From: an uncultured Alphaproteobacteria bacterium
Lineage (GTDB): Bacteria; Pseudomonadota; Alphaproteobacteria; RF32; CAG-239
Direction: 5' to 3'
DNA length: 64,000 nucleotides
Assembly: GCA_934271465.1 (NCBI GenBank)
Contig: CAKQRQ010000010.1
Span: 951 to 64,950, forward strand
Shown here one piece after another: positions 1-64,000 of this stretch (within the stretch, counting starts at the first letter, position 1; each line of letters opens with the position of its first letter). Both the position numbers and the translations under genes were made by a program. The notes beneath the pieces were generated by a model. It was not told the origin of the DNA, ran no database searches, and saw only the letters and a program-made list of their open reading frames with translations.

Positions 1-1820
1 AACGCGCTCTCATCAGCAATAAAATCACCCAAAGACGAATCATCTTCATCCCCGACTGGAGATTCCAAGGAAACCGGCTCTTTTGCAATTTTCATCACTT
101 TTCGAACCTTTTCCAAAGGCATCGACAAACGTTTGGCCAATTCCTCAGGCACCGGCTCGCGCCCCATCTCGACCAACATCTGACGCGATGTCCGAACCAG
201 TTTGTTGATTGTCTCAATCATATGAACCGGAATACGAATAGTGCGCGCCTGATCAGCAATCGAACGGGTAATAGCCTGTCTAATCCACCAGGTCGCATAA
301 GTCGAAAACTTGTATCCGCGGCGATATTCAAACTTATCAACCGCTTTCATCAAACCGATATTACCTTCCTGAATCAAATCCAAGAACTGCAAGCCGCGGT
401 TTGTATATTTTTTGGCAATGGAAATAACAAGTCTCAAGTTAGCCTCAATCATTTCCTTCTTAGCGCGCTCGGCTTCTCTTTCGCCTTTTTTAATCGTATC
501 GACCATGCGGCGGTATTCGGTAATCGGCAAACCGCATTCCTGTGCCATTTGCGCCACGCTGTCGCGCAATTCTGTAATTTCAACACCGTATTTGTTGACA
601 AATTCCTGCCAATGCTTATCTTTGATATGAGCAACTTCCTCAAGCCAATTCGGATCAAGCTCGGCTTTTTGATACATTTTCAAAAAGTCTTCCCGTTTGA
701 TTTTGCAGCTCATCGCATAACGCAGCAATTTTCCTTCAAAACCCATCAAACGTTTGTTGATTCCGTTGAGCTGCTCAACAAGCTGTTCAATTCTAACAGC
801 ATTCAAATGAATAGAGCTCATTAACTCAACCAAATCTTTTTTAACTTCCAGATATTTCTTCTCGACCGCCGGCGTGATAGACTTGCCCGCAATAATGGCC
901 GCAACGCGTTGATTTTGGATTTTTTTCAAATCATCATAATAACTCGAAATCTTGGTCAAAATCTCAAGAACAGGCTCTTTCAAAGCCTCTTCCATCGCCG
1001 CAATAGAAGCTGATGTCCGGCCGCTTGCCCCATCCAAATCATCTTCGCTGTCTTCAGCATGCTCCTCGCCGTCTTCAGACGCCTCATCAGAAGGTTCATC
1101 ATCTTCAGCCACCTCATCAACGGCATCTTCCAGCTCCATATCGTCGTCCAAATCCTCGTCGATATCGTCCAGATTTTCTTTTTCATCAAGCTCTTGAGCA
1201 ACTTTATCCAAATCTTCGCTGGCGCCGCTGTCCTCTTCCTCAAAAGCCATCGCCTCGGCGTCATTGCCATACATCATTTCCAAATCGACAATATCTCTGA
1301 GCTGCATAGTGCCGTTAACCAGCTCATCGCGCCACCCGGTAATAGCCTGAATGGTCATGGGACTTTCGCACAACCCGTCAATCATAACGGTCTTTCCGGC
1401 CTCAATACGCTTGGCAATAGCAATCTCGCCCTCGCGGGACAAAAGTTCAACCGAGCCCATCTCTTTCAAATACATCCTGACAGGATCGTCGCTGCGCCCG
1501 AGTTCTCTCTCATCAAAATTACCGCTGTCGTCCTCGTCTTCGGCATAGTCCTCATCCTCGGAAGATTCCCCGTCAAACCCGTCGGCATCTGCCTCCGAAA
1601 TAATACTAATCCCCATATCCGAGATTGAGGTCATAATATCTTCAATATGTTCCGACGATTCTCTCTCGGAAGGCAAAGCCTTATTAAGCTCTTCCATTGT
1701 GATGAATCCGCGGGATTTTCCACGGTCAATCAAACGTTTAACAGCACTTCCCAAAGAATCAATTAACGGCGCGTCGGAAGACGCACCATCATACAAATCC
1801 GAATTTTCTATATCAGACAT
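1..1820 (-). CDS. rpoD: RNA polymerase sigma-70 factor RpoD, 3' end runs off the window
   Basis: Minus-strand translation from ATG (cat at 1818-1820) gives [25 protein letters not shown]...; an acidic region 1.1 follows, then the [20 protein letters not shown] and MLVEMGREP sigma-70 region 2/3 motifs. The ORF track shows only spurious plus-strand ORFs here. Confidence 0.9.
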
Positions 1821-1948
1821 AAATTTTCCTAAAAATCGATTTTAAGTTAAGCTTAAACTTAATTCACGTTTTTAATAATTTTTCACCCTTTTGTCAAGCA
1901 TTAATGTTCCGATTCGCATCAAAAAAACCGCCGTGTGACTCGAATGCC

Positions 1949-3763
1949 TCAAATTTCCTCATTTTCACGCAAGAGAGCGTCTCTTTCCTTTTTGAGCCCC
2001 TCAAAGCGCTTAAAGTCTTCATCGGTAAAGTTGCCGCTTTCCAAAACACGTTTGCTTTCCCTTATATCGCTTTCCAGCTGCCTGAGTTGAACCTCAATAA
2101 TCCGCTCGTCCAAATCTTTACGCATCTTGATAATATCGGGACACTGTTTTTTCAAGATACGGCTGTCAACAAGCTTGCGCCACGCCGTCCCGCCCGAAAG
2201 TTCATCAAGTTTTTGGGACAAAGCAGCTTCTTCCGCCAAATCAGGCTCATCTCTGACAACAGCCAAAATATTTTCATACAACCCGCGCAAGACCTCGTCT
2301 TTAACCGAAAAATCAAGCAGCCGTTCTTCATATTCTTCCACAAGGCGCGGATAGCAGACAAAAGCCGATATAATATATTTGGCAACCAAATCGTCCAAAT
2401 CCGTCTTGACCGTCCGCACAAAAGACTGCGGCCGGCTTTTGGGCGCAAAAGAACGATGATAAGGCCTGTTTTCCAAGGTTTCAGAAACACCTTTTCCGAC
2501 AAACTCCGTATAAATTTTGGATTTCATCTCCCGAACATAATAAGCCCTGACGGTTTCATCGGCAATTTTAGCAACTTCTTCTTTGATCTCCTTTTCAACC
2601 AACGCCTTTTGCTCGGGTGTTTCGACGTTTTTACCCTCAAGCGTCTTTTTCCAGAGCAAATCTTTCAAAGGCAGAGTCGCCGTCACGGTTTTGATAAAAG
2701 CCTCGCTTCCTCTGGCCTTCAAAAATTCATCGGGATCCTGCTTGTCAGGCAAAAAAGCATATTGAAGCGAATACCCCGGTTTCAAAATAGGCAAAACCCT
2801 GTCAACCGACCGAACAGCCGCCTTTACACCGGCGCCGTCTCCATCAAAACAGCAAATCGGCTCCGGCACAACTTTCCAAGCCTCTTGGATTTGATTTTCA
2901 GTCAAGGCCGTCCCTAAAGGAGCCACCGCATAGCCGATGCCGTATTTATCCATAGCAATCACATCCATATACCCCTCGCAGATAATCAGCCTTTTGGCAT
3001 CATAGCCTTTTTCTCTGGCATAATTGAGGTTATAGAGCACGCGGCGCTTATTAAAAACGGGTGTTTCGGGCGAATTCAGGTATTTGGGCTGGCTTTTATC
3101 CATCACGCGGCCACCAAAAGCAATAACTTTGCCGCGTTTATCCATAATCGGAATCATCACGCGGTTGCGAAAAAAGTCATGCGGCGCACGGTTATCCTCT
3201 GGAATAGTTAACAATCCGAGCTCCGCCATTTCCTTGTCGCTGACACCGTGCGAAGCAAGCTGCGCCTTCAGACCGTTGTTCCCCGGCGCAAAGCCCAAAC
3301 GAAACTTTTGAATAATCGTATCATCAAACCCGCGGGCATACAAATAATCCAACCCCTCGCGCCCTGCCGGAAGCCGCAAAATCTTTTCAAAAAACCGCGC
3401 AGCCATTTCCATAATATCATAGGCGGTTGCTCTTTTCTCGACCTGCTCTTTGCTCTCGGGGTTCAGTTTCGGAAGTTCCATCCCGACCTTATGAGCCAGT
3501 TTTTCAACCGCCTCAATAAAGGTCAGCCCATTGGCCTCCATCTCAAATTTGATAATATCTCCGTGCGCTCCGCACCCGAAACAATGGTAAAACCCTTTGG
3601 CCTCATTTACCGTAAAAGACGGTGTTTTTTCGTTATGAAACGGACAGCACGCCTGATATTCCCGTCCTTTGCGGACAAGTTTGATTTTTGAGGAAATCAC
3701 ATCGACAATCGATATTTTCGCCCTCAATTCATCGCAAAATCTTTGTAAATTCGTTGACGCCAT
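1949..3763 (-). CDS. dnaG: DNA primase DnaG
   Basis: 604-aa ORF with a CCPFHNEKTPSF...CFGCGAHGD zinc-ribbon and a Toprim segment (EGYMDVIAM); sits in the canonical dnaG-rpoD arrangement. Confidence 0.9.
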   Translation of the reverse strand: MASTNLQRFCDELRAKISIVDVISSKIKLVRKGREYQACCPFHNEKTPSFTVNEAKGFYHCFGCGAHGDIIKFEMEANGLTFIEAVEKLAHKVGMELPKLNPESKEQVEKRATAYDIMEMAARFFEKILRLPAGREGLDYLYARGFDDTIIQKFRLGFAPGNNGLKAQLASHGVSDKEMAELGLLTIPEDNRAPHDFFRNRVMIPIMDKRGKVIAFGGRVMDKSQPKYLNSPETPVFNKRRVLYNLNYAREKGYDAKRLIICEGYMDVIAMDKYGIGYAVAPLGTALTENQIQEAWKVVPEPICCFDGDGAGVKAAVRSVDRVLPILKPGYSLQYAFLPDKQDPDEFLKARGSEAFIKTVTATLPLKDLLWKKTLEGKNVETPEQKALVEKEIKEEVAKIADETVRAYYVREMKSKIYTEFVGKGVSETLENRPYHRSFAPKSRPQSFVRTVKTDLDDLVAKYIISAFVCYPRLVEEYEERLLDFSVKDEVLRGLYENILAVVRDEPDLAEEAALSQKLDELSGGTAWRKLVDSRILKKQCPDIIKMRKDLDERIIEVQLRQLESDIRESKRVLESGNFTDEDFKRFEGLKKERDALLRENEEI

Positions 3764-3884
3764 AACACCCAGCCAAATTATATTTTGTGTTACTTTATCA
3801 AGATGAGTTTTTCTGTCAAGGGGTGTTGATTTTTTTTATAAAATGTTTATGCTGAATAAAAATTTTATAAAAAAGGAGATAACC

Positions 3885-4337
3885 ATGTTAAGAGAAGAAT
3901 TACAAAACGGTTTAAAAACAGCCATGCTTGCCAAAGATACCCTGACAACAAACGCCATCCGTATGATTATTGCCGGACAAAAAGAAAAAGATGTTGAAGC
4001 CCGCGGCAAAGGACAGGAAAAAGCCACCGACACTGAACTTTTGTCTATGATGCAGGGAATGATTAAGCAACGCAACGATTCGATTAAAATGTTTATGGAC
4101 GGACACCGCCCCGAACTGGCCGAAAAAGAAAAAGCCGAAATAGCCGTTATTGAGCGCTTTTTACCCAAACAAATGAGCCCTGAAGAAATGGAAGCAGCCA
4201 TCAAAGCCCTTATCGCTGAAACAAATGCATCTTCAATGAAAGATATGGGAAAAATTATGGGCGCACTCAAAACCAAATATGCCGGACAAATGGACATGGG
4301 CAAAGCCAACGGCCTTATCAAAACATTGCTAAGCTAA
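3885..4337 (+). CDS. GatB/YqeY domain protein
   Basis: RBS aaggag precedes ATG at 3885; MLREELQNGLKTAMLAKD...ERFLPKQMSPEEMEAAIKALI is typical of the YqeY/GatB C-terminal domain family. Its stop overlaps the convergent trxB stop by 4 nt. Confidence 0.75.
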   Translation: MLREELQNGLKTAMLAKDTLTTNAIRMIIAGQKEKDVEARGKGQEKATDTELLSMMQGMIKQRNDSIKMFMDGHRPELAEKEKAEIAVIERFLPKQMSPEEMEAAIKALIAETNASSMKDMGKIMGALKTKYAGQMDMGKANGLIKTLLS

Positions 4338-5278
4338 TCTTGCCTTTTATTCAAAAACCGCTCGGCTTCGAGAGCCCCTATGGCTCCAGAGCCGGCGGCA
4401 ATAATTGCCTGCCTGTAATGAGGATTTTGAACATCGCCTGAAGCAAAAATTCCGGGGATACTTGTTTTACAAGTTCCCATAGTTGTTTTAATATAGCCGT
4501 CTTTGTCCAACTCCAAGTGGTTTTTGAAAACATCTGTATTGGGCTTGTGCCCTATGGCAACAAACACACCGGATACATCCAAAATTTCTTTCTTATCCGT
4601 CCGAACATTCTTAAGCCTGAGCCCTGTTACCCCTTTAGGATTATCCTGTCCCAAGACTTCCTCGACCACACAATTATACTTAATATTGATTTTGTGGTTT
4701 TGCGCCAACTGGTCAAATAAGGCTTTGTCTGCCCGCATTTGCTCGCGTCTGTGGACAATCGTTACCGAGCGAACAAAATTCGTCAAATAAATAGCTTCCT
4801 CAGCGGCCGAATTTCCGCCCCCGACAACAGCAACATGCTTATTTTTATAGAAAAAGCCGTCACAGGTAGCGCAAACAGACACCCCAAATCCTCTAAACTT
4901 ATCCTCTCCGGCAACATTCAGCCATTTAGCCGACGCCCCTGTCGCAATAAGAACAGCATCGGCATAAAAGGCATTATGGTTTTCTGAAGAACACTCAAAC
5001 GGACGATGGGCAAAGTCAACCTCAACAATAATATCATTGACCATTGTCACGCCGAGATTCAAAACTTGCTGCCGCATGGTTTCCATTAAATCTGAGCCTC
5101 TGACAGACCCGACAAACCCCGGAAAATTAGAAACATCTTCGCTCAAGGTCAATTGTCCGCCGACCTCAAAACCTGAAACCAATACCGGCGACAGTCCGGC
5201 GCGAGCAGCATAAATCCCTGCCGTATAACCGGCCGGACCGGAACCGATAATCAGAAGTTTTGTTTTATATTCAGCCAT
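4334..5278 (-). CDS. trxB: thioredoxin-disulfide reductase
   Basis: LLIIGSGPAGYTAGIYAARA FAD motif, CATCDGFF redox-active CxxC, and GGGNSAAEEA NADPH motif. Confidence 0.9.
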   Translation of the reverse strand: MAEYKTKLLIIGSGPAGYTAGIYAARAGLSPVLVSGFEVGGQLTLSEDVSNFPGFVGSVRGSDLMETMRQQVLNLGVTMVNDIIVEVDFAHRPFECSSENHNAFYADAVLIATGASAKWLNVAGEDKFRGFGVSVCATCDGFFYKNKHVAVVGGGNSAAEEAIYLTNFVRSVTIVHRREQMRADKALFDQLAQNHKINIKYNCVVEEVLGQDNPKGVTGLRLKNVRTDKKEILDVSGVFVAIGHKPNTDVFKNHLELDKDGYIKTTMGTCKTSIPGIFASGDVQNPHYRQAIIAAGSGAIGALEAERFLNKRQD

Positions 5279-5284
5279 GAGCGC

Positions 5285-5503
5285 TTATTCGTGACAGGAA
5301 CATTCCGATCCGCACGTGCAAACGCTTGCATCGTGATAATAGCCGCCTTTACCATCTTCTTTGATGCAGCCGCAGTTATGCTTGGGTGTGCATCCGCACG
5401 GGCAGTCAACGTTATTGGGGTAGGTGCAGCCGCATTTGTTGTCATCATCGCAATCACAGCAATTGACATCGGGCACATCATCTCTGGTTCTGTATTTTTG
5501 CAT
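5285..5503 (-). CDS. small cysteine-rich (metallothionein-like) protein
   Basis: Start taken at the internal ATG (5501-5503) preceded by an aggaga RBS. The 72-aa product has about 17 Cys in CxC/CC/CxxC arrangements (NCCDCDDDNKCGCTYPNNVDCPCGCTPKHNCGCIKEDGKGGYYHDASVCTCGSECSCHE). Confidence 0.55.
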   Translation of the reverse strand: MQKYRTRDDVPDVNCCDCDDDNKCGCTYPNNVDCPCGCTPKHNCGCIKEDGKGGYYHDASVCTCGSECSCHE

Positions 5504-5581
5504 GGGTTTCTCCTGATATAATAAAAAAGCTGTCGATACAAACTTTCGACAGCTTTTAATATAAGACAATTTATTTTAAAT

Positions 5582-6055
5582 TTAAATATATTTAATATCA
5601 ATAATTTCAAAAGATTTTTGTCCCGACGGTGCCTTAAATTCGGCAACATCGCCTATTTCTTTGCCAATAAGGGCTTTGGCCAGCGGAGATGACAAAGAAA
5701 TCTTGTTTTTGACAATATCTGCCTCATAATCACCGACAATCTGATAAGACCTCTCTGTGTCATCATCTTCATCAGCAACCAAAACCGTTGCGCCAAAACG
5801 AACAACATCGCTTTTGATTGTGGGAACATCAATAACCTGCGCACGGCTCAACACAGCTTCCAAGTCCTGAATACGTCCTTCAATAAAGCTTTGTTTTTCT
5901 TTGGCCGCGGAATATTCGGCATTTTCAGAAAGGTCGCCTTGAGCGCGTGCTTCCGAAATAGCCGCAATGATATTCGGGCGTTCAACGCCTTTCAAATTTT
6001 TTAATTCGGCTTCCAACGCAATATAGCCGACTTTCGTCAGAGGTATTTTTTCCAT
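5582..6055 (-). CDS. greA: transcription elongation factor GreA
   Basis: MEKIPLTKVGYIALEAELKNLK...SENAEYSAAKEKQSFIEGRIQDLE matches the GreA N-terminal coiled coil and C-terminal FKBP-like domain; start chosen at the internal Met. Confidence 0.85.
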   Translation of the reverse strand: MEKIPLTKVGYIALEAELKNLKGVERPNIIAAISEARAQGDLSENAEYSAAKEKQSFIEGRIQDLEAVLSRAQVIDVPTIKSDVVRFGATVLVADEDDDTERSYQIVGDYEADIVKNKISLSSPLAKALIGKEIGDVAEFKAPSGQKSFEIIDIKYI

Positions 6056-6275
6056 TTTATCCACCTGTTTTTTGATTATTAGAAAAAAAGAACTGCGAGG
6101 GAGCAAAACTCCTTCACAGGCCGTTTGTCTTGTTATTGCTTTTACATATAGCACTCTTGGAAAAATAAATCAAGGACTTTTTCTTTTTGGGAAAAAAATA
6201 TTCTTTTTATATACATTCAAAAATTTTGTGCTAATCTCTAAAACGGTTTTAGAAATTTTTGGAGACTTATAAAAG

Positions 6276-6734
6276 ATGAAAAAAATTTATCTCTTGTCTG
6301 CCGTTGCGGCAGGCGTTTTGGCTTTGAGCGCCAATGCTCAGGCCTATGATTCAACAGGCTGCGGCCTTGGCTCTATGGCTTGGCGCGGCCAGTCCGGTAT
6401 TGTTCCGCAGGTTTTGGCTGCCACAACAAACGGATTCTTCGGCACACAAACTTTCGGTATTTCAACCGGAACTTCCGGCTGTGACCCGAACGGACGCGTT
6501 AGCGGCGGCACAGGCAAAATGCTCTTGGCGTTCCTTGAGAACAACATGGAGCAGTTTGCTTTGGACGCAGCTGCCGGACAGGGCGAAACTCTTGTAACCG
6601 TTGCCGGTATCCTGAATGTTGATGAAGCCTCTTTGGCTGGCAAACTCCAGAGCAATTTTGGCGTTTTGTTCGCCAGCAACGATGTTGACGCCGTTGATTT
6701 GACTTTGTCTGTTATGCAGATTGCCAAAGCTTAG
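6276..6734 (+). CDS. secreted hypothetical protein (signal peptide; possibly DUF3015-like)
   Basis: N-terminal MKKIYLLSAVAAGVLALSANA signal peptide; Gly/Thr/Ala-rich 130-aa mature part; family assignment is from memory only. Confidence 0.4.
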   Translation: MKKIYLLSAVAAGVLALSANAQAYDSTGCGLGSMAWRGQSGIVPQVLAATTNGFFGTQTFGISTGTSGCDPNGRVSGGTGKMLLAFLENNMEQFALDAAAGQGETLVTVAGILNVDEASLAGKLQSNFGVLFASNDVDAVDLTLSVMQIAKA

Positions 6735-6812
6735 GTCTTTAATCTGAAAGACAACGCATCCGGAGGTTTTTGTTTATACAGAGCCTTCGGATGTTGTTTT
6801 TTTAAGGCTTGT

Positions 6813-8606
6813 TTGATGAGATATTTAGCATTTTTTATATTGTTTTTGTATTCGGCAGAAGTTTTTGCCGCTGATTTCGCTTCATCGCCGCAGTGGCGCG
6901 CGGTGATGCATTACCATCGGGGCAAAAGTTCTATTGATTCGCCAAATTTCTTTTTGAGCCCTGCGGGTAAAACAAATCTGTCCGCTGAACTGGAAGCAAC
7001 AAAGGCTTTATTTGAAGGAGACGACGATATAACAAAATGTCAATTTCCGTCGCGCTACCTGCTTCTCAAAAAACAAGGACTGGTGCACAAACCTTTTCCG
7101 AAATGTGACGAATATGAGCAATTCAAAACTGACTTGCAGCCTGCCGGCGTGACGCTTTTGTTCACAGACGCTTATATGAACAATCCGTCATCTATGTTCG
7201 GGCATACGCTGTTTCGGATTGATACCAAACGCAAAGGAACGCAGCTTTTGGCACATGGAGCGAACTATGGCGCTTTTACCGGAGAGAATCCGGGAATGCT
7301 TTATGCTGTTTTGGGGCTGACGGGCGGTTATTTCGGCGGGTTTACGGTCAAGCCGTATTATGACATCATCAATACCTACAACAACATTGAGAATCGGGAC
7401 ATTTGGGAACTGAATTTGGATTTTTCGGACGATGAACTGGACTTTTTTGTTGCGCATTTGTGGGAAATCGGACAAACTCAATCACGTTATTATTTCTTTA
7501 CGCGCAATTGCTCTTATATGCTGATGGAGATGCTGGACGCTGTGCGTCCGTCTTTAAATCTGGCGGCGCAATTTCCGGTTCAGGCTATCCCGTTAGACAC
7601 CTTTAAAGCGGCTTATCGTTCGGAAGGACTTGTGAAGGGGCTGAATTATCGCCCGTCCAGACAAAACAAAATCAGACATCGGCACAAATTAATGTCTCAA
7701 AACCAGCGAGATGTATACGGCCGGATTATTAAAACAAAAAAGTTTGATTTGCCCGATGAGATGCCCGAGGCGCAAAAGGCTGATGTTTTAGAAACGGCTT
7801 ATCAATATGTTCAGTATCAATATGTCGCCAAAGAACTGGAACTTGGCGATTACCGCAAGCAAAGTTTCGACGCTCTGAGAGCGCGAAGTATTTTGAAAGA
7901 CAAAGGAAGCATTGAAGATTTGAGAGAAGGCCGTTCGCCGCTTGAGGCGCATGACTCAATGAGGCTTGTTGTCGGCGGCGGTATTCGAAACGGCGAAAGT
8001 TTTGAAGAAATTTCGTATCGACCGGCTTATCAATCTTTGACAGATGGCGATTACGGACTTCCCAAAGGGGCTGAGATTAATTTTTTGGAAACAAAATGGC
8101 GGCAGTATAATAACCGTCATAAATTTGTGCTTCAAAATTTGGATTTGCTGACTATTCGTTCAATTTCGCCGATTGACGAGATGTTTGCGCCGTTTTCATT
8201 TCAGATTAAGGCAAATGTCGAGCGGTGGAAAAATCCAAAGACAAGCAATGAAAATCATGTCGGCTTTTTTGAAATCGGCACGGGCGGAAGCTATGCTTTC
8301 AGTGATTGGCTTTGGGGATTTGCACTTGTGAACACACAAGCTGCGTATGGCGGAGCCCTCCCTCATGATTCTTGGATGGCCATGAGCCTCAACAGCGGCC
8401 TTTTATTTGATTTTGATCGCCTTAAAATGTTAGCCGAAGTTAAGCCTCAGGCTGCAACACAAAAACTCGGATTTCAAACAACCTATAAACTTGAAGCCAA
8501 TTATGTTTTGATGACCAATTTGGCTTTAAGCGCGCAATTTTTGTATGAAGACAAAAACGGGAAAGATGAGAAAGAATCAATACTTTCCCTGCGTAGTTAC
8601 TTTTAA
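6813..8606 (+). CDS. secreted hypothetical protein, DUF4105-like (Lnb N-terminal periplasmic-domain-like)
   Basis: Signal peptide MMRYLAFFILFLYSAEVFA; MFGHTLFRID and ...YYFFTRNCSYML motifs resemble DUF4105; family assignment is tentative. Confidence 0.4.
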   Translation: MMRYLAFFILFLYSAEVFAADFASSPQWRAVMHYHRGKSSIDSPNFFLSPAGKTNLSAELEATKALFEGDDDITKCQFPSRYLLLKKQGLVHKPFPKCDEYEQFKTDLQPAGVTLLFTDAYMNNPSSMFGHTLFRIDTKRKGTQLLAHGANYGAFTGENPGMLYAVLGLTGGYFGGFTVKPYYDIINTYNNIENRDIWELNLDFSDDELDFFVAHLWEIGQTQSRYYFFTRNCSYMLMEMLDAVRPSLNLAAQFPVQAIPLDTFKAAYRSEGLVKGLNYRPSRQNKIRHRHKLMSQNQRDVYGRIIKTKKFDLPDEMPEAQKADVLETAYQYVQYQYVAKELELGDYRKQSFDALRARSILKDKGSIEDLREGRSPLEAHDSMRLVVGGGIRNGESFEEISYRPAYQSLTDGDYGLPKGAEINFLETKWRQYNNRHKFVLQNLDLLTIRSISPIDEMFAPFSFQIKANVERWKNPKTSNENHVGFFEIGTGGSYAFSDWLWGFALVNTQAAYGGALPHDSWMAMSLNSGLLFDFDRLKMLAEVKPQAATQKLGFQTTYKLEANYVLMTNLALSAQFLYEDKNGKDEKESILSLRSYF

Positions 8607-8810
8607 AATAATAGAGCGTTTAAACGCTCCAGTCATTTCCAAGAGATTTCAAAAAATACACTTTTTAAGCGAACTGTCAACACATTGAAAAATAACGAAA
8701 AATTAAAATTATTGCTTTTTTAATAATTGGCTGATATACTTAAACCAATAGAGCGTTTAAACGTTGGTTTAAACGCTAGAGTCGGAGCGTCAACCACGGG
8801 GTTTTGTCTT

Positions 8811-10181
8811 ATGAAACAGCTTATTTTTATCCTTTTTACTTTTTGTGTTATTTCAAACACTTACGCATCTGACGAGTGTTTACATCGTCCAAGCTGTGAA
8901 GAATCAGGCTATACGCAGACTCGAAAAAAGTGCGCTTGTTTCAATAAAGACGTGCTCCCGTGTCCGTTTAATATTAATGATGATAACACAGTTTTCTGCG
9001 GAGATTTAGACTGCACGGATAAATGTAAAGATTTGCTTCCATTTTATGACGGACAAAGCAATACAAAAAAGATTATTGAACAGGCCGGCGAAAAAGGATT
9101 AGCTGCTTATGCGACAAATCTATTTTATGTTGGCAACAAGACAGGAGATTTCGGCCAAGGCAAATGGTATCTACCCTCTATCGGCGAATGGATGGATTTT
9201 ATCGGAACGGATATGTCTCAGGTTACACAACTTCTCTGGAGCAGCGGAAGTATCGGCGATAAAATGACACAGATTGAAGCCTCCCTTAAAACTTTAGCAA
9301 CCAAAGGAGCAGATGCTGAAATTTTAAGAGGAACGACATGGAAAGCTTATACAACATCATCACTATATGATAATGGTAAAAGTTGGATAATAGATTTGGC
9401 ACTTAAGTCAAGAAAAGTTGGCTATTTTCACCAACCAAGCGGCGGTGGGGGAAAAGTCCGTGCTGCTTTAATGATACGAAATTGTTTTAATCCGACAATC
9501 GGCGGAATTCCACCTAAAATCGGCGATGTAATGTATCAAGACAAAACCTATGGCGCTGTATCTGAGTATGACGGCAGCAAAACACCCGTCGGGGTTGTTG
9601 TCTCTGTTTCCGAAACCGGCCGCGATGTCATTATTCTGAATCTGAAAGATTTGACCTTCAATTCACAAACAGCGGTAAATAACTTTAATCCAGATAATCC
9701 CTACGGCGAAACGATTAACGTAATAGCTTGGGGGGTGCAAACTGTGGCATTAACATTCGGCACGGATGATTTTGTGACCGATTTGCAATCTTCCTGTAAC
9801 TGTAATTGCATGTTTTATGGAGAAGAAACAAACTGCCCCAAGGTTGACCATTGTGCGAAATATGATGGAAGTTGCTCCTGTTCAGAATGTGAAGAGGGAT
9901 ATTTGCTAGCGTATCAAGATGAAAAAATAGTCTGTTTCAAATATGACGGATGTTTCGGATGTCTGGTAGATGCCGGCGAAACCTATTACCGATATCAGGA
10001 TTATAAAACATTTAAAGAATGTTATGCGGTTTGCGGACCGCATTGCGAGCTGATGTCTTGCGGCGGCGTAACAGAATGTTATACTTGTGAAGGGGCTACC
10101 CAAAAAAAATGGATGGACTATGATAATTGCAGCATAGATTGTGAGAATTGCATCAAAACAAACGCTTGCTATTTTGAATAG
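8811..10181 (+). CDS. secreted Cys-rich modular protein with central DUF1566-like (GKWYLPSIGEW) domain
   Basis: Start chosen at MKQLIFILFTFCVISNTYA (signal peptide) rather than the ORF-track ATG at 8727. Has N-terminal Cys-rich repeats, a central domain, and a C-terminal Cys-rich NCPKVDHCAKYDGSCSCSEC module; paralog of 40073-42037. Confidence 0.7.
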   Translation: MKQLIFILFTFCVISNTYASDECLHRPSCEESGYTQTRKKCACFNKDVLPCPFNINDDNTVFCGDLDCTDKCKDLLPFYDGQSNTKKIIEQAGEKGLAAYATNLFYVGNKTGDFGQGKWYLPSIGEWMDFIGTDMSQVTQLLWSSGSIGDKMTQIEASLKTLATKGADAEILRGTTWKAYTTSSLYDNGKSWIIDLALKSRKVGYFHQPSGGGGKVRAALMIRNCFNPTIGGIPPKIGDVMYQDKTYGAVSEYDGSKTPVGVVVSVSETGRDVIILNLKDLTFNSQTAVNNFNPDNPYGETINVIAWGVQTVALTFGTDDFVTDLQSSCNCNCMFYGEETNCPKVDHCAKYDGSCSCSECEEGYLLAYQDEKIVCFKYDGCFGCLVDAGETYYRYQDYKTFKECYAVCGPHCELMSCGGVTECYTCEGATQKKWMDYDNCSIDCENCIKTNACYFE

Positions 10182-10230
10182 TTCTCATTAAACTTGCCTA
10201 GACTAATGTAAAAACAGCCCAAAATAAAAA

Positions 10231-10355
10231 AAGTCTGATATTTAAGGCGGATAGAAAAAAAGTCGGCTCAAAACACAAAAAAAGGCGAAGAATAGTTAAG
10301 CCTACATGACCGAGCCGGTTCTTTGATAGTTCTGTATTAGTTGCCAGCTAGACGC
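10231..10355. repeat. intergenic repeat element copy A (second copy at 63121-63289)
   Basis: aagtctgatattt..gcggatagaaa..agtcggc..acacaaaaaaagg...gcctacatgaccgagccggttctt.gat.gttctgtattagttgccagctagacgc is shared near-identically with 63121-63289; followed by degenerate tandem aaaaaggcggatag units to about 10560. Confidence 0.8.
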
Positions 10356-10597
10356 GTTTTGAAAAAGGCGGATAGTGGAATTTATAGAGTGATTTGAAGG
10401 GCGGAAAAAATTTTAGCGTAGATAAACCTACGTGAATTTTTTCCGTCCCGCACAAATTGCTCACTTCTCTAAAAAGGCGGAGAATAGTGCAGATAAAGTG
10501 ATTTTGAGGGGTGGCGAAAGCGGAGTTTACATAACAGTAAATGAGCATTTCGCCATGCCACGTTAAAATCGCTCTAGATGCGCTGTTATACGCCTTT

Positions 10598-11842
10598 TCA
10601 TTCGTAACGCAACGCATTAATCGGATTCAACAAAGACGCCTTGTAAGCGGGATAAAATCCGAAAAAGAGCCCGACAAATCCGGCAAATGAAAAAGGTAAA
10701 AGGACATAAATAAAGGACACTTTAGCCGGAAGCGAACTGAAAATCCCAACAAGGTAAGAACCTATGAGCCCGCAAAGAACACCAACAAGCCCGCCGATAA
10801 GAGAAAGAACCAGCGCCTCGGCCAAAAATTGCCTGCGAATATCCCAAGCCTTTGCCCCGATAGCCATGCGAATGCCGATTTCCCGCGTGCGTTCGGTCAC
10901 CGACACAAGCATAATATTCATGATGCCTATTCCGCCGACCAAAAGAGAAATAGATGCAATTGCTCCGAGCAAAATCGTCATAACCTTAGTCGAACTTTCC
11001 ATCATTTCCATCATCTGCGTCAGGTTCATAATCACAAAATCGTCATCTTTGTTAGCGCCCAGATTATGCCTTTGCCGCAAAAGCTGTTTGATTTCATCTT
11101 GCGCGGTATAGGTGCTGCGCGAATCAACCGCCTGCAGCATAATCATTTTAACCTGATCCAGAAACTTAATACCCATCAGTTTCTTTTGCGCCGTTGTAAT
11201 CGGAATATACACGGCATCGTCCTGATCCATACCCATACCGGACTGCCCGCGCGACACCAAAACCCCAATCACCTGAAACGGCACGCCCTTAATACGGATA
11301 GTCTTCCCTAACGAATCCACATCACCGAACAGCTCGTTAACAACCGTCTGCCCGAGAATAGCGACTTTAGACGCGTTTTTGACGTCTGTCTCCGAAAACA
11401 TCCGCCCATAAGAGAGCTTCCATTCTTTAATTTCAAACATCCGACTGTCGGTGCCGGTAATGCCGGTCGACCAGTTGGCATTGCCGTAAACAATTTGAGC
11501 CGTCTCATCCAAAACAGGCGCCGCAAGCCTGATGGCGGAAATTTTATCCTGAATAGCATCGCCGTCGCTTTTTTTCATCGTCGGCTGCGACCCATGTCCG
11601 CCGCGTGCGCCGGAAGACGTCGCCACGCCCGAACGAACGATAATCAGATTGGAGCCCATGGTTTTCATCTCGTTTTGAATAGAAATCTGCGCCCCGTTGC
11701 CCACCGACAACATCACAATAACCGCCGCCACGCCGATAATAATACCCAGCGAAGTCAAAATAGAACGCATTTTATTGGCTTTGATAGCGCGCAGAGCAAT
11801 CAAAAAAATCGTTTTGAGGTCAATCATGGTCATTCCTCTCAT
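10598..11842 (-). CDS. ABC transporter permease, MacB/FtsX family
   Basis: N-terminal TM segment, large periplasmic domain, C-terminal FtsX-like 3-TM bundle ([40 protein letters not shown]). Confidence 0.85.
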
Positions 11843-12509
11843 CCGAATGAATTTCGCCGTCTACAATTTTGATAATCCGCTTGGCATAACGGGCAATGTC
11901 TTCTTCGTGCGTCACCAAAATAATCGTGCGCCCGCCCTTATTGAGTTCCGTAAACAGGTTCATAATCTCAATGCTCATTTTGGTATCAAGGTTTCCGGTC
12001 GGCTCATCGGCAAAAATAATAGGCGCCTCGTTGACAATGGCGCGCGCAATAGCCACACGCTGCTGCTGTCCGCCCGAAAGCTGGTTAGGCTGGTGGTCCA
12101 TACGTTCTTTAAGGCCGACTTTTTCCAAAGCTTTTTGCGCCCTTTCCCGACGCTCCGCCGCGCCAACGCCGGAATAAACCATCGGCAATTCCACATTCTC
12201 AAGCGCCGTTGTGCGGGAAAGTAAATTAAACCCTTGAAAGACAAAGCCGATTTTTTGATTCCGAATTTGCGCCAGCTCATCTGAACTCAACCCGTCGACT
12301 CTTTTGCCGTCCAATAAATAACTGCCCGATGTCGGCTTGTCCAAGCAGCCCAAAATATTCATCAGGGTCGACTTGCCCGAACCAGACGGCCCCATAATGG
12401 CCACAAATTCCCCCAACCCGATATGAAGCGTTATGCCTTTAAGAATCTGAAGCTGCGTCTCACCCAAAGGATAGCTTTTTGTAATATTGTTAAGCTCTAT
12501 CAAACTCAT
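11820..12509 (-). CDS. ABC transporter ATP-binding protein (MacB-type ATPase)
   Basis: Walker [10 protein letters not shown], signature [14 protein letters not shown], Walker [13 protein letters not shown]; overlaps the downstream permease start. Confidence 0.9.
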
Positions 12510-13669
12510 CAGCGCGGCATCCTCATGCGCATCTGTTCTTTAGCCAATTCGGCGTTTTTATCTTCCAAAATAACCTCGTCACCGGCTTTAATCTCTCGGG
12601 AGGAAATTTCGGTTTTATCATCATCAGAAACCCCCGTTGTCACATTAATACGCACGGGCTTTTTATCCTTGAGAATCCAAACACCCTTGTCCTTATAGCG
12701 TTTAACCTCGCCTTTCTCGTCTGTGGTATAAAAGCGCAAGGCCTTATTGGGAACCAACAGAACATTTTGCTTTTGCGCGGTGATAATGTCGACATTCGCC
12801 GTCATACCGGGCTTGAGTTTCAAATCTTTGTTGTCAATCCCGATAATAACCTGATAAGTCACAACATTTGAGGTCGTAATCGGATTATTGCGCACCTGCG
12901 TGACAACACCTTCAAAAATCTCATCAGGAAAACTGTCTACCGAAAATTCAACCTTCTGCCCTTCTTTGACCTTGGCAATATCCGCCTCGACAACAGACGC
13001 CTCAATCTGCATTTTGGTCAAGTCTTCCGCCACATTGAACAGAGTCGGCGTATTAAAGCTGGCCGCAACGGTTTGCCCAACCTCAACCTCGCGCGAAATC
13101 ACAACGCCGTCCACCGATGAGGTGATGCGGGTATATTCCAAATCAATCTGCGCCTGTTTCAAGGACGCTTCGGCCTGCTTGACCTGAGCGGTTTTCAAAG
13201 CCTTTTCGGCAACGGAATTATCATAATCCCGCTGCGCCGACTCGAGTTCTTTGTCGGCCGAATATTTGGACGTGTTTAACTTTTTGATTCTGTCGAGGTG
13301 CTTTTTATAATAAACAATATTGTTTTTGGTAACTTCCAACTCTGCCTTGGCAATATCGAGCGCTGCCTGCCTTTGCGACACAGTCGCTTCAAAAGTCTGC
13401 GGATCAATCAACGCCAGCAAATCGCCTTTTTTGACTTCGGAATTATAATCCACATAAATTTCGGAAATAATCCCCGAAACCTGCGTGCCGATATCAACCG
13501 TCGAAATCGGATTGATAATCCCCGAAGCTGTGATTTTTTGAACAATGTCTCCCTGCGCGATTCGTTCTGTCTGATACGAAGCGCCCTCTTTTTTGCACGA
13601 GCTTACCCCCAGACAGGACACAACGGCCAAAACAGCCAAACTGCAAGAAAACAAAAGCTTTTTGCTCAT
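12509..13669 (-). CDS. efflux periplasmic adaptor subunit (HlyD/MacA family)
   Basis: Start at internal Met with ggagga RBS; lipoprotein-like leader [25 protein letters not shown], coiled-coil hairpin and beta-barrel segments typical of membrane-fusion proteins. Forms an operon with the ATPase and permease. Confidence 0.8.
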
Positions 13670-13868
13670 TTCACACTCCTCCGCAATGATATTCATTATA
13701 TAATATCGGCAAATAATTAAAAAAAGTTTTAATTTTAATCTTGAAAAAGATGATTTTTTGTCTATACTGATAGTTACATATTCTTATTATAATATAATTT
13801 TAACCGTCGAAATCATCCCGCACCGAATATGCACGCGGCTCGAAACTAGACAAAAAACATTTTTGATT

Positions 13869-14141
13869 ATGGCAAACACCATTAATGCAAACCAAACGCA
13901 AGAGCAGAACGTCCTTGAAGAGATTCAGCAACTGCTGAATGAAAAGTATCCTGGCTTTATCGTCACCAACTGCAAGGCCGTCCAAAAAGAGTTCAAACCC
14001 AAAGGAGCTCTCCACGGAACGACATTCTTCACCAGCTGGTGCAAGAAAGGCGAGAACAAAGGACTGGCCGTTCTGAATGGAAAAAAAGTCAAACTCCTTT
14101 CCGAGGAAGACCTTGTCGGTTATGATGTTCATTCAATTTAA
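13869..14141 (+). CDS. hypothetical small protein
   Basis: ORF with internal start MANTINANQTQEQ...; no recognisable domain. Confidence 0.35.
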   Translation: MANTINANQTQEQNVLEEIQQLLNEKYPGFIVTNCKAVQKEFKPKGALHGTTFFTSWCKKGENKGLAVLNGKKVKLLSEEDLVGYDVHSI

Positions 14142-14147
14142 GAGCCT

Positions 14148-14873
14148 ATGAGAGTTCCAAAATTGAATACCGACCAAAACCGAACTCTCGGCGGCTGCAC
14201 AACGCTTGACGAGAAGTTAAGCCTGTTGGCAACCTGGAGGCGGACAAACGAGATTAACATCTACCAATACCGCTGGTTCACAAACAAGTGGATCAATCGG
14301 TATAAAAAAGAGATTTTATCTCCGACACCTGTCCAACATCAGGATATCGAGTTGACAAGGATGAACAACGAATTAAGGCAAAAAATTGCCTTTCGTGTTC
14401 TGCTCCCGGCACTGTACCTGGAGAGCCCGTCCAAAGCAAAATTCACAAAATGCTTGGAAAAAAGCTCTTCCTATAAAAAACAAAAGGATGAGCTTTTGGC
14501 TCTTGCTATGCGATGCCCGCACGAAAATCTTGCTGAGATAGCCGGAAAATACGTTGCATCGTATCGTGTTAAGCTATTGCCAATTGGGGCATCACATTCG
14601 CTTTGGCGCACCGTTTGGAACGATGAATATGTTCCGATGGATGCCATCAGAATCATGATGCCGCCAACAGAAGCAGAAGAGACAAGCGTCCTCAAAAACT
14701 GTTTCGGCAAAGTCTTTCTTTCTGAGCTTTACCCTTTGGTCAAGGTTCACAAAGAAAGAGAAGTCTTCCGTAGAGACGCCGCCCTCTCTCGTGAGGAAAC
14801 AGCCCTCGCGGAAAAAAGAATAAGAGCCTTTGACAAGCTCTTAGAGAAGATAGAAGGAGTAAGTCAGGAATAA
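14148..14873 (+). CDS. hypothetical protein
   Basis: 241-aa ORF, no recognisable motif; followed by a strong rho-independent terminator at about 14890-14925. Confidence 0.4.
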   Translation: MRVPKLNTDQNRTLGGCTTLDEKLSLLATWRRTNEINIYQYRWFTNKWINRYKKEILSPTPVQHQDIELTRMNNELRQKIAFRVLLPALYLESPSKAKFTKCLEKSSSYKKQKDELLALAMRCPHENLAEIAGKYVASYRVKLLPIGASHSLWRTVWNDEYVPMDAIRIMMPPTEAEETSVLKNCFGKVFLSELYPLVKVHKEREVFRRDAALSREETALAEKRIRAFDKLLEKIEGVSQE

Positions 14874-14889
14874 CGCTCCTTACCCCCCG

Positions 14890-14925
14890 AAAGCCTTTCA
14901 AAGCTTTCGGGGCTTTTTTTTGATA
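14890..14925 (+). terminator. rho-independent terminator
   Basis: ccccgaaagcctttcaaagctttcgggg followed by a T8 run. Confidence 0.75.
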
Positions 14926-15002
14926 AAAAGCCGTTGCCTTATTGATGATTTTGTGGCATACTGAACAGTCGAATCAGGTTATTTAATGAAAGAACAAATT
15001 CC

Positions 15003-16379
15003 ATGGAAGCCAAAGATATTTACAATTTATCTTTTTCCGAAATTGATGCCATTCAGCGCGATTTTGACGTCAAAAACATCACAACCATCGACGCCGCCTA
15101 CAAACAAGGCCGTATCAATGAAGAAGAACGCAGTTATATGCTTGAATTCTTTTGCGACAGCATGGGAGTCTACCGTGAAGTCTATCGTTCGATTTACGAA
15201 ACCTTCGGCCAACCTGAAGAAACCTGTTCTTTTGACCTCAAAACCGGACAAGTTGAAACCGACGCTCAGGGAAACAACATCAACTATGGTCTGAAAATTC
15301 TTACCCCCTCCACCTGCACCCGACTGGAATACCGCGACAAAAACCATAATCCGGTTTATATTATCATTCCTCAGATGAAATCTGCCGAACGCGCTGTTGA
15401 CAAAATTGAAAACGAATACAGCAAAGAAACTTTTACGGCCATGCGCGCCGCCCTAGACAAGATGTTTCAGGACGATGACCGCGAAGCTTTTGGTGAAAAG
15501 CTGCAAAATCTGCCTAAAAAGACCTCAAAGCTTCACGATATTTTGCGTCTGAGCTTTACCTGCAAATACCTCTCTGATGTCGAGCAGCTCAAACACCGCC
15601 TGTCGGAAAATAAAAGCGATTTTTATTTCATCAATTCCAAAGAAACGCGCGATCGTTTTGAAAAACCGCTCAAGGAAAACGAAAAGCAATATTATGACAT
15701 TAAAATGATTATCCATCAAAAAAACAAAGAGGAAAAAGTTTTTGATGTTGAAGCCCAGCTTAAAATAGACACGCTGTTCCAAGGAGATCTGCGCACTCAT
15801 GCCATCTATGAGCAAACACGCCAGCTTGAAACGGAAATAGACAAATTAGATACCGAAAGCCTTGAAGCCAGACAAAAAAAAGCGCAACTCAAGATTTTGA
15901 ACAACAGAATTAAACAAATCAACCAGCACAGTATTCATCAGTATAATATGACTGTTTTGGACAAGGCTTTTCGTATTGAAGACGACGGCTACCGCCCGTT
16001 GAGGGTCGCGCCGGATTTTGCAGACGGAACCTATCGGCGCTGCCGCAATTTCATCAACAGCGAATATTTGGTAGCCACTTTTGATAACTTCAACAGCAAA
16101 GAAGCTTTTTCAGCCGACAACAGCCTCAATAAGCTGTGTTTCTTAAAGCTTATCGGGAAACTTCCCTCTGATTTTGATGAATTTAAAGAAGGCGCTGACA
16201 AAACCATTAATGAAAAATTTGACAATCTCGAAAACATCGAAAGACGGCGTTTTGAAGGAATTAACGAAATCGCCAACAAATATCAGTCCGTCATCCAGCG
16301 CAAAATCAAAAACCGTCAGGCAAAAGAAGAAGGCCACATTGCCCTCATAACAGCCAAAAAGAGCGGCAAAAGCTATTAA
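15003..16379 (+). CDS. hypothetical protein (458 aa, coiled-coil rich, no signal peptide)
   Basis: Long ORF with charged or coiled-coil middle section; no recognisable catalytic motif. Confidence 0.5.
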   Translation: MEAKDIYNLSFSEIDAIQRDFDVKNITTIDAAYKQGRINEEERSYMLEFFCDSMGVYREVYRSIYETFGQPEETCSFDLKTGQVETDAQGNNINYGLKILTPSTCTRLEYRDKNHNPVYIIIPQMKSAERAVDKIENEYSKETFTAMRAALDKMFQDDDREAFGEKLQNLPKKTSKLHDILRLSFTCKYLSDVEQLKHRLSENKSDFYFINSKETRDRFEKPLKENEKQYYDIKMIIHQKNKEEKVFDVEAQLKIDTLFQGDLRTHAIYEQTRQLETEIDKLDTESLEARQKKAQLKILNNRIKQINQHSIHQYNMTVLDKAFRIEDDGYRPLRVAPDFADGTYRRCRNFINSEYLVATFDNFNSKEAFSADNSLNKLCFLKLIGKLPSDFDEFKEGADKTINEKFDNLENIERRRFEGINEIANKYQSVIQRKIKNRQAKEEGHIALITAKKSGKSY

Positions 16380-17284
16380 TGCGCCTGTTTTGAAAAGTGA
16401 TATCCGCGCAACAGCTCTTCTGTTGTCATGGCTTTTTTGCCCTGCCTTTGAATTTGCAAAATCTCTAAAGCCCCTTTGCCGCAGCCGATAAGAAGCCTTT
16501 TGCCGTCCTCAAAAATGTCACCGGATTTAAGCCCCACATCAGAAACGACTTTAGCTTTCAACAATTTAAAGCGTTCGCCGTTATGCTCAAAATAAGTTGC
16601 CGGATACGGATTAAAAGCTCTGATTTTACGCTCCAAAACAACGGCATCCTGCGTCCAGTCCAGCAAGCTTTCGCTCTTTTCGATTTTAGAGGCATAAGTT
16701 ACCAAATTTTCATCTTGAGGAACAGGAGTAATGCTGTCAAGCTTATCCAAAACCTCCACAATCAGTTTGGCGCCGAGTTCCGCCATTTTGTCATGCAAAA
16801 TCCCGACCGTCATCTCCGAATCAATGGCAATTTCGCCTTTCAGATACATTGCGCCGGCATCTAGGGCTTCAACCACCTGCATAATCGTAATGCCCGTTAC
16901 GGCATCGCCGGCCTCAATTGCCCGCTGCATCGGCGCAGCCCCGCGCCACCTCGGCAACAAAGACCCGTGCACATTCAGACACCCTTTCGGAAAAGCCTCT
17001 AACACCGCCTTCGGCAGCAAAAGTCCATAAGCAGCCACAACAGACACATCTGCATCTAAAGCCTTAAATTTTTGCTGTTCTTCTTCCGAACGCAGACTTT
17101 TGGGCGTCCTGACCTCTATACCGCGAGCTTCCGCCCACAGATGCACCGGAGATTTCTGAAGCTCTTTGCCGCGGCCGGCCTCTTTGGGCGCACGCGTATA
17201 AATGCAAACAATTTCATGGCTCTTAGACAAAGCCTCAAGCGTCGGCAAAGCAAATTCGGGCGTTCCCATAAAAACGATTTTCAT
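16376..17284 (-). CDS. fmt: methionyl-tRNA formyltransferase
   Basis: MKIVFMGTPEFALPTLEAL...HGSLLPRWRGAAPMQRAI formyltransferase motifs. Confidence 0.9.
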   Translation of the reverse strand: MKIVFMGTPEFALPTLEALSKSHEIVCIYTRAPKEAGRGKELQKSPVHLWAEARGIEVRTPKSLRSEEEQQKFKALDADVSVVAAYGLLLPKAVLEAFPKGCLNVHGSLLPRWRGAAPMQRAIEAGDAVTGITIMQVVEALDAGAMYLKGEIAIDSEMTVGILHDKMAELGAKLIVEVLDKLDSITPVPQDENLVTYASKIEKSESLLDWTQDAVVLERKIRAFNPYPATYFEHNGERFKLLKAKVVSDVGLKSGDIFEDGKRLLIGCGKGALEILQIQRQGKKAMTTEELLRGYHFSKQAH

Positions 17285-17302
17285 CTTAATCTCCTCTTTT
17301 CA

Positions 17303-18208
17303 TCAGGCTTTAAAATCAAGTCCCCAAACAGAATAACGGCCGGCGTCTTCCTGCCAATTTTCCCTGACCTTCACAAACAAAAACAAATGCACCCGACACT
17401 CCAAAAGCTTTTCAAGCTCTTGTCTGGCGGATTGGCCGATACGCTTAATCATCGCCCCGCCTTTGCCCAAAATAATGATTTTCTGATTATCCCGCTCAAC
17501 ATAAATCGTCATCTCGGCGCGCACGGAACCGTCTTCCCGCCGCTCCCAAAGCTCGGGTTCAACCGTCAGGGCATAAGGAATTTCCTGCTGCAAAAACAAA
17601 AATAATTTTTCACGGACGACCTCTGCCGCCAACAGTTTCAAAGGCATATCCGACATCTGTTCTTCAGGATAATACCAAGGACTCTCAGGCAGATTATCAG
17701 CCAGATATTTATAAAACTCATCCAGATTTTTGCCCGTTGCCGCCGACACAAAAAAAGTTTCCTTAAAGGGAAAAGCCTCGTTCAAAGAGCTGCTCAACGC
17801 CAAAAGAGCCTCTTTCTTAACCAAATCAATTTTGTTAATCAAAAGCACAGCCGACTTATTTTTCTTTTTCAAATCGGCAATAATCGCCCGCGTTTCGTCG
17901 TCAAATCCCTTTTTGGCATCTACCAGCAAAACCGTAATGTCGGCATCATCTGCCCCACTCCAGGCCGATGCCACCATAGCTCTGTCCAACCGGCGCTTGG
18001 GCTTAAAGATCCCCGGCGTATCCAAAAAAATAATTTGAGTATTGTCAAAAATGCCTATTCCTTTAACAAGCGTGCGCGTTGTCTGCACCTTAGGCGAGAC
18101 AATAGACACTTTCGATCCGACAAAATGGTTGGTAATGGTGGATTTTCCGGCATTCGGCGCGCCGATTAACGCAACAAATCCGCATCTTGTGGGCTTTTGA
18201 GAACTCAC
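17303..18208 (-). CDS. era: GTPase Era
   Basis: G1 GAPNAGKST, G3 DTPG, G4 NKID, and a C-terminal KH domain. Confidence 0.9.
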   Translation of the reverse strand: MSSQKPTRCGFVALIGAPNAGKSTITNHFVGSKVSIVSPKVQTTRTLVKGIGIFDNTQIIFLDTPGIFKPKRRLDRAMVASAWSGADDADITVLLVDAKKGFDDETRAIIADLKKKNKSAVLLINKIDLVKKEALLALSSSLNEAFPFKETFFVSAATGKNLDEFYKYLADNLPESPWYYPEEQMSDMPLKLLAAEVVREKLFLFLQQEIPYALTVEPELWERREDGSVRAEMTIYVERDNQKIIILGKGGAMIKRIGQSARQELEKLLECRVHLFLFVKVRENWQEDAGRYSVWGLDFKA

Positions 18209-18852
18209 TTAATCTTCTCCAACAAAGCCGAGGCCGCCGCAAATTCGGCCAATTTTTTGCTCTTTCCCGTCCCTTTGGCAGTTTTTTCCTGCCCCAAAGA
18301 AACTTCAACTTCAAAAACAGGCTCATGCTCCGACCCTGAACGCCCCACAACCGTATATTGAGGCATTCCGTATCCCAAATGATGAGAAATCTCCTGCAAT
18401 TTTGTCTTGCTGTCCTTAGGCGGCGCCACATTGTTATCAATCAAATCCCGCCAATGTGTGTCCACAAATTCAATGGCCGCATCAACACCGGCATCCATAT
18501 AAATTGCTCCGATAACCGCCTCGCACACATCGCAAAGGACATTTTCGTTATGGCGCAATTCCGGCAGAGCGACATTCATAAATTCATCAAGTTTCAGCGT
18601 CCGCCCGACCTCGGCGACTGTTTCTTTGCACACCAGTCCGACAAAACGCTGCGACAAATTACCCTCGGGCTCTTTCGGAAAGAGCTGATACAGCAATGAC
18701 GCTACCGCCACGCCCAAAACCCTGTCGCCCAAAAACTCAAGCCGCTCGTAATTGGCATCAACATTCGGATGGACGCTGCTGTGCGTAATGGCTTTATGCA
18801 AAAGCCCGACATCTTTAAAACGATATTTCAGAATATCCTGTAACGTTTCCAA
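18205..18852 (-). CDS. rnc: ribonuclease III
   Basis: RNase III signature ERLEFLGDRVLG and a C-terminal dsRBD. Confidence 0.9.
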   Translation of the reverse strand: METLQDILKYRFKDVGLLHKAITHSSVHPNVDANYERLEFLGDRVLGVAVASLLYQLFPKEPEGNLSQRFVGLVCKETVAEVGRTLKLDEFMNVALPELRHNENVLCDVCEAVIGAIYMDAGVDAAIEFVDTHWRDLIDNNVAPPKDSKTKLQEISHHLGYGMPQYTVVGRSGSEHEPVFEVEVSLGQEKTAKGTGKSKKLAEFAAASALLEKIK

Positions 18853-18862
18853 AAATTTTCCC

Positions 18863-19594
18863 CTAATTAATTTTATTAAACAGCCGCGACCATCTTATTT
18901 TTTTCGGCCATGTCCAAGGCTTATACCACGCCCCCGTGTCATTGTGGGAGAAAAACAAAAAGCGCGCCTTGCCGACAAGATTTTCCGACGGAACAAACCC
19001 GACATTGACACGGCTGTCATCTGAATGATCGCGGTTGTCGCCCATCATAAAATAGTTATCTTCCGGAATAATTACTTCCTCAAAGTCGTCATTCGGCTCA
19101 TGATCGGACACCTCCAAAATCAAGTGCTCTTTTCCTTCCGGCAAAACTTCAACATATTGGCGGTATCTTTCAGCACTGCCGTAATGATTGCGAATAACAA
19201 ACTCCTCTTCATTTTTGCGCTCAAGCATTTGCCCGTTAATAAACAAACGCCCTTTTTCAAGCTTAATTCTATCCCCAGGAAGACCGATAACTCTTTTGAT
19301 GTAATCTGTTGAATTATCCTGCGGATTCTTAAACACAACAACATCGCCTCTCTGCGGCACCGACGCAAAAATACGCCCGTCAAACAAAGGCAGACTAAAC
19401 GGAAAAGAATGTTTGGAATAGCCGTAGGTATATTTTGAAACAAACAAATAATCCCCGACATACAACGTCGAATACATCGACCCTGAGGGAATCTTAAACG
19501 GCTCAAACCAAAGACTGCGGATAACAAGCGCAATCAAAACGGCATAAATAATCGTTTTCAGCGTATCAACAAAACTTTCTTCTTTTTCCATCAA
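18863..19594 (-). CDS. lepB: signal peptidase I
   Basis: IPSGSMYSTL catalytic Ser box, KRVIGLPGDRI, and GDNRDHSDDSR box E. Confidence 0.9.
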   Translation of the reverse strand: MMEKEESFVDTLKTIIYAVLIALVIRSLWFEPFKIPSGSMYSTLYVGDYLFVSKYTYGYSKHSFPFSLPLFDGRIFASVPQRGDVVVFKNPQDNSTDYIKRVIGLPGDRIKLEKGRLFINGQMLERKNEEEFVIRNHYGSAERYRQYVEVLPEGKEHLILEVSDHEPNDDFEEVIIPEDNYFMMGDNRDHSDDSRVNVGFVPSENLVGKARFLFFSHNDTGAWYKPWTWPKKIRWSRLFNKIN

Positions 19595-19658
19595 AAGCCT
19601 CTACTGTTCAAAATTTCAAATTGGCGCTTATCATACAAACATTTTTGCAAATAAACAA

Positions 19659-20048
19659 CTATATTTTTTCAATAATAACAATCGCTTGAGCAAACGGTTT
19701 CTCATCACTCAGGCTGACCAAAACATTGGCTTTTTTGCCGCCGAGTTTGTCTTGCAAAATCCGCAAAGCCTCGCCTTTGAAAATAATCTCGGGCTTGCCC
19801 AATTTATCATGGCTCATCTCAATATCAGCAAACGAAACCCCTTGAACAAACCCTGTCCCCAAAGCCTTAACGGCCGCCTCTTTAACAGCCCAGATTTTAG
19901 CCAGTCTTGATTGGACATCGCCTCGTTCCATCAAATATTTTTTTTCATTCTCAGTGCAAACCCGATTAATAAAAGACGCCTCATTTTTTGCCAAAACCGC
20001 CGCAATCCGCTCAATACTGATAATATCCGTTCCCAATCCGATAATCAT
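19659..20048 (-). CDS. acpS: holo-ACP synthase
   Basis: MIIGLGTDIISIERI... and ...WAVKEAAVKALGTG, typical of AcpS; start chosen at the internal Met. Confidence 0.85.
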   Translation of the reverse strand: MIIGLGTDIISIERIAAVLAKNEASFINRVCTENEKKYLMERGDVQSRLAKIWAVKEAAVKALGTGFVQGVSFADIEMSHDKLGKPEIIFKGEALRILQDKLGGKKANVLVSLSDEKPFAQAIVIIEKI

Positions 20049-20061
20049 GCCGATCTTCCTT

Positions 20062-22209
20062 TTACTGAGTTGCCCTCGCCACATAAGACACTACTTTTGA
20101 AGCTTTCAATGAGGCAATAATATCCGTCAAATGCTTCAAATCTTTAACCTCAATATCAACAATTAGTTCAAAATAACCCATCGTGCGGTTGGTAATATTC
20201 AGGTTTGAAATATTGCCGCCGCTGCGCGCAATCATATTGGACAAATCACCCAAAGAACCTGGTTCATTGGCTAAAATCACTTTAATGCGTCCGACATGGA
20301 CGCCCTCCGTTGCCGCCTCGCCCCATGAAATATCCAGCCACCGCTCCGGCTCCGAAGCATATTTTTCCAAAGCCTTGCAATCAATAGAGTGAACGGCAAC
20401 GCCTTTGCCCGTTGTAACAATACCGACAATTCTGTCGCCTGGAATTGGATGGCAGCATCCGGCAAAATGAACAGCCATCCCCGGAATCAAGCCCTTAATT
20501 TCCAAAGGCTCGGGTTTGCGCTCTTTTTTAGGAGATTTGCCAAACCCCGGAACTTTAAACGACTTAACAACCTTGCCGAGTTTGGATTGTTTATAGCTTG
20601 GATAAACCGCCCGCATCACGTCAAACGCTGTCACAAGCCCCTCGCCCACTTTGGCATAAACATCTTCAACGGACTCCGCCTCAAAATTCGGCAACACGCC
20701 AATAATCCCCTTATCGCTGAATTCCAAATTTTCAGCTTTAAAGGTCCTCTCCAAAATCTGTTCGCCCAGCGTAATAAATTGCTCGCGCTTGTTGGAACGG
20801 ACATAACGTCTGATAGCCGCCTTAGCTTTCCCTGTCACGACAAACCTATCCCACTCGGGCGAGGGATGCTGCGCTTTTGAAGTCAAAATATCCACCTGAT
20901 CCCCGTTTTGCAAAATAGTTCTCAAAGGCTTAATTTCACCGTTAATTTTTGCGCCGACACAGGTATTGCCCACTTTGGAGTGAACCGCATAAGCAAAATC
21001 AACCGGCGTCGAGTTAACAGGCAGCCCGATTAAATCTCCTTTGGGTGTAAAGCAAAAAACCTGATCATTATACATCTCAAGCTTGGTATTTTCCAAAAAT
21101 TCCTCGGGATTGGACGCTTCCTCCAAAATCTCAAGCAATTCCTGAATCCATCTGAAATTTTTACCGACGACTTTTTCACCTTGTTTATAAGCCCAGTGAG
21201 CCGCCACACCTTTTTCATTGACTTCGTGCATTTCCTGTGTGCGGATTTGAATCTCAATGCGCGTATTTTCAGGACCGATAACCCCCGTATGCAAAGATTT
21301 GTATCCATTGGGTTTCGGAGTCGAGATATAATCCTTAAATCGGCGCGGCACCATGTGATATTTGCTGTGAATAATACCGAGTGCCTGATAACATGAGGCC
21401 ACATCATCAACAATAATTCTAAAGGCCATAATATCCGAAAGCTGTTCAAACGATGCATTTTTCTTCTGCATCTTACGCCAAATAGAATATGGCGATTTTT
21501 CCCGACCCGAAACACTAGCCTTCACGCCGCCATCTTTCATATCTTTTTCAAGCTGTTTGATAATCTTCGGCACCAGGTCGCTTCCTTGCTCTCTCAAAAA
21601 ATTCAAACGCGCCGTAATGGATTCATATGCCTCTTTATGCAATTCTTTAAAAGCAATCTCTTCCAATTCGGTTTTAATTTCCTGCATACCGATTCGTTCA
21701 GCCAGAGGTGCGTAAATATCCAAAGTCTCTCGGGCAATACGGGCGCGTTTTTCCGGTGGACAGAAATGAAGCGTGCGCATATTGTGCAGTCGGTCGGCCA
21801 ATTTAATCAACAGCACACGGATATCTTCGGACATCGCCAGCAAAAGCTTTCTGAAATTTTCGGCCTGTTTGGTGTCTTTTGACTTAAGCTCAATCATTGC
21901 CAATTTGGTCAACCCGTCCACAATCTGAGCGACCTGAGGCCCAAACAACTCCCTGATTTCTTCAACGGTTGCGTCCGTATCCTCAACCGTATCATGCAAA
22001 AGCCCTGCAATAATAGAGGTCGAATCAAGCTTAAATTTGGTCAAAATACCAGCAACCTCAACCGGATGCGAATAATACGGGTCGCCCGATGTCCTGAGCT
22101 GAGCGCCGTGCTTTTTCATCGCATAAACATAAGCCCTGTTCAGAGCGTCTTCATCAGCGTCCGGATCATACGATTTTACCAAATCAACAAGTTCATACTG
22201 TCTTAACAT
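20062..22209 (-). CDS. spoT: bifunctional (p)ppGpp synthetase/hydrolase SpoT/RelA family
   Basis: HD domain (HDTVEDT), synthetase domain, TGS and ACT C-terminal domains; 715 aa. Confidence 0.9.
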   Translation of the reverse strand: MLRQYELVDLVKSYDPDADEDALNRAYVYAMKKHGAQLRTSGDPYYSHPVEVAGILTKFKLDSTSIIAGLLHDTVEDTDATVEEIRELFGPQVAQIVDGLTKLAMIELKSKDTKQAENFRKLLLAMSEDIRVLLIKLADRLHNMRTLHFCPPEKRARIARETLDIYAPLAERIGMQEIKTELEEIAFKELHKEAYESITARLNFLREQGSDLVPKIIKQLEKDMKDGGVKASVSGREKSPYSIWRKMQKKNASFEQLSDIMAFRIIVDDVASCYQALGIIHSKYHMVPRRFKDYISTPKPNGYKSLHTGVIGPENTRIEIQIRTQEMHEVNEKGVAAHWAYKQGEKVVGKNFRWIQELLEILEEASNPEEFLENTKLEMYNDQVFCFTPKGDLIGLPVNSTPVDFAYAVHSKVGNTCVGAKINGEIKPLRTILQNGDQVDILTSKAQHPSPEWDRFVVTGKAKAAIRRYVRSNKREQFITLGEQILERTFKAENLEFSDKGIIGVLPNFEAESVEDVYAKVGEGLVTAFDVMRAVYPSYKQSKLGKVVKSFKVPGFGKSPKKERKPEPLEIKGLIPGMAVHFAGCCHPIPGDRIVGIVTTGKGVAVHSIDCKALEKYASEPERWLDISWGEAATEGVHVGRIKVILANEPGSLGDLSNMIARSGGNISNLNITNRTMGYFELIVDIEVKDLKHLTDIIASLKASKVVSYVARATQ

Positions 22210-22349
22210 TGTTTTCGCTTTGCATTGTCTAAAGTTTCAGTTATTTTAAGTTATACCCCTATATTGTTAAATTTCAGTTTAAAAAGATAAGAAAAAAGCG
22301 CCTTCCGAAACAAATTCGAAAAGCGCTTTTCAAAAGAATCTGGCAAATT

Positions 22350-22826
22350 CTATTCGTCAAAGTCCTCGTTGGCATCAAATCCGTCATCGCCCAAAGCCTC
22401 ATCATCAAGGGCATCATCTGTATCATCCAACGCGTCATCATCGCTGTCCATATCAAGCGCCTCGTCATCTGCGCCGTGAATCTGCATGGAATCCTCAATT
22501 TCACCCTGCGGCAAGACACCCGAAAATTGTTCATCCAAATCGGACAATTCTCTTTCGGCGGCCATAATCTCAAGCTCTTCTTCTTCAGGTTCAGCAACTT
22601 CAACATATTTCTGCAAGCCCATAACCAACGAACGTTGCAATTCTTCGATACTGACAGTTTCCTCGGCAATTTCGCGCAAAGCTACAACCGAATTTTTATC
22701 ATTATCGCGATCAACCGTCAGCGGAGCGCCGGCTTCAATATCTTTCGCCCTTTGAGCCGCAACCATCAACAATTCATAACGATTCGGAATTTTATCAATA
22801 CAATCTTCAACCGTAACACGAGCCAT
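22350..22826 (-). CDS. rpoZ: RNA polymerase omega subunit with long acidic C-terminal tail
   Basis: [30 protein letters not shown] is the RpoZ core; the tail is about 60 aa of D/E-rich repeats ([19 protein letters not shown]). Confidence 0.85.
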
Positions 22827-22939
22827 CTCATTTTCCTTTGTAAAAAGACGTTAATTTATCGATTCGCAACAGGTATAACCCATTTTTATTTTCAAATGCA
22901 AGAAAAAAATTATTTTTTCATTACAAAACAATATGTTAA

Positions 22940-24193
22940 TCAAAAATTATGCACCGGAACGCCAAACAGATTAAAATCATGTCTAAAGAGCATATCATCA
23001 AATTCTTCCCGATTCTTTCGATAAGCCATCACATCACTCAAGGGCGCCTCATAGGCCTTAATAATCCCCTGCATAAGCGAAAAACGAATAATGCTGGTCA
23101 AAGGGCTCACGCCCAATAACTGCCCGTCATAAAGCCCCCTTTTAAACCCTCTCAAACTTGCCACGACATCAGACCTGATATTAGCCAGCCGATACGCCTT
23201 AATGGATTTGTCACAAGTATAAGCCCATTCATTCAATGTAAAGCCGGATTTTCCGACAATCATGGCCAACTCGCGCTCTTTCCCGACAAGCCTTGTTTTT
23301 TGAACCAATCGAGCACAAGGATTAACCAAATCAGCCAACCCTGTCGGAACAAACCTGCCCCGTTCATCCTGTTTTTCATACAAAGACAGCATTGTTCCGA
23401 CTCTGGCCAATAAAAAAGCATTATTGTCATTATTAGCCCAATCTTCAACCGCATCTACCGTCGAAATAAAAGCTTTAATATCAGCGGCTGTCAAAATCGT
23501 ATCTTTATCAGGATACAACGTCCTCAAATCCGTTTTATCAAACTTTGCCTCGGCCTTATACCCCGGCATATATTTCTCCGGCGCAACCAGTTTTTTCAAC
23601 ACCGCATAAAACTGCGGATCATATTTGACCTTGGGATGATAAGGCGTCATTTGGGGCATTTCTATTTTTTCCCGATACCCCGGCCAAGCTTCCGGCATCA
23701 ACAAAAAATAATAAGACGGCGATAAAAATTCCAAATTTTCCACATCTTTAAGCTGCGACGCAATTCGGGTCGGAAACTTATTTTTAGTCTCCTTAATCCC
23801 CGGCAAATTCAAAACCTTATCCGACATATTCGGCACTTCCCAAAGCGCCGGCCCGACATATTGATAATATTTTTTTGGCAGCATCGCCAAAAACTCAAGA
23901 TACAAATCCTCACTGACGCCTTTCATCCGTTTTTCCTGTGTTCCATAAGCCGCAAGGGTTGTATAAAATTCCTGATCAAAATCATCCAGCAAATCATAAA
24001 AGCTGCCGTATTTTTTATTATAGTCATCTTCCTTTAGCAGAAGAACTTCCAATTCCGCCAAGGTTGGAAGCTTATCTTTTTCCAAATCAATATCAAAATA
24101 TCCCGCAAAATCAGACACGCCTGCACGCACCGCAGAGCAAAGCAGTATAACAAATATCACTATCGGTAGGATCATTTTACCTTTCAAAAGCAC
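22940..24193 (-). CDS. secreted hypothetical protein
   Basis: Signal peptide MILPIVIFVILLCSAVRA; 417 aa, no recognised domain. Confidence 0.5.
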   Translation of the reverse strand: MLLKGKMILPIVIFVILLCSAVRAGVSDFAGYFDIDLEKDKLPTLAELEVLLLKEDDYNKKYGSFYDLLDDFDQEFYTTLAAYGTQEKRMKGVSEDLYLEFLAMLPKKYYQYVGPALWEVPNMSDKVLNLPGIKETKNKFPTRIASQLKDVENLEFLSPSYYFLLMPEAWPGYREKIEMPQMTPYHPKVKYDPQFYAVLKKLVAPEKYMPGYKAEAKFDKTDLRTLYPDKDTILTAADIKAFISTVDAVEDWANNDNNAFLLARVGTMLSLYEKQDERGRFVPTGLADLVNPCARLVQKTRLVGKERELAMIVGKSGFTLNEWAYTCDKSIKAYRLANIRSDVVASLRGFKRGLYDGQLLGVSPLTSIIRFSLMQGIIKAYEAPLSDVMAYRKNREEFDDMLFRHDFNLFGVPVHNF

Positions 24194-24313
24194 CTCCGTT
24201 TTCTTTTGAGGATAAAAGAAGATACTTTAAAAATATTTAAAAGAGGCTGGACTCTCGCAAAATATTCTCGTATGATATTTCATAATAGTTTATTACAGAT
24301 AAGGAGATTCAAA

Positions 24314-24877
24314 ATGGCTTGGACTGATGAAATGGTCGAAGAGCTTAAAAAGCTTTGGGCAGAAGGCGTCACAACGGGAGAAATCGGCCGTCGGCTCAAT
24401 ATTTCAAAAAACTCTATTGTCGGGAAAGTTCACCGCCTAGGGCTTTCGGGTCGTCCGTCCCCCATCAAGAAAAAAGGAGATGAACCGGAAAAAGCCCCTA
24501 AAGCCAAATCTTCCGTAAAAGAAAAAGAGCCCAAAAAAGCCTCACCGGCCAAAACCTCTCAGGAAAAACCTAAAGAAGTCCAGCCCAAACTGGCTCCAAA
24601 AACCGAGCCCAAAGTTGAAAAGGCCCCTGCTCAGGTCAAGGCAACGCATCTTGAAGAAGACGATATCAAACTAGCCAAAAGCATCAACCCGGAAACAGAA
24701 AGTGCTGCCGGCAAAAAACATATTTCTTTGACAGAACTTGATAACCACACCTGCCGCTGGCCGATTGGCGATCCCAAAGACGAAAACTTTCACTTCTGCG
24801 GCCGCAAAATTCGTTTAGGTCAAACCTATTGCGAAGAACACGCCGCAATTGCCTATGTCAAACCTGGGAAAAAATAA
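24314..24877 (+). CDS. gcrA: cell-cycle regulator GcrA
   Basis: MAWTDEMVEELKKLWAEGVTTGEIGRRL..VGKVHRLGLSGR N-terminal domain, Lys/Pro-rich linker, and C-terminal CRWPIGDP..FHFCG..YCEEHAAIAY; an alphaproteobacterial hallmark. Confidence 0.85.
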   Translation: MAWTDEMVEELKKLWAEGVTTGEIGRRLNISKNSIVGKVHRLGLSGRPSPIKKKGDEPEKAPKAKSSVKEKEPKKASPAKTSQEKPKEVQPKLAPKTEPKVEKAPAQVKATHLEEDDIKLAKSINPETESAAGKKHISLTELDNHTCRWPIGDPKDENFHFCGRKIRLGQTYCEEHAAIAYVKPGKK

Positions 24878-24947
24878 AATTGAGGCCGTTTTAAAAGCCA
24901 AAAGGCGGGAAGCTCAAAGCTTTCCGCCTTTTTTAATGCAACCGAAG

Positions 24948-25301
24948 TTAATCCCAGCAAATGGTCTTTTCTCCGGCTATTTCTCTAAGAATTCCCTTCC
25001 TCTCGCCGGATGTTACCTCTGTCCCGATTGGAACTCGAACATACTCAGGAATTGGATCTGGACAGATGTAGAGGAGTCTGGTTTCGACTTCCAATACAAA
25101 AACAAACCTGTCCCTGTTCTGAAGCATTGCTTTCAAAATCCAAATCGGACCGGAAGGAATGCCTTTCAGATTCGCCTTGCCCTTGATAGACACAAGTTCC
25201 GCACGTTGTTGGAATGAGGCTCCTTCCCATTTCTTATTTGAAGCCTTAGCTTTTTCCTGAATGGCTTGAGCAACCTGGCTCTGTTTTTCTTGGATTCTCA
25301 T
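24948..25301 (-). CDS. hypothetical protein
   Basis: 117-aa ORF, no recognised domain. Confidence 0.35.
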   Translation of the reverse strand: MRIQEKQSQVAQAIQEKAKASNKKWEGASFQQRAELVSIKGKANLKGIPSGPIWILKAMLQNRDRFVFVLEVETRLLYICPDPIPEYVRVPIGTEVTSGERKGILREIAGEKTICWD

Positions 25302-25460
25302 AAGAAAAAAATTTAAAAATTAAACATAAAAATAAACTAAAGATACCTTTTTATATCTCAATTTTAGACAAAAGTAAACAAAAAAATGCACTCTCTTTAA
25401 TTTTGATAATCAAAGATTATATCCTCAACAGATTAACTCTCAAACAAAGGATACTATCTC

Positions 25461-26672
25461 ATGAAAAAACAAGTTTTATCAGTCTGTTGTGCCCTCTTAG
25501 CACTGAACGTTGCCTCATCGGCCAAAGCCGAACAACGTGCCAGCGCTGAGGAACAGGTTCATCGTTCGGAAATTTACCGCCATTTTGACTTCACGGACTT
25601 AGGAAAAGACTACACGGCTTTCAAAGACTACCTCCAAAACACTTACGGCTTTGATTACTCGCTGACCGCTTCCTTTACCGGACAATACGGCGCCCCGAGC
25701 GGCCACAACACAGCGCTTCAAACCATTTTATATCCGGCCTTTACATGGAATATGTTCAATAACGACTACGGAAACGCCGTTCTGAACTTTGCCTACAACA
25801 TTGTGCGCTACACCGGCGCCAACTCCGAAACCATCGACAACAATATCGGCGTTGCCACCGCCATCAATGATTATGATGAATTGACAAACGAATTTCCCGA
25901 ACTCTATGTGTCTTACCAACTCCCCGGAAAATACGATTGGCTGACCATCGGCCTTGGTCAATATCCGTTCTACAATTTTGACGGAACGACCTATGACGCC
26001 AACCAGCAGGAAAACTTTATCAACTGGACATTTTCTCAAAACGCCTCCTCAACTTATCCCACTGCGGGGCTCGGATCTTATGTCCAGATAACCCCGTCAA
26101 AAACATGGAGCTTTGCCGCAGGTTTCCAAGACGCAACAAACGTTGACGGCAATCGAATTTCAACCTCGAATCTTGATGAAAAACACTTTGCCACCTTTGG
26201 CTATGTCGCCTATACACCTTACCTTGCCAATCTGGGCGCCGGACAATATTCGTTTATGTATTACAACCAGCCATGGGTCGAAGCCCAACCGCAAACAACA
26301 AACGGCTGGTCGTTTAATGCCAACCAAAACTTAGGCGACAAATGGGCTATTTTCGGACGCGTCAACGGAGTCTCCGGCGAACAGGCCGAAATCGACACCT
26401 CTTATCTGCTGGGCGTGGTTATGAATAACCCGTTTGAACGCAACTCGTTAGATCAAATCGGATTCGCTGCCGCACTCAACCATATCAATGAAGATGCCGT
26501 CGGATCGCCCACCTCGCACAATTACGAAAAAGTTTTGGAATCTTACATCACATTCGGCGTTTCAAAATGGATGGCAATTACCCCTGATGTTCAAGTCTAT
26601 TTTGATCCGGCTCTTAATCCAAAATCAGACACAGCCTTTGCATTTTCTTTGAGGGCGACGCTGTTCTTCTGA
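25461..26672 (+). CDS. outer-membrane beta-barrel porin (OprB/carbohydrate-porin-like)
   Basis: Signal peptide, alternating aromatic beta-strand pattern, and a C-terminal ...LRATLFF ending in Phe. Confidence 0.6.
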   Translation: MKKQVLSVCCALLALNVASSAKAEQRASAEEQVHRSEIYRHFDFTDLGKDYTAFKDYLQNTYGFDYSLTASFTGQYGAPSGHNTALQTILYPAFTWNMFNNDYGNAVLNFAYNIVRYTGANSETIDNNIGVATAINDYDELTNEFPELYVSYQLPGKYDWLTIGLGQYPFYNFDGTTYDANQQENFINWTFSQNASSTYPTAGLGSYVQITPSKTWSFAAGFQDATNVDGNRISTSNLDEKHFATFGYVAYTPYLANLGAGQYSFMYYNQPWVEAQPQTTNGWSFNANQNLGDKWAIFGRVNGVSGEQAEIDTSYLLGVVMNNPFERNSLDQIGFAAALNHINEDAVGSPTSHNYEKVLESYITFGVSKWMAITPDVQVYFDPALNPKSDTAFAFSLRATLFF

Positions 26673-26779
26673 AAAAAAGCAAAAAAACTGTATAAAACTG
26701 GTCAATTTTTAAAAGTTTAGCTTTACAAAAAAACGTTTGACGCGCTAAATTAGGGCTGACAAAAAACGAAACAAATCTG

Positions 26780-27313
26780 ATGGCTAAACTGATGAAAAAA
26801 TTGACCTTTTTTATAACAGCGTTCTTATTAAGCGCCTGTCAAACCACACCCCCTGAAGAACTCCCCGCAACTCTGCCTGAAGAAGTTCCCTCTCCCGTTT
26901 ATACGGGAACTCCTGTTGTTGGGGGAATTGAGCCGGCTTATATTATACCCTTCAAAATGCCTTTTCATGCTCGAATGGACACCGGCGCGGAAACCTCATC
27001 GCTTGATGCCAAAAACATCCGCCCGTTTGAACGTGATGGCGAAAAATGGGTCTCTTTTGATATCATCAACCGCAAAAACGGCGAAAAACACCATTACCAA
27101 AAACCGGTTAAACGCAAAACAAATATCGTGCGCACCGGCGAAAAAGAACGCCGTTATGTTGTCCACATGGACATCAAATTTGGCAAAGAAATCATCAACG
27201 CTGAGTTTACACTCAACGACCGCGATAAATTCGACTATCAGGTTTTAATCGGCCGCAACATCATCAACGGCCGCTTTATCATTGACCCGAGTTTAGAAAA
27301 CACCATGCACTAA
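26780..27313 (+). CDS. retropepsin-like aspartic peptidase (DUF785/'ATP-dependent zinc protease' family)
   Basis: Lipoprotein-like leader; ARMDTGAETSS Asp-Thr-Gly active-site motif; LIGRNIINGRFIIDP C-terminus. Confidence 0.7.
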   Translation: MAKLMKKLTFFITAFLLSACQTTPPEELPATLPEEVPSPVYTGTPVVGGIEPAYIIPFKMPFHARMDTGAETSSLDAKNIRPFERDGEKWVSFDIINRKNGEKHHYQKPVKRKTNIVRTGEKERRYVVHMDIKFGKEIINAEFTLNDRDKFDYQVLIGRNIINGRFIIDPSLENTMH

Positions 27314-27327
27314 AGGCCTGAACTAAA

Positions 27328-28848
27328 ATGAAAAACTTTTTTTCCGTCCGTTTGATTCTGACATTTTTCCTTATTCTGTCTCTGGCTTTTGCCGGATACA
27401 GCATTTTTTACAAAATCAAATATTGGGGATTCAGCATCTCTCCTCATCAAAACGCCAATGTTTGGGCTATTGAGGCTCACATCGGATTTACCGCCGACGG
27501 ATCCCCGATAAAAGTCAGCCTTGGCATTCCTCCTAAAAACAAAGGTTTCAAAATTTTGGAAGAAAACATCATTGCCAACGGATACAGGACTCAAAAACTG
27601 GCAGATAAGATTGTCTTCAGAGCGCGCAATATGATTGGCGAGCAGGATTTATATTACAAAATTATGGTTTTTGACAATACCATCGGCAAAGATAAACTTT
27701 GGGATAAAGCCCCTTCAAAACCCGAAAAGCCCCTATTGGATGAAAAACGTCTGGCTCAGGCCGAACAGATTTTGTCCTTATCGCAAAGACAAGCCGGAGC
27801 AGATAAAATCGCCAAGCTGATTACTTTTTTCAACCAAGAACCTCTTGATCCGGCGCTCAAATCTTATCTGCCTGTGCAATACAGCCCCAAAACAAAACTG
27901 GAAATGATGCAGGAACTTTTGGCGATTCGCGGCATCTCCACCCGAACGGCGCGCGGTCTAAAACTTGAAGAAGGTCAAAAAGTAACGCCTGATTTAATGA
28001 TGGAAGCCTATGTTGACGGCGCATGGCGGATTTATGACCCCGTCACGGCCGAACAAGGACTTCCGGAAAATTTCCTGCTCTTCCAACGCGGCGGAGATTC
28101 TTTGCTGGATGTTGAAGGCGGAACAGACTCTTTTGTTAAATTCTCTTTGCAAAAATCAATTACCTCGACCATGAATTTAGCCAGCCGCCGTGCCAAGTTG
28201 AGCACTAAAGCCGGCTGGTTCGACTATACGATTTACAATCTGCCTCTGGCTCAACAAAACACGCTCAAATGGCTCTCCATCTTTCCAATTGGCATTTTGA
28301 TTGTGGTTTTGATGCGAAACGTCATCGGCGTTCAAACTATGGGCACCTTTACCCCCATGCTGATTTCCATGGCTTTGGTCAAGACGGGTTTTGTCATAGG
28401 ATTAATCTGTTTTATCGCAATTATTATGCTTGGACTGTGTATCCGATTCGTCATGTCAAAATTCAACCTGCTGCTGGTTCCGAGAATCTCGGCTGTGGTC
28501 ATCTTTGTCATTTTGATTATTCATGCCATGACATTCTTAGGCTACAATTTTAACATCAAAGTTGCTCAAGCCTCGGTCTTTTTCCCGATTATCATTACCG
28601 CTTGGATTATTGAGCGCGCCTCCATCACATGGGAAGAAGACGGCCCATGGAACGCCGGAAAAGAGCTGTTTAACAGTCTGCTGGTCGGTATTATCGTTTA
28701 CTTTATCATCAGCAACGAATATATCCGCCATGTAATGTTTGTTTTCAACGAGCTTAATCTGGTCATTTTGTTCATTGTGATGCTTTTGGGCACTTACACG
28801 GGCTACCGTCTGACCGAACTCAAACGTTTTGCCCCGTTGGTCAAATAG
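27328..28848 (+). CDS. inactive-transglutaminase-like domain fused to 7TM membrane domain (UUP1 family)
   Basis: N-terminal TM segment, about 280-aa periplasmic domain, and C-terminal 7 predicted TM helices; conserved partner of the flanking peptidase and ATP-grasp genes. Confidence 0.6.
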   Translation: MKNFFSVRLILTFFLILSLAFAGYSIFYKIKYWGFSISPHQNANVWAIEAHIGFTADGSPIKVSLGIPPKNKGFKILEENIIANGYRTQKLADKIVFRARNMIGEQDLYYKIMVFDNTIGKDKLWDKAPSKPEKPLLDEKRLAQAEQILSLSQRQAGADKIAKLITFFNQEPLDPALKSYLPVQYSPKTKLEMMQELLAIRGISTRTARGLKLEEGQKVTPDLMMEAYVDGAWRIYDPVTAEQGLPENFLLFQRGGDSLLDVEGGTDSFVKFSLQKSITSTMNLASRRAKLSTKAGWFDYTIYNLPLAQQNTLKWLSIFPIGILIVVLMRNVIGVQTMGTFTPMLISMALVKTGFVIGLICFIAIIMLGLCIRFVMSKFNLLLVPRISAVVIFVILIIHAMTFLGYNFNIKVAQASVFFPIIITAWIIERASITWEEDGPWNAGKELFNSLLVGIIVYFIISNEYIRHVMFVFNELNLVILFIVMLLGTYTGYRLTELKRFAPLVK

Positions 28849-28857
28849 GGAGCCGCA

Positions 28858-29805
28858 ATGTTTAACCTGTTCAAAAACTTTGCTTCGCCGAAAAAATTAA
28901 GAGAAAAAGGCATTTTAGGAATGAATGCGCGCAATTACGATGTAATCTCGCATTACAATTCCCGCCGCCTTTACCCGTTGGTCGATGACAAAGTCCAGAC
29001 CAAAACGTTAGCCCTGAAAAACGGCGTTAAGACTCCTAACCTAATTGGTGTAATCGAACATCAATTTCAGGTCAAAAACATTTTGGAAATGGTCAAAGGC
29101 CGCACGGAATTTGTGGTTAAACCCTCGCACGGTTCGGGCGGAAAAGGCGTTCTGGTTATCAAAGGTTTTACCGAGGACAGCTTTACAATTCCCTCAGGCA
29201 GACAAATTTCTTATAATGACTTGTATCAACATATTTCAAATATCTTGAGCGGACTTTATTCTTTGGGCGGACAATATGACACGGCGCTTGTGGAAGAAGT
29301 CGTCCATTTTTCAGACATTTTCAAAGATTACAGCTATCAGGGCGTGCCTGATGTTCGTGTGATTGTCTACAAAGGTTTTCCGATTATGGCCATGACCCGC
29401 CTCTCCACGGCCGAATCCGGCGGACGAGCCAATCTACACCAAGGCGCGGTCGGCGTCGGGTTAGACATCAAAACAGGCAAAACAAAAAAAGCCGTTCAGC
29501 ACAACCGTCCGATTTTATATCACCCCGACACAAAAGCCGATTTGCGCAAAATTGAAGTTCCTTTGTGGAAAGAACACCTGTTGATTGCCGCCAAAGCCTA
29601 TGAAATGACCGGCTTGGGGTATTTTGGCGCGGATATCGTCCTTGATGCGCAAAAAGGCCCGATGATGCTTGAGCTCAACGCCCGCCCCGGTCTGGCCATT
29701 CAAATTGCCAATGGTCTCGGACTCAAAAAAGCTATCAAAAAAGTCGATAAATCTTTTCCTGAAGGTTTGTCGCCGGAAGAACGCGTTGAGTTTATTTTGG
29801 GCTGA
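28858..29805 (+). CDS. alpha-L-glutamate ligase-like ATP-grasp protein (RimK-related)
   Basis: ATP-grasp fold motifs (KPSHGSGGKGV, ...ELNARPGL). Confidence 0.7.
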   Translation: MFNLFKNFASPKKLREKGILGMNARNYDVISHYNSRRLYPLVDDKVQTKTLALKNGVKTPNLIGVIEHQFQVKNILEMVKGRTEFVVKPSHGSGGKGVLVIKGFTEDSFTIPSGRQISYNDLYQHISNILSGLYSLGGQYDTALVEEVVHFSDIFKDYSYQGVPDVRVIVYKGFPIMAMTRLSTAESGGRANLHQGAVGVGLDIKTGKTKKAVQHNRPILYHPDTKADLRKIEVPLWKEHLLIAAKAYEMTGLGYFGADIVLDAQKGPMMLELNARPGLAIQIANGLGLKKAIKKVDKSFPEGLSPEERVEFILG

Positions 29806-29873
29806 AATTTTGCATTTTGCGTTTTGAATACCTATATAAATAACAGAAAAAGTTATCCTAAGGAGAAAAAACA

Positions 29874-30485
29874 ATGTCAGAAACAAAACAACTCAAAAAC
29901 AATGAAGCTAAAAAGCTGAGTGACAAAAAAACAAAAGGCCTGCCCAAAGAAGAAACAAAAAAGCTTGAGCAAAGCAAAACGCGCGCCAAAAAGATTAAAC
30001 ACTCCTACAAAGTCAAAGACGCCGAAAACGCTATTTTATTAAAACTCAAAGACGGCGATGTCATTATTGAAATGTATCCCGACGCTGCTCCGAACCACGT
30101 TGCCCGTATCAAAGAGCTTGTCCGCAGCGGCTTTTACAACGGTCTCAAATTTCACCGCGTTATTGACGGATTTATGGCGCAGACCGGCTGCCCCTATGGC
30201 ACAGGTACAGGCGGTTCAGGCAAAAAATTAAAAGCTGAATTTAACCGCAACCCTCACAAACGCGGCACGGTTTCCATGGCGCGTTCCATGATGCCGGATT
30301 CCGCAGACAGCCAATTCTTCATCTGTTTTGCCGATTGCCCTTGGCTTGACGGGCAATATACCGTCTGGGGCGAAGTCACATCCGGCATGGAATATGTCGA
30401 TATGATTAAAAAAGGAAGCGGCGCTAACGGCGAAGTTTCAAAACCCGATGAAATTATTTCAATGACGGTTGTCGCTGATATCTAA
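29874..30485 (+). CDS. cyclophilin-type peptidyl-prolyl cis-trans isomerase with Lys-rich N-terminal extension
   Basis: Strong RBS aaggag; FHRVIDGFMAQTG...GTVSMAR...SQFFI cyclophilin motifs, preceded by about 50 aa of K/E-rich sequence. Confidence 0.85.
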   Translation: MSETKQLKNNEAKKLSDKKTKGLPKEETKKLEQSKTRAKKIKHSYKVKDAENAILLKLKDGDVIIEMYPDAAPNHVARIKELVRSGFYNGLKFHRVIDGFMAQTGCPYGTGTGGSGKKLKAEFNRNPHKRGTVSMARSMMPDSADSQFFICFADCPWLDGQYTVWGEVTSGMEYVDMIKKGSGANGEVSKPDEIISMTVVADI

Positions 30486-30524
30486 AAAAATTTTAAGGCT
30501 CTCTTTTCACGGAGAGCCTTTATT

Positions 30525-30851
30525 TTAATCCTCATCTTTATCCTCTGTCTCATCTTCTTCCGCCGAAGAGAACAAAATCCGCCACAAAGGCTTGCGGTAA
30601 ATCCATAAATTAAACACGCCGAGCACCACCGAAATCATCCCGAACAGATACAAAAAATAATACCAATTCAGCTGGTCGGCATTCATCATCACGTCTTGCT
30701 GCCCTGCTCTGATAAAAGCAATGGCAACCGAGGTCACGGAAAAAGAAATCACAAAAGCAATCGCCCAAATTTTTTCTCTGGTGCGTTCATTTAAGAAAAA
30801 TGCCGTAATCAAATAAAACAGCAAAAAGGCAAAAAACAAATATAATTCCAT
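30525..30851 (-). CDS. hypothetical small membrane protein with acidic C-terminus
   Basis: Three predicted TM helices; C-terminal EEDETEDKDED. Confidence 0.4.
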   Translation of the reverse strand: MELYLFFAFLLFYLITAFFLNERTREKIWAIAFVISFSVTSVAIAFIRAGQQDVMMNADQLNWYYFLYLFGMISVVLGVFNLWIYRKPLWRILFSSAEEDETEDKDED

Positions 30852-30973
30852 GGCCGCTCCGTTTCCTATTCAATAAATATGATATGCTTTCAAATATAAG
30901 CCGCTCCTCTTTAAAAACAAGACATCCGGCTTCTAAAAAAACATAAGCGTTTTTTCAAAAACCGGACATCTTA

Positions 30974-31354
30974 TTAAGCAACATCGGCACACGCAAAGAT
31001 CAAAAGACCTCCGTATGCAGATGCAATTGTCTGCCAGACAAGCGGATTCCATCCGAATATGCCCCAAATCCATTGGAAAAGCATATTAAAAAAGCAGAAT
31101 CCGGCAACAAGAGCATAAGTCCTGGGACCGTTCTCCTGCACCAATCCGGCCAATAACACAAAATAACCAAAACCCCACCAGCCACTCTTGACTGCGCAAA
31201 AAACGCCGAACGCCAAGAAGAGTAAAGCCAGCAGGTTATTGCCTATCTTGCGTCCTTTTCTAAAAAATGATACCAATACGGCGAAAAGGAGAATTCCGTA
31301 AGGCAGTATATTTATATCCATAATTATAATTTTTAGAATTATAGTATACCACAA
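30974..31354 (-). CDS. hypothetical membrane protein
   Basis: Hydrophobic, W/G-rich TM segments. Confidence 0.35.
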   Translation of the reverse strand: MWYTIILKIIIMDINILPYGILLFAVLVSFFRKGRKIGNNLLALLFLAFGVFCAVKSGWWGFGYFVLLAGLVQENGPRTYALVAGFCFFNMLFQWIWGIFGWNPLVWQTIASAYGGLLIFACADVA

Positions 31355-31386
31355 AATCAGAACTGATGCAAGCCTTGCTATCTGAG

Positions 31387-33141
31387 CTAAAATAAATCGG
31401 CCGTATTTTCAAGAACCGGCCATTTTCCCTCGGCCAATTGTTCCAAAGTCTTGTTAGGTTTATCAAAGCGCATATTATAAATCCAATAATTCGCCATCAC
31501 GCGCTCAATATAAACCCGCGTCTCCGCCGATGGAATAACCTCAATAAACAACAACGGATCTTTGCCGTAGCGCGCAAATTTCTGCCACTTAACCAAATTC
31601 CCCGGCCCGCCGTTATAGGCTGTCAAAAGATAAAACAAATTGCCCTCAATAAAAGGCTTTTCCAACAAATAACTGACATATTTTTGCCCCAGCTCTAAAT
31701 TATAATCCAAATCTAATAACTTATTTTTTTGGCGCTTGACAGTCTTGTCTCCGCTGATGTGATAAGCCGTATTGGGCATCAATTGCATCAACCCGCGCGC
31801 GCCCACGCGGCTTGTCGCATTATCCCTGAAAGCCGACTCCTGACGGATAAGCGCCAAAACAAGCGCCTTGTCAACTTTCCATTCGGTTTGCGACGACCAC
31901 GCCGGCAGCGGATACATTTCTTTTTCATACCGCCCGCTCAGTTGAGCAATATTTTTGTGCTTGCCGATATTAATCGCCAACGAATGAAGCCCCTGTTGAT
32001 TGGCCAGCAAAATAACAGCTTCTTTCTCGGTATCGCTGAAAGAATCATACCCCGTCCAAAGCTCTTTTTCGGCCAAATCAGGCTGCTTAGCCTTCAACAA
32101 AACCAACGCCCGCGCAATAGCCGGCTCCTGAGCCAGCTCATCAATATAATCCGTTTTTTCAAAATCGGTCATATAATTATCCGCCGAAAAGGCAAAGTCC
32201 GGCATTTCGCCAAGCTGATACGCGGCCAAAATACCATAAAAAGTATATTGATGCCGCGCCGCAAGCTTAAGCATCTCTTGCGCTTTGAGGTGATTGCCCG
32301 TTTTTTCATAAGCCCGCGCCGACCAATAAGCACCGGCCGACTTCAGCCACATATCCGAATTTTGCGAACTGCCCAAACGTGCAAAATAACTGGCCGCGGA
32401 TTTGTATCTTTTAAGCCGCCACGAGGCCAATCCCGCCACCCAGGTTGCCGTTCCGGAATTATGCCTTTGCGAGGCAAGCTTGCCCCATTCCAAAGCCTTT
32501 GAATCATAGTTATCGACCAGATATTTCATCGCCAGTCTGGCCGCCAGATTATCCCAATAAACCTTTGGCGCCAATTTCTGAAAGCGTTTATTTTCCAAAA
32601 CGCCTCTGGCCGCAAGGGTCTTTCCCTTCCGCAAATGCGTTCTGAAACTCTTGGCCTGTTTAACCAAAAAATTTCTATCCGATGTCCCGAGTCTCCCAAG
32701 ATACGCCAATGGAATCTTTTGAATATCTGTTTCATCGTTTCCTGAACCAGCCGTCGGAAGTTGCAAATCTTTTGCCCCTTTTCTTTCGGCCAATTTGTAA
32801 ATACGCATAGCCTGCGGATGGTCGCCATACAATTCCAACCAATCTTTTAATTCCGACACAGAGCTTTTGTAGTTATTATGCAAATACTTTTGCGCCAACA
32901 CATGTCCCATCAAAATCGGATTAGACACCTGTCCGGCACGCTTATCTGCGGTCGCAAAATCTCCGGCTTCCAAAGCCTTAAAAATATGTTTGTATTTTTT
33001 TATATCGCCGGACGACACATCCAGCGTCGCCAATATTTTATCATAAATTTCAGGCGTCAGAATATTAACCTCTGCCCGAACATCAAAGGCAAAAGCACCA
33101 AAGAAAATGCCTGAAGCTAAAACAATTTTTAAGAAATGCAT
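31387..33141 (-). CDS. soluble lytic murein transglycosylase (Slt family)
   Basis: C-terminal SLT domain (ESAFRDNATSRVGARGLMQLMPNTA) with a superhelical N-terminal domain; start at the signal-peptide Met MHFLKIVLASG. Confidence 0.8.
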   Translation of the reverse strand: MHFLKIVLASGIFFGAFAFDVRAEVNILTPEIYDKILATLDVSSGDIKKYKHIFKALEAGDFATADKRAGQVSNPILMGHVLAQKYLHNNYKSSVSELKDWLELYGDHPQAMRIYKLAERKGAKDLQLPTAGSGNDETDIQKIPLAYLGRLGTSDRNFLVKQAKSFRTHLRKGKTLAARGVLENKRFQKLAPKVYWDNLAARLAMKYLVDNYDSKALEWGKLASQRHNSGTATWVAGLASWRLKRYKSAASYFARLGSSQNSDMWLKSAGAYWSARAYEKTGNHLKAQEMLKLAARHQYTFYGILAAYQLGEMPDFAFSADNYMTDFEKTDYIDELAQEPAIARALVLLKAKQPDLAEKELWTGYDSFSDTEKEAVILLANQQGLHSLAINIGKHKNIAQLSGRYEKEMYPLPAWSSQTEWKVDKALVLALIRQESAFRDNATSRVGARGLMQLMPNTAYHISGDKTVKRQKNKLLDLDYNLELGQKYVSYLLEKPFIEGNLFYLLTAYNGGPGNLVKWQKFARYGKDPLLFIEVIPSAETRVYIERVMANYWIYNMRFDKPNKTLEQLAEGKWPVLENTADLF

Positions 33142-33149
33142 TTCTGTTT

Positions 33150-33923
33150 TTACTTCATCAGCCAAACAAGCCTGTTGGCACATTCCGAAGAAGTCATTCC
33201 TTTAACGCGGCAGCGGTTAACAATAATGTTTGGCGCCTTTTCCATATTATAACACCCCTCTCCCATTAAAGCATAGTTATAATAAGTCTGCGTATTCGGC
33301 GAAACATTTGAAAAAGACAAGGTCGTCGTCAACCCCGGCCAAACAAGTTTAATATCCAACTGATTGATTTTTCTATCTAAATTTGACAAGATATTAAACC
33401 GAACATCACATCCTGCCATTTTAGACATACGGGATCTGATTTTAAAATTATCATAAAATAAAAAGATTTTATCAGATTTTTTCATCCGGCCTTCATCGTC
33501 AACTTCAACAAAAGCCTGACCGCCTCTCTTAGATCCGTCTTTTGTCGGTGTATCCAAGCGGTATAATTCATCTTCAGGAATAAAAATATCTTCATCTTCC
33601 TCGGGAGCAGCCTCAACATCAGGTATTTTCTGTTCGGACGGATTCAAAGCCTGCGAAATCAAATTCAAAGGGCTGTCTTCATTATCTGTCGTAGAAGCCT
33701 CTTGTTGAGTTGTTGCAAAAGCCTTTGTAATCTGGTCTATCGTCTCATTTTCAGATACTTCTTTTCCAGTATCTGATGCTGCTTCAAACTGCGGCATCGG
33801 CTCGGCTGAAACAACAGGCGCTTCCGGAACACGCGGCATTTCCTCAGCCTGAAACATTTGAGCAAAAGCCGTTCCCGACCAAAGCAAAACAGCCGTCATT
33901 TCTATCAGTCTGTGTTTCAACAC
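33150..33923 (-). CDS. secreted hypothetical protein (paralog of 33943-34674)
   Basis: Signal peptide; C-terminal half shares the IFLFYDNF..AGCDVRFN..IKLVW pattern with the neighbouring ORF (VLFKIHDV..YCSAGATFFN..LTLKW). Confidence 0.45.
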   Translation of the reverse strand: MLKHRLIEMTAVLLWSGTAFAQMFQAEEMPRVPEAPVVSAEPMPQFEAASDTGKEVSENETIDQITKAFATTQQEASTTDNEDSPLNLISQALNPSEQKIPDVEAAPEEDEDIFIPEDELYRLDTPTKDGSKRGGQAFVEVDDEGRMKKSDKIFLFYDNFKIRSRMSKMAGCDVRFNILSNLDRKINQLDIKLVWPGLTTTLSFSNVSPNTQTYYNYALMGEGCYNMEKAPNIIVNRCRVKGMTSSECANRLVWLMK

Positions 33924-33942
33924 CGCTTTTTCCTTTGCTTAA

Positions 33943-34674
33943 TTAATTTTCCTTAGTTTCTGGCGACGTTGCAGCAATATCTTTGATAGCCGCAAGCGTT
34001 TCTTCATAAGTCTTTTTAATTTTATCCTGAGCCGCATCTAATTCGGCATCTTCCATAGAAACTAACTCATCCTGAGAAACTTCTTTAAATTCAGTATAGT
34101 AATCAGCCATCTTCGGCGAAATATAACGAAACATATTTTCGCATCCGCGGCGGGATGTTTTTTCGCCTGAAGCGACCGTGCCGCAATTATCAATCGAAAT
34201 GTCCATATCATTCAGCAGCAAAAAGCATCTGTCTGTATCAACTTTTGTTTTAAGCGAAACCTGCTGATTAACTTTCAAAGGAGGAAGCTTAATAGGCAGA
34301 AAAATTTCTTTTTTAGTAAAATCCGATGTCGAATAACGTGCTTTTTGAGCATTTGAATTTGTGCGTTTCTGCTCTCTTTGAGCGCGTTCTTCCTGATCAA
34401 TCGTCTCGCCGATAACATCATCTGTCCATTTCAAAGTCAACGAAGCATTGGCAATATCAGTTTTTGTCCGGTTAAAAAACGTCGCACCGGCGCTGCAATA
34501 CAAAACCTTACCGTTTGCATCTTTTTCGGGAACAACATCATGAATCTTAAACAAAACGACTTCATTAATGCCTTCTCCGTTAGTCGATGCCGCACAAGCC
34601 GCCCCGATACTGCCAAACCCGACAAGAGCCGTCACACCCAAAACCTGCATCAAAACTTTTGCTGTTTTTTTCAT
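33943..34674 (-). CDS. secreted hypothetical protein (paralog of 33150-33923)
   Basis: Signal peptide MKKTAKVLMQVLGVTALVGFGSIGAACA; shares motifs with the neighbour. Confidence 0.45.
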   Translation of the reverse strand: MKKTAKVLMQVLGVTALVGFGSIGAACAASTNGEGINEVVLFKIHDVVPEKDANGKVLYCSAGATFFNRTKTDIANASLTLKWTDDVIGETIDQEERAQREQKRTNSNAQKARYSTSDFTKKEIFLPIKLPPLKVNQQVSLKTKVDTDRCFLLLNDMDISIDNCGTVASGEKTSRRGCENMFRYISPKMADYYTEFKEVSQDELVSMEDAELDAAQDKIKKTYEETLAAIKDIAATSPETKEN

Positions 34675-34772
34675 TTTTGTTCCCTTTTCCTGATGAAAAC
34701 GATTTCTTTTGACAGAATTATAATCAGACTTTTACTAAAATTCCATTAAATATTAAAATAATTTGCGACTTG

Positions 34773-35552
34773 TTAATTATTTTGCGCCAGTTCTTTTTTC
34801 AAGCGCAAAAAATCAGACCAAGCTTTGGCTTTTTGAGCCGGCGTGCGCAGCAAATAAGCCGGATGATACCCCGCAAGCATTTTAATCTGCTTACCGGCCG
34901 CCGTTTCATAAACCATCCACTTTCCCCTGAGTCTTGAAATCGGATCGGAATTTCCCAAAAGCGTATTGACGGCAACAGCCCCCAGCGCAAAAATATAATC
35001 AGGATTAACAAGTTCGATTTGCTTTTTAACAAAAGGCAGACAAACAGCAATCTCGGCATCAGACGGCGTGCGGTTTCCGGGCGGCCGCCACGGCAAAATA
35101 TTGCAAATATAGCAAAGCGTCCGATTAAGGCCGATTGCGGCAAGCATTTTATCCAACAGCTGCCCGCACCTACCGACAAAAGCCCGCCCGATACGGTCTT
35201 CATCAGCCCCCGGCGCCTCGCCGATAAACATAATTTTTGCTTGAGGATTTCCATCGCCGATAACCGTATGCGCCGCCGTATTTTTGAGCGCACATCCGTC
35301 AAAATTCTCAACGACCTGCCGCAATTCTTCCATCGTGGTTATTTTTTGACAAGCTTCATCGGCATTTTTGACAGCTGCCGCCGCCGCAACAGCCATAGGC
35401 GACGTGGCCGGTCTGAACACGGTTGTATCTTCATGGACAATCGGCTTTTTAGCCTCAACTGTCAAACATAACGGCACATCGCCGCAAGTTTCATCAACTC
35501 CGGCCGCCAAATAAAATTCAAGAACTGTTTTCAAATCGGCATTTTCTGTCAT
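34773..35552 (-). CDS. uracil-DNA glycosylase, family 4
   Basis: GEAPGADEDRIGRAFVGRCGQLLDKML...YICNILPWRPPGNRTP motifs of family-4 UDG. Confidence 0.85.
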   Translation of the reverse strand: MTENADLKTVLEFYLAAGVDETCGDVPLCLTVEAKKPIVHEDTTVFRPATSPMAVAAAAAVKNADEACQKITTMEELRQVVENFDGCALKNTAAHTVIGDGNPQAKIMFIGEAPGADEDRIGRAFVGRCGQLLDKMLAAIGLNRTLCYICNILPWRPPGNRTPSDAEIAVCLPFVKKQIELVNPDYIFALGAVAVNTLLGNSDPISRLRGKWMVYETAAGKQIKMLAGYHPAYLLRTPAQKAKAWSDFLRLKKELAQNN

Positions 35553-35701
35553 AATAACGATAAGTTAGAATAAATCTGCCCAAGGCGCAAGAATAAACAT
35601 TTATTTGCACAAATTTAATCATATATTTATAAAGCTGTTGTAAGCTTTAAAAAAATTATGCAATAATAACGTTGGTTCAGGAGGCTTTTGGGAAATTAAC
35701 C

Positions 35702-37501
35702 ATGATTAAATTGTCTTTTATATTCACTTTAATGGCATCTGCGGCATTTTTTACGTCATGCTCGCCCCTCCTGCAATCCCAAACGACTCTATCTGTTTCG
35801 CAAAGCACCCCTGCTCAAACAGCAGAATTTAATACTTATGGCGCCTATCTGGCGGGGCGCATGGCTCACATCCGCAAAGATTTTGACCGCGCAGCCGACT
35901 ACTACAAAATTGCCTATGAAAAAGAGCCGAACAATCCCGAGCTGATGACAAGGCTTTATCTGCTTCTGTCATCCAAAGGCCGGATTGATGAGGCTGCCGA
36001 CTACGCTCAAAAAGCACTTGATGCCAAAGCCGAAAACAGCTTTGCACGCATGTTGATTGCCTCCAAACAGCTGCATGACGGTCAATATGCCGCCTCTATC
36101 AAAAGTCTGAACAAAATTGATGACCAAATTTATAAACGGCTGATTGCCCCCCTGATAAACACATGGAACTACGCCGGACTTGGAAATCAGGACAAAGCTT
36201 TTGAAGAGCTTCGCAAACTGTCCAAAGAAGACGGCCTCGGACAGGTAACCCGCCAGCATCGCGCCATGCTGTTTGACTTTTTCGGCAAAAATCGGGAAGC
36301 CGCCGAAATTTATCAGCAAATTCTGAATGATAAAAATTCGGAAATCTCCGTTCGTCTGCTTGAAATAATCAGCAATTTTTACATCCGCACGGGACAAAAA
36401 GAAATTGCCGTCGCCATGATGCAGTCAACGATTAATAATTCATCGCTCGATTCGCTCTTAAGCGCCCTGCGCAAAAAAGTAAACGATGCCAATCCTAAGA
36501 CAACGCCGCCGGTCTTATCCTCTGCGCAAATCGGCGCTTCCGAAGCGCTTTTCACAATTGCCTCTACGTTTCGTTATGACGAGGCGATTGATGTCGCGCA
36601 CATGTATACGGCTCTGGCTATTTACATGAACCCTGAATATAACACGGCAAAAGTCCTGATGGCCGATATTTTTGAGATGCGCGAAATGTATGATGATGCC
36701 AACACCATTTACGACAGCGTATCACAAAACGATATTGCCTACTATGCAGCTCAATTCAAGAAAGCGCGCAATCTGGTCAAAAAAGGCGCCTATAAACAGG
36801 CCGAAATTCTGCTCAAGACACTAGAAGAAGACTATAATGACATGCAGATTGACTTAGAGCTTGGCGATATTTTGCGCCTGACCAACCGTTTCAGCGAGGC
36901 TGTCGAATATTATGACAAAGCCATTTCAAAAACCAAAAACAAAGGCAACTTATGGATTCTATATTATGCCAAAGGAGTCGCATTGGACAGCGACAACCGC
37001 TATGAGGAAGCGCAGGCGGCTCTTTTAAAAGCCTATCAGATAAAAAAACATTATCTGGTTTCAAATCATCTGGGTTACAGCTGGATACGTCAAAAAAAGA
37101 ACGTCAACGAGGCTTTCAAAATGATTATTGACGCCTATAACCAAGCGCCTTTTGACCCAAGCATTAATGACAGTCTGGGTTTTGCACTGTATAACCTCGG
37201 CTATTATGCGATGGCAATTCCCTACCTTGAAAGGGCTGCCGAACTTTACCCGTCATCGGCCGTTATCAGCTCGCATCTGGGAGATGCCTATTGGTTTGCA
37301 CACCGCAAAAATGAAGCTCGTTTTCAATGGAAGCATGCCCTTTCACTCAAAGACGACAGCGGCGAACTGGACATCAAAAAGACAAAAGCCAAAGTCAAAA
37401 ACGGCATCGCAGAAGAACCGGCTTTGACCTATGACAAAGAACAAGCCGAAAAAGACCTGAAAACAATCAAAAAATTTCCGGAAGCAAGCAAAGAGATATA
37501 A
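35702..37501 (+). CDS. tetratricopeptide-repeat lipoprotein
   Basis: Signal/lipobox FFTSC; multiple TPR-like A/Y/L repeats throughout. Confidence 0.65.
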   Translation: MIKLSFIFTLMASAAFFTSCSPLLQSQTTLSVSQSTPAQTAEFNTYGAYLAGRMAHIRKDFDRAADYYKIAYEKEPNNPELMTRLYLLLSSKGRIDEAADYAQKALDAKAENSFARMLIASKQLHDGQYAASIKSLNKIDDQIYKRLIAPLINTWNYAGLGNQDKAFEELRKLSKEDGLGQVTRQHRAMLFDFFGKNREAAEIYQQILNDKNSEISVRLLEIISNFYIRTGQKEIAVAMMQSTINNSSLDSLLSALRKKVNDANPKTTPPVLSSAQIGASEALFTIASTFRYDEAIDVAHMYTALAIYMNPEYNTAKVLMADIFEMREMYDDANTIYDSVSQNDIAYYAAQFKKARNLVKKGAYKQAEILLKTLEEDYNDMQIDLELGDILRLTNRFSEAVEYYDKAISKTKNKGNLWILYYAKGVALDSDNRYEEAQAALLKAYQIKKHYLVSNHLGYSWIRQKKNVNEAFKMIIDAYNQAPFDPSINDSLGFALYNLGYYAMAIPYLERAAELYPSSAVISSHLGDAYWFAHRKNEARFQWKHALSLKDDSGELDIKKTKAKVKNGIAEEPALTYDKEQAEKDLKTIKKFPEASKEI

Positions 37502-37623
37502 CAATTTCCGCAAAAGGGCTTTCTCGCGCTGCCCTTTCCCTGCCGCATCAATTAAAAAACAACTGGAAGCCGCCGGCGCAACAGTCATAATTAAATAGTC
37601 GGCGATGCCACAAATCTAAAAAA

Positions 37624-37660
37624 TCGGCTAATTAGGGAATGCACTCCCAAATTAGCCGAA
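37624..37660 (-). terminator. rho-independent terminator downstream of clpX
   Basis: cggctaattagggaatgcactcccaaattagccg hairpin with T-rich flank on the minus strand. Confidence 0.55.
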
Positions 37661-37693
37661 AACTTTGAGATTTTCAAGTCCAAAATAAACAAT

Positions 37694-38935
37694 CTATCCG
37701 GCTTTTTTGACCTTGTGATGAATAAATTTTGGCGCTTTGCCGTCATTAATGACTTTGTCGTCAATGACAATCTCACTCAAATCATGCTCATCGGGCACAT
37801 CATACATCAACTCCAAAAGCGCCTCTTCCATAATGGCGCGCAGTCCGCGGGCGCCTGTTTTGCGCTCAATCGCTTTTTTGGCAATAGCTTTGAGCGCCGC
37901 ATCCGTAAAGGTCAGCTTGACGTTTTCCATCTCAAACATGGTTTTATACTGTTTGACAAGGGCGTTTTTGGGTTCGGTCAATACCTTAACCAAAGCCTTT
38001 TCATCCAAATCTTCCAAAGTGGCGATAATCGGCAGACGGCCGACAAACTCCGGAATCATGCCGTATTTGAGCAAATCTTCCGGCTGAACATCTTTGATAA
38101 TCTCGCCGATGTTTTTATCTTCCTTGGGAGCAACTTTGGCGCCAAAACCGATTGATGTTTCTTTGCCGCGGCGGCCGACGATTTTTTCAAGTCCGGCAAA
38201 AGCTCCGCCGCAAATGAATAAAATATTTGTTGTGTCGACATGCAAAAATTCTTGCTGCGGATGTTTGCGCCCGCCCTGCGGAGGCACATTGGCAACTGTT
38301 CCTTCAATAATTTTCAGCAGCGCCTGCTGAACGCCTTCGCCCGATACATCGCGCGTGATAGAGGCGCTGTCAGACTTGCGGGTAATCTTGTCAATCTCGT
38401 CGATATAAACAATGCCGCGTTGAGCTTTTTCGATATCATAATTGGCATTTTGAACCAGTTTTAGGATAATGTTTTCGACATCTTCGCCCACATAGCCGGC
38501 CTCGGTCAGGGTTGTGGCGTCAGCAATCGCAAACGGCACATCCAAAATCTTAGCCAGCGTCTGCGCCAACAAGGTTTTGCCGCTGCCGGTCGAGCCGATT
38601 AAAATGACATTGGACTTGGCAATCTCAACATCAGAATTTTTTTGAGAATTCAAACGTTTATAATGATTATAAACCGCCACTGAAAGGACCTTTTTCGCCA
38701 AATCCTGCCCGATAACATATTGATCCAAAAACTCTTTAATTTTGGAGGGCGTGGGCAGCTTGTCAAACATCACTTTGCCGTCGGCCTGTTCCATTTCTTT
38801 CATTTCGTCTGCGACAATATTGATGCAGACCTCAATACATTCGTTGCAGATATAAACTCCGCGGCCGGCCACGAGTTTTTTGACCTCATCCTGACTTTTG
38901 CCGCAAAAGGAGCAATGCAATTTTTCTTCAGCCAT
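37694..38935 (-). CDS. clpX: ATP-dependent Clp protease ATP-binding subunit ClpX
   Basis: N-terminal zinc-binding CSFCGK...CNEC, Walker A GSTGSGKT, sensor motifs. Confidence 0.95.
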
Positions 38936-38946
38936 TTTTCTTATCC

Positions 38947-39555
38947 TTATTTATTAAGTTCGCCGCGTGAGGTAACCACATGGTCAATCAGCCCGAATTT
39001 TTTGGCCTCTTCCGGCGTCATAAAGTTGTCGCGTTCCATAGCCGCCTCAATGATATTGAGCTTTTTGCCGGTATGGTGGGCATAAATCTGATTCAGGCGT
39101 TTTTTCATATCCAAAATCTCTTTGGCGTGGATTTCAATGTCCGTCGCCTGACCTCTGAACCCGCCGGAAGGCTGATGAATCATAATCCGCGCATTAGGAA
39201 GAGCAAAGCGCTTGCCTTTGGCGCCGCCGGCCAACAACAAAGACCCCATGGAGCAGGCCTGCCCGATACATAGAGTGTTCACATCGCAAGAAATATATTG
39301 CATTGTGTCATACATAGCCATGCCGGACGTGACAACGCCGCCGGGGGAGTTTATATAAAGGAAAATGTCCTTTTTGGGATCTTCCGCTTCCAAAAACAGC
39401 AGCTGCGCACAAACCAAAGACGAGACTTCGTCATTGACTTCGCCTGTCAAAAAGATAATGCGTTCTTTTAAAAGTCTCGAAAAAATATCATACGACCGCT
39501 CGCCGCGCGAGGTCTGCTCAATCACCATCGGAATAAGACTGTCTCTGATTTCCAT
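38947..39555 (-). CDS. clpP: ATP-dependent Clp protease proteolytic subunit ClpP
   Basis: Catalytic triad context [10 protein letters not shown] and HQP; start chosen at the internal Met. Confidence 0.95.
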
Positions 39556-39633
39556 AATTTGCCTTCCTTTTTTATAAACAAAAGTCACTTATCTAATGTA
39601 TCGCATATCATAATATATTCAACAAATGATTAA

Positions 39634-40017
39634 GAAAAGGCTTTTTTTAAGAAAAATGTTATTATTCAAAGTAGTCTTAATCTTATAAAATATTCAAAAT
39701 TTTATGCAGGATACGTTCCGACATTAACAGATACTGAAATTTTCAAATTAGACTGGAAAATCAACTTATTTGACGAAAGAGAAGAAGAAAATATAATAGT
39801 TAGTGATCAAGTTAGTGATCAAGTTAATAAAATTCTTGTGTTTTGTTCATCACCTCATTCATTAATTGAAATCATGGCTCAAACAAAATATACAAGCAAA
39901 GTGCATTTTAGAAACAAAATTTTGAAGCCTCTGATTGAGAAAGGTTTAATCAAACCGACAGCACCTGACAAACCCAATAGCCCCAAACAAAAATACCTTA
40001 CAGTAGGTAAAGAATAA
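39634..40017 (+). pseudogene. 5'-truncated remnant of a Fic-family protein gene (C-terminal about 125 codons, no start codon)
   Basis: Open frame with no ATG until codon about 80; translation ends ...ILVFCSSPHSLIEIMAQTKYTSKVHFRNKILKPLIEKGLIKPTAPDKPNSPKQKYLTVGKE. This resembles the conserved C-terminal wHTH tail of Fic-family proteins as I recall it (...PDKPxSxxQKY.LT). Contains a tandem 12-bp duplication gttagtgatcaa x2. Confidence 0.45.
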
Positions 40018-40072
40018 ACAATCTGTTATATTAATATCTCCGTGAAAGTTTTCACTTCCACGGAGATTTTTG

Positions 40073-42037
40073 TTATTGCGCAATACAGCTCAGCCCATCA
40101 TCCGAAAGCTCATATTCAACACCATAGGTGGAACTGCTACACCACCTACAAGAGCAATCATCTTGATAAGATCCGCAATGTTCTATTATGGGGCAATCCG
40201 AACTATTTGAATAGTCAATAACACAACGAATATGTTTTTGTGCACTCTTCTTATTTAATTGAAAGCTTGCCGTCCCTCTCTGAATAGCGACAAAGTAGGT
40301 AGATGAGTTTTCTGTTGAAGTTGCAAGATCTCCTATATGAAAATCATTACCACCCAAAACAGTTTTTGATCCAAACTTTAATGCCGAAGCATCAAAAAGA
40401 CAGACCATGGGATGTCCTTGTCCAATCATCGATAGAACTTCTGCGGCCGCTGGCAAATACCACTTACCTTTATCGGAATCTGTGACGCCATATTTGCTGC
40501 AATATACGGCTGCCGAATTTTCTTCAGCTCCGGCTGCAATGATACAATCTGTATTGGCCTGACCGTCTGTTCTGCTGTTACATCCGGTCTCCGTATTCGC
40601 CAAATTTTCACTCCAAGGAAGAGTAACCTCATCTAAAGATAGAGCTAACAGACGACCTGTATTGACATTGCTAGCCCTAAAAATTATACCTATCGGCGTT
40701 CTGTCTGACGGGAAATTGTCAGGATCATAACAGTTGAAATCATCATAAAGCACCATTCCAGGAACACATTCATCAGCAGAATAAACACATTTATTATCCT
40801 TCAACGTAAATCCTCTGGCGCAAACAGCGCATTCTGTTTCAGAAGCACATTGTTTACAATAATCTACGTCGCACATATCAGCATAGGTATGGCAATAGTT
40901 TTCCCTACAGCTTCCTTCAAATAAATATCCATCAAAAGACCTATCGCAAGCTGTACATTTACAACCAACCCATTCACTATCGTATTCAGAACAATTAGAA
41001 TCCGCTTTATAACATATCTCTCGACACTCATTAGTTTCACTATCAAACAGATATTTTCTAAACCCATTCTTACTGGAACAATCCTCACAAGCACAGGTAT
41101 CTGCATTAAAGGCCTTACCCTCAGCCGCACAAGTCGCCGCAGTCAAAGAACACGAGCAATCATAATAACATTGTGTGACGCTCGCCTCTCCGGCATAACC
41201 CGATCCGATATAAAAGTCGTTGCTACTGCAAGAATAATTTTCCGGTTCCGCATCAAGATAATCAGAATTAACTTCCTGACAATTTCTATAGCACGTGACA
41301 CACTGGCCATTATACAAGCATTTATCCGCACCTTCACAACAATCCGCATCATAACAAGTTGTCTTCTCGGCATTACTTGGAGCTACTCCAATCCAATATT
41401 GTGGATCAACCGGACAATCGTTTGCGGTAGATTGAAGATTTTTTGCCGGACTTTGCGCTGCTCCGGCCGCGGCACAGCTTGGATAATAAGGCGTGCAAAC
41501 ACCATTATCATCAACTTCCGTCGCTTTGCAGCATTTTGAATTATAACAAATTTTCTTTTGGAGAGAAGCATTTCCGTCAATATAAATGACAACTGTTTCG
41601 CAACCCGTATCTTCATCTGAATATCCCGCACTATGGCAATCTTTATAAGGCTTCCGGCAATTCCCGTCAATCTTATAATACCCATCCGGACAGCAATGAA
41701 TATAACAAGTTGTTTCTTCCCCTTTGACATAGATTTTAACCGTGCCGCAGCCTTGAGAAGTCGTATAATAACCGGCATCTTCACAGCTGTCATAATTTGG
41801 ATAACACAACTCGTTGACTTCTATCTTTCCATCAGGGCAGCTGCCGCTTGCCCCGCCGCAAAAAAGCTTGGTTGTATCAAACGGGCATCTGACGATTTGT
41901 TTGCCGTCACATTCCTCAAGGGTATTGACATACCCCATCTCATCACAGGTGGGCTCCACCGACGGACAGTCTTGTGAAGAGGCCGGATTGGCAAGCAATA
42001 TAGCCATAAGTCCGAGAAGAAGATATTTCTTTTCCAT
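40073..42037 (-). CDS. secreted, extremely Cys-rich modular protein with DUF1566-like (GKWYLP) domain
   Basis: Signal peptide MEKKYLLLGLMAILLANPASS; dozens of Cys in repeated CxxxGY...GC modules; DUF1566-like core CSKYGVTDSDKGKWYLPAAAEV; C-terminal DCPIIEHCGSYQDDCSCRWC module homologous to the 8811-10181 C-terminus. Confidence 0.7.
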   Translation of the reverse strand: MEKKYLLLGLMAILLANPASSQDCPSVEPTCDEMGYVNTLEECDGKQIVRCPFDTTKLFCGGASGSCPDGKIEVNELCYPNYDSCEDAGYYTTSQGCGTVKIYVKGEETTCYIHCCPDGYYKIDGNCRKPYKDCHSAGYSDEDTGCETVVIYIDGNASLQKKICYNSKCCKATEVDDNGVCTPYYPSCAAAGAAQSPAKNLQSTANDCPVDPQYWIGVAPSNAEKTTCYDADCCEGADKCLYNGQCVTCYRNCQEVNSDYLDAEPENYSCSSNDFYIGSGYAGEASVTQCYYDCSCSLTAATCAAEGKAFNADTCACEDCSSKNGFRKYLFDSETNECREICYKADSNCSEYDSEWVGCKCTACDRSFDGYLFEGSCRENYCHTYADMCDVDYCKQCASETECAVCARGFTLKDNKCVYSADECVPGMVLYDDFNCYDPDNFPSDRTPIGIIFRASNVNTGRLLALSLDEVTLPWSENLANTETGCNSRTDGQANTDCIIAAGAEENSAAVYCSKYGVTDSDKGKWYLPAAAEVLSMIGQGHPMVCLFDASALKFGSKTVLGGNDFHIGDLATSTENSSTYFVAIQRGTASFQLNKKSAQKHIRCVIDYSNSSDCPIIEHCGSYQDDCSCRWCSSSTYGVEYELSDDGLSCIAQ

Positions 42038-42198
42038 GGGTCAAATCCTCCAAACACAAACGCAGCCGCCGTTTCCAAAAACAGCCACCTATACATATAT
42101 TTTAGTTTAACATCAAATAATTAAAAAAACAATAACTTTTATTTTGATTAAAAAAAGCTCCGATTCCTCGGAGCTTTTCAAATAAGCAGGCTTTTGCC

Positions 42199-43554
42199 TT
42201 AAGCTGACTTTTTAGAAGCTTTCTTAGCCGGCTTTTTGGCATCGTCAAAGCGATACAATTCCTCAACCGAAACCTTTTTATCGTTCAATTTGGCCAATGA
42301 AACAATATGGTCAATGATTTTTTCTTCAAAAATCGGCGCCTTCAAAGCCTCAACAGCCTGTTTATTCTTCAGATAATAATCTAAAACAGCCTGTTCCTGC
42401 CCCGGATATCTCTTAGCCTCGTTCATAATAGCGGCGTTGATATCTTCCGGCTTAATCGAAACTTTGGCATTCTGTCCGACCTCAGACAACAACAAGCCCA
42501 ATTTAACGCGGCGGATAGCAATATCTTTGTATTCTTTAAGCAAATCAGCCTCTTTTTTGCTCTTTTCTTCTTCATCAAGTTGGTTATATTTCTTAGCCTG
42601 TTCATATTGGTTGACAATAGCTTTGTATTCCGCATCAACCAAAGACTCCGGAACTTCAAAAGAATATTCCTTATCCAAAACATCCAACAACTGGCGTTTC
42701 AATTTCATGCGGGAGGCATTTTCATAGTCGGATTTAATACGCTTTTCCAAAGTCTCCCTCAATTTAGCAAGGCTCTCCGCGCCCAAAGACTTGGCCAACT
42801 CGTCATTAATCTCAACCTCTTTAGGCTCGCGGACTTCTTTAACCGTTACGGCAAAGACAGCGTCCTTGTCCGCCAAATCTTTGGCATGGTAATTGGCAGG
42901 AAATTTAACCTTAACATCTACCTTTTTACCGGCTTCAACCCCGATAAGCTGATCTTCAAATCCGGGGATAAACGAACCTGAGCCCAGCTCCAAAGGATAA
43001 TTATCGCCCTTGCCGCCCTTAAATTCGACACCGCCGACCGACCCGACAAAGTCAATCATAACTGTATCACCCTTAGCGGCCTTTTTGCCGTCGACTTTAA
43101 CAGTCTCTTTGCGGGCCTGAGCCAAATATTTGACAGCCTTGTCAACTTCCTCGGCCGGAACATCGGCAACAAATTTATCCAAAGAAATCTTCGAAAAATC
43201 ACCGAGCTTAATTTCAGGCAAAACCTCAACATCCATCTCAAATTCAAGATCTTTGCCCTCGCCGAAAGCCGTAATTTTAACGGCAGGCTGAGTTGCCGGA
43301 CGAAGTTTCTTCTCGTCCAAAACCTTGTTTGAGCCGTTGCGGACGGAATCATCCAAAGCCTCGCCCATCACTTCTTTTTCAAATTTTTTCTTAATCATGG
43401 CCAAAGGCGCTTTGCCGGCTCTGAATCCTTGAATTTTGGCAGTCTTGGCAATCTGAGCCAATTTCGCGTCAACCTCTTTGGCAAATTCTTCCTTGGGCAT
43501 AACGACTTTATAAGATTTTTTGAGCCCTTTGGCTTTTAATTCGGTAACTTTCAT
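42199..43554 (-). CDS. tig: trigger factor
   Basis: 451-aa ORF with N-terminal ribosome-binding domain, FKBP-like middle and C-terminal arms. Confidence 0.9.
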   Translation of the reverse strand: MKVTELKAKGLKKSYKVVMPKEEFAKEVDAKLAQIAKTAKIQGFRAGKAPLAMIKKKFEKEVMGEALDDSVRNGSNKVLDEKKLRPATQPAVKITAFGEGKDLEFEMDVEVLPEIKLGDFSKISLDKFVADVPAEEVDKAVKYLAQARKETVKVDGKKAAKGDTVMIDFVGSVGGVEFKGGKGDNYPLELGSGSFIPGFEDQLIGVEAGKKVDVKVKFPANYHAKDLADKDAVFAVTVKEVREPKEVEINDELAKSLGAESLAKLRETLEKRIKSDYENASRMKLKRQLLDVLDKEYSFEVPESLVDAEYKAIVNQYEQAKKYNQLDEEEKSKKEADLLKEYKDIAIRRVKLGLLLSEVGQNAKVSIKPEDINAAIMNEAKRYPGQEQAVLDYYLKNKQAVEALKAPIFEEKIIDHIVSLAKLNDKKVSVEELYRFDDAKKPAKKASKKSA

Positions 43555-43601
43555 TTAACTTCTCTCTTTTCAATATTATAAGACCACTTTTGGCTTGAAA
43601 G

Positions 43602-43686
43602 TGGTGCGGGCGAAGGGACTTGAACCCCCACTCCTTACGGAACCAGATCCTAAGTCTGGCGCGTCTGCCAGTTCCGCCACGCCCGC
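43602..43686 (-). tRNA. tRNA-Leu (anticodon UAG)
   Basis: Reverse complement GCGGGCGTGGCGGAACTGGCAGACGCGCCAGACTTAGGATCTGG...GGGGGTTCAAGTCCCTTCGCCCGCACCA folds with a 7-bp acceptor stem, long variable arm, anticodon loop CTTAGGA, and terminal CCA. Confidence 0.85.
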
Positions 43687-43844
43687 TTTGGGTTGCAAAA
43701 CAGCCGTTTAATTGCCCAAATACTACCTTAATATTTTTTTAAATCAAGCATAAATTCACAATGCAAACAAAATTATTGTAATATGTTTCAATCTTTTATA
43801 AGATAGGCATAAATCAAATTTTATTTATGAGGTCGAGACATTAA

Positions 43845-45086
43845 ATGTTTTCACGTTATTTTACAAAAAGTTTGCTTTGCGCAACGGCTCTGAGCCTGCT
43901 TTCGGCGTGCGCCGTTGTCGATAAAAAAGACACTCCTGAGGAGTCCAACTGGTTTGTCCGTCTGTTTGAAAAAGACGGCCAAACCGACGCCGACCGCGCC
44001 ACTTTGGCTTATTCAAACGGTCTGTTTCAAAAGACTCTCGAATATTCGACCGAAGCCCTCAAGGCCAACCCGCGCAACCAGCAGGCTCTTTTGGTCGGCG
44101 CTTTGGCGGCGGAAAAGCTCGGCCGTTATAACAAAGCTCGCCAATATTACGAGGATTTGATCATTATCAACGGAACCGAGACCTCTATTTTGGGCTCTTC
44201 CGACGGCCAACCGCAAAAAATTTCGGAGATTGCCAAAAACAACTTGCGCGCCATTACCATTGCGCAGAGCAACTTGACCATTGAAAACCGCGACGGCACC
44301 AAGCATTTTGCCATTGCCGAAGACGCCGGCGCCCTTCAGAGCAAAGCGACTATCGCCCAAGCCCTGAGCAAAAAGGACATTCCGGCTGTTCGGTCTCAGC
44401 CCGTCGGGATTGATGACATTTTCTCCCCCGAGGAGCAAAATATCGTATCCAGATTCCTTATCTTAAAAGAACTGGCTGAAAAAGATTTTATTACCAAAGA
44501 CGAATTTTTATCCCGCCGCTCGGCCAACATCGGCGGATTGCTTCCGTTGACGCGCCAAGCGCCGGGGATTGGCATTGATCAGCCCGTTCCCTCGCCCGAT
44601 TTGATTATTGAGCGTCTGGAAATCTTAAAAGAAGGCGTTGAAAACCGCGCCATTACGCCGCGGGAATTTTCGGCCGAACGCGATGTGATTATCGAGGCTT
44701 TGATGTCGCCGGCTCCGCGCCAGCGGCTTAAAAACAAAGCCCCGTCCAAAAATATCTTAGATGCGGCCAAAGACCTCCGCAGATTGGAAGTTTTGTCCAA
44801 TCTTAACCTGATTACGGATTCTGAACACACCGCCGAAAAGAAAGCTGTTGAAAAATATTTGGGCATCGGCCGCGCACCGGCCAAACCTGCCGCAAAACCT
44901 GTTGCAAAGATTCAGCCCAAACCGGCGGAAAAAGAATGCAATCCGACGGAAAAAGTCAAACCAGAGGTTAAAGAAACTGTTGCCGCTGCTCCTGCAAAAA
45001 CAACAGTAACCATGACAGAAACTGTTTCTCCGGCGCCGGTTCAGCCTGTTCAGGCAGCCGCGCCAGACGTCACAAGCCCGTTCTAA
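43845..45086 (+). CDS. lipoprotein with TPR-like region and three SHOCT-like repeats
   Basis: Lipobox LLSAC; repeated motifs DFITKDEFLSRRSANIG, RAITPREFSAERDVIIE and LITDSEHTAEKKAVEKYLG; Pro/Ala/Lys-rich tail. Confidence 0.5.
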   Translation: MFSRYFTKSLLCATALSLLSACAVVDKKDTPEESNWFVRLFEKDGQTDADRATLAYSNGLFQKTLEYSTEALKANPRNQQALLVGALAAEKLGRYNKARQYYEDLIIINGTETSILGSSDGQPQKISEIAKNNLRAITIAQSNLTIENRDGTKHFAIAEDAGALQSKATIAQALSKKDIPAVRSQPVGIDDIFSPEEQNIVSRFLILKELAEKDFITKDEFLSRRSANIGGLLPLTRQAPGIGIDQPVPSPDLIIERLEILKEGVENRAITPREFSAERDVIIEALMSPAPRQRLKNKAPSKNILDAAKDLRRLEVLSNLNLITDSEHTAEKKAVEKYLGIGRAPAKPAAKPVAKIQPKPAEKECNPTEKVKPEVKETVAAAPAKTTVTMTETVSPAPVQPVQAAAPDVTSPF

Positions 45087-45117
45087 TCAGACACCAACGT
45101 TCAAAAAAAAGCGGTTT
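45087..45117. terminator. bidirectional rho-independent terminator
   Basis: aaaaaaaagcggtttctaaaccgcttttttt between convergent genes. Confidence 0.7.
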
Positions 45118-46131
45118 CTAAACCGCTTTTTTTGTATCTTGATTGGCAATTTCCTGCATTCTGAAAAGCTTAAGCCGCTCAATCTGCTGTTTCTTAACAT
45201 ATTTGAGATATCCCTCATAGCCGAACAGCACAAAGGCCGACAAAATCAACGGCAGTAGGTAATAGATAATGCGGTAAGCCAACAGCGCGCCAAACAGCAT
45301 CGCCCGATTATGGTCGCCGGGGATAATATACATAAACAGCCCCTCAAACACGCCCAATCCGCCGGGAACCTGACTGAACACGCCCAAAACCTGCGCAATG
45401 ATAAACACGCCCATAAAGGTCGAAAACGGAATATCGACAAAGGCAATCAGCGAGAAATAGAGCACCAGCGAGGCCATCAAAATATCCGCACCCCCGATAA
45501 TGACCTGAGCCAAAGCCATGGGCGGCCGCGGCATATCAAGCTCAACGCCTTTGATAATCAAAGGTTTGCGATACCAGATGCTCAAAGCAAAATACCCCAA
45601 AAGGCCGACTGCCGAAATCAGCGTGACTACCTCGGTTGTCAGTTTTGACACGGAACCGTCGCCAAAAGCGTGATTCGGCGTGATAAAATAGCCGATGATA
45701 ATCAGCAAAAAGCACGCGACCAAATAAGTAAAGCCCGAAAACGTAACCATGCGGACAATCTCGGTGCCTCTGAAACGCCATCTGGTATAGAGGCGATAGC
45801 GGATTGTGCCGCCGGAAACAATGGCATGACCGGCGTTGTTGCTGACCGAAAAGCCGATAAATCCGGCAAAAATCCATTTCCACGGCGCAAGCTTCCGCCC
45901 GATGTAGCGCAAGGCCAAATAATCATACGAGGACAACGCGACATAGCCCAAAAACGACGCCGCGCACGCCATCAACAGATTGTGCGGCGGGATAGACATC
46001 AAAGCATTTTTGATGTCCTCAAGGCTGTATTTTGAAAGCTGGCGATAGAGCATATACGCCGCCACGCCAAAGAAAAACAGCCCCGCCCAAGAGAGAGCCT
46101 TTTTGAGAATCTTTTTTGTCTGAACCGCCAT
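45118..46131 (-). CDS. UPF0104 / lysylphosphatidylglycerol-synthase-TM-like (flippase-like) membrane protein
   Basis: About 8 TM helices, start at MAVQTKKILKK; last gene of the minus-strand glycan operon. Confidence 0.55.
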   Translation of the reverse strand: MAVQTKKILKKALSWAGLFFFGVAAYMLYRQLSKYSLEDIKNALMSIPPHNLLMACAASFLGYVALSSYDYLALRYIGRKLAPWKWIFAGFIGFSVSNNAGHAIVSGGTIRYRLYTRWRFRGTEIVRMVTFSGFTYLVACFLLIIIGYFITPNHAFGDGSVSKLTTEVVTLISAVGLLGYFALSIWYRKPLIIKGVELDMPRPPMALAQVIIGGADILMASLVLYFSLIAFVDIPFSTFMGVFIIAQVLGVFSQVPGGLGVFEGLFMYIIPGDHNRAMLFGALLAYRIIYYLLPLILSAFVLFGYEGYLKYVKKQQIERLKLFRMQEIANQDTKKAV

Positions 46132-46256
46132 TTGATGCCTCTGTAAAAATAAATAAACCCAACTGTGACAAGTTATAATTTGAATATACATAACCGTCAA
46201 TATTTAAAATATAATTACCTTGGCAAAAATTTTTGGAAAGAAAAGAGTGTGGTAAA

Positions 46257-47204
46257 CTAAATTTTCTGCAAAAGTAATTTCTTATAATATTTAGGCAAAA
46301 AAACAAAACCATAACTTTTTGCCAAAAATTTACGCACCTTATAAAAAGGAATAGTTTTCAGAAGTTTTGCAATTTTTTCTATCCGACTTACAAGTTCTGG
46401 ATGACGATAAATACTCCCAGAATAAGTCATCGTGCAAATACCGTTATAGCGTTTTTTGTATTCATAATCACCGCCCAATAAATAAGCTTTTTTCTTATGA
46501 TTATTAATCCAGCTCTCAATAATATTATGATAAAGAACCATTCCGATAGAGTATTTAGAATACTCAAGGTCATAGGCAAAATTTTCAAAATAGACATTTT
46601 CTTTATTTGTCTCTGAATCAAAACCGATAGCTATAATTTTACTGCCAGTTTTCAATAAATATGCATTAGAAACGCCAAAATCTTTTAAATACAAATTAGG
46701 ATCATATGAAAAATCGTGAGATATTTTTTTCCAAGATAAATACAAATCAACAATATCTTGAGAAATCATTTCTTTCTCTATTTTTTCAAAACAAATATTT
46801 CCAACCTCTGTCAACAACTTTTTGGCATAATATCTGGCATGTTGTCTTTCTTTTCCCGAAAGTTGAGCATCAAATTCCTCAATAGTTTGAGGCAAATCAA
46901 TATGCCAATGCGGCGCCGCTTTAATAGTTGAAAAAGGAGTATAAGTATGCAAAATAGAAATTTCTAAAATATTAGAATTCGAAGAAAACACATAATTCGC
47001 AAACTCTAGCAAATTTTCTTTTCCTATATTTCTCAAATACAATCCAGCCAGACAAACATTGCCCTGCAAATGAATCGGAATCAATATTCCACTATCTAAC
47101 TCAACTAAATTATAATCTGTTCCAAATAGTAAATCAAATCTGTTATGTATAACATCAGGATCTATATTAAACAGCTTTGCTTTTAACAATTTCGCCATCA
47201 TCAA
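46257..47204 (-). CDS. putative FemAB/CelD-like (GNAT-fold) acyltransferase
   Basis: 315-aa AT-rich ORF; weak resemblance to Acetyltransf_6/FemAB family; C-terminal IPFYKVRKFLAK motif. Confidence 0.35.
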   Translation of the reverse strand: MMMAKLLKAKLFNIDPDVIHNRFDLLFGTDYNLVELDSGILIPIHLQGNVCLAGLYLRNIGKENLLEFANYVFSSNSNILEISILHTYTPFSTIKAAPHWHIDLPQTIEEFDAQLSGKERQHARYYAKKLLTEVGNICFEKIEKEMISQDIVDLYLSWKKISHDFSYDPNLYLKDFGVSNAYLLKTGSKIIAIGFDSETNKENVYFENFAYDLEYSKYSIGMVLYHNIIESWINNHKKKAYLLGGDYEYKKRYNGICTMTYSGSIYRHPELVSRIEKIAKLLKTIPFYKVRKFLAKSYGFVFLPKYYKKLLLQKI

Positions 47205-47229
47205 TCTCTAAATAATTAAATTTACAGTT

Positions 47230-48186
47230 CTAATATTTTAAAAATAGCTTAAATTTTTTTCTGATTTTCTTTATCGGAAAAAGACAAACAACAGGCCTTA
47301 AAATCAACTTAATAAACGACATAAATAGCAATTTATATTTAATCTTGTTCAAATCAATACATAAACTCTGCAATGCGCACAATAACTCTCTTTGCACTTT
47401 AAATACTTCCTCATCACTAATATCATAATTTTTAACAAGATTATTCAAATCCGCTTCACAAAATTCATAATTCGATAAATCTAAAGGTTCCTTTTGTTTA
47501 TTAAATACAGAATAGTAATCATAAAATTTATAGCGGCTAGTTGTTTCTTCTGAAATCCTAACCCACTGATTGGGAATACGTAAAGCATCACACGCTATTA
47601 GCGGATGCATCGCCGTAGAAATAACGGCTTTACACTCACACATATCATGCAAAAATTTGTCAACAGAAAGCGTAGCATCTAAAATTTTGGAATTTGGTAT
47701 ACGCCCCGTAATTTTGGAAAAAACTTTGCTATCTCTATCTGCATAATGAGGCACTATTCCTAATTCATATTTCTTTTCAATCTTATCAGAATCAATAAGG
47801 TAACTAACTAACAAACCACCATCACCTAAAACAGCTCCAGTCGAATGGCCTAACATTTTAGATATACGAGCCTCCGTTAATTTACCACGAAGAGCATAAC
47901 ACTTTACATTACGCCTTAATTTTTCTGGTAAAATAATATTAGGATTATGAAAAAATTTTCCCTCCTCAAAGCCTATACCCGTAGAAAATAACCAAATAGG
48001 GTTTTCTTTAAATATATGGTCTTTAGTATCCATTAAGAGCATATCGCCTAAAGAACCTATTCCCATAATCATCGCAAAATCCACAGGAGCAAATCTAATT
48101 TTAATTTTTGCTAATTTAGAAAAAATAATAGGATTCAAAGCATCTCCAAAATTAGGTATATCACAGTAAAAAAAAGGAATTTTCAT
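47230..48186 (-). CDS. polysaccharide pyruvyl transferase family protein
   Basis: N-terminal FFYCDIPNFGDALNPIIF is typical of PS_pyruv_trans (CsaB/WcaK-like); C-terminal FPIKKIRKKFK motif. Confidence 0.6.
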   Translation of the reverse strand: MKIPFFYCDIPNFGDALNPIIFSKLAKIKIRFAPVDFAMIMGIGSLGDMLLMDTKDHIFKENPIWLFSTGIGFEEGKFFHNPNIILPEKLRRNVKCYALRGKLTEARISKMLGHSTGAVLGDGGLLVSYLIDSDKIEKKYELGIVPHYADRDSKVFSKITGRIPNSKILDATLSVDKFLHDMCECKAVISTAMHPLIACDALRIPNQWVRISEETTSRYKFYDYYSVFNKQKEPLDLSNYEFCEADLNNLVKNYDISDEEVFKVQRELLCALQSLCIDLNKIKYKLLFMSFIKLILRPVVCLFPIKKIRKKFKLFLKY

Positions 48187-48224
48187 TATATTTTCTCCAA
48201 ATTTTATAAAAAAATAATTTGCTG

Positions 48225-48812
48225 TTATTTCAAATAATTTTTAAAAATATCCTCTCTAACCCACTCTCTTGGCAATTCATTCACTTGAGGATAACTCATA
48301 CAAGCCTCATCCAAATTGTCATAATTTAACTTATCTCTCCACCCAACTATTTTAGCAGGATTGCCTGCTACTATAGCATACTTGGGAATACTTTTAGTTA
48401 CAACACTACCTGCACCAACAATTACACCATCATCTATTTTTACTCCACCTAATATGATACATCTAACACCTATCCATACGTTTCGGCCAATTTCGACATG
48501 TCTCAATAAACCTATATGATCATAGGGAATGCGCGTAGAACTCTTATAATTATGACAGGTAGTGAGAATTAAAGAATCTTCTCCTAACTTCGAATATTCA
48601 CCTATTGAAATCCCCCCCTCAGCATACAATTTACATCCCCTTCCTATATACACATTACCACCAAGTTCAATGTTTTCAATAAACCGACATTCTGCTGTTG
48701 GTTCAATAACATTTTCCTTGTAAATTTTTGGCAAATGTTCTTTTTTGTATTCAATTTGTAGTTTTTTACGAATTTTCTTTAATGGTATTAAATTTATCAT
48801 CCATTTTTTCAT
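48225..48812 (-). CDS. hexapeptide-repeat (LbH) O-acetyltransferase
   Basis: Left-handed beta-helix repeats (NVYIGRGCKL, IGRNVWIGVRCIILGGVKIDDGVIVGAGSVV); N-terminal LIPLKKIRKKL motif. Confidence 0.75.
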   Translation of the reverse strand: MKKWMINLIPLKKIRKKLQIEYKKEHLPKIYKENVIEPTAECRFIENIELGGNVYIGRGCKLYAEGGISIGEYSKLGEDSLILTTCHNYKSSTRIPYDHIGLLRHVEIGRNVWIGVRCIILGGVKIDDGVIVGAGSVVTKSIPKYAIVAGNPAKIVGWRDKLNYDNLDEACMSYPQVNELPREWVREDIFKNYLK

Positions 48813-49555
48813 AATTTGCCTTTCAAATACCTTGTGATAGGAATGAGTCTAAATGCCTCAGCATAATTTACATTATTCGCCATACACCCCCTATAAATAT
48901 TCAATCCCAATATGCGTGGAATTAAATTATATTTTACCCATTGCGATTTATACAACTTTAGAGCTTGTTTTTTTACAGAGACAACCTGTGAGATATCTTC
49001 ATAATAATTTGGAGATTTAAGAGGAGACCAAACTTCATAAAAGCCTATAATTGTATCTTTATTATAGCCTTTTCTACGTATAATTTCTTTAGCAAGAACA
49101 TTTGTTATGTATTTATGTTCTATATGTTCATCATAAGGATTAGGCAAAAAAATATAATCATACCTTAATATATCTAACACAGCACAATAATCTTGAAACA
49201 TTTCGTTAATTTGATCAATAAAGGGAGGCTTTCCAAAAGTTTTAAATATCCACCTATTTTGAACCCCCAACATATCCATAACTTTGTTAAATTCCACAAT
49301 CCTAATATCAGCCCGTTCTTCAGCTTGAATATCTCCATAAGCAACCCCTGAGCTTGAAACACAACAAACATCAAAATTTTTAGTATATTTAATAAGCATT
49401 CCTCCCATCCCTAGCATTTCATCATCTGGATGAGGAGCAATCAAAAGACATCGTGTATCACTTTCTATGCTTAAATCAATGTGACGAAAATAATATTTTC
49501 GTAGTTTATGCCTTAATTTCTTATTAGGAATAAAATTTATTAACCACTTCCACAC
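48809..49555 (-). CDS. PIG-L/LmbE family N-acetylglucosaminyl deacetylase
   Basis: LLIAPHPDDEMLGMGG motif; N-terminal FIPNKKLRHKL motif. Confidence 0.75.
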   Translation of the reverse strand: MWKWLINFIPNKKLRHKLRKYYFRHIDLSIESDTRCLLIAPHPDDEMLGMGGMLIKYTKNFDVCCVSSSGVAYGDIQAEERADIRIVEFNKVMDMLGVQNRWIFKTFGKPPFIDQINEMFQDYCAVLDILRYDYIFLPNPYDEHIEHKYITNVLAKEIIRRKGYNKDTIIGFYEVWSPLKSPNYYEDISQVVSVKKQALKLYKSQWVKYNLIPRILGLNIYRGCMANNVNYAEAFRLIPITRYLKGKL

Positions 49556-49567
49556 AATACAAACCCC

Positions 49568-50527
49568 TCATCTTTTCACATTATATAAAGACTTGCGCAT
49601 TCTTTTTAATTTTTTGCGAAAAGTTTTTATCGGCATTAATTTTAAACAGAGCCACAAAAAAAACGACTTAAGATAAACAATGTTTGTCGGAAAAAAATAA
49701 TCTTTGTTATAAAAAGGTGAAGTTTCAATATATGAAAAATATTCTTTTGATATTTCAGTATATGCTCTATTCCATATTTTAGGATTCCTTCCAGCATAGT
49801 GAATAATTTTAGGATTAGCCTTTGCTTCCTGAAGCTCTGCATCAGAATACACATGTGAAAGCCAAGGATACTCAGGAGCTAAATTTATAGGGTAATCAAA
49901 TATATTCTCCAAAACACAATAATTAAAAGGTATTTCCAAAATCTTATCAACAGACAAATTCAAAACATCTAAGTCAAACATTTTTAATTCTGAGTTAAAA
50001 TCCTTTATAGTCTGAAAAAAACGCGAAAGCATATTTTTATTTCGCCATTGTTTAGCATTTATAAGCATAAAACCAGACATATAAATATACGGTTTGGAAT
50101 TTGACTTGAAATGCGTATGAACACCATTCTTTTCATCCTGCCGTTCAGCTACAACCCCTGCCCAATCATAATCAGATAAATCCATATTATATATCTCTGT
50201 CAAATCTCCACGAAATAAAACATCAACATCTGACCAAATTATTTTATCATATTCTTTAACAACATCCGCAATAAGCAATCTATAATAAACAGATATTGGC
50301 CAATTCTCTGAGATTGGTGCATTAGAAAAAAAATCACATACTTTAATCCATCTAATATATGGACATACGCACCCCATTTTGGAAATTGTCTTTTCACTCA
50401 AATTTCCATATAATACAATTATGTCATATTCTGTATCAAAGTTCCTATGTTTTAATAAAGATGAAATAGCAATACTTGCGGGAAGAGCATACCTATCATC
50501 AAAAGCAAAAACTATGGGTATTTTCAT
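49568..50527 (-). CDS. glycosyltransferase family 8
   Basis: IVFAFDDRYALPASIAISSLL, YYRLLIADV..., DVDVL (DxD); C-terminal MPIKTFRKKLK motif. Confidence 0.75.
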   Translation of the reverse strand: MKIPIVFAFDDRYALPASIAISSLLKHRNFDTEYDIIVLYGNLSEKTISKMGCVCPYIRWIKVCDFFSNAPISENWPISVYYRLLIADVVKEYDKIIWSDVDVLFRGDLTEIYNMDLSDYDWAGVVAERQDEKNGVHTHFKSNSKPYIYMSGFMLINAKQWRNKNMLSRFFQTIKDFNSELKMFDLDVLNLSVDKILEIPFNYCVLENIFDYPINLAPEYPWLSHVYSDAELQEAKANPKIIHYAGRNPKIWNRAYTEISKEYFSYIETSPFYNKDYFFPTNIVYLKSFFLWLCLKLMPIKTFRKKLKRMRKSLYNVKR

Positions 50528-51672
50528 TGTGAAAGAATCTCCTTAAAATTATTTAAACTTTCCATTTTCAACCGTTCAAACAATTGCATAAGAAATATTT
50601 GTTTTTTCTTATATCCTTGCTGATCAATTGTGATAGCTTCTTGCATACCTTTAGTTAAATCTTTTGAAATTATTGCATTTTCATTATCAAAACCATAAAA
50701 TGGTGCAAAATGTGGATGTATGACAGGAATCTTTCCAAATGCATATATAAGTTGAGCCGAACCAGTAACTCCGGTAGTAATGTAACGATTATGTTCAAAA
50801 TTTTCAGGATTTAACAACGGCAAATAAAAATCAGCTTCTTCCATATATCTAAACATCTCTGAAAAATTCAAACGTCCCGTTATTTCAATATATGAACGAA
50901 TTTCTTCTGGTAAATTTTCCAATTTACCTTTGCCAACGACAACAACCTTAAAATTTTGCTTTAACGCAACTAATTCTTTAATCGCCGAAATCAATTTCTG
51001 ATGATCTTTACGTTCTTGTTGTATTCCTCCAACACATATAAATACGGTCTTTTTTCCTTTTTGTGTTATATTAATACTTCCAAACAAAAGCGGAGAAGCA
51101 AACACTGTTTGAGGGAAATGTCCCAAAGTTATGAGATGTTTTTGTTTGCAGAAAGAACGTTCATTAAAACGGTTTATATCATTTAAATCATGTTCTACAA
51201 TAAACAATGAATGGTGCTTTCTCAACTGTGGATAATAATTTAATACGGACATATACATACCATTAACGCAATAAAAATAAGCAGCTGAGCTCATTAGAAT
51301 AATATGTTTATATTCATAAAATTTTCTAGATGCCAAAAAAAACTTCATCAATGAAAAATCGGACATAAAAACAAAAACATTTGAAATATCTAAACGACAA
51401 AATGGATTTTCTTTTACTATTATCGGATTTACAAGTATATCAACATTATATCCAATATCTTGAAAATATTTCAAATAACCGCCTATAACCTCCCCATGAG
51501 TATTATTTACTTCAACAAGTAATACACTATTTTTCCTCGTTTTCATCTTTAAAAATTTATACAAATTGCAAAAATCCTGTATATTTAAATGCATTAAATA
51601 ATTACGAAAATAGCGACGTTTATTTCTATTAAAAATAAGGAACGTTAACAACCTCGCAATAAACTTTTTCAT
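50524..51672 (-). CDS. glycosyltransferase family 1 (GT4-like)
   Basis: C-terminal GT-B nucleotide-binding motif (ICVGGIQQERK...EADFYLPL...TGVTGSAQLI). Confidence 0.65.
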   Translation of the reverse strand: MKKFIARLLTFLIFNRNKRRYFRNYLMHLNIQDFCNLYKFLKMKTRKNSVLLVEVNNTHGEVIGGYLKYFQDIGYNVDILVNPIIVKENPFCRLDISNVFVFMSDFSLMKFFLASRKFYEYKHIILMSSAAYFYCVNGMYMSVLNYYPQLRKHHSLFIVEHDLNDINRFNERSFCKQKHLITLGHFPQTVFASPLLFGSINITQKGKKTVFICVGGIQQERKDHQKLISAIKELVALKQNFKVVVVGKGKLENLPEEIRSYIEITGRLNFSEMFRYMEEADFYLPLLNPENFEHNRYITTGVTGSAQLIYAFGKIPVIHPHFAPFYGFDNENAIISKDLTKGMQEAITIDQQGYKKKQIFLMQLFERLKMESLNNFKEILSQ

Positions 51673-53024
51673 GCCTTCCCCCACTGTTCTAATATCCAAG
51701 AAGATGAATTCATTTTACTGCTTCCGCCAACTCCAAAAGCTAAATCCACATGGCATTCCTCACATACCGGATGTTCCGGTATATTATCTTTTCCCCTATC
51801 TCCACCATTTGCAAAGACCAAATGTATATTAGGATATTTAACTTTAGCTTTTCTTATTCCGTCACTTGCTGAGCCATCAGAATCATCAAATTCAATAACA
51901 TCCACAACGCCTTTAAGGTTTTCTAAAATCGATTTCCGTGTCTGTATTGAATAAAAATTTTTTCCTTTTTTTCGTTTTAACCATTCATCAGAATTAACTA
52001 AAACTATCACCCCATCTGAAGCGGACGAAGCGGCCTTTATCATTTCTATATGTCCCTCGTGAATAGGATCGAAGCCACCTGACACAATGTAATAAGTTAA
52101 CTTTGAATTGTTTTTTAATAAAAACAACTTTTTCAAAAAGTTAAGAATCGTTTGTTTAAAAATTCTTCTAGAACGTTTTCTAATTAGTCTGTCTGACAAT
52201 GATGTCTGTTGCAAAAGCCCCTTAACCTTCAAAAAATCTTTTGGATCCATTTTTTTGATATTCAAAAAATTTATTATACAAAAATCACTTAAAGCTCTTT
52301 TATCTTCCTCTAAACAAGCTTTTTTTCTCGCAAAATCCATAATCATTCTGAAAATAGAAATACTGTCCTGTATACGCTTAATTTCTTTTGCGGGATCTCG
52401 TGTTGTGCTATTCGGATTACAAACATAATTATATCCAGAACCATCTATAACTGAAAACTTATCAGAATAAAACAAAGCATTAATAACAAATAAATTATCT
52501 TCCCAATAAAGCCCTTCAGGAAAAATAATTTGATTATTTTTAATAAGGTCAATTTTATATATTTTATCCCAAACACCACCATGAGGCAAAACTTTAACTT
52601 TATCTGAAAATTTTGTTAAAATTTTATGCCCAAAGTGAGTCTGTTTAACACTCTTTCTCTCAACATATTTTGTATTTGTCATAACAATATCGGCATTTAC
52701 ATATTGAGCTTCAGTAAACAAATCCATCAAAAATTCAGCATCATAAAAGTCATCAGAATCTAAAAAACAAACATATTGACCAGAAACTAGCTTAAGTGCT
52801 CTATTACGAGCAGCAGCCTGACCTTGATTCTCCTGTGTCACAACCTTTATTCGAGAATCTTTTGCAGCATATCGATTCAAAATTTCAACACTGCCATCTG
52901 TCGACCCGTCATTAACAACAATCGCTTCCCAGTCTTGAAATGTCTGAGCCAAAACAGAATCCAGACATTTTGCAACATACTTTTCGCAATTATAACAAGG
53001 GATAATTACCGAAATCTTAGGCAT
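51669..53024 (-). CDS. family-2 glycosyltransferase fused to C-terminal cytidylyltransferase-like (HIGH-motif nucleotidyltransferase) domain
   Basis: N-terminal ISVIIPCYNCEKYVAKCLDSVLAQTF...FLDSDD GT2 motifs; C-terminal YYIVSGGFDPIHEGHIEMI nucleotidyltransferase motif. Confidence 0.75.
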   Translation of the reverse strand: MPKISVIIPCYNCEKYVAKCLDSVLAQTFQDWEAIVVNDGSTDGSVEILNRYAAKDSRIKVVTQENQGQAAARNRALKLVSGQYVCFLDSDDFYDAEFLMDLFTEAQYVNADIVMTNTKYVERKSVKQTHFGHKILTKFSDKVKVLPHGGVWDKIYKIDLIKNNQIIFPEGLYWEDNLFVINALFYSDKFSVIDGSGYNYVCNPNSTTRDPAKEIKRIQDSISIFRMIMDFARKKACLEEDKRALSDFCIINFLNIKKMDPKDFLKVKGLLQQTSLSDRLIRKRSRRIFKQTILNFLKKLFLLKNNSKLTYYIVSGGFDPIHEGHIEMIKAASSASDGVIVLVNSDEWLKRKKGKNFYSIQTRKSILENLKGVVDVIEFDDSDGSASDGIRKAKVKYPNIHLVFANGGDRGKDNIPEHPVCEECHVDLAFGVGGSSKMNSSSWILEQWGKA

Positions 53025-53889
53025 GATTCTGTCCCCCGTTCTTCAACTTAATTGTCATTTTGCTTGTCAACAGCGGGATTTTTTCAAACAAATAGACCTT
53101 TGTTCGGTTGCCCTGACGAGTAATCGTCAAAAACGGAATTATCCCAAACAGGTTTATCCTCGTTGTCCGCTTGGCTTTCAGCAAAAATTCTTCATACAGC
53201 GCCGGATTAGCCGCTCTCACAAATGCCCAAACCGCAAAGCCTGCATTCTTCATCTTTTCCGCCTGATGATGCGTCGTGTTGTTCTCATGATCCCGATAAT
53301 GAAACAACACTTCCGGCAAATTATGAAACTTCGTTACGCCTATCAGCCTGCTCCACAACGCATAATCTTCCGCCGGACTATACTCTTCCTCATACCTGAC
53401 ATTGTTCTTTGTTAGAACAGATTTCCGTATCATCGCCGCCGAATGTGATATTGCGCACACGCTCATCAGCGCCAGTTTAATCTCATGGTCATTTTCCAAA
53501 CATTCAGAATATGTTCCTCGTATCATATTCTTGATTTTGCAACTAACCACGCCGACTTCCGGATGTGCGTCCAGATACGCAACTTCTTTTTCCAAACGCT
53601 CCGGCAATGAGATATCGTCATGATCAAACACAGCCAAATACTCGCCCTTGGCCATATCTATCAATTTGTTTCGGCTCGGCGTTATTCCGAGATTATGCTC
53701 ATTTTTACTATATTTGATACGCGCATCATGATAAGACTTAACTATCTCCTCCCGATTATCTTCAGGACAATCGTCTAATATCAAAAACTCAAAGTCGCTA
53801 AAAGTCTGCGCCAAGATACTTTCTATCGCCTCGCGCAGATATGATTCCTTGGTTCTATACACCGGCATTAATACGGATACTTTAGGCAC
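53017..53889 (-). CDS. family-2 glycosyltransferase
   Basis: VSVLMPVYRTKESYLREAIESILAQTF...VFDHDD motifs. Likely GTG start at 53887-53889 with ggaggg RBS (the ORF-track ATG at 53958 overlaps the upstream gene). Confidence 0.75.
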   Translation of the reverse strand: MPKVSVLMPVYRTKESYLREAIESILAQTFSDFEFLILDDCPEDNREEIVKSYHDARIKYSKNEHNLGITPSRNKLIDMAKGEYLAVFDHDDISLPERLEKEVAYLDAHPEVGVVSCKIKNMIRGTYSECLENDHEIKLALMSVCAISHSAAMIRKSVLTKNNVRYEEEYSPAEDYALWSRLIGVTKFHNLPEVLFHYRDHENNTTHHQAEKMKNAGFAVWAFVRAANPALYEEFLLKAKRTTRINLFGIIPFLTITRQGNRTKVYLFEKIPLLTSKMTIKLKNGGQNHA

Positions 53890-54466
53890 GGACGCCCTCC
53901 TGAGTAATACTCTGATTTTTCTTGATATAGGCAAGGAGCGAGGTGTAGCCGCAGCCAAGTTCGGCCGCCAGCTGGCGTTTGCTCATGCCGGTTGACAGAC
54001 GCTGCTTAATCAGCTTGTCCTTATCCGCCAAAGATGCCATTTGATTATCGCCCTTAAACGGTCGACCGCGCTTTTTGCCTGATTTCAGCAAATTTTCTTG
54101 AATATTCTTGTTTTTGACTGACAAAACGGACTTATAAAGTTGCAAACAAATTTGAGCTGTCGTGTCAAAAGCCTGCGGCATCATGGTGTCAATTTGTAGA
54201 TTATTGCCGACGATATAAATTCGCACACCGCGCTGCGCCAACCGGCTGACCGACTGAATAACTTCTTCAAAACCGTTACCCAAAGCCCTCACATCTTCAA
54301 TCATAAAGACATCACCGGAATGCAGGCGCGATAAATTGGCCTCACTTAAAGCTTGAGCTTTGATAAACCGCTGAATGGTAAAATTGCAGGTGTGAGCATA
54401 CTCAAACAACAAACACTCTTGCTGCTTGCCCGATAGTCCCGTTTTATTTATAAATGCCGCTATCAT
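53882..54466 (-). CDS. small serine-recombinase (resolvase/invertase)-like protein, non-canonical active site
   Basis: 194 aa. Resolvase-like N-terminal domain (..GLSGKQQ.. aligned to RVSTxxQ; RLHSGDVFMIEDVRALGNG aligned to GDTLVVWKLDRLGRS; RLAQRGVRIYIV) and C-terminal HTH (MSKRQLAAELGCGYTSLLAYIKK). Two conserved catalytic Arg appear substituted. Confidence 0.55.
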   Translation of the reverse strand: MIAAFINKTGLSGKQQECLLFEYAHTCNFTIQRFIKAQALSEANLSRLHSGDVFMIEDVRALGNGFEEVIQSVSRLAQRGVRIYIVGNNLQIDTMMPQAFDTTAQICLQLYKSVLSVKNKNIQENLLKSGKKRGRPFKGDNQMASLADKDKLIKQRLSTGMSKRQLAAELGCGYTSLLAYIKKNQSITQEGVRA

Positions 54467-54513
54467 TCAGCCCAAACCTTTATCTTATAACACTTTACCA
54501 GCGGCGATTCGAT

Positions 54514-54658
54514 TCTTCATAAACCACCGTCTAGAATATATATCAGACCTTTTACACTATTAAAAAGAACAATGCAACCCAAAAGTTGGGTTTTCCTGTA
54601 TTTTTGCCATTTTACAAATTGTTGATTTTGTTTGTTCGCAAACGGTGGTTTATGAAGA
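54514..54658. promoter_or_regulatory. candidate invertible DNA segment flanked by 17-bp perfect inverted repeats
   Basis: tcttcataaaccaccgt (54514-54530) and its exact reverse complement acggtggtttatgaaga (54642-54658) flank 111 bp carrying TTGCAT-N17-TAAAAG-like promoter elements; it lies immediately upstream of the recombinase-like gene heading the glycan operon. Confidence 0.45.
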
Positions 54659-54733
54659 TTTGATGCAAACACGGCTGCTCGGCCGTTTTTTTGTAAAAAA
54701 AATCCGCCAAAGAAACACTCTTCCGGCGGAAAA

Positions 54734-54807
54734 TGGAGCAGGTAACGGGAATCGAACCCGCATATTAAGCTTGGGAAGCTCACATTCTACCATTGAATTA
54801 TACCTGC
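54734..54807 (-). tRNA. tRNA-Gly (anticodon CCC)
   Basis: Reverse complement GCAGGTATAATTCAATGGTAGAATGTGAGCTTCCCAAGCTTAATATGCGGGTTCGATTCCCGTTACCTGCTCCA; cloverleaf with anticodon loop TTCCCAA and terminal CCA. Confidence 0.85.
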
Positions 54808-54864
54808 AAGCTGTTGCCGAATTATTTACTCCAAATAAATTCACTTGGCAACAAAATATTTAAG

Positions 54865-56439
54865 TTATTCCTTCACTTTGGCAAATTTGACCTTAGGAAA
54901 GTCCTCCTGCGCCTTGTTCAAATGCCAAGCATTGCGCGCCAAAAAGACCAAAGCTCCGTCATTATCTTCGGCCAAATTCAAACGGTTGGCATCTGTAAAT
55001 TTCTTCATCTCCAGTTTATCTTCCGAGGACACCCACCGCGCGGTAAAATACTGAGTCGGTTCAAACATGACCGGCAGATTAAACTCATTTTTAATCCTGT
55101 CCGCCATAACCTCAAACTGCAAAACGCCTACAACGCCCACAATCCATTCCGCGCCGACCACCGGCTTAAACACGCTCGCGCCGCCCTCTTCGGCAATCTG
55201 TTTCAGCGCGTCGCCCAAATGCTTGGATTTCAAAGGATCCAGCGCCCGTGCCGATTTCAAAAGTTCCGGCGCAAAAGCCGGTATCCCTGTAAAGTTAATC
55301 TTTTCGCCCTCGGTCAAACTATCTCCGATTCTAAGTTGCCCGTGGTTGGGGATTCCGATAATATCCCCTGCAAACGCATCTTCCGCAAGCTCCCGCTCTT
55401 GAGCCAAAAACATAACCGGCGTCGGCACCTTAAGTCCCTTGCCCGTGCGCACCTGCGTCAAAGTCATTCCCCGTTTAAAATGCCCCGAACAAATCCGCAT
55501 AAAGGCAATCCTGTCACGATGTTTCGGATCCATATTTGCCTGAATCTTAAACACAAACCCCGTCACCTTGCCCTCATCGGGATTAACCATTCGTTCCACC
55601 GCCGGATGAGGTCTCGGAGTCGGCGCAAATCGGTGTAATCCTTCCAAAACCTCCCTCACGCCAAAATTATTGATGGCGCTTCCAAAAAAGACAGGAGTCA
55701 CAGTTCCGGCCAAATAGGCCTCCAAGTCAAACTTAGGGCACAATTCCTCAATCATCATCACATCTTCACGCAGTTTGGCCACCTGATGCGCCGGCAACAA
55801 CTCGTCCAACTTTGGATCATCCAACCCTGAACATGTCTCAATCACGCTGTTAACGGTTGACTTATCGCCGGTTTTGCTCATCAAAATCATGCGGTTGTTC
55901 AAAATATCATAACACCCTTTAAAGTCTTTACCTGATCCAACCGGCCAACTTGCCGGTGTCACATCCAAAGCCAACGTGCGTTCAATCTCGTCCAACAACG
56001 CAAACGGATCCTGCCCCTCTCGGTCAAGTTTGTTGATAAAGGTAATAATCGGCACATCTCTCAGCCGGCAAACCTCAAACAGTTTCTTGGTCTGAGCCTC
56101 AATACCTTTGGCCGAGTCCAAGACCATCACGGCCGAATCAACCGCCGTCAGCACACGATACGTATCTTCCGAAAAGTCCTCATGCCCCGGTGTATCCAAC
56201 AGGTTAAAAGTAATTCCGTCATAGTCAAAAGTCATCACGGACGAAGCCACCGAAATTCCGCGCTCCTGCTCCACTTTCATCCAGTCCGACCGCGCACGGC
56301 GGTTTTCGCCGCGGGCTTTAACGGCGCCAGCCTGCTGAATAGCCCCCCCGAACAACAGCAATTTTTCGGTCAAAGTTGTCTTACCGGCGTCAGGGTGGGA
56401 AATAATCGCAAAAGTTTTGCGCGGATTAACTTGTGTCAT
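54865..56439 (-). CDS. prfC: peptide chain release factor 3
   Basis: AIISHPDAGKTTLTEKLL GTPase G1, DTPGHEDF, NKLD; 524 aa. Confidence 0.9.
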   Translation of the reverse strand: MTQVNPRKTFAIISHPDAGKTTLTEKLLLFGGAIQQAGAVKARGENRRARSDWMKVEQERGISVASSVMTFDYDGITFNLLDTPGHEDFSEDTYRVLTAVDSAVMVLDSAKGIEAQTKKLFEVCRLRDVPIITFINKLDREGQDPFALLDEIERTLALDVTPASWPVGSGKDFKGCYDILNNRMILMSKTGDKSTVNSVIETCSGLDDPKLDELLPAHQVAKLREDVMMIEELCPKFDLEAYLAGTVTPVFFGSAINNFGVREVLEGLHRFAPTPRPHPAVERMVNPDEGKVTGFVFKIQANMDPKHRDRIAFMRICSGHFKRGMTLTQVRTGKGLKVPTPVMFLAQERELAEDAFAGDIIGIPNHGQLRIGDSLTEGEKINFTGIPAFAPELLKSARALDPLKSKHLGDALKQIAEEGGASVFKPVVGAEWIVGVVGVLQFEVMADRIKNEFNLPVMFEPTQYFTARWVSSEDKLEMKKFTDANRLNLAEDNDGALVFLARNAWHLNKAQEDFPKVKFAKVKE

Positions 56440-56554
56440 GATACAAACTCCTCTTAACCTGCGCTTTTACCCGAAAACAAAGCCCCTGTCAAGAGGCAAC
56501 AAAAAGCCCTCTCCTTTTATCAAAAGAGAGGGCTCATGAGCTCAAAATCAGACT

Positions 56555-57382
56555 TTATTTACCGATTTCGTTTCCTTTGGTGTCATATTTGACAACCTTG
56601 GCCTTGTCCTGCAAATTCTTAATTAAATCGCCCATAGATTTTTGCGCCAGCATAGCTTTAAGCTGGGGCTCAATCTGTTTCATAGGCTGCGGTTTGGCGG
56701 TGCGGATGTCCTCAACCAAAATGACGTGATACCCGAACTGTGTCTTGACCGGAGTCTTTGTATATTGGCCTTTTTTCAGCTTAAAAGCCGCATCGGCAAA
56801 TTCAGGCACCATCATATCTTTTGTGAAATACCCCAAATCAGCTGGTTCTTTGGAATATTCCTTAGCCAATTTCTCAAAATTGCCGTCTTTCTGGAATTTA
56901 GCAATAACTTCTTTAGCCTTGGCCTCGGAATTAACCAAAATATGTTTGGCCTTAATTTCCTGTTCGCCATGGAAAGTCTTTTTGTAATCTTCATACAACT
57001 TTTTGACAGCCGCGTCATTGACCTGAGCTCTGACCTGTTTGTCCAGATAAATCTTGCGAGCCAATTCCTCTTTCAGGCTTTTGAGCTGATTCTTATACTC
57101 GGGCGTTTCCTCAACCTTAGCTGCCTCAGCCGCCTGATAAACAATCTCGCCGTCAACAAAAATATCCAAAGTTTTCTCATAAAACTCATCAAACGAAGCC
57201 TTTTCCTTAACAGCCGGATTAGCTTCATAAGCAGTTTTGATGTCGGCAACCGTAATTTTTTTGCCGTTGACGACAGCCGCAACGCCGTCTTTTCCGGCAG
57301 CCAAAGACGTTCCCGACTGCAGCAAAGCCAAGCCGAAAGCCGCCAACAGCAAATATTTTTTGTTCATATCCTTTTCCTCCAC
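56555..57382 (-). CDS. parvulin-type peptidyl-prolyl isomerase (SurA/PpiC-like), periplasmic
   Basis: Signal peptide; C-terminal parvulin domain (AKHILV...FGYHVILVEDIR). Confidence 0.75.
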   Translation of the reverse strand: MEEKDMNKKYLLLAAFGLALLQSGTSLAAGKDGVAAVVNGKKITVADIKTAYEANPAVKEKASFDEFYEKTLDIFVDGEIVYQAAEAAKVEETPEYKNQLKSLKEELARKIYLDKQVRAQVNDAAVKKLYEDYKKTFHGEQEIKAKHILVNSEAKAKEVIAKFQKDGNFEKLAKEYSKEPADLGYFTKDMMVPEFADAAFKLKKGQYTKTPVKTQFGYHVILVEDIRTAKPQPMKQIEPQLKAMLAQKSMGDLIKNLQDKAKVVKYDTKGNEIGK

Positions 57383-57542
57383 ATAAAAAAAACTTCATCT
57401 TCTGAAGTTATATAATAAAAAGTCGAAAAATTCCAAGATATTTTTTTTGCTGGTTTATAACTCCGTCAGTCTCTTGACTCTGCACATTTAAAACACTAAA
57501 TGTAGACTATTGCATAATTTATAATAACTAAGGATAAGAAGA

Positions 57543-60272
57543 ATGATAGGTAGCCTTGCCCGCAAAATTTTCGGTTCAGCCAATGACCGCTATATCAAAA
57601 AACAATACAAAGTTGTCGAAAGAATCAACGCCCTTGAACCGGAAATCTCTGCCCTGACGGACGAACAGCTCCGCGCCAAAACAGACGAATTTAAAAACAG
57701 AATCAAACAAGGCGAAACCCTAGACGAGCTTTTGCCCGAAGCTTTTGCCGTTGTCCGCGAAGCCGCCAAGCGCACTCTCGGCCAACGTCATTATGATGTT
57801 CAGCTCATCGGCGGTATCGTTTTGCACCACGGCCAAATCGCCGAGATGAAAACCGGCGAAGGCAAAACCCTTGTCGCCACATTGGCTGCTTACCTTAATG
57901 CATTAGACGGCAAAGGCGTGCACATTGTCACGGTCAACGACTATCTGGCCAAGCGCGATGCCGAATGGATGGGGCAGGTTTACCGCTTTTTGGGCTTAAC
58001 CGTTGATTATATCGTCCATGAAAAAGACGACGATCAGCGCCGTGCGGCTTACAACGCCGATATTTTATACGGCACAAACAACGAGCTCGGCTTTGACTAC
58101 CTGCGCGACAATATGAAATTCCGTTTGTCGGATATGGTTCAGCGTCCTTTCAATTATGCCATTGTGGACGAAGTTGACTCCATTTTGATTGATGAGGCGC
58201 GCACCCCGTTGATTATCTCGGGCGCAGCCGAAGACAGTTCCGAAAAATATATTTTGGTTAACAGTATTATTCCAAAATTGTCCGAAGATGACTATGAAAA
58301 AGACGAAAAAGCTCGTCAGGTCACCCTAACCGAAAAAGGCATGACCCATGTTGAAGAGCTCCTCAAACAAGTCGGGCTAATCACAGACGGCGGTTTATAT
58401 GACTTGGGCAACGTCAGTCTGGTTCATCACGTCAATCAGGCTTTGCGGGCACACAAAATGCACACCAAAGACGTCGACTATATTGTCAAAGACGGCAAAG
58501 TAATGATTATTGACGAATTTACAGGGCGCATGATGGAAGGCCGCCGCTATTCCGACGGGCTGCATCAGGCGATTGAGGCCAAGGAAGGCGTTCAAATCCA
58601 GTCCGAGAACCAAACACTTGCGTCGATTACTTTCCAAAACTATTTCCGCCTATATCCAAAACTGGCAGGCATGACCGGCACTGCCATGACGGAAGAAGCC
58701 GAATTTAACGACATTTACAACCTGACCTGTGTCGAAATTCCGACAAACCGCCCTGTTGCGCGTCAGGATTTGCATGACGAGATTTACCGCACCGAAAGAG
58801 AAAAGTTTGACGCAATTATCAAAACAATTATCGAGTGCCACGAAAAAGGCCAGCCGGTTTTGGTCGGCACAGCCTCAATCGAAAAATCGGAACTTGTTGC
58901 GGACTTGCTTTCCAAGAAAACTGACCTCAAATTTGAAGTTCTGAACGCCCGCCATCACGAACGCGAGGCTTATATTGTCGCCCAAGCCGGTGTATCGGGC
59001 GCCATTACCATTGCCACCAACATGGCTGGCCGAGGCACGGACATTCAGCTTGGCGGTAACGTCGACATGCGCCTCAAAACCGCGCTCAAAGGCGACGAAA
59101 CACCCGAGCAAATAGAGGCTCTACGCCAACAGATTAAAGCCGAGGTTGAAGCTGATAAAGAAAAAGTCAAAGCCGCCGGCGGGTTGTATATCTTGGGCAC
59201 GGAACGCCACGAAAGCCGCCGTATCGACAACCAATTGCGCGGCCGTTCCGGACGTCAGGGCGACCCTGGGACATCAAAATTTTTCCTGTCCCTTGAAGAC
59301 GACCTGATGCGCATTTTCGGATCCGAACGCATGAGCATTATGTTGCAGCGTCTGGGACTTCCCGAAGGCGAACCGCTTGTTCATCCATGGATAAGCAAAG
59401 CACTTGAAAAAGCGCAGCAAAAGGTCGAAGAGCGCAACTTTGACATTCGTAAAAATCTGCTCAAATACGACAACGTGATGAATGAGCAACGCAAAGTTAT
59501 TTACGAACAGCGCAAAGAATTGATGGAAACGGACGACGTCTCCGAAACCGTGACAGACATGTGCCATGACCAGATTCGCAACGTCATTTACAAAGACATT
59601 GTTTACGGCTCTTCGCCCAAAGAATGGAACGCCGAGGCGATCAAAAACGATTTGGCGCGCTTGACAGGGCTGATTATGCCGATTGAAGAATGGATTAACG
59701 CTGACGAGACAGACGCCGAGACCTTTGTCGAAAAAGTAACCGACGCCGTCGACGCCGCCCAAAAGGCCAAAAACGCCAACGTGCCGAAAGACATTTTGAA
59801 ACTGGTTCGCAAATCAATTCTGTTGCAGGAGCTTGATACTTTATGGAAAGACCATATTGCCACCTTGGAATATATGCGCCACACGATTGTGCTTAGGGCT
59901 TATGGGCAGAAAGATCCCTTAAACGAATATAAAAAAGAGGCTTTCAATCTCTTTTCGGATATGCTCAACCAGCTGGGCGAAAAAGTTGCGTTCATTATGC
60001 TGCGCACGGTTATTCAACAAAATTCGGCCTCTGATTTGGAAGAAAAGAACTCTCGTCCGGCTGAAATGAAAGAAGTTCACGAAAGTCCGGTTAACCTGCT
60101 CTCGGGCAAAGCCGAACAAACACCCGAAGAGCCCGAAAAACAAACGCCGTTTATCTATGGAGCGCAAAAAATAGATCCAAAAGACCCAAAGACATGGGGC
60201 AAAGTCGCCCGAAACGATCCCTGTCCGTGTGGAAGCGGCAAAAAATATAAACATTGCCACGGACAATTTTAG
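57543..60272 (+). CDS. secA: preprotein translocase ATPase SecA
   Basis: 909 aa with DEAD-like motor motifs ([32 protein letters not shown]) and a C-terminal zinc finger [14 protein letters not shown]. Confidence 0.95.
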
Positions 60273-60335
60273 TCCTTTTCTAAAAAGCCCTGATGAAAAA
60301 TCAGGGCTTTTTATTTTTTCTTAGTAGAAGAATTT

Positions 60336-62357
60336 TCATCCAAACAAGGCAAGCACGCTCTGGGCGGAATTTGCAGCAAGGGAAAGAGCGTTGGTGGCGA
60401 GTTGCTGGCGGGTTTGGAGCGCCAAATAATTCGCAGATTCCTCGTTCATATCAGCCAAAACGAGATTATCAGCCCCTGTTTCCAAAACATCTGTCAAAGC
60501 CTCGGTAAAATTTTGACGTGTCTGAATAATACTGTAATTGTTGCCTAATTCTGATTGAAATGTGCGAATTTTGTTAACCGCCGCCAAGAGCTCTTGAATT
60601 GAGTTTGCGATATCTCCCTGCGTTGTCCATTCAGCTTTGGTCAGTCCTAACGCGGCGGAACTCATATCCTTTCCTTGGACTGTTAGTTTGTTGTTTCGGG
60701 TTTCGTTGAACACAACGTCCAATTTTTCATTTTTGAGTAAATTAACGCCTTGATATGATGAGTCATTAATTAATTTATCATACTGCTCAAAAGCTTTGTT
60801 ATATTGATCGATGAGCGAGTCAGCAATTTGTCTGGTCGACGTATCTGAAGAAAATGTATTTGTAACTTCAATCTCACCGCGGGTTTGAAGCAGTGAAGAG
60901 AATATATCGTTTTCAAGGTTTTGAATCCCCGTAATGTCTATATTTCTATTGCCCCAATATGTCACTTTAAACCTCCCGCCATACGGATTATCCGGATTAA
61001 AATTCCCCGTGCCGAAAAATGAGCTAAACGTCAAGTCCCTCAGGTTGATAATTGTCGCATCGCATCCGTCTCCCGAGACGGCCGCAATCACGCCGACGAC
61101 CTTTTTGCTGCCGTTGTAATCCGCCGCCAAACCCCACGTTTTATCTTCATACATGACGTCGCCCACTTTGGGCGCCGTTCCATCCGCGGACGGATTAAAA
61201 ATATTTTTTAAAAGCTGAGAACAACGCATGGCGCCCGTGAAATCCTTATAATAGCTTTCCAAGTCGCCATCACTTCCGTCGATCCTCCATGAAGTGCCTG
61301 AAGTCTCCTCAGACGAGGACCAATAAGGAAAGGAGCGGAGAGCTGCCGCATCAACACCTTTGGTAGCAAGCGCATTCAAGGCGTTATTGATAAGGAGCAT
61401 CTTATCGCCTATAGCACCGGTTAAGCTGCCTCTGCCCGTTATTTTGCTAGTGTCTGTGCCGTAAAATTCCATCCACTCGCCTATTGAAGGCAAATACCAT
61501 TTACCTTGGCCGAAGTCGCCGTTTTTGTCACCGACATAAAATTGGCTTGCTGCACTGGCTGCCAGTCCGGCTTCTCCGATTTGGTCGAGAATGGCTTTTG
61601 TATTTGCTTGTCCGTCGTAAATCTCCATTGCTGCAACATTGCCATTGGCAAGTCTTTGCGCCCCTGTGCCGCTAACCGTAATTCCAAAGGTATTATCTAA
61701 CGTCAATTTACCGCCGTTCAACACCCTGATACCGGCAACTTTTTCTCCTGAGGCGAAAATTTTCAAATTGCTAATGCTTGCACTGTTTCCGGTTCCATCT
61801 ATCTCTATGGCTGATTTACCGGATTCTGTAGCAGTGTAAGAGATTTTGTGCCCGTTGCCGTCTAAAGTCACATTCGCCGCTGTGATACGGAGCTCAGTTG
61901 TTAAGGTAATGTCGCCTGAAAGGACAACTTTTGCGCCTGCGGCAATAGCGGCTTGAAGCTCTGCCTCTGTGCCAACGGCCGTATAGCCCTCGGCGATATA
62001 ATCTTCTATCGATTTGCCCGCTGTCGTCCCTGAACCTGAGGCACTGCCGATTTGGCTCAAGGCCTCGTTTGCAACGGCCGAGGCTTGTTCGAGGAATGAG
62101 GCACCGCTTGTCAGGCCTTGCGTCGCCGCTTGGATTGTTTGTATCCCCTGTCCCATCGCGTCTAATAAGGCGTCTAAATCCGAGGCTCTGTTTGTGAGAG
62201 CTCTTGCTTGATAATAGCTTGAGGCATTATCAATTGCGGAATTGACTTTCTTTCCTGTCGAAAGCCTTTCCTGTGTCGTGTTCATTTGTTTGGAGATGTT
62301 TTTCAGGCTGTTTAAGTTGCTCCGCATTGACGCCGTCAGCGTGATACTCTTTACCAT
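60336..62357 (-). CDS. flagellin-family protein with large inserted central domain (beta-helix-like plus DUF1566-like module)
   Basis: N-terminus SITLTASMRSNLNSLKNISKQMNTTQERLSTGKKVNSAIDNASSYYQARALT... and C-terminus ...ANYLALQTRQQLATNALSLAANSAQSVLALFG match flagellin D0/D1 helices. The central about 400 aa includes repetitive beta-helix-like strands and FYVGDKNGDFGQGKWYLPSIGEWMEFYGTD, nearly identical to the 8811-10181 protein. Confidence 0.7.
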   Translation of the reverse strand: MVKSITLTASMRSNLNSLKNISKQMNTTQERLSTGKKVNSAIDNASSYYQARALTNRASDLDALLDAMGQGIQTIQAATQGLTSGASFLEQASAVANEALSQIGSASGSGTTAGKSIEDYIAEGYTAVGTEAELQAAIAAGAKVVLSGDITLTTELRITAANVTLDGNGHKISYTATESGKSAIEIDGTGNSASISNLKIFASGEKVAGIRVLNGGKLTLDNTFGITVSGTGAQRLANGNVAAMEIYDGQANTKAILDQIGEAGLAASAASQFYVGDKNGDFGQGKWYLPSIGEWMEFYGTDTSKITGRGSLTGAIGDKMLLINNALNALATKGVDAAALRSFPYWSSSEETSGTSWRIDGSDGDLESYYKDFTGAMRCSQLLKNIFNPSADGTAPKVGDVMYEDKTWGLAADYNGSKKVVGVIAAVSGDGCDATIINLRDLTFSSFFGTGNFNPDNPYGGRFKVTYWGNRNIDITGIQNLENDIFSSLLQTRGEIEVTNTFSSDTSTRQIADSLIDQYNKAFEQYDKLINDSSYQGVNLLKNEKLDVVFNETRNNKLTVQGKDMSSAALGLTKAEWTTQGDIANSIQELLAAVNKIRTFQSELGNNYSIIQTRQNFTEALTDVLETGADNLVLADMNEESANYLALQTRQQLATNALSLAANSAQSVLALFG

Positions 62358-63120
62358 ATCACACCTCCGATTTTACAAAAACCGTCATGTTCGGGCTTGA
62401 CCTCTCTTTTGTCATCCTCGTGCCCGAGCGCAAGCGAGGAATAGACACGGGGATCCAGGAAAATTTTGATTCCTTGTTCGACCTGGATATTCGGGTCAAG
62501 CCCGAATATGACAGAAAAGGAAATCGGCTCCGCCTCGGGCACGAGAATGACAGAAAATTCTTCTGTAAGCCTAGAAACTGTAAGGGGGAGGGTAAGACGA
62601 GGCGTGTGCTTGAACCACCCGCGGCGCACACCGCAAGTCCGTTCAATCCGTTGATGTTATTTCCTAAAATCACGCCTAGAACCTCGTTTTTACACCTCAA
62701 AAGGAGAGCAAAAGTTCTCCTTTTTACTCTCCTTTTAACCTATTATCTTTCCTCTCCGTTTCAATCTGTTTCGAAAACTTATGCAGAGATTTTTTAACCC
62801 CAAGCAAAAACAAACTGGGTTCGGGCTTAATTTACAACTTCTTAGTGTTGGCGTGCAAAGAGTTAAAGAATAATACGGGTGTAAAGCAGCGGTAGCGTTC
62901 AGTCGTTTGCCGCCAACACTTAGAAAGTAAATTCCAGCCCGATGACTTTTGGTTACTTTTGGTCACTCAAAAGTAACGTAAAACGATGCTCAAACTTTCA
63001 CCAAAAAATAATTTGGAAATTTAAATAAGGATTCTTTGTTTCACCTAGATTTCCGGGTCAAGCCCGAAAATGACCGATTCTTACTTTTCCGTCCCGAACA
63101 AATTGCTCTCCTTTTGAAAA

Positions 63121-63289
63121 AAGTCTGATATTTGGAGCGGATAGAAACAAAAGTCGGCACAATACACAAAAAAAGGTGGATAGCGTGCGCAAATAATAAG
63201 AACTGAGAAAACCGGCGACGGGAGTGTAGTTGAGCCTACATGACCGAGCCGGTTCTTCGATTGTTCTGTATTAGTTGCCAGCTAGACGC
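63121..63289. repeat. intergenic repeat element copy B (related to 10231-10355, with about 47-bp internal insertion)
   Basis: Direct sequence match to copy A at both ends; additional shared motif ttttccgtcccg(a/c)acaaattgctc at 63085-63110 and 10437-10465. Confidence 0.8.
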
Positions 63290-63294
63290 CTTTT

Positions 63295-63558
63295 TTACTT
63301 AGAAAGAGCACCCTTCAAATTCTCCAAGCTCTCTTTGGCATCATTAATGGCTTTTTCCTGCTCGGCCTTTTTAGCGGCTTTATCGGCTTCGACCTGAGCT
63401 TTTTTGGCCGCCGCTTCGCTCTTCTGAGCCTCTATTTTGGCTGTGGCGGCATCGGCTGTTTCTTTGACCTTATTAGCGGCCGATGTAACATCCCATTCGG
63501 CATGGGCAACGGTTGTAAAAGCCAAAACAGCAGCCATAACGGCAAAAAACTTTTTCAT
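63295..63558 (-). CDS. small secreted Ala/Lys/Glu-rich coiled-coil protein
   Basis: Signal peptide MKKFFAVMAAVLAFTTVAHA, then AAKKAQVEADKAAKKAEQEKA low-complexity helix. Confidence 0.45.
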   Translation of the reverse strand: MKKFFAVMAAVLAFTTVAHAEWDVTSAANKVKETADAATAKIEAQKSEAAAKKAQVEADKAAKKAEQEKAINDAKESLENLKGALSK

Positions 63559-63847
63559 AACAATTCTCCTTTATAAATTATAAATAAAATTGATGTTCAA
63601 ACAATCGTAAACAGTATAGATATTTTTTCAAAAAACAGGAAAAGATTTTTTGCACTTTTTACACAAATAAAAAATGCTCAATCCCTCGGTAAAAGATTCT
63701 TTTTTTGCTGGATTTTTTGAAACGGCAATGGTATAAAAACCGCAGTAAAAGATTCTCGTTTACTCTTTTTGCCGGTAGATCAGGCGCTAAACCGTCTTAT
63801 TTACAGGGCTTTTTTTATTTTGTTAACGTTAACTTCTTTAAGGATGA

Positions 63848-64000
<153 letters not shown>

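Follow-up and report, generated by a model that had tools for sequence, protein, structure and literature searches.

Ten genes lie on the minus strand in the region considered here (Table 1), within the 64,000-nucleotide stretch of DNA analysed as a whole (the window). A recombinase-like gene comes first and nine glycan genes, named with Pfam and NCBIfam, follow it with overlaps or gaps of at most 40 nt throughout, save that 125 nt separate the MprF-like gene from the one before it; the recombinase-like gene and the start of the GT2 gene overlap by 8 nt. The genes and enzyme domains given in the initial annotation are borne out by both databases, and the designation as a surface-glycan modification gene set is supported. 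The low-GC core proposed for ~46250-53000 is confirmed on calculation, with GC of 29-33% at ~46.2-53.0 kb (0.29-0.32 per kb from 46 to 53 kb) versus ~44% for the window. Its border is sharp at ~46.15 kb and graded over 52.7-53.0 kb, with the transition falling in the 5' part of the gene for the GT2-CTP_transf_like fusion. The GT2 that precedes this fusion ends in a basic tail with a doubled 'IP(F/L)L', and the GT8, which NCBIfam classes as WaaI/WaaJ-like, carries a C-terminal tag of a kind discussed below.

Between tRNA-Gly and the recombinase-like gene is an invertible element of 145 bp, made up of inverted repeats that are perfect over 17 bp and a core of 111 bp, and ending 47 nt (~50 bp) upstream of the first ATG. 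This switch was overlooked in the initial annotation and is ranked here as the main feature of the region.

Table 1. Features of the locus, with positions counted along the window
Feature	Position	Strand	Basis or remark
tRNA-Gly(ccc)	54734..54807	-	ARAGORN, blastn; upstream neighbour of switch
Left inverted repeat, TCTTCATAAACCACCGT read towards operon	54642..54658	.	direct reading
Invertible core, 111 bp, here in orientation A	54531..54641	.	assembly comparison
Central palindrome AACCCAA-N3-TTGGGTT within core	54576..54592	.	terminator-like in both directions
Promoter-like TTAATA-N17-TATATT within core, operon-facing in orientation A	54535..54563	-	weak, chance-level count
Right inverted repeat, ACGGTGGTTTATGAAGA, then leader conserved in sibling loci	54514..54530	.	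direct reading
Degenerate Mpi-type serine-recombinase paralogue, 194 aa	53882..54466	-	weak Resolvase/Mpi-like; first gene behind switch
GT2 glycosyltransferase, 290 aa, 44% GC	53017..53889	-	Pfam, NCBIfam
GT2 + CTP_transf_like (cytidylyl/adenylyl-transferase-like) fusion	51669..53024	-	Pfam, NCBIfam
GT1/GT4-type glycosyltransferase, 382 aa	50524..51672	-	Pfam
GT8 retaining glycosyltransferase, LPS alpha-galactosyltransferase-like	49568..50527	-	Pfam, NCBIfam
GT8 C-terminal tag	49595-49651	-	coding stretch
PIG-L/LmbE-type de-N-acetylase	48809..49555	-	Pfam
PIG-L N-terminal tag	49490-49546	-	coding stretch
Left-handed beta-helix (LbH, Hexapep) O-acetyltransferase	48225..48812	-	Pfam, NCBIfam
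O-acetyltransferase N-terminal tag	48747-48803	-	coding stretch
PS_pyruv_trans, polysaccharide pyruvyl transferase-like	47230..48186	-	Pfam
Pyruvyl transferase C-terminal tag	47239-47295	-	coding stretch
Acetyltransf_6/FemAB-like acyl- or aminoacyl-transferase	46257..47198	-	Pfam; last gene of inserted block
FemAB-like looser C-terminal tag	46311-46367	-	coding stretch
MprF-like LPG_synthase_TM (flippase-like)	45118..46131	-	Pfam, NCBIfam; native neighbour

The switch and the recombinase-like gene behind it

Natural populations contain the switch in both orientations. Seven independent metagenome assemblies contain the locus and, taking one majority orientation per assembly at consensus level, three have it in orientation A (ERZ28614635, ERR7745759 and JGI SAMEA104315432) and four have it flipped, in orientation B (ERZ28613844, ERZ4567913 from the Hadza, ERZ28614456 and SRR25571928); in three of the four B copies the core is 100% identical once flipped and the flanks are identical. 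Evidence limited to the consensus orientation of each assembly leaves some room for rare homologous recombination between short repeats, or for assembly error, with no regulated switch at all. However, assembler k-mers exceed the 15-17 bp of such repeats, a length also far too small for an efficient RecA substrate, the seven assemblies come from different projects and are cleanly A or B with identical flanks, and the repeat consensus, T(T/A)CA(T/A)AAAYC(A/T)CCGT, is found again at other loci that have an Mpi-type invertase alongside; this explanation is highly improbable. The window itself has just the two copies of the repeat.

The core may carry an outward-facing promoter. As chance alone would give 0.9 promoter-like matches and 1 is seen, to call orientation A, that of the window, the ON state is a guess.

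The first gene behind the switch is recognizably derived from such invertases. Aligned with canonical members, its product has lost YxRVST, the SG..R loop, SRLGR and EIERxLISxRT: the nucleophile loop (Y-x-R-V-S-T) is shortened to MIAAFINKTG and the nucleophilic serine motif is gone, the SG...R loop is deleted, and the positions of the catalytic arginines (S/D-R-L-G-R) and of the E-helix motif now read VRALGNG and LQLYKSVLSVKNK. The serine-recombinase fold, the GRP arm and the C-terminal HTH are kept. Its Pfam Resolvase score, 18.3 bits, is below the 23.3 cut-off and its sole NCBIfam match is the Mpi family, while an AlphaFold2 model (pLDDT 87.3) has small serine recombinases (Tn3/gamma-delta resolvase, Sin, Gin) as all of its top 34 Foldseek matches in the PDB. 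Identity to the true invertase is 36-38% over arm and HTH and 17-24% over the catalytic part. Nearly all of the ~35 representative clusters that score best in an exhaustive HMMER search are degenerate and lack the nucleophile loop, and clearly canonical resolvases rank lower. A dN/dS of 0.07-0.25 (~0.1), at dS up to 0.59, indicates purifying selection. By its sequence, then, the gene encodes a conserved paralogue of Mpi type that is predicted to be catalytically dead, and is not an insertion relic.

Members of this degenerate family head glycan operons in several lineages. On the sibling contigs L098-L103 a head 88-92% identical to that of the window and a bona fide invertase of the Mpi family lie on opposite sides of a homologous switch, and the low-GC cassettes differ, that of L101 including an ABC transporter; all six contigs show a single orientation. 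The canonical invertase, of 195 aa, adjoins homologous switches in L098-L103 and in L108-L125. Against the cut-off of 272 bits for the Mpi equivalog NF009949, the L098 and L010 enzymes, both on related contigs outside the window, score 272.5 and 255.9 bits respectively. Distant family members in L104, L105 and L009 likewise head glycan operons, with two degenerate heads on the one contig in L104 and, in L009, a 123-bp segment flanked by an 18-bp inverted repeat. Related repeats together with the same invertase family are also present at Type III R-M loci, the glycan and R-M loci being on different contigs. The samples with the invertase and those listed for the window's locus do not overlap.

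Could the 194-aa protein invert its own switch by non-canonical chemistry, with no need of an enzyme acting in trans? Inversion does occur at a locus where no true resolvase, nor any other recombinase, is found within the 64-kb window, the recombinase fold, arm and HTH are kept, and the shortened N-terminal loop has a Thr and a Ser. However, all four conserved catalytic motifs are lost family-wide, and a canonical Mpi-type invertase, which would be redundant if the paralogue were active, is encoded beside it in sibling loci; we consider self-inversion improbable.

A shared terminal peptide

Six of the seven low-GC enzymes have a hydrophobic-Pro-basic peptide at a terminus, in general form hydrophobic-I/L-P-x-K/R-x-W/I/L-R-K/R-K/R-hydrophobic, so that six unrelated folds of one cassette have it in common. 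The strict pattern, [ILFMV]P.[KR][KRT][ILFMV]R[KRH][KR], is matched four times, N-terminally in PIG-L and LbH and C-terminally in GT8 and the pyruvyl transferase, and looser copies are at the FemAB-like C-terminus, at the GT1 N-terminus (a basic variant, MKKFIARLLTFLIFNRNKRRYFRNYL) and in the GT2-CTP linker, a basic amphipathic segment at ~aa 278-305. The 'IPxKK(I/L)RKK'-type motif reported earlier on consecutive enzymes is present, in other words, as four strict and further looser copies. It is a real feature at the protein level, neither a DNA repeat nor an artefact of composition. Six frames of the window give no further match, the seven proteins shuffled 20000 times with composition preserved average 0.0001 matches versus the 4 seen, a number that no shuffle reaches, and 2 matches turn up in 1.44 million residues from six-frame translation of unrelated genomes; the motif is not ubiquitous, as compositional bias in AT-rich coding would have made it. 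The stretches of DNA that encode it are only 39-65% identical, and 16-47% at codon position 3, against the suggestion that repeated recombination at the DNA level produced it. Some 35 PIG-L clusters at 43-64% identity keep the tag, Arg-rich versions included, and orthologues in L009, L010 and L012 have it at the same terminus. No description of the motif was found.

All copies are found at termini or, in the fusion protein, in its linker, on otherwise soluble folds, with a net charge of +8 to +12 within no more than 38 residues; its helical hydrophobic moment is high in some copies and ordinary to moderate in others. These properties fit membrane association, as had been proposed, and by analogy that is the role we favour. 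Basic-aromatic C-terminal regions serve WaaJ and LgtC as interfacial membrane anchors. Amphipathic helices do so in LpxB, PglH and TarL/TagF (PMC5785501, PMC5792488, PMC10901376). Like these anchors of LPS and teichoic-acid enzymes, which act on lipid-linked glycans, the tags are terminal, strongly basic and hydrophobic-flanked segments on enzymes of soluble fold; unlike them, they constitute one sequence-specific motif on six unrelated folds, at either terminus, kept across genomes. It is this specificity that commends the alternative of a protein-protein docking tag, building one complex or attaching enzymes to a scaffold rather than to lipid: the same short motif is on unrelated folds encoded side by side, its invariant Pro and fixed spacing (IP-x-K/R-x-hydrophobic-R-K/R-K/R) go beyond a generic amphipathic helix, and the hydrophobic moment of some copies is merely moderate. 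However, no candidate receptor protein is conserved across cassettes, the motif is at either terminus with aromatic or hydrophobic residues before it, and a charge of +8 to +12 resembles that of known interfacial anchors of LPS and teichoic-acid enzymes (PMC5785501, PMC10901376). We regard docking as fairly unlikely.

Exchange of the cassette and the nature of its product

The closest relative, a sister species (L013), lacks the recombinase-like gene, the 44%-GC GT2 and the low-GC genes, and in another strain (L107) the prfC/tRNA-Gly site is occupied by a GT61 cassette instead. These two comparisons support the proposal that the low-GC block is foreign or exchangeable. The genes behind the head differ between loci as well as between strains at the window's site, and in some strains individual cassette genes are knocked out by frameshifts. 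Since the MprF-like gene is present in the sister species that has no cassette, it is native and outside the inserted block. The picture of a block 'dropped into' a native operon finds no support: the head and the 44%-GC GT2 are missing from L013 too, which leaves the MprF-like gene as the only native member.

Variable LOS and O-antigen loci, such as the Campylobacter LOS and enterobacterial rfb loci, have low GC and conserved flanks. The present locus is like them in that low-GC glycan genes are swapped between strains at a fixed chromosomal site, and unlike them in having, as its conserved 5' flank, a switch together with a regulator head that recurs at several loci.

A tRNA-linked integrative genomic island was considered and is judged unlikely. 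The block adjoins a tRNA gene and is absent from a close relative, which would fit, but no integrase is present in the 64-kb window and no tRNA-derived direct repeat at the distal border, where only chance 10-12-mers match the tRNA region; the link to tRNA-Gly drawn earlier, which implies integrase-type insertion, is likewise not supported. By blastn the orientation of tRNA-Gly relative to prfC is inverted compared with the sister species. A fuller version has a native operon receive an acquired island at tRNA-Gly, makes the recombinase-like gene a remnant of the integration machinery and puts the peptide down to recombination or a common tag; it can also call on the low GC and on a recombinase-like first gene. 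It has little likelihood given, in addition to the missing integrase and direct repeat, that the paralogue, at dN/dS ~0.1, is no decaying relic and recurs at the head of other glycan operons behind homologous switches, that the tag-coding DNA is not repeated and that the switch inverts.

Pfam and NCBIfam detect no initiating phosphoglycosyl transferase, flippase, polymerase or ABC transporter among the ten proteins, and with these missing the set does not amount to a complete O-antigen or capsule locus, whether Wzx/Wzy- or ABC-dependent. PIG-L and Acetyltransf_6 are probably coupled functions, the two being fused as PIG-L::Acetyltransf_6 in L010. The flagellin gene (60336-62357) is 6.4 kb off with prfC, ppiC and secA in between, and no Pse, Leg or Maf domains of flagellin-glycosylation genes were found with Pfam and NCBIfam; the earlier link to a flagellin glycan is not upheld, and a cassette outside the flagellin locus and free of those domains does not fit a flagellin glycosylation island.

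A proposed mechanism and its precedents

We give a probability of about 0.7 to the region being a surface-glycan cassette, both phase-variable and exchangeable, in an uncultured alphaproteobacterium of the animal and human gut. The switch would be inverted in trans by an invertase of Mpi type whose gene lies elsewhere in the genome; the dead paralogue, produced only in the ON state, would bind the repeats through its invertase-like HTH and, once bound, would modulate further inversion or silence sister loci. Four glycosyltransferases, a nucleotidyltransferase domain, a deacetylase and acyltransferase pair, an O-acetyltransferase and a pyruvyl transferase would act at the cytoplasmic face of the inner membrane, held there by their basic tags, on a lipid-linked glycan that is most likely the LOS/LPS outer core.

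Our verdict is that the system is probably a variant form of Bacteroides-type invertible-promoter control of surface glycans. In Bacteroides fragilis one serine invertase, Mpi, flips the promoters of seven capsular polysaccharide loci and six other regions (PMC4747536). In both cases a short segment flanked by inverted repeats is directly upstream of a surface-glycan operon in a gut bacterium, and several locus types (here glycan and R-M) bear related repeats; the invertase beside the sibling loci reaches the NCBIfam Mpi equivalog cut-off and, as at most Bacteroides PS loci, there is none in cis at the window's locus. The differences are that the host is an alphaproteobacterium, that the cassettes resemble LOS/LPS-type modification sets with no export genes, and that the first gene is a dead invertase paralogue and not UpxY/UpxZ, no NusG-like (UpxY) domain being found in the ten proteins with Pfam and NCBIfam. 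Whereas the Bacteroides loci share one genome, those here are known from separate contigs, apart from the two heads on one contig in L104.

A further parallel is with the Salmonella Hin/H-segment (fljBA), where a small serine invertase is also at work and the ON orientation co-expresses a regulator with a surface antigen. FljA silences the alternative flagellin gene, fliC. In Salmonella, however, hin is active and forms part of the segment that inverts, and the regulator expressed with the antigen has no relationship to the recombinase, whereas the candidate regulator here is a dead paralogue of a recombinase, encoded beyond the segment. The best structural matches of the paralogue are the Tn3/gamma-delta res sites II-III and Sin regulatory complexes (PDB 5cy1, 2r0q), in which serine-recombinase dimers can act architecturally, without DNA cleavage, to control recombination. 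There catalysis and architecture fall to the same active protein; here the locus encodes a distinct paralogue that is permanently inactive.

Tentatively, as a possibility that we rate somewhat short of even, the dead paralogue may be a 'pseudo-invertase', a switch regulator in a class of its own that is made when its inverton is ON and not otherwise, binding invertase sites and locking its own locus or blocking or biasing inversion at sister loci. If so, gut alphaproteobacteria would possess a circuit for memory or mutual exclusion among swappable surface-glycan cassettes, and one built wholly from recombinase parts.

Two orientations of a switch before a glycan operon

Between tRNA-Gly and the first gene of a glycan operon lies a short element which, on alignment of metagenome copies to the window, one related contig (L002) carries reversed (window 54514-54658); as read it comprises TCTTCATAAACCACCGT, 111 bp and ACGGTGGTTTATGAAGA. 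Many gut metagenome assemblies contain the identical locus. In seven independent assemblies of the window's own locus the element has the window's orientation, A, in three (ERZ28614635, ERR7745759 and JGI SAMEA104315432) and the flipped one, B, in four (ERZ28613844, ERZ4567913 from the Hadza, ERZ28614456 and SRR25571928), with the core of three of the four B copies being 100% identical to that of the window after flipping and the flanks unchanged. Since repeats of 15-17 bp would neither confuse assemblers nor, at this length, make good RecA substrates, the two orientations are taken as site-specific inversion in natural populations. No more copies of the inverted repeat are present inside the window. 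The centre of the core is a palindrome, terminator-like both ways, and a TTAATA-N17-TATATT in the core points at the operon in orientation A. Is A then the ON state? We go no further than inferring so, since this match is no better than chance, as is every match in the promoter scans, which provide weak hints only.

The genes behind the switch are those of the initial annotation, whose surface-glycan operon is reproduced by ORF listing, Pfam and NCBIfam. Its low-GC core is also borne out, with GC of 0.29-0.32 per kb at 46-53 kb versus ~0.44 in the remaining window, and a border that is abrupt at ~46.15 kb and gradual within the GT2 part of the fusion. The flagellin link that it drew for the locus is unsupported.

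Genes of the glycan locus and nearby features in the window (ORF listing, Pfam and NCBIfam)
Feature	Position	Strand	Source
Recombinase-like gene	53882-54466	minus	Pfam, NCBIfam
GT2	53017-53889	minus	Pfam, NCBIfam
GT2 + cytidylyltransferase-like domain fusion	51669-53024	minus	Pfam, NCBIfam
GT1	50524-51672	minus	Pfam, NCBIfam
GT8	49568-50527	minus	Pfam, NCBIfam
PIG-L deacetylase	48809-49555	minus	Pfam, NCBIfam
Hexapeptide acetyltransferase	48225-48812	minus	Pfam, NCBIfam
Pyruvyl-transferase-like	47230-48186	minus	Pfam, NCBIfam
Acetyltransf_6/FemAB-like	46257-47198	minus	Pfam, NCBIfam
MprF-type LPG_synthase_TM protein	45118-46131	minus	Pfam, NCBIfam
tRNA-Gly(ccc)	54734-54807		
Flagellin gene	60336-62357		

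A prfC-based scan groups the organism with MAGs of uncultured Alphaproteobacteria from animal and human guts. The closest species (L013, prfC 92% identical) has secA, ppiC, prfC, tRNA-Gly, a 169-aa ORF, the MprF-like gene, a TPR gene, tRNA-Leu, tig and clpP, and at its locus the recombinase-like gene, GT2 and all seven low-GC genes are absent. Because it has the MprF-like gene and none of the block, that gene is considered native and ~46.2-54.7 kb variable. The earlier picture of a low-GC block dropped into a native operon thus gives way to one in which the MprF-like gene alone is native. Neither an integrase nor att-type direct repeats derived from tRNA-Gly were found in the window. Scanning metagenomes for the conserved 28-nt leader yielded one JGI contig only (L107); it has secA-ppiC-prfC-tRNA-Gly-switch and recombinase-like gene as in the window and then, in place of the window's GT2, a GT61-type gene, from which the genes behind the recombinase-like gene are viewed as an exchangeable cassette. 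In this they resemble LOS and O-antigen loci, whose centres are variable and low in GC.

Several features of the surroundings merit recording. Relative to prfC, tRNA-Gly(ccc) and ~60 nt of upstream region are inverted between the window (54731-54865) and L013 (11575-11780), and in the latter the gap before the MprF-like gene is filled by the different, 169-aa, ORF. TTGACG-N17-TATA(A/T)C upstream of the MprF-like gene (window 46169-46197, L013:12456-12486), though promoter-scan matches occur at chance frequency, hints at a putative promoter of its own; no terminator was found between cassette and MprF-like gene. Comparison with two copies, L002 and L006, revealed a FemAB-like gene frameshifted at an A7 tract (window 46730; A6 in SRR25571928) and a pyruvyl transferase broken by a 7-bp duplication, GAATTAG (window 47766), in SRR34880748; these resemble ordinary inactivation rather than a designed switch. 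The gene at 40073-42037 (minus), absent between tig and clpP of L013, has a 654-aa cysteine-rich product that begins like a signal peptide and lacks a Pfam match, and at 27328-29805 (plus) is a conserved, poorly understood pairing of an inactive-transglutaminase/7TM protein with a ‘sugar-transfer associated’ ATP-grasp enzyme (ATPgrasp_ST).

An inactive invertase paralogue and its intact relatives

The 194-aa product of the first gene falls below the Pfam Resolvase threshold, its sole NCBIfam match being the Mpi master-invertase family. Compared with canonical invertases it is without the Y-x-R-V-S-T nucleophile loop, the S-G...R loop that follows, the S-R-L-G-R arginines and the E-helix motif E-I-E-R-x-L-I-S-x-R-T, and it retains the G-K-x-R-G-R-P arm and the HTH; identity to the true invertase is 36-38% for arm plus HTH as against 17-24% for the catalytic part. 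Its AlphaFold2 model (pLDDT 87.3) has resolvase topology, and all of the best 34 PDB matches are small serine recombinases. That it is a pseudogene is ruled out by a dN/dS of 0.07-0.25 among copies 88-96% identical (dS up to 0.59). When 1.84 billion representatives were searched exhaustively with HMMER, only 154 relatives came up; nearly all of the best ~35 clusters show the same degeneracy, with clearly canonical resolvases ranking lower. A search of the accessible literature for dead invertase paralogues found no description.

Such paralogues, 88-92% identical to that of the window, precede different low-GC cassettes: two GT61 genes, a hexapeptide transferase and DegT in L098; a TagD-like cytidylyltransferase, GT8 and an ABC transporter in L101. 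These sibling loci also have a canonical 195-aa invertase, divergently transcribed 273 bp from the paralogue, which scores 272.5 bits with the Mpi equivalog cut-off being 272, and in the spacer are a homologous switch, TACATAAATCTCCGT / ACGGAGGTTTATGAA on either side of a ~111 bp core, and the same 28-nt leader as in the window. Relatives only 35-39% identical (L104, with two on a single contig, and L105) are also first in glycan operons, as is that of L009, where an 18-bp repeat surrounds 123 bp; L010 has an intact invertase between two divergent glycan operons. The Mpi repeat consensus, said to have been given in 2003 by Coyne and colleagues, is reportedly ARACGTWCGT; we take AAACGGTCGT of L009 and AACGTTCGT of L104 to resemble it, with the window's repeat fitting less well. 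Beside the homologous glycan cassette of L010 (11841-12296 and flanks) are an Mtd_N ORF, a GT10 fucosyltransferase and a VirB4 gene, Mtd_N being the N-terminal domain of the tropism determinant of diversity-generating retroelements.

What, then, flips the switch of the window? Since tblastn found no true resolvase or large serine recombinase there, its inversion would be in trans, by an Mpi-type invertase. Mpi itself acts in trans on most Bacteroides polysaccharide promoters (PMC4747536). Look-ups for the sibling-locus invertase and the window locus in one sample gave a related sample series and no identical sample. This sibling-locus invertase (95-96% identical) also adjoins, in L108 and L118, the genes for Mod (629 aa) and Res (970 aa), a Type III restriction-modification pair. 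Between invertase and pair is a related inverton, ATTCAAAAAYCTCCGT / ACGGAGRTTTTTGAAT (L108:7589-7852, L118:6744-7000), whose core, with TTGCAA-N17-TATAAT (promoter-scan matches again being at chance frequency), points at Mod in L108 and at the invertase in L118, which suggests that this system is phase-variable.

A basic peptide at the ends of the enzymes

The recurring basic terminal peptide noted initially proves real, specific to the block and conserved at the protein level. Four enzymes match the strict pattern [ILFMV]P.[KR][KRT][ILFMV]R[KRH][KR], N-terminally in PIG-L and the acetyltransferase and C-terminally in GT8 and the pyruvyl transferase; looser basic versions are at the FemAB-like C-terminus, the GT1 N-terminus and the linker of the GT2-cytidylyltransferase fusion. 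Could this be an artefact of AT-rich composition? Scanning every frame found no strict match elsewhere in the 64-kb window, shuffles of the seven proteins gave a mean of 0.0001 (four being reached in 0/20000 trials), and a slightly broader pattern had ten matches in four glycan cassettes, all terminal; across 80 unrelated genome loci (1.44 million residues in six frames) it matched twice, each time within an arginine run of high GC. Together with conservation of the N-terminal tag in ~35 PIG-L clusters (43-64% identity), arginine-rich forms such as LINLIPIKKLRRRFRDRYFP included, this rules such an artefact out; PIG-L proteins of greater distance are without the tag. Nor is the tag a DNA repeat, and its origin by repeated DNA-level recombination, as once proposed, is unsupported: identity between the coding stretches is 39-65%, peaking at codon position 2 and only 16-47% at position 3, and a repeat search found short AT-rich chance families only. 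Orthologues of GT8, pyruvyl transferase, acetyltransferase and FemAB-like protein in L009, L010 and L012 have the tag at the same terminus, and a TagF-like glycerophosphotransferase there is likewise tagged.

Every copy has a hydrophobic/aromatic stretch, then proline, then a basic segment, with a net charge of +8 to +12. WaaJ and LgtC have interfacial anchors of similar general design. So do LpxB, PglH and TarL, whose interfacial membrane anchors are described in PMC5785501, PMC5792488 and PMC10901376. By this likeness the tag is a candidate signal that would direct soluble enzymes to the membrane; it may instead be a docking tag and not a membrane anchor. A search of the accessible literature for an IPxKKxRKK-type motif found no description. 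As a compact, sequence-defined candidate for membrane targeting, the tag could aid annotation, and perhaps engineering, of glycan pathways.

A second tag family is likewise terminal (L098:13468-15032, L010:12410-13450, window 53017-53150). Its N-terminal form, ‘...G(K/R)xxIYLFGIK(I/V)LSYK’, is on a hexapeptide transferase, an uncharacterised 306-aa protein and a GT10 fucosyltransferase, and its C-terminal form, a doubled ‘LFGxIPL(I/F)KIK’, on GT2 enzymes, the window's 44%-GC GT2 included.

A possible mode of action, and Bacteroides compared

In one orientation a putative core promoter would transcribe the dead paralogue, which may be translationally coupled to GT2 via their 8-nt overlap, and eight enzymes: four glycosyltransferases, a nucleotidyltransferase domain, a deacetylase, an N-acyl-/aminoacyl-transferase, an O-acetyltransferase and a pyruvyl transferase. 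With their tags holding them at the membrane's inner face, these would decorate a lipid-linked glycan there. The LOS/LPS outer core is the favoured acceptor, since Pfam finds no initiating transferase, flippase, polymerase or exporter in the cassette and its GT8 is WaaI/WaaJ-like by NCBIfam. Because L010 (7-1554) encodes PIG-L deacetylase and Acetyltransf_6 (FemAB-like) fused in a single 515-aa protein, the window's deacetylase and acyltransferase are probably coupled, acting consecutively on the same amino sugar. Resolvases bind accessory sites non-catalytically, and accessory-site resolvase complexes are the best structural matches of the dead paralogue; most plausibly, we infer, it would bind the repeats and tune inversion, or silence sister loci.

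For Bacteroides, switching surface polysaccharides through invertible promoters is central to persisting in the gut and to escaping phages and the immune system. The present findings suggest that a homologous system of Mpi type operates in a little-studied group of uncultured gut Alphaproteobacteria, which is present in Hadza and other human samples and whose closest relatives are MAGs from ruminants and other human guts. This system would work like that of Bacteroides, and the sibling invertase reaches the Mpi sequence cut-off, but the host is an alphaproteobacterial lineage, the cassettes are swappable and without export genes, and in place of UpxY/UpxZ there is the inactive invertase paralogue. 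There are two twists: low-GC glycan cassettes are swapped behind a conserved switch head, and each operon opens with an inactive, conserved invertase copy. If that copy regulates switching, it could be a part for synthetic recombinase circuits, and it would be a simple, testable case of an enzyme paralogue recruited to regulate its own enzyme family.

Follow-up and report, generated by a model that had tools for sequence, protein, structure and literature searches.

A catalytically degenerate Mpi-family invertase paralogue at the head of a glycan operon and its upstream invertible segment in a gut alphaproteobacterium

A short DNA segment at positions 54531-54641, upstream of a glycan operon in an uncultured alphaproteobacterium, inverts in natural populations, and the gene that separates this switch from the first glycosyltransferase gene encodes a full-length homologue of the Mpi-family serine DNA invertases in which the catalytic residues have been replaced. 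The invertible segment is the main new result of the analysis, which was centred on a window of 64,000 nucleotides (the whole stretch of DNA analysed). Very probably, the arrangement is that of an inactive Mpi paralogue, referred to here as pseudo-Mpi, heading a glycan operon with an invertible promoter. The protein probably regulates the switch or the operon and is not itself the enzyme that flips the segment. Invertible surface-glycan promoters are a main route by which gut bacteria evade phages and host immunity; to our knowledge, much work has been devoted to such switches in Bacteroides and hardly any to those of gut Alphaproteobacteria. The locus provides a natural Mpi-type switch in the latter group, for which public metagenomes show both states directly, and reveals a conserved, selected and, by its residues, catalytically dead copy of an invertase whose position would confine its production to the ON state.

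An invertible segment upstream of the operon

The segment is bounded by a 22-nt inverted repeat whose arms (Table 1) are 91% complementary and share a perfect 17-nt core, TCTTCATAAACCACCGT, with 0.16 matches expected by chance. At the window locus the segment was found in each orientation four times between the same flanks: L001-L004 carry the reverse complement of the form present in the window, L009, L010 and L014. Sister loci, which encode pseudo-Mpi proteins 88-92% identical to that of the window (P0006, P0007, P0014 and P0019), are likewise divided, with two in one orientation (L016, L019) and nine in the other (among them L015, L017, L020, L021, L036 and L039-41). Because both orientations occur between identical flanks in independent metagenome assemblies, the segment is a genuine invertible switch. 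These counts come from contigs gathered by exact-protein match, and a metagenome scan for the inverted-repeat pattern returned one contig. An assembly artefact was rejected as the source of the two orientations, as assembly k-mers are typically longer than the 17-22-nt repeat and each state was met again in independent samples and at three allelic loci. The sequence-only reading of this DNA had named a flanking inverted repeat solely as material for an inversion assay; the repeat is present, and the observation that the segment between its arms inverts changes the finding.

The best dyad in the repeat consists of 12-bp half-sites around a 2-bp core, and its position is shared by three locus types. 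It can be read in the manner of hix/gix sites, and crossover would take place at this hix-like site, within the AAACC-AC-CGT stretch of the perfect core. The consensus of Mpi sites is reported, in the 2003 work of Coyne et al., to be ARACGTWCGT. In related alphaproteobacterial loci the repeats include AAACGTTCGT or AACGAACGTT, which correspond to this consensus, whereas the core of the window repeat, AAACCACCGT, matches it at 7 of 10 positions. Beyond two 3-mismatch matches inside genes, the 64-kb window contains no further copies of the repeat core, and so offers no evidence for a regulon of switches. An Rfam scan of the switch region detected tRNA-Gly only; sub-threshold matches to miRNA families merely reflect the inverted repeat.

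Table 1. Features of the switch region and the glycan operon (window coordinates)
Feature	Position	Strand	Remarks
Glycan operon	45118..53889	-	co-directional, downstream of the pseudo-Mpi gene; roughly 9 kb
Pseudo-Mpi gene	53882..54466	-	194-aa catalytically degenerate Mpi-family serine-invertase paralogue
Gene-proximal inverted-repeat arm	54509..54530		TCGATTCTTCATAAACCACCGT
Invertible segment	54531..54641		111 bp; both orientations in independent assemblies, identical flanks
Promoter-like site TTAATA-17-TATATT	54535..54563	-	inside segment, faces gene; weak match, 9/12 consensus
Alternative promoter-like site TTGCAT-17-TAAAAG	54549..54577	-	candidate, read directly from the alignment
Hairpin AACCCAAAAGTTGGGTT with T-rich tail	54576..54592	+	inside segment; not conserved in sister loci
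Terminator-like hairpin with T-run	54671..54692	+	just outside distal arm, faces away from operon
Gene-distal inverted-repeat arm	54642..54663		ACGGTGGTTTATGAAGATTTGA
Hairpin CCGCC...GGCGG with T8, after tRNA-Gly	54695..54729	-	read directly from the sequence
tRNA-Gly(CCC)	54734..54807	-	upstream neighbour; sits where sister loci have canonical mpi

Promoter-like sites, hairpins and operon structure

The segment appears to carry the operon promoter, and the window would represent the ON orientation, because a promoter-like site inside the segment faces the gene (Table 1). In L001 the same TTAATA-17-TATATT site faces away from the gene, and promoter-like sites flip with the segment. Sister switches keep the GGGTTG -35-like block and the spacing of the alternative TTGCAT site, in the form TTGATT-17-TAAAAG or TAGAAA (TTGNNT-17-TAAAAG). 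The hairpin within the segment would, once inverted, face the operon as a terminator-like element. The hairpin just outside the distal arm may insulate against transcripts that leave the switch in the OFF state; an analogous terminator-like element is found at L019, so that both locus types have one outside the distal arm, directed off the operon. The hairpin that follows the tRNA gene is predicted to terminate the upstream prfC/tRNA transcript, in which case expression of the operon would depend on the promoter of the switch.

The pseudo-Mpi gene is the promoter-proximal, first gene of the operon and is translationally coupled to the next gene, a GT2 gene whose GTG start (53889) is overrun by the pseudo-Mpi stop codon in the 8-nt overlap that had already been pointed out (GTGCCTAA). 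The operon encodes this GT2 protein, a GT2-cytidylyltransferase fusion, a GT1/4 protein and a GT8 protein, together with a PIG-L deacetylase, a hexapeptide acyltransferase, a pyruvyl transferase, a GNAT-like protein and an LPG_synthase_TM membrane protein. A low-GC (0.30) cassette occupies positions 46-53 kb of the window.

Family membership and fold of pseudo-Mpi

Over its full length, pseudo-Mpi is homologous to the serine DNA invertases of the Mpi family, and both homology and fold place it in the small serine recombinase superfamily. It is made up of an ex-catalytic domain (residues 1-99), an E-helix (100-129), a GRP arm (130-141) and a C-terminal HTH (150-185). Profile scans, which the sequence-only reading had put forward as a check on its proposed resolvase/invertase resemblance, recover the similarity weakly, with both Pfam scores below their thresholds: Resolvase (PF00239) matches residues 45-125 only (E 0.0027, 18.3 bits, cut-off 23.3) and HTH_7 (PF02796) reaches 14.9 bits against a gathering threshold of 23.8. 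The NCBIfam Mpi equivalog model (NF009949) is likewise confined to part of the protein, residues 44-187 (E 1.3e-7, 31.5 bits, cut-off 272). When the degenerate family as a whole is aligned with canonical Mpi, the relationship is unequivocal (hhalign probability 100%, E 2.3e-39, 194 columns). An AlphaFold model built from a 48-sequence alignment (pLDDT 82; the 19 close homologues alone gave 55) displays a strand-helix-strand-strand-helix-strand order followed by the E-helix, modelled at residues 100-128, and the C-terminal HTH, modelled at 150-183. Foldseek pairs this model with the Sin, Tn3 and gamma-delta resolvases and with Gin at a probability of 1.0, the top structural matches being 2r0q and the Tn3 resolvase-site III complex, and the resemblance of fold is thus borne out.

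Loss of the active site

The residues of pseudo-Mpi that align with gamma-delta R8, R68 and R71 are Asn7, Ala61 and Asn64, and those at D67, E118 and R125 are Arg60 (Thr in most homologues), Tyr111 and Lys118. The nucleophile position (S10 of gamma-delta, S9 of Mpi) is occupied by Thr9, which is replaced by Ala in the homologue P0017 and by N, K, G or A elsewhere in the degenerate family. Among canonical sequences, R7, S9, S71, R72, R75, E123 and R130 are invariant (31/31). The 24 members of the degenerate family that were compared have no Arg at R7 (0/24) or R72 (0/24), no Glu at E123 (0/24), Ser at S9 in 1/24 and Arg at R75 in 3/24; they keep G63, S116, G130, G134, R135 and P136. Pseudo-Mpi is thus predicted, from these alignments, to be without the whole active site and catalytically dead.

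These alignments also revise the residue assignments made by eye. Substitution of the catalytic arginines stands for the R71 equivalent, Asn64, and the R8 equivalent is Asn7 in place of the Gly (Gly10) that had been proposed. Retention of the nucleophilic Ser within an LSG motif (Ser12) was an alignment error, since the family-aware alignment places the nucleophile at Thr9, with Ala in P0017. The intact R-S-D-R-R set that would have marked a canonical invertase is absent from the profile alignment.

It is conceivable that pseudo-Mpi is a divergent but active invertase that flips its own switch through a non-canonical active site with Thr9 or Ser12 as the nucleophile. The switch does invert where pseudo-Mpi is the sole recombinase-like gene nearby, Thr9 offers a hydroxyl at the nucleophile position, and Ser12 is invariant in close homologues. 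This explanation is nonetheless improbable, because the equivalents of R8, R68, R71 and E118 and the D67 position are all replaced, although resolvase mutagenesis has established that such residues are essential one by one, the positions concerned vary freely even within the degenerate family, and an intact Mpi gene adjoins the same switch in sister loci whose pseudo-Mpi is 92% identical to that of the window.

Selection and conservation

The pseudo-Mpi gene is under strong purifying selection and is not in decay, with dN/dS values of 0.06-0.12 at dS 0.3-0.6. Its 19 close homologues are all intact (17 of them exactly 194 aa long), and the motif LYKSILSxxNKxIQxNLLxxGKxRGRP is common to the family down to 23% identity, with about 30 representatives (50% clustering, E<1e-10). 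The suggestion that the gene is a functionless, decaying remnant, kept only by its position between a promoter and the glycan genes, could draw on the loss of the active site and on Pfam and NCBIfam scores that fall below thresholds, but it is refuted by these data and retains almost no probability. With an active enzyme unlikely as well, a regulator derived from an invertase is the option that the evidence favours among the three that had been raised from the sequence.

Within the degenerate family, conservation is higher in the arm (0.59), the E-helix (0.52) and the HTH (0.46) than in the ex-catalytic domain (0.38). Compared with the canonical Mpi encoded next to it in sister loci, pseudo-Mpi is 39% identical over the arm and HTH and 25% over the catalytic domain. 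Similarity to canonical Mpi is lowest in the E-helix (17% identity), the interface at which dimers and tetramers form, and this argues against mixed oligomers. A narrower family alignment against reference-genome contigs matched three species genomes, which leaves the comparative coverage thin.

Canonical invertases beside related switches

In the four closest lineages (P0001; P0006/7/14/19; P0020; and P0027-like), the pseudo-Mpi gene lies directly behind an Mpi-type inverted-repeat segment, and a canonical mpi gene adjoins in two of the four, namely the P0006/7/14/19 and P0027-like loci. The sister loci encode a canonical resolvase of 195-202 aa, divergently oriented beside the switch, and the one at L006 scores 272.5 bits where the NCBIfam Mpi equivalog model requires 272. 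The module is conserved in another abundant gut alphaproteobacterium, where mpi (P0252) is followed by an inverted-repeat segment, a 192-aa pseudo-Mpi and variable glycosyltransferases; the inverted repeat linked to P0252 is a perfect 18-nt repeat that contains AAACGTTCGT and has 102 bp between its arms. The Mpi protein of the sister loci, followed through its cluster, occurs at mpi-adjacent loci only. With four Mpi proteins as tblastn queries, no canonical invertase or other recombinase was found in the 64-kb window, nor was one detected among the 36 further ORFs beyond the operon that were scanned against Pfam. Elsewhere, two 217-aa genes in L005 that were suspected to be paralogues proved unrelated, and a 903-aa ORF in L006, considered as SecA in a synteny check, is not SecA.

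Possible roles of pseudo-Mpi

The switch would be flipped by a canonical Mpi-family invertase like those that sister loci encode next to theirs; at the window locus this enzyme would have to act in trans, as there is no canonical invertase within the 64 kb. Production of pseudo-Mpi would be limited to ON cells if the gene is transcribed from the predicted promoter inside the segment, which faces it in that state only. Having kept the E-helix, the minor-groove GRP arm and the HTH, the protein might bind Mpi-type sites or nearby DNA and leave them uncut. As a tentative proposal, a non-catalytic Mpi paralogue made in the ON state would act through this putative DNA binding to feed back on the switch. 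It could, for instance, stabilise the ON state or coordinate other loci by sitting on the recombination sites or causing them to assemble wrongly; in addition or instead, it might tune transcription of the operon. Feedback on inversion would explain how switching bias and memory are set locus by locus, and would constitute a simple, testable two-protein system.

A narrower form of this idea, and a rather doubtful one, is that pseudo-Mpi serves the Mpi recombination machinery specifically, as a decoy or a non-catalytic subunit that binds crossover sites or joins the synapse. Made in ON cells only, and permanently inactive, it would govern switch bias and memory, whether by locking the ON state, by prolonging it or by coordinating several glycan loci. 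Recombination regulators of this class are not known from any phase-variation system; this one would appear to be conserved across gut Alphaproteobacteria.

Alternatively, pseudo-Mpi may be a locus-specific transcription factor for the glycan operon, built on an invertase scaffold and without effect on inversion. Activation, anti-terminator-like action and cross-repression of other glycan loci are all conceivable, following the logic of Bacteroides UpxY/UpxZ. Such a role would suit a protein whose HTH and arm are conserved while its catalytic residues are lost, and whose gene is translationally coupled to the first glycosyltransferase. Relatives in the family at 22-36% identity stand first in glycan operons for which no Mpi-type inverted repeat could be detected: P0273 is followed by UDP-glucose dehydrogenase, epimerase and RgpF genes, P0269 by RgpF, GLF and GT8, and L008 has its member in front of GLF and behind an ordinary TTGACA-17-TATTCT promoter; L023 and L025 have AT-rich repeats only. 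The core function of the family may therefore not concern recombination at all. Yet the four closest lineages are tightly linked to recombination machinery that a plain transcription factor would not need, no operator-like site was identified, and the distant member P0263 lies outside a glycan context, and a purely transcriptional role is somewhat less likely than feedback on the switch. Even then, pseudo-Mpi would be a clear case of a recombinase domesticated into a regulator.

Relation to known systems

Mpi (Ssr2), the master serine DNA invertase of Bacteroides fragilis, belongs to the same protein family as pseudo-Mpi by homology. It shows that a single invertase can serve distant sites, as it inverts 13 regions of which seven are polysaccharide promoters (PMC4747536). 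The segments are also alike, both being promoter segments of about 100-200 bp (the promoter being a predicted one here) that are framed by inverted repeats of about 20 nt and lie upstream of glycan operons. Unlike Mpi, the window protein has neither the nucleophile nor the catalytic arginines and scores far below the equivalog cut-off given above, and its host is an alphaproteobacterium and not a member of the Bacteroidales. In the literature searched, no inactive Mpi paralogue inside a regulated operon is described for Bacteroides.

The polysaccharide loci of B. fragilis begin with the conserved genes UpxY and UpxZ, the former a NusG-like antiterminator and the latter its inhibitor. The window locus resembles them in having a candidate regulatory gene at the 5' end of a phase-variable glycan operon, followed by divergent biosynthesis genes; this gene, too, would be expressed only when its own promoter is ON, and loci may thereby be able to influence one another. 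Pseudo-Mpi belongs to a protein family unrelated to those of UpxY and UpxZ, and since the head gene here derives from the invertase itself, its target may be recombination sites.

Hin, Gin, Cin and Pin, active enzymes that are encoded beside their own switches and depend on a Fis-bound enhancer, share with pseudo-Mpi the small serine recombinase fold, the C-terminal HTH and the GR arm, but pseudo-Mpi appears to be inactive. A DNA-binding role of a purely architectural or regulatory kind has a precedent in resolvase dimers at accessory sites (Tn3/gamma-delta res II/III; Sin site II, 2r0q), where one active protein fills both roles, whereas here such a role would fall to a separate and permanently inactive paralogue.

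An inactive invertase paralogue at the head of a glycan operon

The first gene of the glycan operon encodes pseudo-Mpi, an inactive, selected paralogue of the Mpi serine invertases; a real inversion switch lies directly upstream of it, and in relatives a canonical Mpi is encoded beside the same switch. The resolvase likeness of the protein is real, yet sub-threshold in single-model searches. Pfam Resolvase aligned with residues 45-125 only (E 0.0027, 18.3 bits, cut-off 23.3), HTH_7 scored 14.9 bits (cut-off 23.8), the NCBIfam Mpi family NF009949 31.5 bits (E 1.3e-7, cut-off 272), and PDB chains of Tn3, gamma-delta, Sin and Gin gave E 0.02-0.8; the N-terminal 44 residues, which hold the nucleophile region, were unaligned in all of these searches. 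A profile of the degenerate family (24 sequences) matched one of the canonical Mpi family (31 sequences) over its full length by hhalign (probability 100%, E 2.3e-39). An AlphaFold model from a deeper alignment (pLDDT 82) has resolvase topology with E-helix, arm and HTH, its closest PDB matches being the Sin, Tn3 and gamma-delta resolvases, so the resemblance to small serine recombinases noticed in the sequence-only reading is borne out. Pseudo-Mpi belongs with these enzymes by fold and homology, and falls outside every enzymatic class tried (serine recombinases, Mpi equivalog).

A word-indexed search returned only 19 close homologues (87-100% identity); 17 have the same length as the window protein, 194 aa, and two are slightly shorter (187 and 193 aa). 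When 1.84 billion representatives were scanned exhaustively with HMMER, 143 matches came up. Those down to about E 1e-8 have neither the R-x-S nor the SRxGR motif; invertases of the canonical Mpi-like type (YxRVST ... SRLGR) begin only at weaker values.

Active-site residues mapped from the hhalign profile alignment and a joint MAFFT alignment
Mpi	Gamma-delta	Window protein
R7	R8	Asn7
S9	S10 (nucleophile)	Thr9
S71	D67	Arg60 (Thr in most close homologues)
R72	R68	Ala61
R75	R71	Asn64
E123	E118	Tyr111
R130	R125	Lys118

All seven residues are invariant in 31/31 canonical sequences. The degenerate family has Arg at R7 in 0/24, Ser at S9 in 1/24, Arg at R72 in 0/24, Arg at R75 in 3/24 and Glu at E123 in 0/24, and keeps G63, S116, G130, G134, R135 and P136 (Mpi numbering). 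The profile alignment, proposed earlier as a check for intact catalytic residues, finds the equivalents of R8, S10, D67, R68 and R71 all replaced. The earlier claim of substituted arginines holds for Asn at the R71 equivalent, and was mistaken in placing Gly at that of R8. Nor is the serine of 'LSG' a retained nucleophile: this residue, Ser12, falls two residues beyond a small deletion in the alignment, and the nucleophile position is occupied by Thr9, itself replaced by Ala in the homologue P0017. That pseudo-Mpi is an active, non-canonical invertase is poorly supported and very improbable.

When the window gene and three sister alleles are compared in pairs, dN/dS is 0.06-0.12 (dS 0.29-0.61), which argues that the gene is not a pseudogene; the decaying-gene option raised earlier is poorly supported and scarcely credible. 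Within the degenerate family conservation is highest in the arm (0.59), followed by the E-helix (0.52), HTH (0.46) and ex-catalytic domain (0.38), which together with the low dN/dS points to selection on a non-catalytic function that probably involves DNA binding. Arm and HTH share 39% identity with the canonical Mpi beside sister alleles, the catalytic domain 25% and the E-helix 17%.

The invertible segment

Features of the switch, operon and surrounding regions
Feature	Window position	Strand	Remarks
GT2-cytidylyltransferase fusion	51669-53024		451 aa
Pseudo-Mpi ORF	53882-54466	minus	194 aa
GTG start of GT2 gene	53889		preceded by AGGAGG
Inverted-repeat arms	54509-54530 + 54642-54663		22 nt, between tRNA-Gly and pseudo-Mpi ORF
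TTAATA-17-TATATT	inside segment		promoter-like; faces pseudo-Mpi ORF in window orientation
TTGCAT-17-TAAAAG	inside segment		promoter-like; faces pseudo-Mpi ORF in window orientation
Outward hairpin	54671-54686		terminator-like, directly beyond distal arm, pointing away from operon
Hairpin pair	54671-54729		terminator-like, back to back, one per strand, between tRNA-Gly and distal arm
tRNA-Gly	54734-54807		far side of switch from pseudo-Mpi ORF
Antisense open frame	54793-55638	plus	281 aa
PpiC-type rotamase gene	56555-57382
Flagellin gene	60336-62357	minus	673 aa
Flagellin-upstream repeats	62379-63079		short repeat family
GTCAT repeat copies	62384, 62494, 63056	plus, minus, minus

The arms are 91% complementary, with a 17-nt perfect core that has no other good copy in the 64-kb window (0.16 matches expected by chance), and enclose 111 bp. 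In four metagenome contigs encoding the identical protein, the flanks are 100% identical to the window and the 111 bp are reverse-complemented. Across all fetched loci, this locus (tRNA-Gly upstream) is window-like in the window, L009, L010 and L014 and flipped in L001-L004; the sister loci, whose pseudo-Mpi is 88-92% identical, are window-like in L016 and L019 and flipped in L006/L035, L015, L017, L020, L021, L036 and L039-L041. The sole difference between L019 and L020 is a flipped 112 bp. Assembly k-mers are longer than these repeats, and different samples show the pattern again, so the segment undergoes genuine site-specific inversion. Each site's best internal dyad has two 12-bp halves around 2 bp, as serine-invertase sites do; its centre is AAACC-AC-CGT here, AAATC-TC-CGT in sister loci and CTAACG-AA-CGTT at the locus of the homologue P0020.

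The GGGTTG block and the spacing of TTGCAT-17-TAAAAG are kept in otherwise divergent sister segments. A hairpin with T-rich tail, which is not conserved in sister loci, points at the operon once the segment is flipped. The outward hairpin has a counterpart at 993-978 in L019, between switch and mpi, and fits a promoter firing outward in the OFF state; a separate hairpin with a T8 run 3' of tRNA-Gly should block read-through from prfC. Since the internal promoter-like sites face the ORF and the hairpins are placed to match, the window orientation is called ON with moderate confidence.

A conserved module and the candidate invertase

No recombinase was found in the 64-kb window. Sister loci carry, about 80 bp from the distal arm, a divergent canonical resolvase of 195-202 aa with YIRVST and SRLGR motifs, whose score of 272.5 just passes the NCBIfam Mpi equivalog cut-off of 272. 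It occurs in the loci of P0019 (pseudo-Mpi 88% identical; uncultured alphaproteobacterium MAG, Hadza gut), P0006 and P0007 (92% identical) and P0014, and in L019 and L020 its gene comes with a separate promoter-like site that lies outside the switch and is fixed. The Mpi P0252 comes from a very common gut alphaproteobacterium ('Acetobacter sp. 46_36' according to one source; indexed in 4548 collection blocks). There mpi is followed first by 102 bp between the arms of a perfect 18-nt inverted repeat (ACGAACGTTTAATTCTTA), then by a degenerate paralogue (192 aa, 34% identity to the window pseudo-Mpi), and lastly by glycosyltransferases that vary between strains; P0020 (39% identical) lies behind a 17-nt perfect repeat with AACGAACGTT. 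Because these and the sister loci repeat the same arrangement, the module of Mpi-type switch, pseudo-Mpi and variable glycan genes is conserved. The window locus is the variant without adjacent mpi, and the enzyme that flips its switch must presumably act in trans.

In 'Acetobacter sp. 46_36'-type contigs (L032-L034, 4637-4774) both strands of the switch segment carry promoter-like sites: GGGACA-16-TACAAT points at the pseudo-Mpi gene, and TTGACT-18-TATAAG, its -10 straddling the boundary of segment and repeat arm, points back into mpi; one orientation was seen in 3/3 contigs. Beside one sister mpi/pseudo-Mpi locus, L039 (1-3106) encodes a large serine recombinase (Resolvase + Recombinase + Zn_ribbon_recom, >514 aa) and a Fic-domain protein, which suggests that in this strain the locus lies beside or within a mobile element.

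The operon and the proposed role of pseudo-Mpi

The 8-nt overlap with the following GT2 gene was read correctly: GTGCCTAA at the end of the pseudo-Mpi ORF includes the GTG start. After GT2 come a GT2-cytidylyltransferase fusion, GT1/4, GT8, a PIG-L deacetylase, a hexapeptide acyltransferase, a pyruvyl transferase, a GNAT-like protein and an LPG_synthase_TM membrane protein. The fusion, with N-terminal GT2 and C-terminal cytidylyltransferase-like (PF01467) domains, is unusual. GC is about 0.30 at 46-53 kb, against about 0.45 in the flanks, the pseudo-Mpi gene and the first GT2 gene. Several metagenome contigs stop 60-130 nt after the pseudo-Mpi gene, and different genes follow the sister alleles (GT61 enzymes, a 660-aa protein, or 303/286/355-aa proteins), so the pseudo-Mpi gene is the conserved head of a glycan cassette that varies between strains. 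The window is alphaproteobacterial core chromosome (dnaG, greA, relA/spoT, gcrA, clpXP, tig, prfC, secA).

Polysaccharide promoters of B. fragilis are under Mpi control (PMC4747536, PMC10403206), and the window system would work alike; the place of pseudo-Mpi in its operon follows a head-gene logic similar to that of UpxY/UpxZ. Full-text literature searches returned no account of an operon with an invertible promoter that contains an inactive invertase paralogue, or of Mpi-type switches in gut Alphaproteobacteria. Pseudo-Mpi would be made only in the ON state, its arm and HTH would bind Mpi-type sites or nearby DNA, and this binding could feed back on inversion, transcription or both. We put such feedback on the switch forward tentatively. 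The main rival, a plain glycan-operon transcription factor with no part in recombination, is supported by distant family members: these stand first in glycan operons where no inverted repeat can be recognised. We consider it somewhat less likely than feedback. Computational documentation of the finding is good and it can be tested directly, the role of pseudo-Mpi being a prediction from sequence.

Other repeats and open frames

Long open frames antisense to well-supported genes (the 281-aa frame, and others over prfC and the rotamase gene) seem to result from sequence composition rather than to be genes. At the distant family member P0273 an AT-rich inverted repeat spans the start codon (L023 5920-6091; L024 2242-2399), with 25-32 nt, 81-84% complementary arms 108 nt apart. 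As the two contigs agree in orientation, the repeat may have arisen by chance, the genome being AT-rich. Upstream of the flagellin gene, copies of GTCAT(G/A/T)TTCGGGCTTGACC (0.02 matches expected by chance) are interleaved with GTCATCCTCGTGCCCGAG / CTCGGGCACGAGAATGAC, at arm spacings of 91-105 bp, similar to the glycan switch; they could belong to a MITE/REP-like element or form a second switch, one whose repeats differ.

Follow-up and report, generated by a model that had tools for sequence, protein, structure and literature searches.

The region spanning positions 54509-54663 of the analysed window, meaning the whole 64,000-nt stretch of DNA, is probably an inverton placed at the head of a surface-glycan operon, served by an Mpi-family invertase presumably encoded elsewhere in the genome and followed by a catalytically dead, putatively regulatory leader gene and by an exchangeable glycan cassette. 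The 111-bp segment between its repeats inverts in nature, as evidenced by natural variants, and is a real switch. Phase-variable surface glycans shape the encounters of gut bacteria with phages and with the immune system and, to our knowledge, are mechanistically understood almost only in Bacteroides. Here, an inversion switch is documented from sequence data alone in an uncultured gut alphaproteobacterium, with a Bacteroides-like logic consisting of an Mpi-family invertase, short repeats and exchangeable glycan cassettes. The switch itself is a well-supported conventional inverton, the new element being a pseudo-recombinase.

The inverted repeats and the two orientations of the segment

The switch lies within the intergenic region 54467-54733, between tRNA-Gly(ccc) and an ORF encoding a 194-aa protein. 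The features of the locus are the following:

45118-46200, minus strand: gene for a conserved LPG_synthase_TM-like membrane protein, 3' boundary of the cassette
46244-53880 (or 53881), minus strand: glycan cassette, 8 genes, 7.6 kb, about 30% GC against 41-50% in the flanks
53882-54466, minus strand: gene for the 194-aa Mpi-like paralog without catalytic residues (resolvase fold, E-helix, GRP arm, helix-turn-helix)
54467-54513, minus strand: fixed leader separating the first gene from the proximal repeat, containing most of the mini-ORF
54485-54520, minus strand: conserved 11-codon mini-ORF MKNRIAAGKVL, with its ATG inside the proximal arm
54514-54530: proximal inverted-repeat arm TCTTCATAAACCACCGT, gene-proximal, 17 bp, perfect, core TAAACCACCGT
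54531-54641: invertible segment, 111 bp; the window has orientation A, with the CTAG end facing the operon
54535-54563, minus strand: putative sigma-70-like promoter TTAATA-17 nt-TATATT, 9/12 consensus matches
54576-54592: internal palindrome aacccaaaagttgggtt / AACCCAAAAGTTGGGTT, inside the conserved block ACTTTWGGRTTG
54642-54658: distal inverted-repeat arm, exact reverse complement of TCTTCATAAACCACCGT
54671-54696, plus strand: intrinsic-terminator-like hairpin and T-run, immediately beyond the distal repeat
54695-54729, minus strand: tRNA-Gly terminator, hairpin CCGCC...GGCGG and T-run, by sequence reading
54734-54807, minus strand: tRNA-Gly(ccc), Rfam tRNA 68.4 bits, fixed upstream neighbour of the switch

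The initial annotation had described 17-bp perfect repeats around 111 bp and a small palindrome inside them, and both descriptions are correct in content and position. The arms in fact reach 22 nt at 91% complementarity (54509-54530 with 54642-54663). Within the whole 64-kb window no perfect inverted repeat with a spacer of up to 300 bp exceeds the 17-bp pair in length, and as the longest perfect pair obtained by chance in 200 block shuffles was 14 bp, this pair does not represent a chance feature. A search for additional copies, which had also been suggested, found no other exact occurrence of TCTTCATAAACCACCGT or of its 11-nt core in the 64-kb window. We propose that the proximal arm combines a recombination half-site and the crossover region. 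Inside the segment, the blocks AAAAATRYAGGAAAA and ACTTTWGGRTTG are conserved and have no promoter-like form. The stem of the palindrome at 54576-54592 is not conserved in paralogous switches, and its identification as a conserved terminator was rejected on this basis. An Rfam scan returned the tRNA only, apart from weak chance matches to miRNA-precursor-like hairpins.

Exact or near-exact copies of the 194-aa protein were found on contigs of independent human-gut metagenome assemblies, and the orientations of the segment were read off assembled contigs of different samples. One of these contigs (L001) matches the window at 100% identity across 6,585 nt, and the orientation of the window is present in L001 and L005 with identical flanks. 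In contigs L002, L003 and L004, which come from other samples, positions 54531-54641 are found as the exact reverse complement with 0 mismatches, and the flanks (117 nt on the upstream side of the repeats, 150 nt on the downstream side) also have 0 mismatches; the corresponding reverse-strand BLAST match covers 54514-54658 in all three (145 bp, 100%). The segment that the initial annotation had taken to be invertible is hence encountered both ways in independent assemblies, between identical flanks. Since the repeats are shorter than the k-mers given in the metaSPAdes and MEGAHIT contig names, reads must carry each of the junctions.

Three related switches were also found in both orientations, namely at the P0006 locus (L021 and L022 versus L023), at the P0007 locus (L025 and L027 versus L026) and at a type III restriction-modification locus (L033-L039 versus L040), and two further contigs (L041 and L042) terminate precisely at the repeat of the restriction-modification switch. 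A repeat core, AAAYCWCCGT, is common to the tRNA-Gly locus, to several glycan loci in which an Mpi-like invertase gene is adjacent to the switch, and to the restriction-modification locus; in two samples, two of the loci were present together. Where the arms are not identical (CATAAATC... versus CAAAAACC...), the mismatches outside CWCCGT remain with the flank upon inversion, which places the crossover inside the inner CWCCGT. Each site can be read as an imperfect dyad (TAAAC-CACC-GTTTG, TAAAC-CACC-GTCTA), as would be expected of a site for a serine invertase. The restriction-modification switch (L033 3589-3852, and also L034-L042) has a 146-bp segment with the same repeat core, situated between the invertase gene and an operon with N6_N4_Mtase and ResIII domains.

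The dead recombinase paralog and the candidate invertase

The 194-aa gene had been considered in the initial annotation to encode an invertase of the Hin/Gin/Mpi type. Its assignment to the small serine recombinase fold stands; the invertase role does not, as all six catalytic residues are substituted. Alignment of the catalytic positions against the intact Mpi-like invertase, Tn3 resolvase and Gin reveals that Y6, R8, S10, D36, R68 and R71 of Tn3 resolvase are replaced in the 194-aa protein by F5, N7, T9, Q32, A61 and N64. Across 19 clusters (87-100% identical) there is no variation at F5, N7, Q32 and N64 and almost none at T9 and A61, and in remote relatives the nucleophile and both arginine positions are replaced too. 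In Tn3 resolvase, mutating any of these six residues strongly lowers cleavage and recombination (PMC2794168).

The remaining sequence relationship is distant: the protein is 25% identical to the intact Mpi-like invertase over its full length, the helix-turn-helix being the closest stretch, and it scores 18.3 bits against the Pfam Resolvase model (cutoff 23.3) over residues 45-125 and 31.5 bits against the NCBIfam Mpi model NF009949 (cutoff 272; E = 1.3e-7) over residues 44-187 only. None of the curated Pfam or NCBIfam models was reached that would cover the 194-aa family. The structure predicted by AlphaFold has a pLDDT of 87 with a diverse alignment and of 54 with a shallow 19-sequence alignment, and the top Foldseek matches are Sin, Tn3 resolvase, gamma-delta resolvase and Gin, with a probability of 1.00. 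Also, pairwise comparison of the loci gives a median dN/dS of 0.12, denoting purifying selection, and together with the confident model of a resolvase fold this indicates that the gene is functional. The 194-aa gene leads every related glycan locus. On the basis of the loss of the six catalytic residues and the retention of the E-helix, the GRP arm and the helix-turn-helix, we classify the predicted protein as a pseudo-recombinase, which is catalytically dead and would bind DNA, probably as a dimer, with no chemistry. We found no description in the literature of a catalytically inactive serine recombinase paralog tied to invertons.

In most of the related loci a divergent 195-aa gene is found some 270 bp away from the dead gene, on the other side of the switch. 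The product of this gene (L006 2143-2727) scores 272.5 bits against the NF009949 equivalog cutoff of 272 and has intact YIRVST (MYYAYIRVSTDHQ) and ELSRLGRN motifs; the gene possesses a fixed promoter-like site of its own, TTGAGC-17 nt-TATAAT. A 95%-identical copy of the invertase is found directly upstream of the restriction-modification switch, where there is no dead paralog; as this switch inverts nonetheless, the paralog is not needed for inversion and is specific to the glycan loci. At the locus of the window, tRNA-Gly and prfC stand in the place occupied elsewhere by the invertase gene. A tblastn search found no competent recombinase in the 64-kb window, so that the enzyme acting on this copy would have to be encoded elsewhere; among the 120 homolog clusters listed, none comes from a contig of 370,068 bp, the length of that of P0001, and hence no Mpi-like gene was found among them on the contig that carries the locus of the window. 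The likely invertase, as judged for this copy from the related loci, would thus be an Mpi-family serine recombinase. The initial annotation had named a dead recombinase-like protein, with no other invertase acting here, as evidence that would speak against a switch: the protein is indeed dead, but a different invertase family evidently acts on such sites. Large serine recombinases with Resolvase, Recombinase and Zn_ribbon_recom domains (about 515-525 aa) were also noted (L012 1-1331 and L026 1089-2666); these and a Fic-domain gene occur within a few kb of some of the glycan loci with an adjacent Mpi gene, and their proximity suggests that those loci lie in or beside mobile elements.

The family of the dead paralog extends beyond these loci. 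An exhaustive HMMER search retrieved 33 representatives at E <= 1e-10, in a total of about 35 clusters; close relatives of the Mpi-like invertase, by comparison, fill over 7,900 clusters at E <= 1e-20, a large number of them 80-100% identical, so that its distribution is far wider than that of the dead derivative. All of the representatives examined are devoid of the RVS motif and of the SRLGR arginines and have in common the signature LSI(R/K)NKxIQxxLLxxGKxRGRP; among them no Pfam family other than an occasional HTH_7 was found, matches to the latter being present in members of the family. A protein 39% identical to the one in the window (P0140, on L043 of GCA_944391435.1) is encoded behind repeats AACGAACGTT / AACGTTCGTT, 98 nt apart, which extend in the contig as follows:

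L043 4818-4971: repeats TCAACGAACGTTTGA / CTAACGTTCGTTAGA, flanking 98 nt

We take these repeats to resemble the Bacteroides Mpi site. A more distant member (P0294, L044; 24% identical) heads a glycan operon comprising RgpF, GLF, GT8 and an epimerase, and no repeat-flanked switch was recognised at its locus (L044 1-1300, L046 1-330); upstream of the gene, L044 and L046 share no more than the final ~115 nt and are wholly divergent beyond. The family is thus linked to the leading position in glycan operons, and an inverton precedes it in many cases, though not in all. A scan of GTDB genomes with strict peptide patterns yielded one related locus (L010), and a scan of JGI metagenomes with the leader sequence also yielded one (L017). 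There was no related locus in viral contigs, and plasmids gave no DNA match and, at the protein level, only ordinary recombinases below 30% identity.

Putative promoter, orientation and the exchangeable cassette

The initial annotation had placed a promoter within the segment. In orientation A the TTAATA/TATATT site is the only sigma-70-like site of the region and it faces the operon, whereas in the inverted contig L002 it faces outward and no other site points toward the operon. This part of the proposal may hold for the window, where a 9/12 site is aimed at the operon, but it does not extend to the glycan switches with an adjacent Mpi gene, in whose segments no sigma-70-like site passes the scan in either orientation. 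In the restriction-modification switch the best site, TTGCAA-18 nt-TATAAT (10/12), fires toward the CTA/CTAG end, and the proximal repeat abuts the methylase gene and provides its GGAGG ribosome-binding site; transcripts of the restriction-modification operon must therefore start within or beyond the segment. From these consensus motifs, orientation A of the window would correspond to the ON state, and on this reading the tRNA-Gly locus would be ON in about two thirds of the assemblies, and the Mpi-adjacent and restriction-modification loci mostly OFF. The plus-strand terminator at 54671-54696 has no upstream gene on that strand to serve in the ORF list, and for this reason it fits with a promoter that fires outward in the OFF state. 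The fixed leader also contains a TGnTATAAG-like element (TGTTATAAG), which is destroyed in the P0007 loci and could act as an orientation-independent promoter.

The mini-ORF that begins inside the proximal arm may represent a leader peptide or the relic of an ancestral gene start. Its counterpart in L006 reads MNIRISVGKWL. The mini-ORF shows homology to the beginning of the L033 methylase gene, and in L026 it has a TTG start and extends to a TGA overlapping the ATG of the dead recombinase.

The position at the head of a glycan operon, put forward in the initial annotation, is borne out by the gene content downstream. The cassette encodes GT2, GT2 with a cytidylyltransferase, GT1-like, GT8 and PIG-L deacetylase proteins, together with hexapeptide acyltransferase, pyruvyl-transferase-like and GNAT-like proteins, and the downstream genes are separated by overlaps of 4-8 nt or gaps of 12-38 nt. 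The block of low GC content coincides exactly with the cassette that varies between strains. Indeed, L018 is 97-98% identical to the window over 53881-57000 and 44383-46243, and between these blocks has different glycan genes throughout (GT61 and others). Between the window and the loci with an adjacent Mpi gene the homology is restricted to 53881-54530 (86-89%), that is, to the proximal repeat, the leader and the dead gene, and among different glycan loci it begins exactly at the proximal arm. No tRNA-derived direct repeat or integrase was found flanking the cassette. Cassette exchange by recombination is probably anchored in the conserved head.

Proposed operation, alternatives and known systems

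In the mechanism that we favour, an Mpi-family invertase from elsewhere in the genome would recombine both arms, with crossover at the CWCCGT end of the repeat flipping the 111-bp promoter-bearing segment. In orientation A the promoter would read into the operon (ON), and in orientation B it would read outward into the plus-strand terminator (OFF), so that transcripts of the OFF state would be halted at 54671-54696 before running antisense into tRNA-Gly. The dead paralog, with its dimerisation helix and DNA-binding domain preserved, would be produced in the ON state alone, and most likely regulates the switch or the transcription of the operon. A more specific version, which we regard as possible but rather doubtful, has the paralog as an ON-only feedback regulator that blocks half-sites or heterodimerises with the invertase, thereby locking its own locus ON and freezing the others. 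If this were true, a single glycan would be expressed at a time by a pseudo-enzyme mechanism undescribed for any inverton, and the about 35 clusters would constitute a new family of regulators that derive from recombinases and act on surface-glycan operons. More generally, a paralog that modulates inversion or transcription would provide DNA switches with a new form of memory or mutual exclusion and would lend itself, as a compact component, to the design of synthetic recombinase circuits.

Two other explanations concern the identity of the enzyme and the nature of the repeats. That the adjacent 194-aa protein flips the segment itself, in the manner of a cis-encoded Hin/Gin-type invertase, would agree with its being a full-length homolog of small serine recombinases located next to the switch in every glycan locus; yet the family-wide substitution of the six catalytic residues, including the nucleophile, and the sub-threshold Pfam score leave this very improbable, the more so as the same core inverts at the restriction-modification locus with an intact invertase and without the dead paralog. 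Scarcely credible, to our view, is that the repeats delimit a miniature transposable element or IS remnant, or form a long hairpin acting as a terminator or small RNA, with no programmed inversion. Terminal inverted repeats of 17-22 bp around 111 bp of AT-rich DNA have the appearance of such an element, and the weak miRNA-precursor matches are those of a hairpin, although they merely reflect its length; however, neither the window nor the plasmid collection contains a further copy, and in related loci the repeat core goes together with a neighbouring invertase gene. Neither transposition nor a static hairpin can yield both orientations at one site with identical flanks, as observed in four locus types.

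A different question is whether the inverting segment carries the promoter at all, as it might instead contain an orientation-dependent terminator or operator, or a platform for binding of the dead paralog, with transcription starting in the leader or upstream. The failure to detect a sigma-70-like promoter in the Mpi-adjacent segments is in agreement with this, as are the conservation of AAAAATRYAGGAAAA and ACTTTWGGRTTG without promoter form, the presence of TGTTATAAG in the leader and the weak hairpin in the segment. Nevertheless, the leader element is gone from the P0007 loci and the hairpin stem is not conserved, the restriction-modification transcript has to start inside or beyond the segment, which has a 10/12 promoter within, and the outward terminator at 54671-54696 is sensible only if a promoter fires from the segment. 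We thus consider a promoterless segment unlikely, and retain the inversion of a promoter by an Mpi-family enzyme as the preferred explanation.

The closest parallel to this arrangement is found in Bacteroides fragilis, for which PMC4747536, with reference to Coyne et al. 2003, describes a single Mpi invertase that flips the promoters of seven capsular polysaccharide loci and six other regions. In both cases short inverted repeats surround a small segment, here with a putative promoter, ahead of long glycan operons; the small serine recombinase is of the Mpi family (here, in the related loci) and possibly encoded away from its target; one repeat core serves several operon types; and a gene with a regulatory role, presumed in the present case, comes first. 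The host differs, being an uncultured gut alphaproteobacterium and not a member of the Bacteroidales, and the invertase gene is adjacent and divergent in most of the related loci. The repeats differ as well: the Bacteroides Mpi consensus is ARACGTWCGT, whereas the core is here AAACCACCGT, AAAYCWCCGT.

Each capsule operon of Bacteroides begins with the regulators UpxY and UpxZ (PMC11685472). The loci under study resemble this organisation in having a conserved leader gene, transcribed, as we infer, only in the ON state and followed by highly variable glycan genes, but the leader is a dead recombinase paralog and there is no NusG-like gene; in contrast to UpxY, which is a NusG paralog, the 194-aa protein has a resolvase fold with a helix-turn-helix and is related to it neither in sequence nor in fold. 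By analogy with UpxY/UpxZ, the conserved head could support both the exchange of cassettes and a hypothetical cross-talk in trans between loci.

With the Hin, Gin, Cin and Pin systems the present switch has in common imperfect-dyad sites with crossover in the repeat, and the chemistry of small serine recombinases would be expected. In those systems an active invertase is encoded in or beside the segment and an enhancer bound by Fis is required (PMC3798978). Here, unlike in Hin and Gin, the adjacent gene is inactive, the segment has only 111 bp and no enhancer was identified.

As for the possible function of a recombinase without catalysis, the Tn3 and gamma-delta resolvases repress transcription by binding res. 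The 194-aa protein has kept the E-helix, the GRP arm and the HTH_7-type domain of these resolvases, but unlike these active enzymes its family is without catalysis and is found outside any transposon.

Two minor observations were made elsewhere in the window. A 13-bp pair at 8617/8751 was rejected as a further switch, corresponding instead to a repeated palindromic operator-like motif (within 8615-8790); the palindromic GAGCGTTTAAACGCTC recurs (8616-8631, about 8752-8765 and about 8767-8780) in the intergenic region that precedes the ORF at 8727-10181. On the minus strand, a 654-aa ORF at 40073-42037 has a signal-peptide-like N-terminus and is very cysteine-rich and repetitive, with many CxxC and C-x-C motifs.
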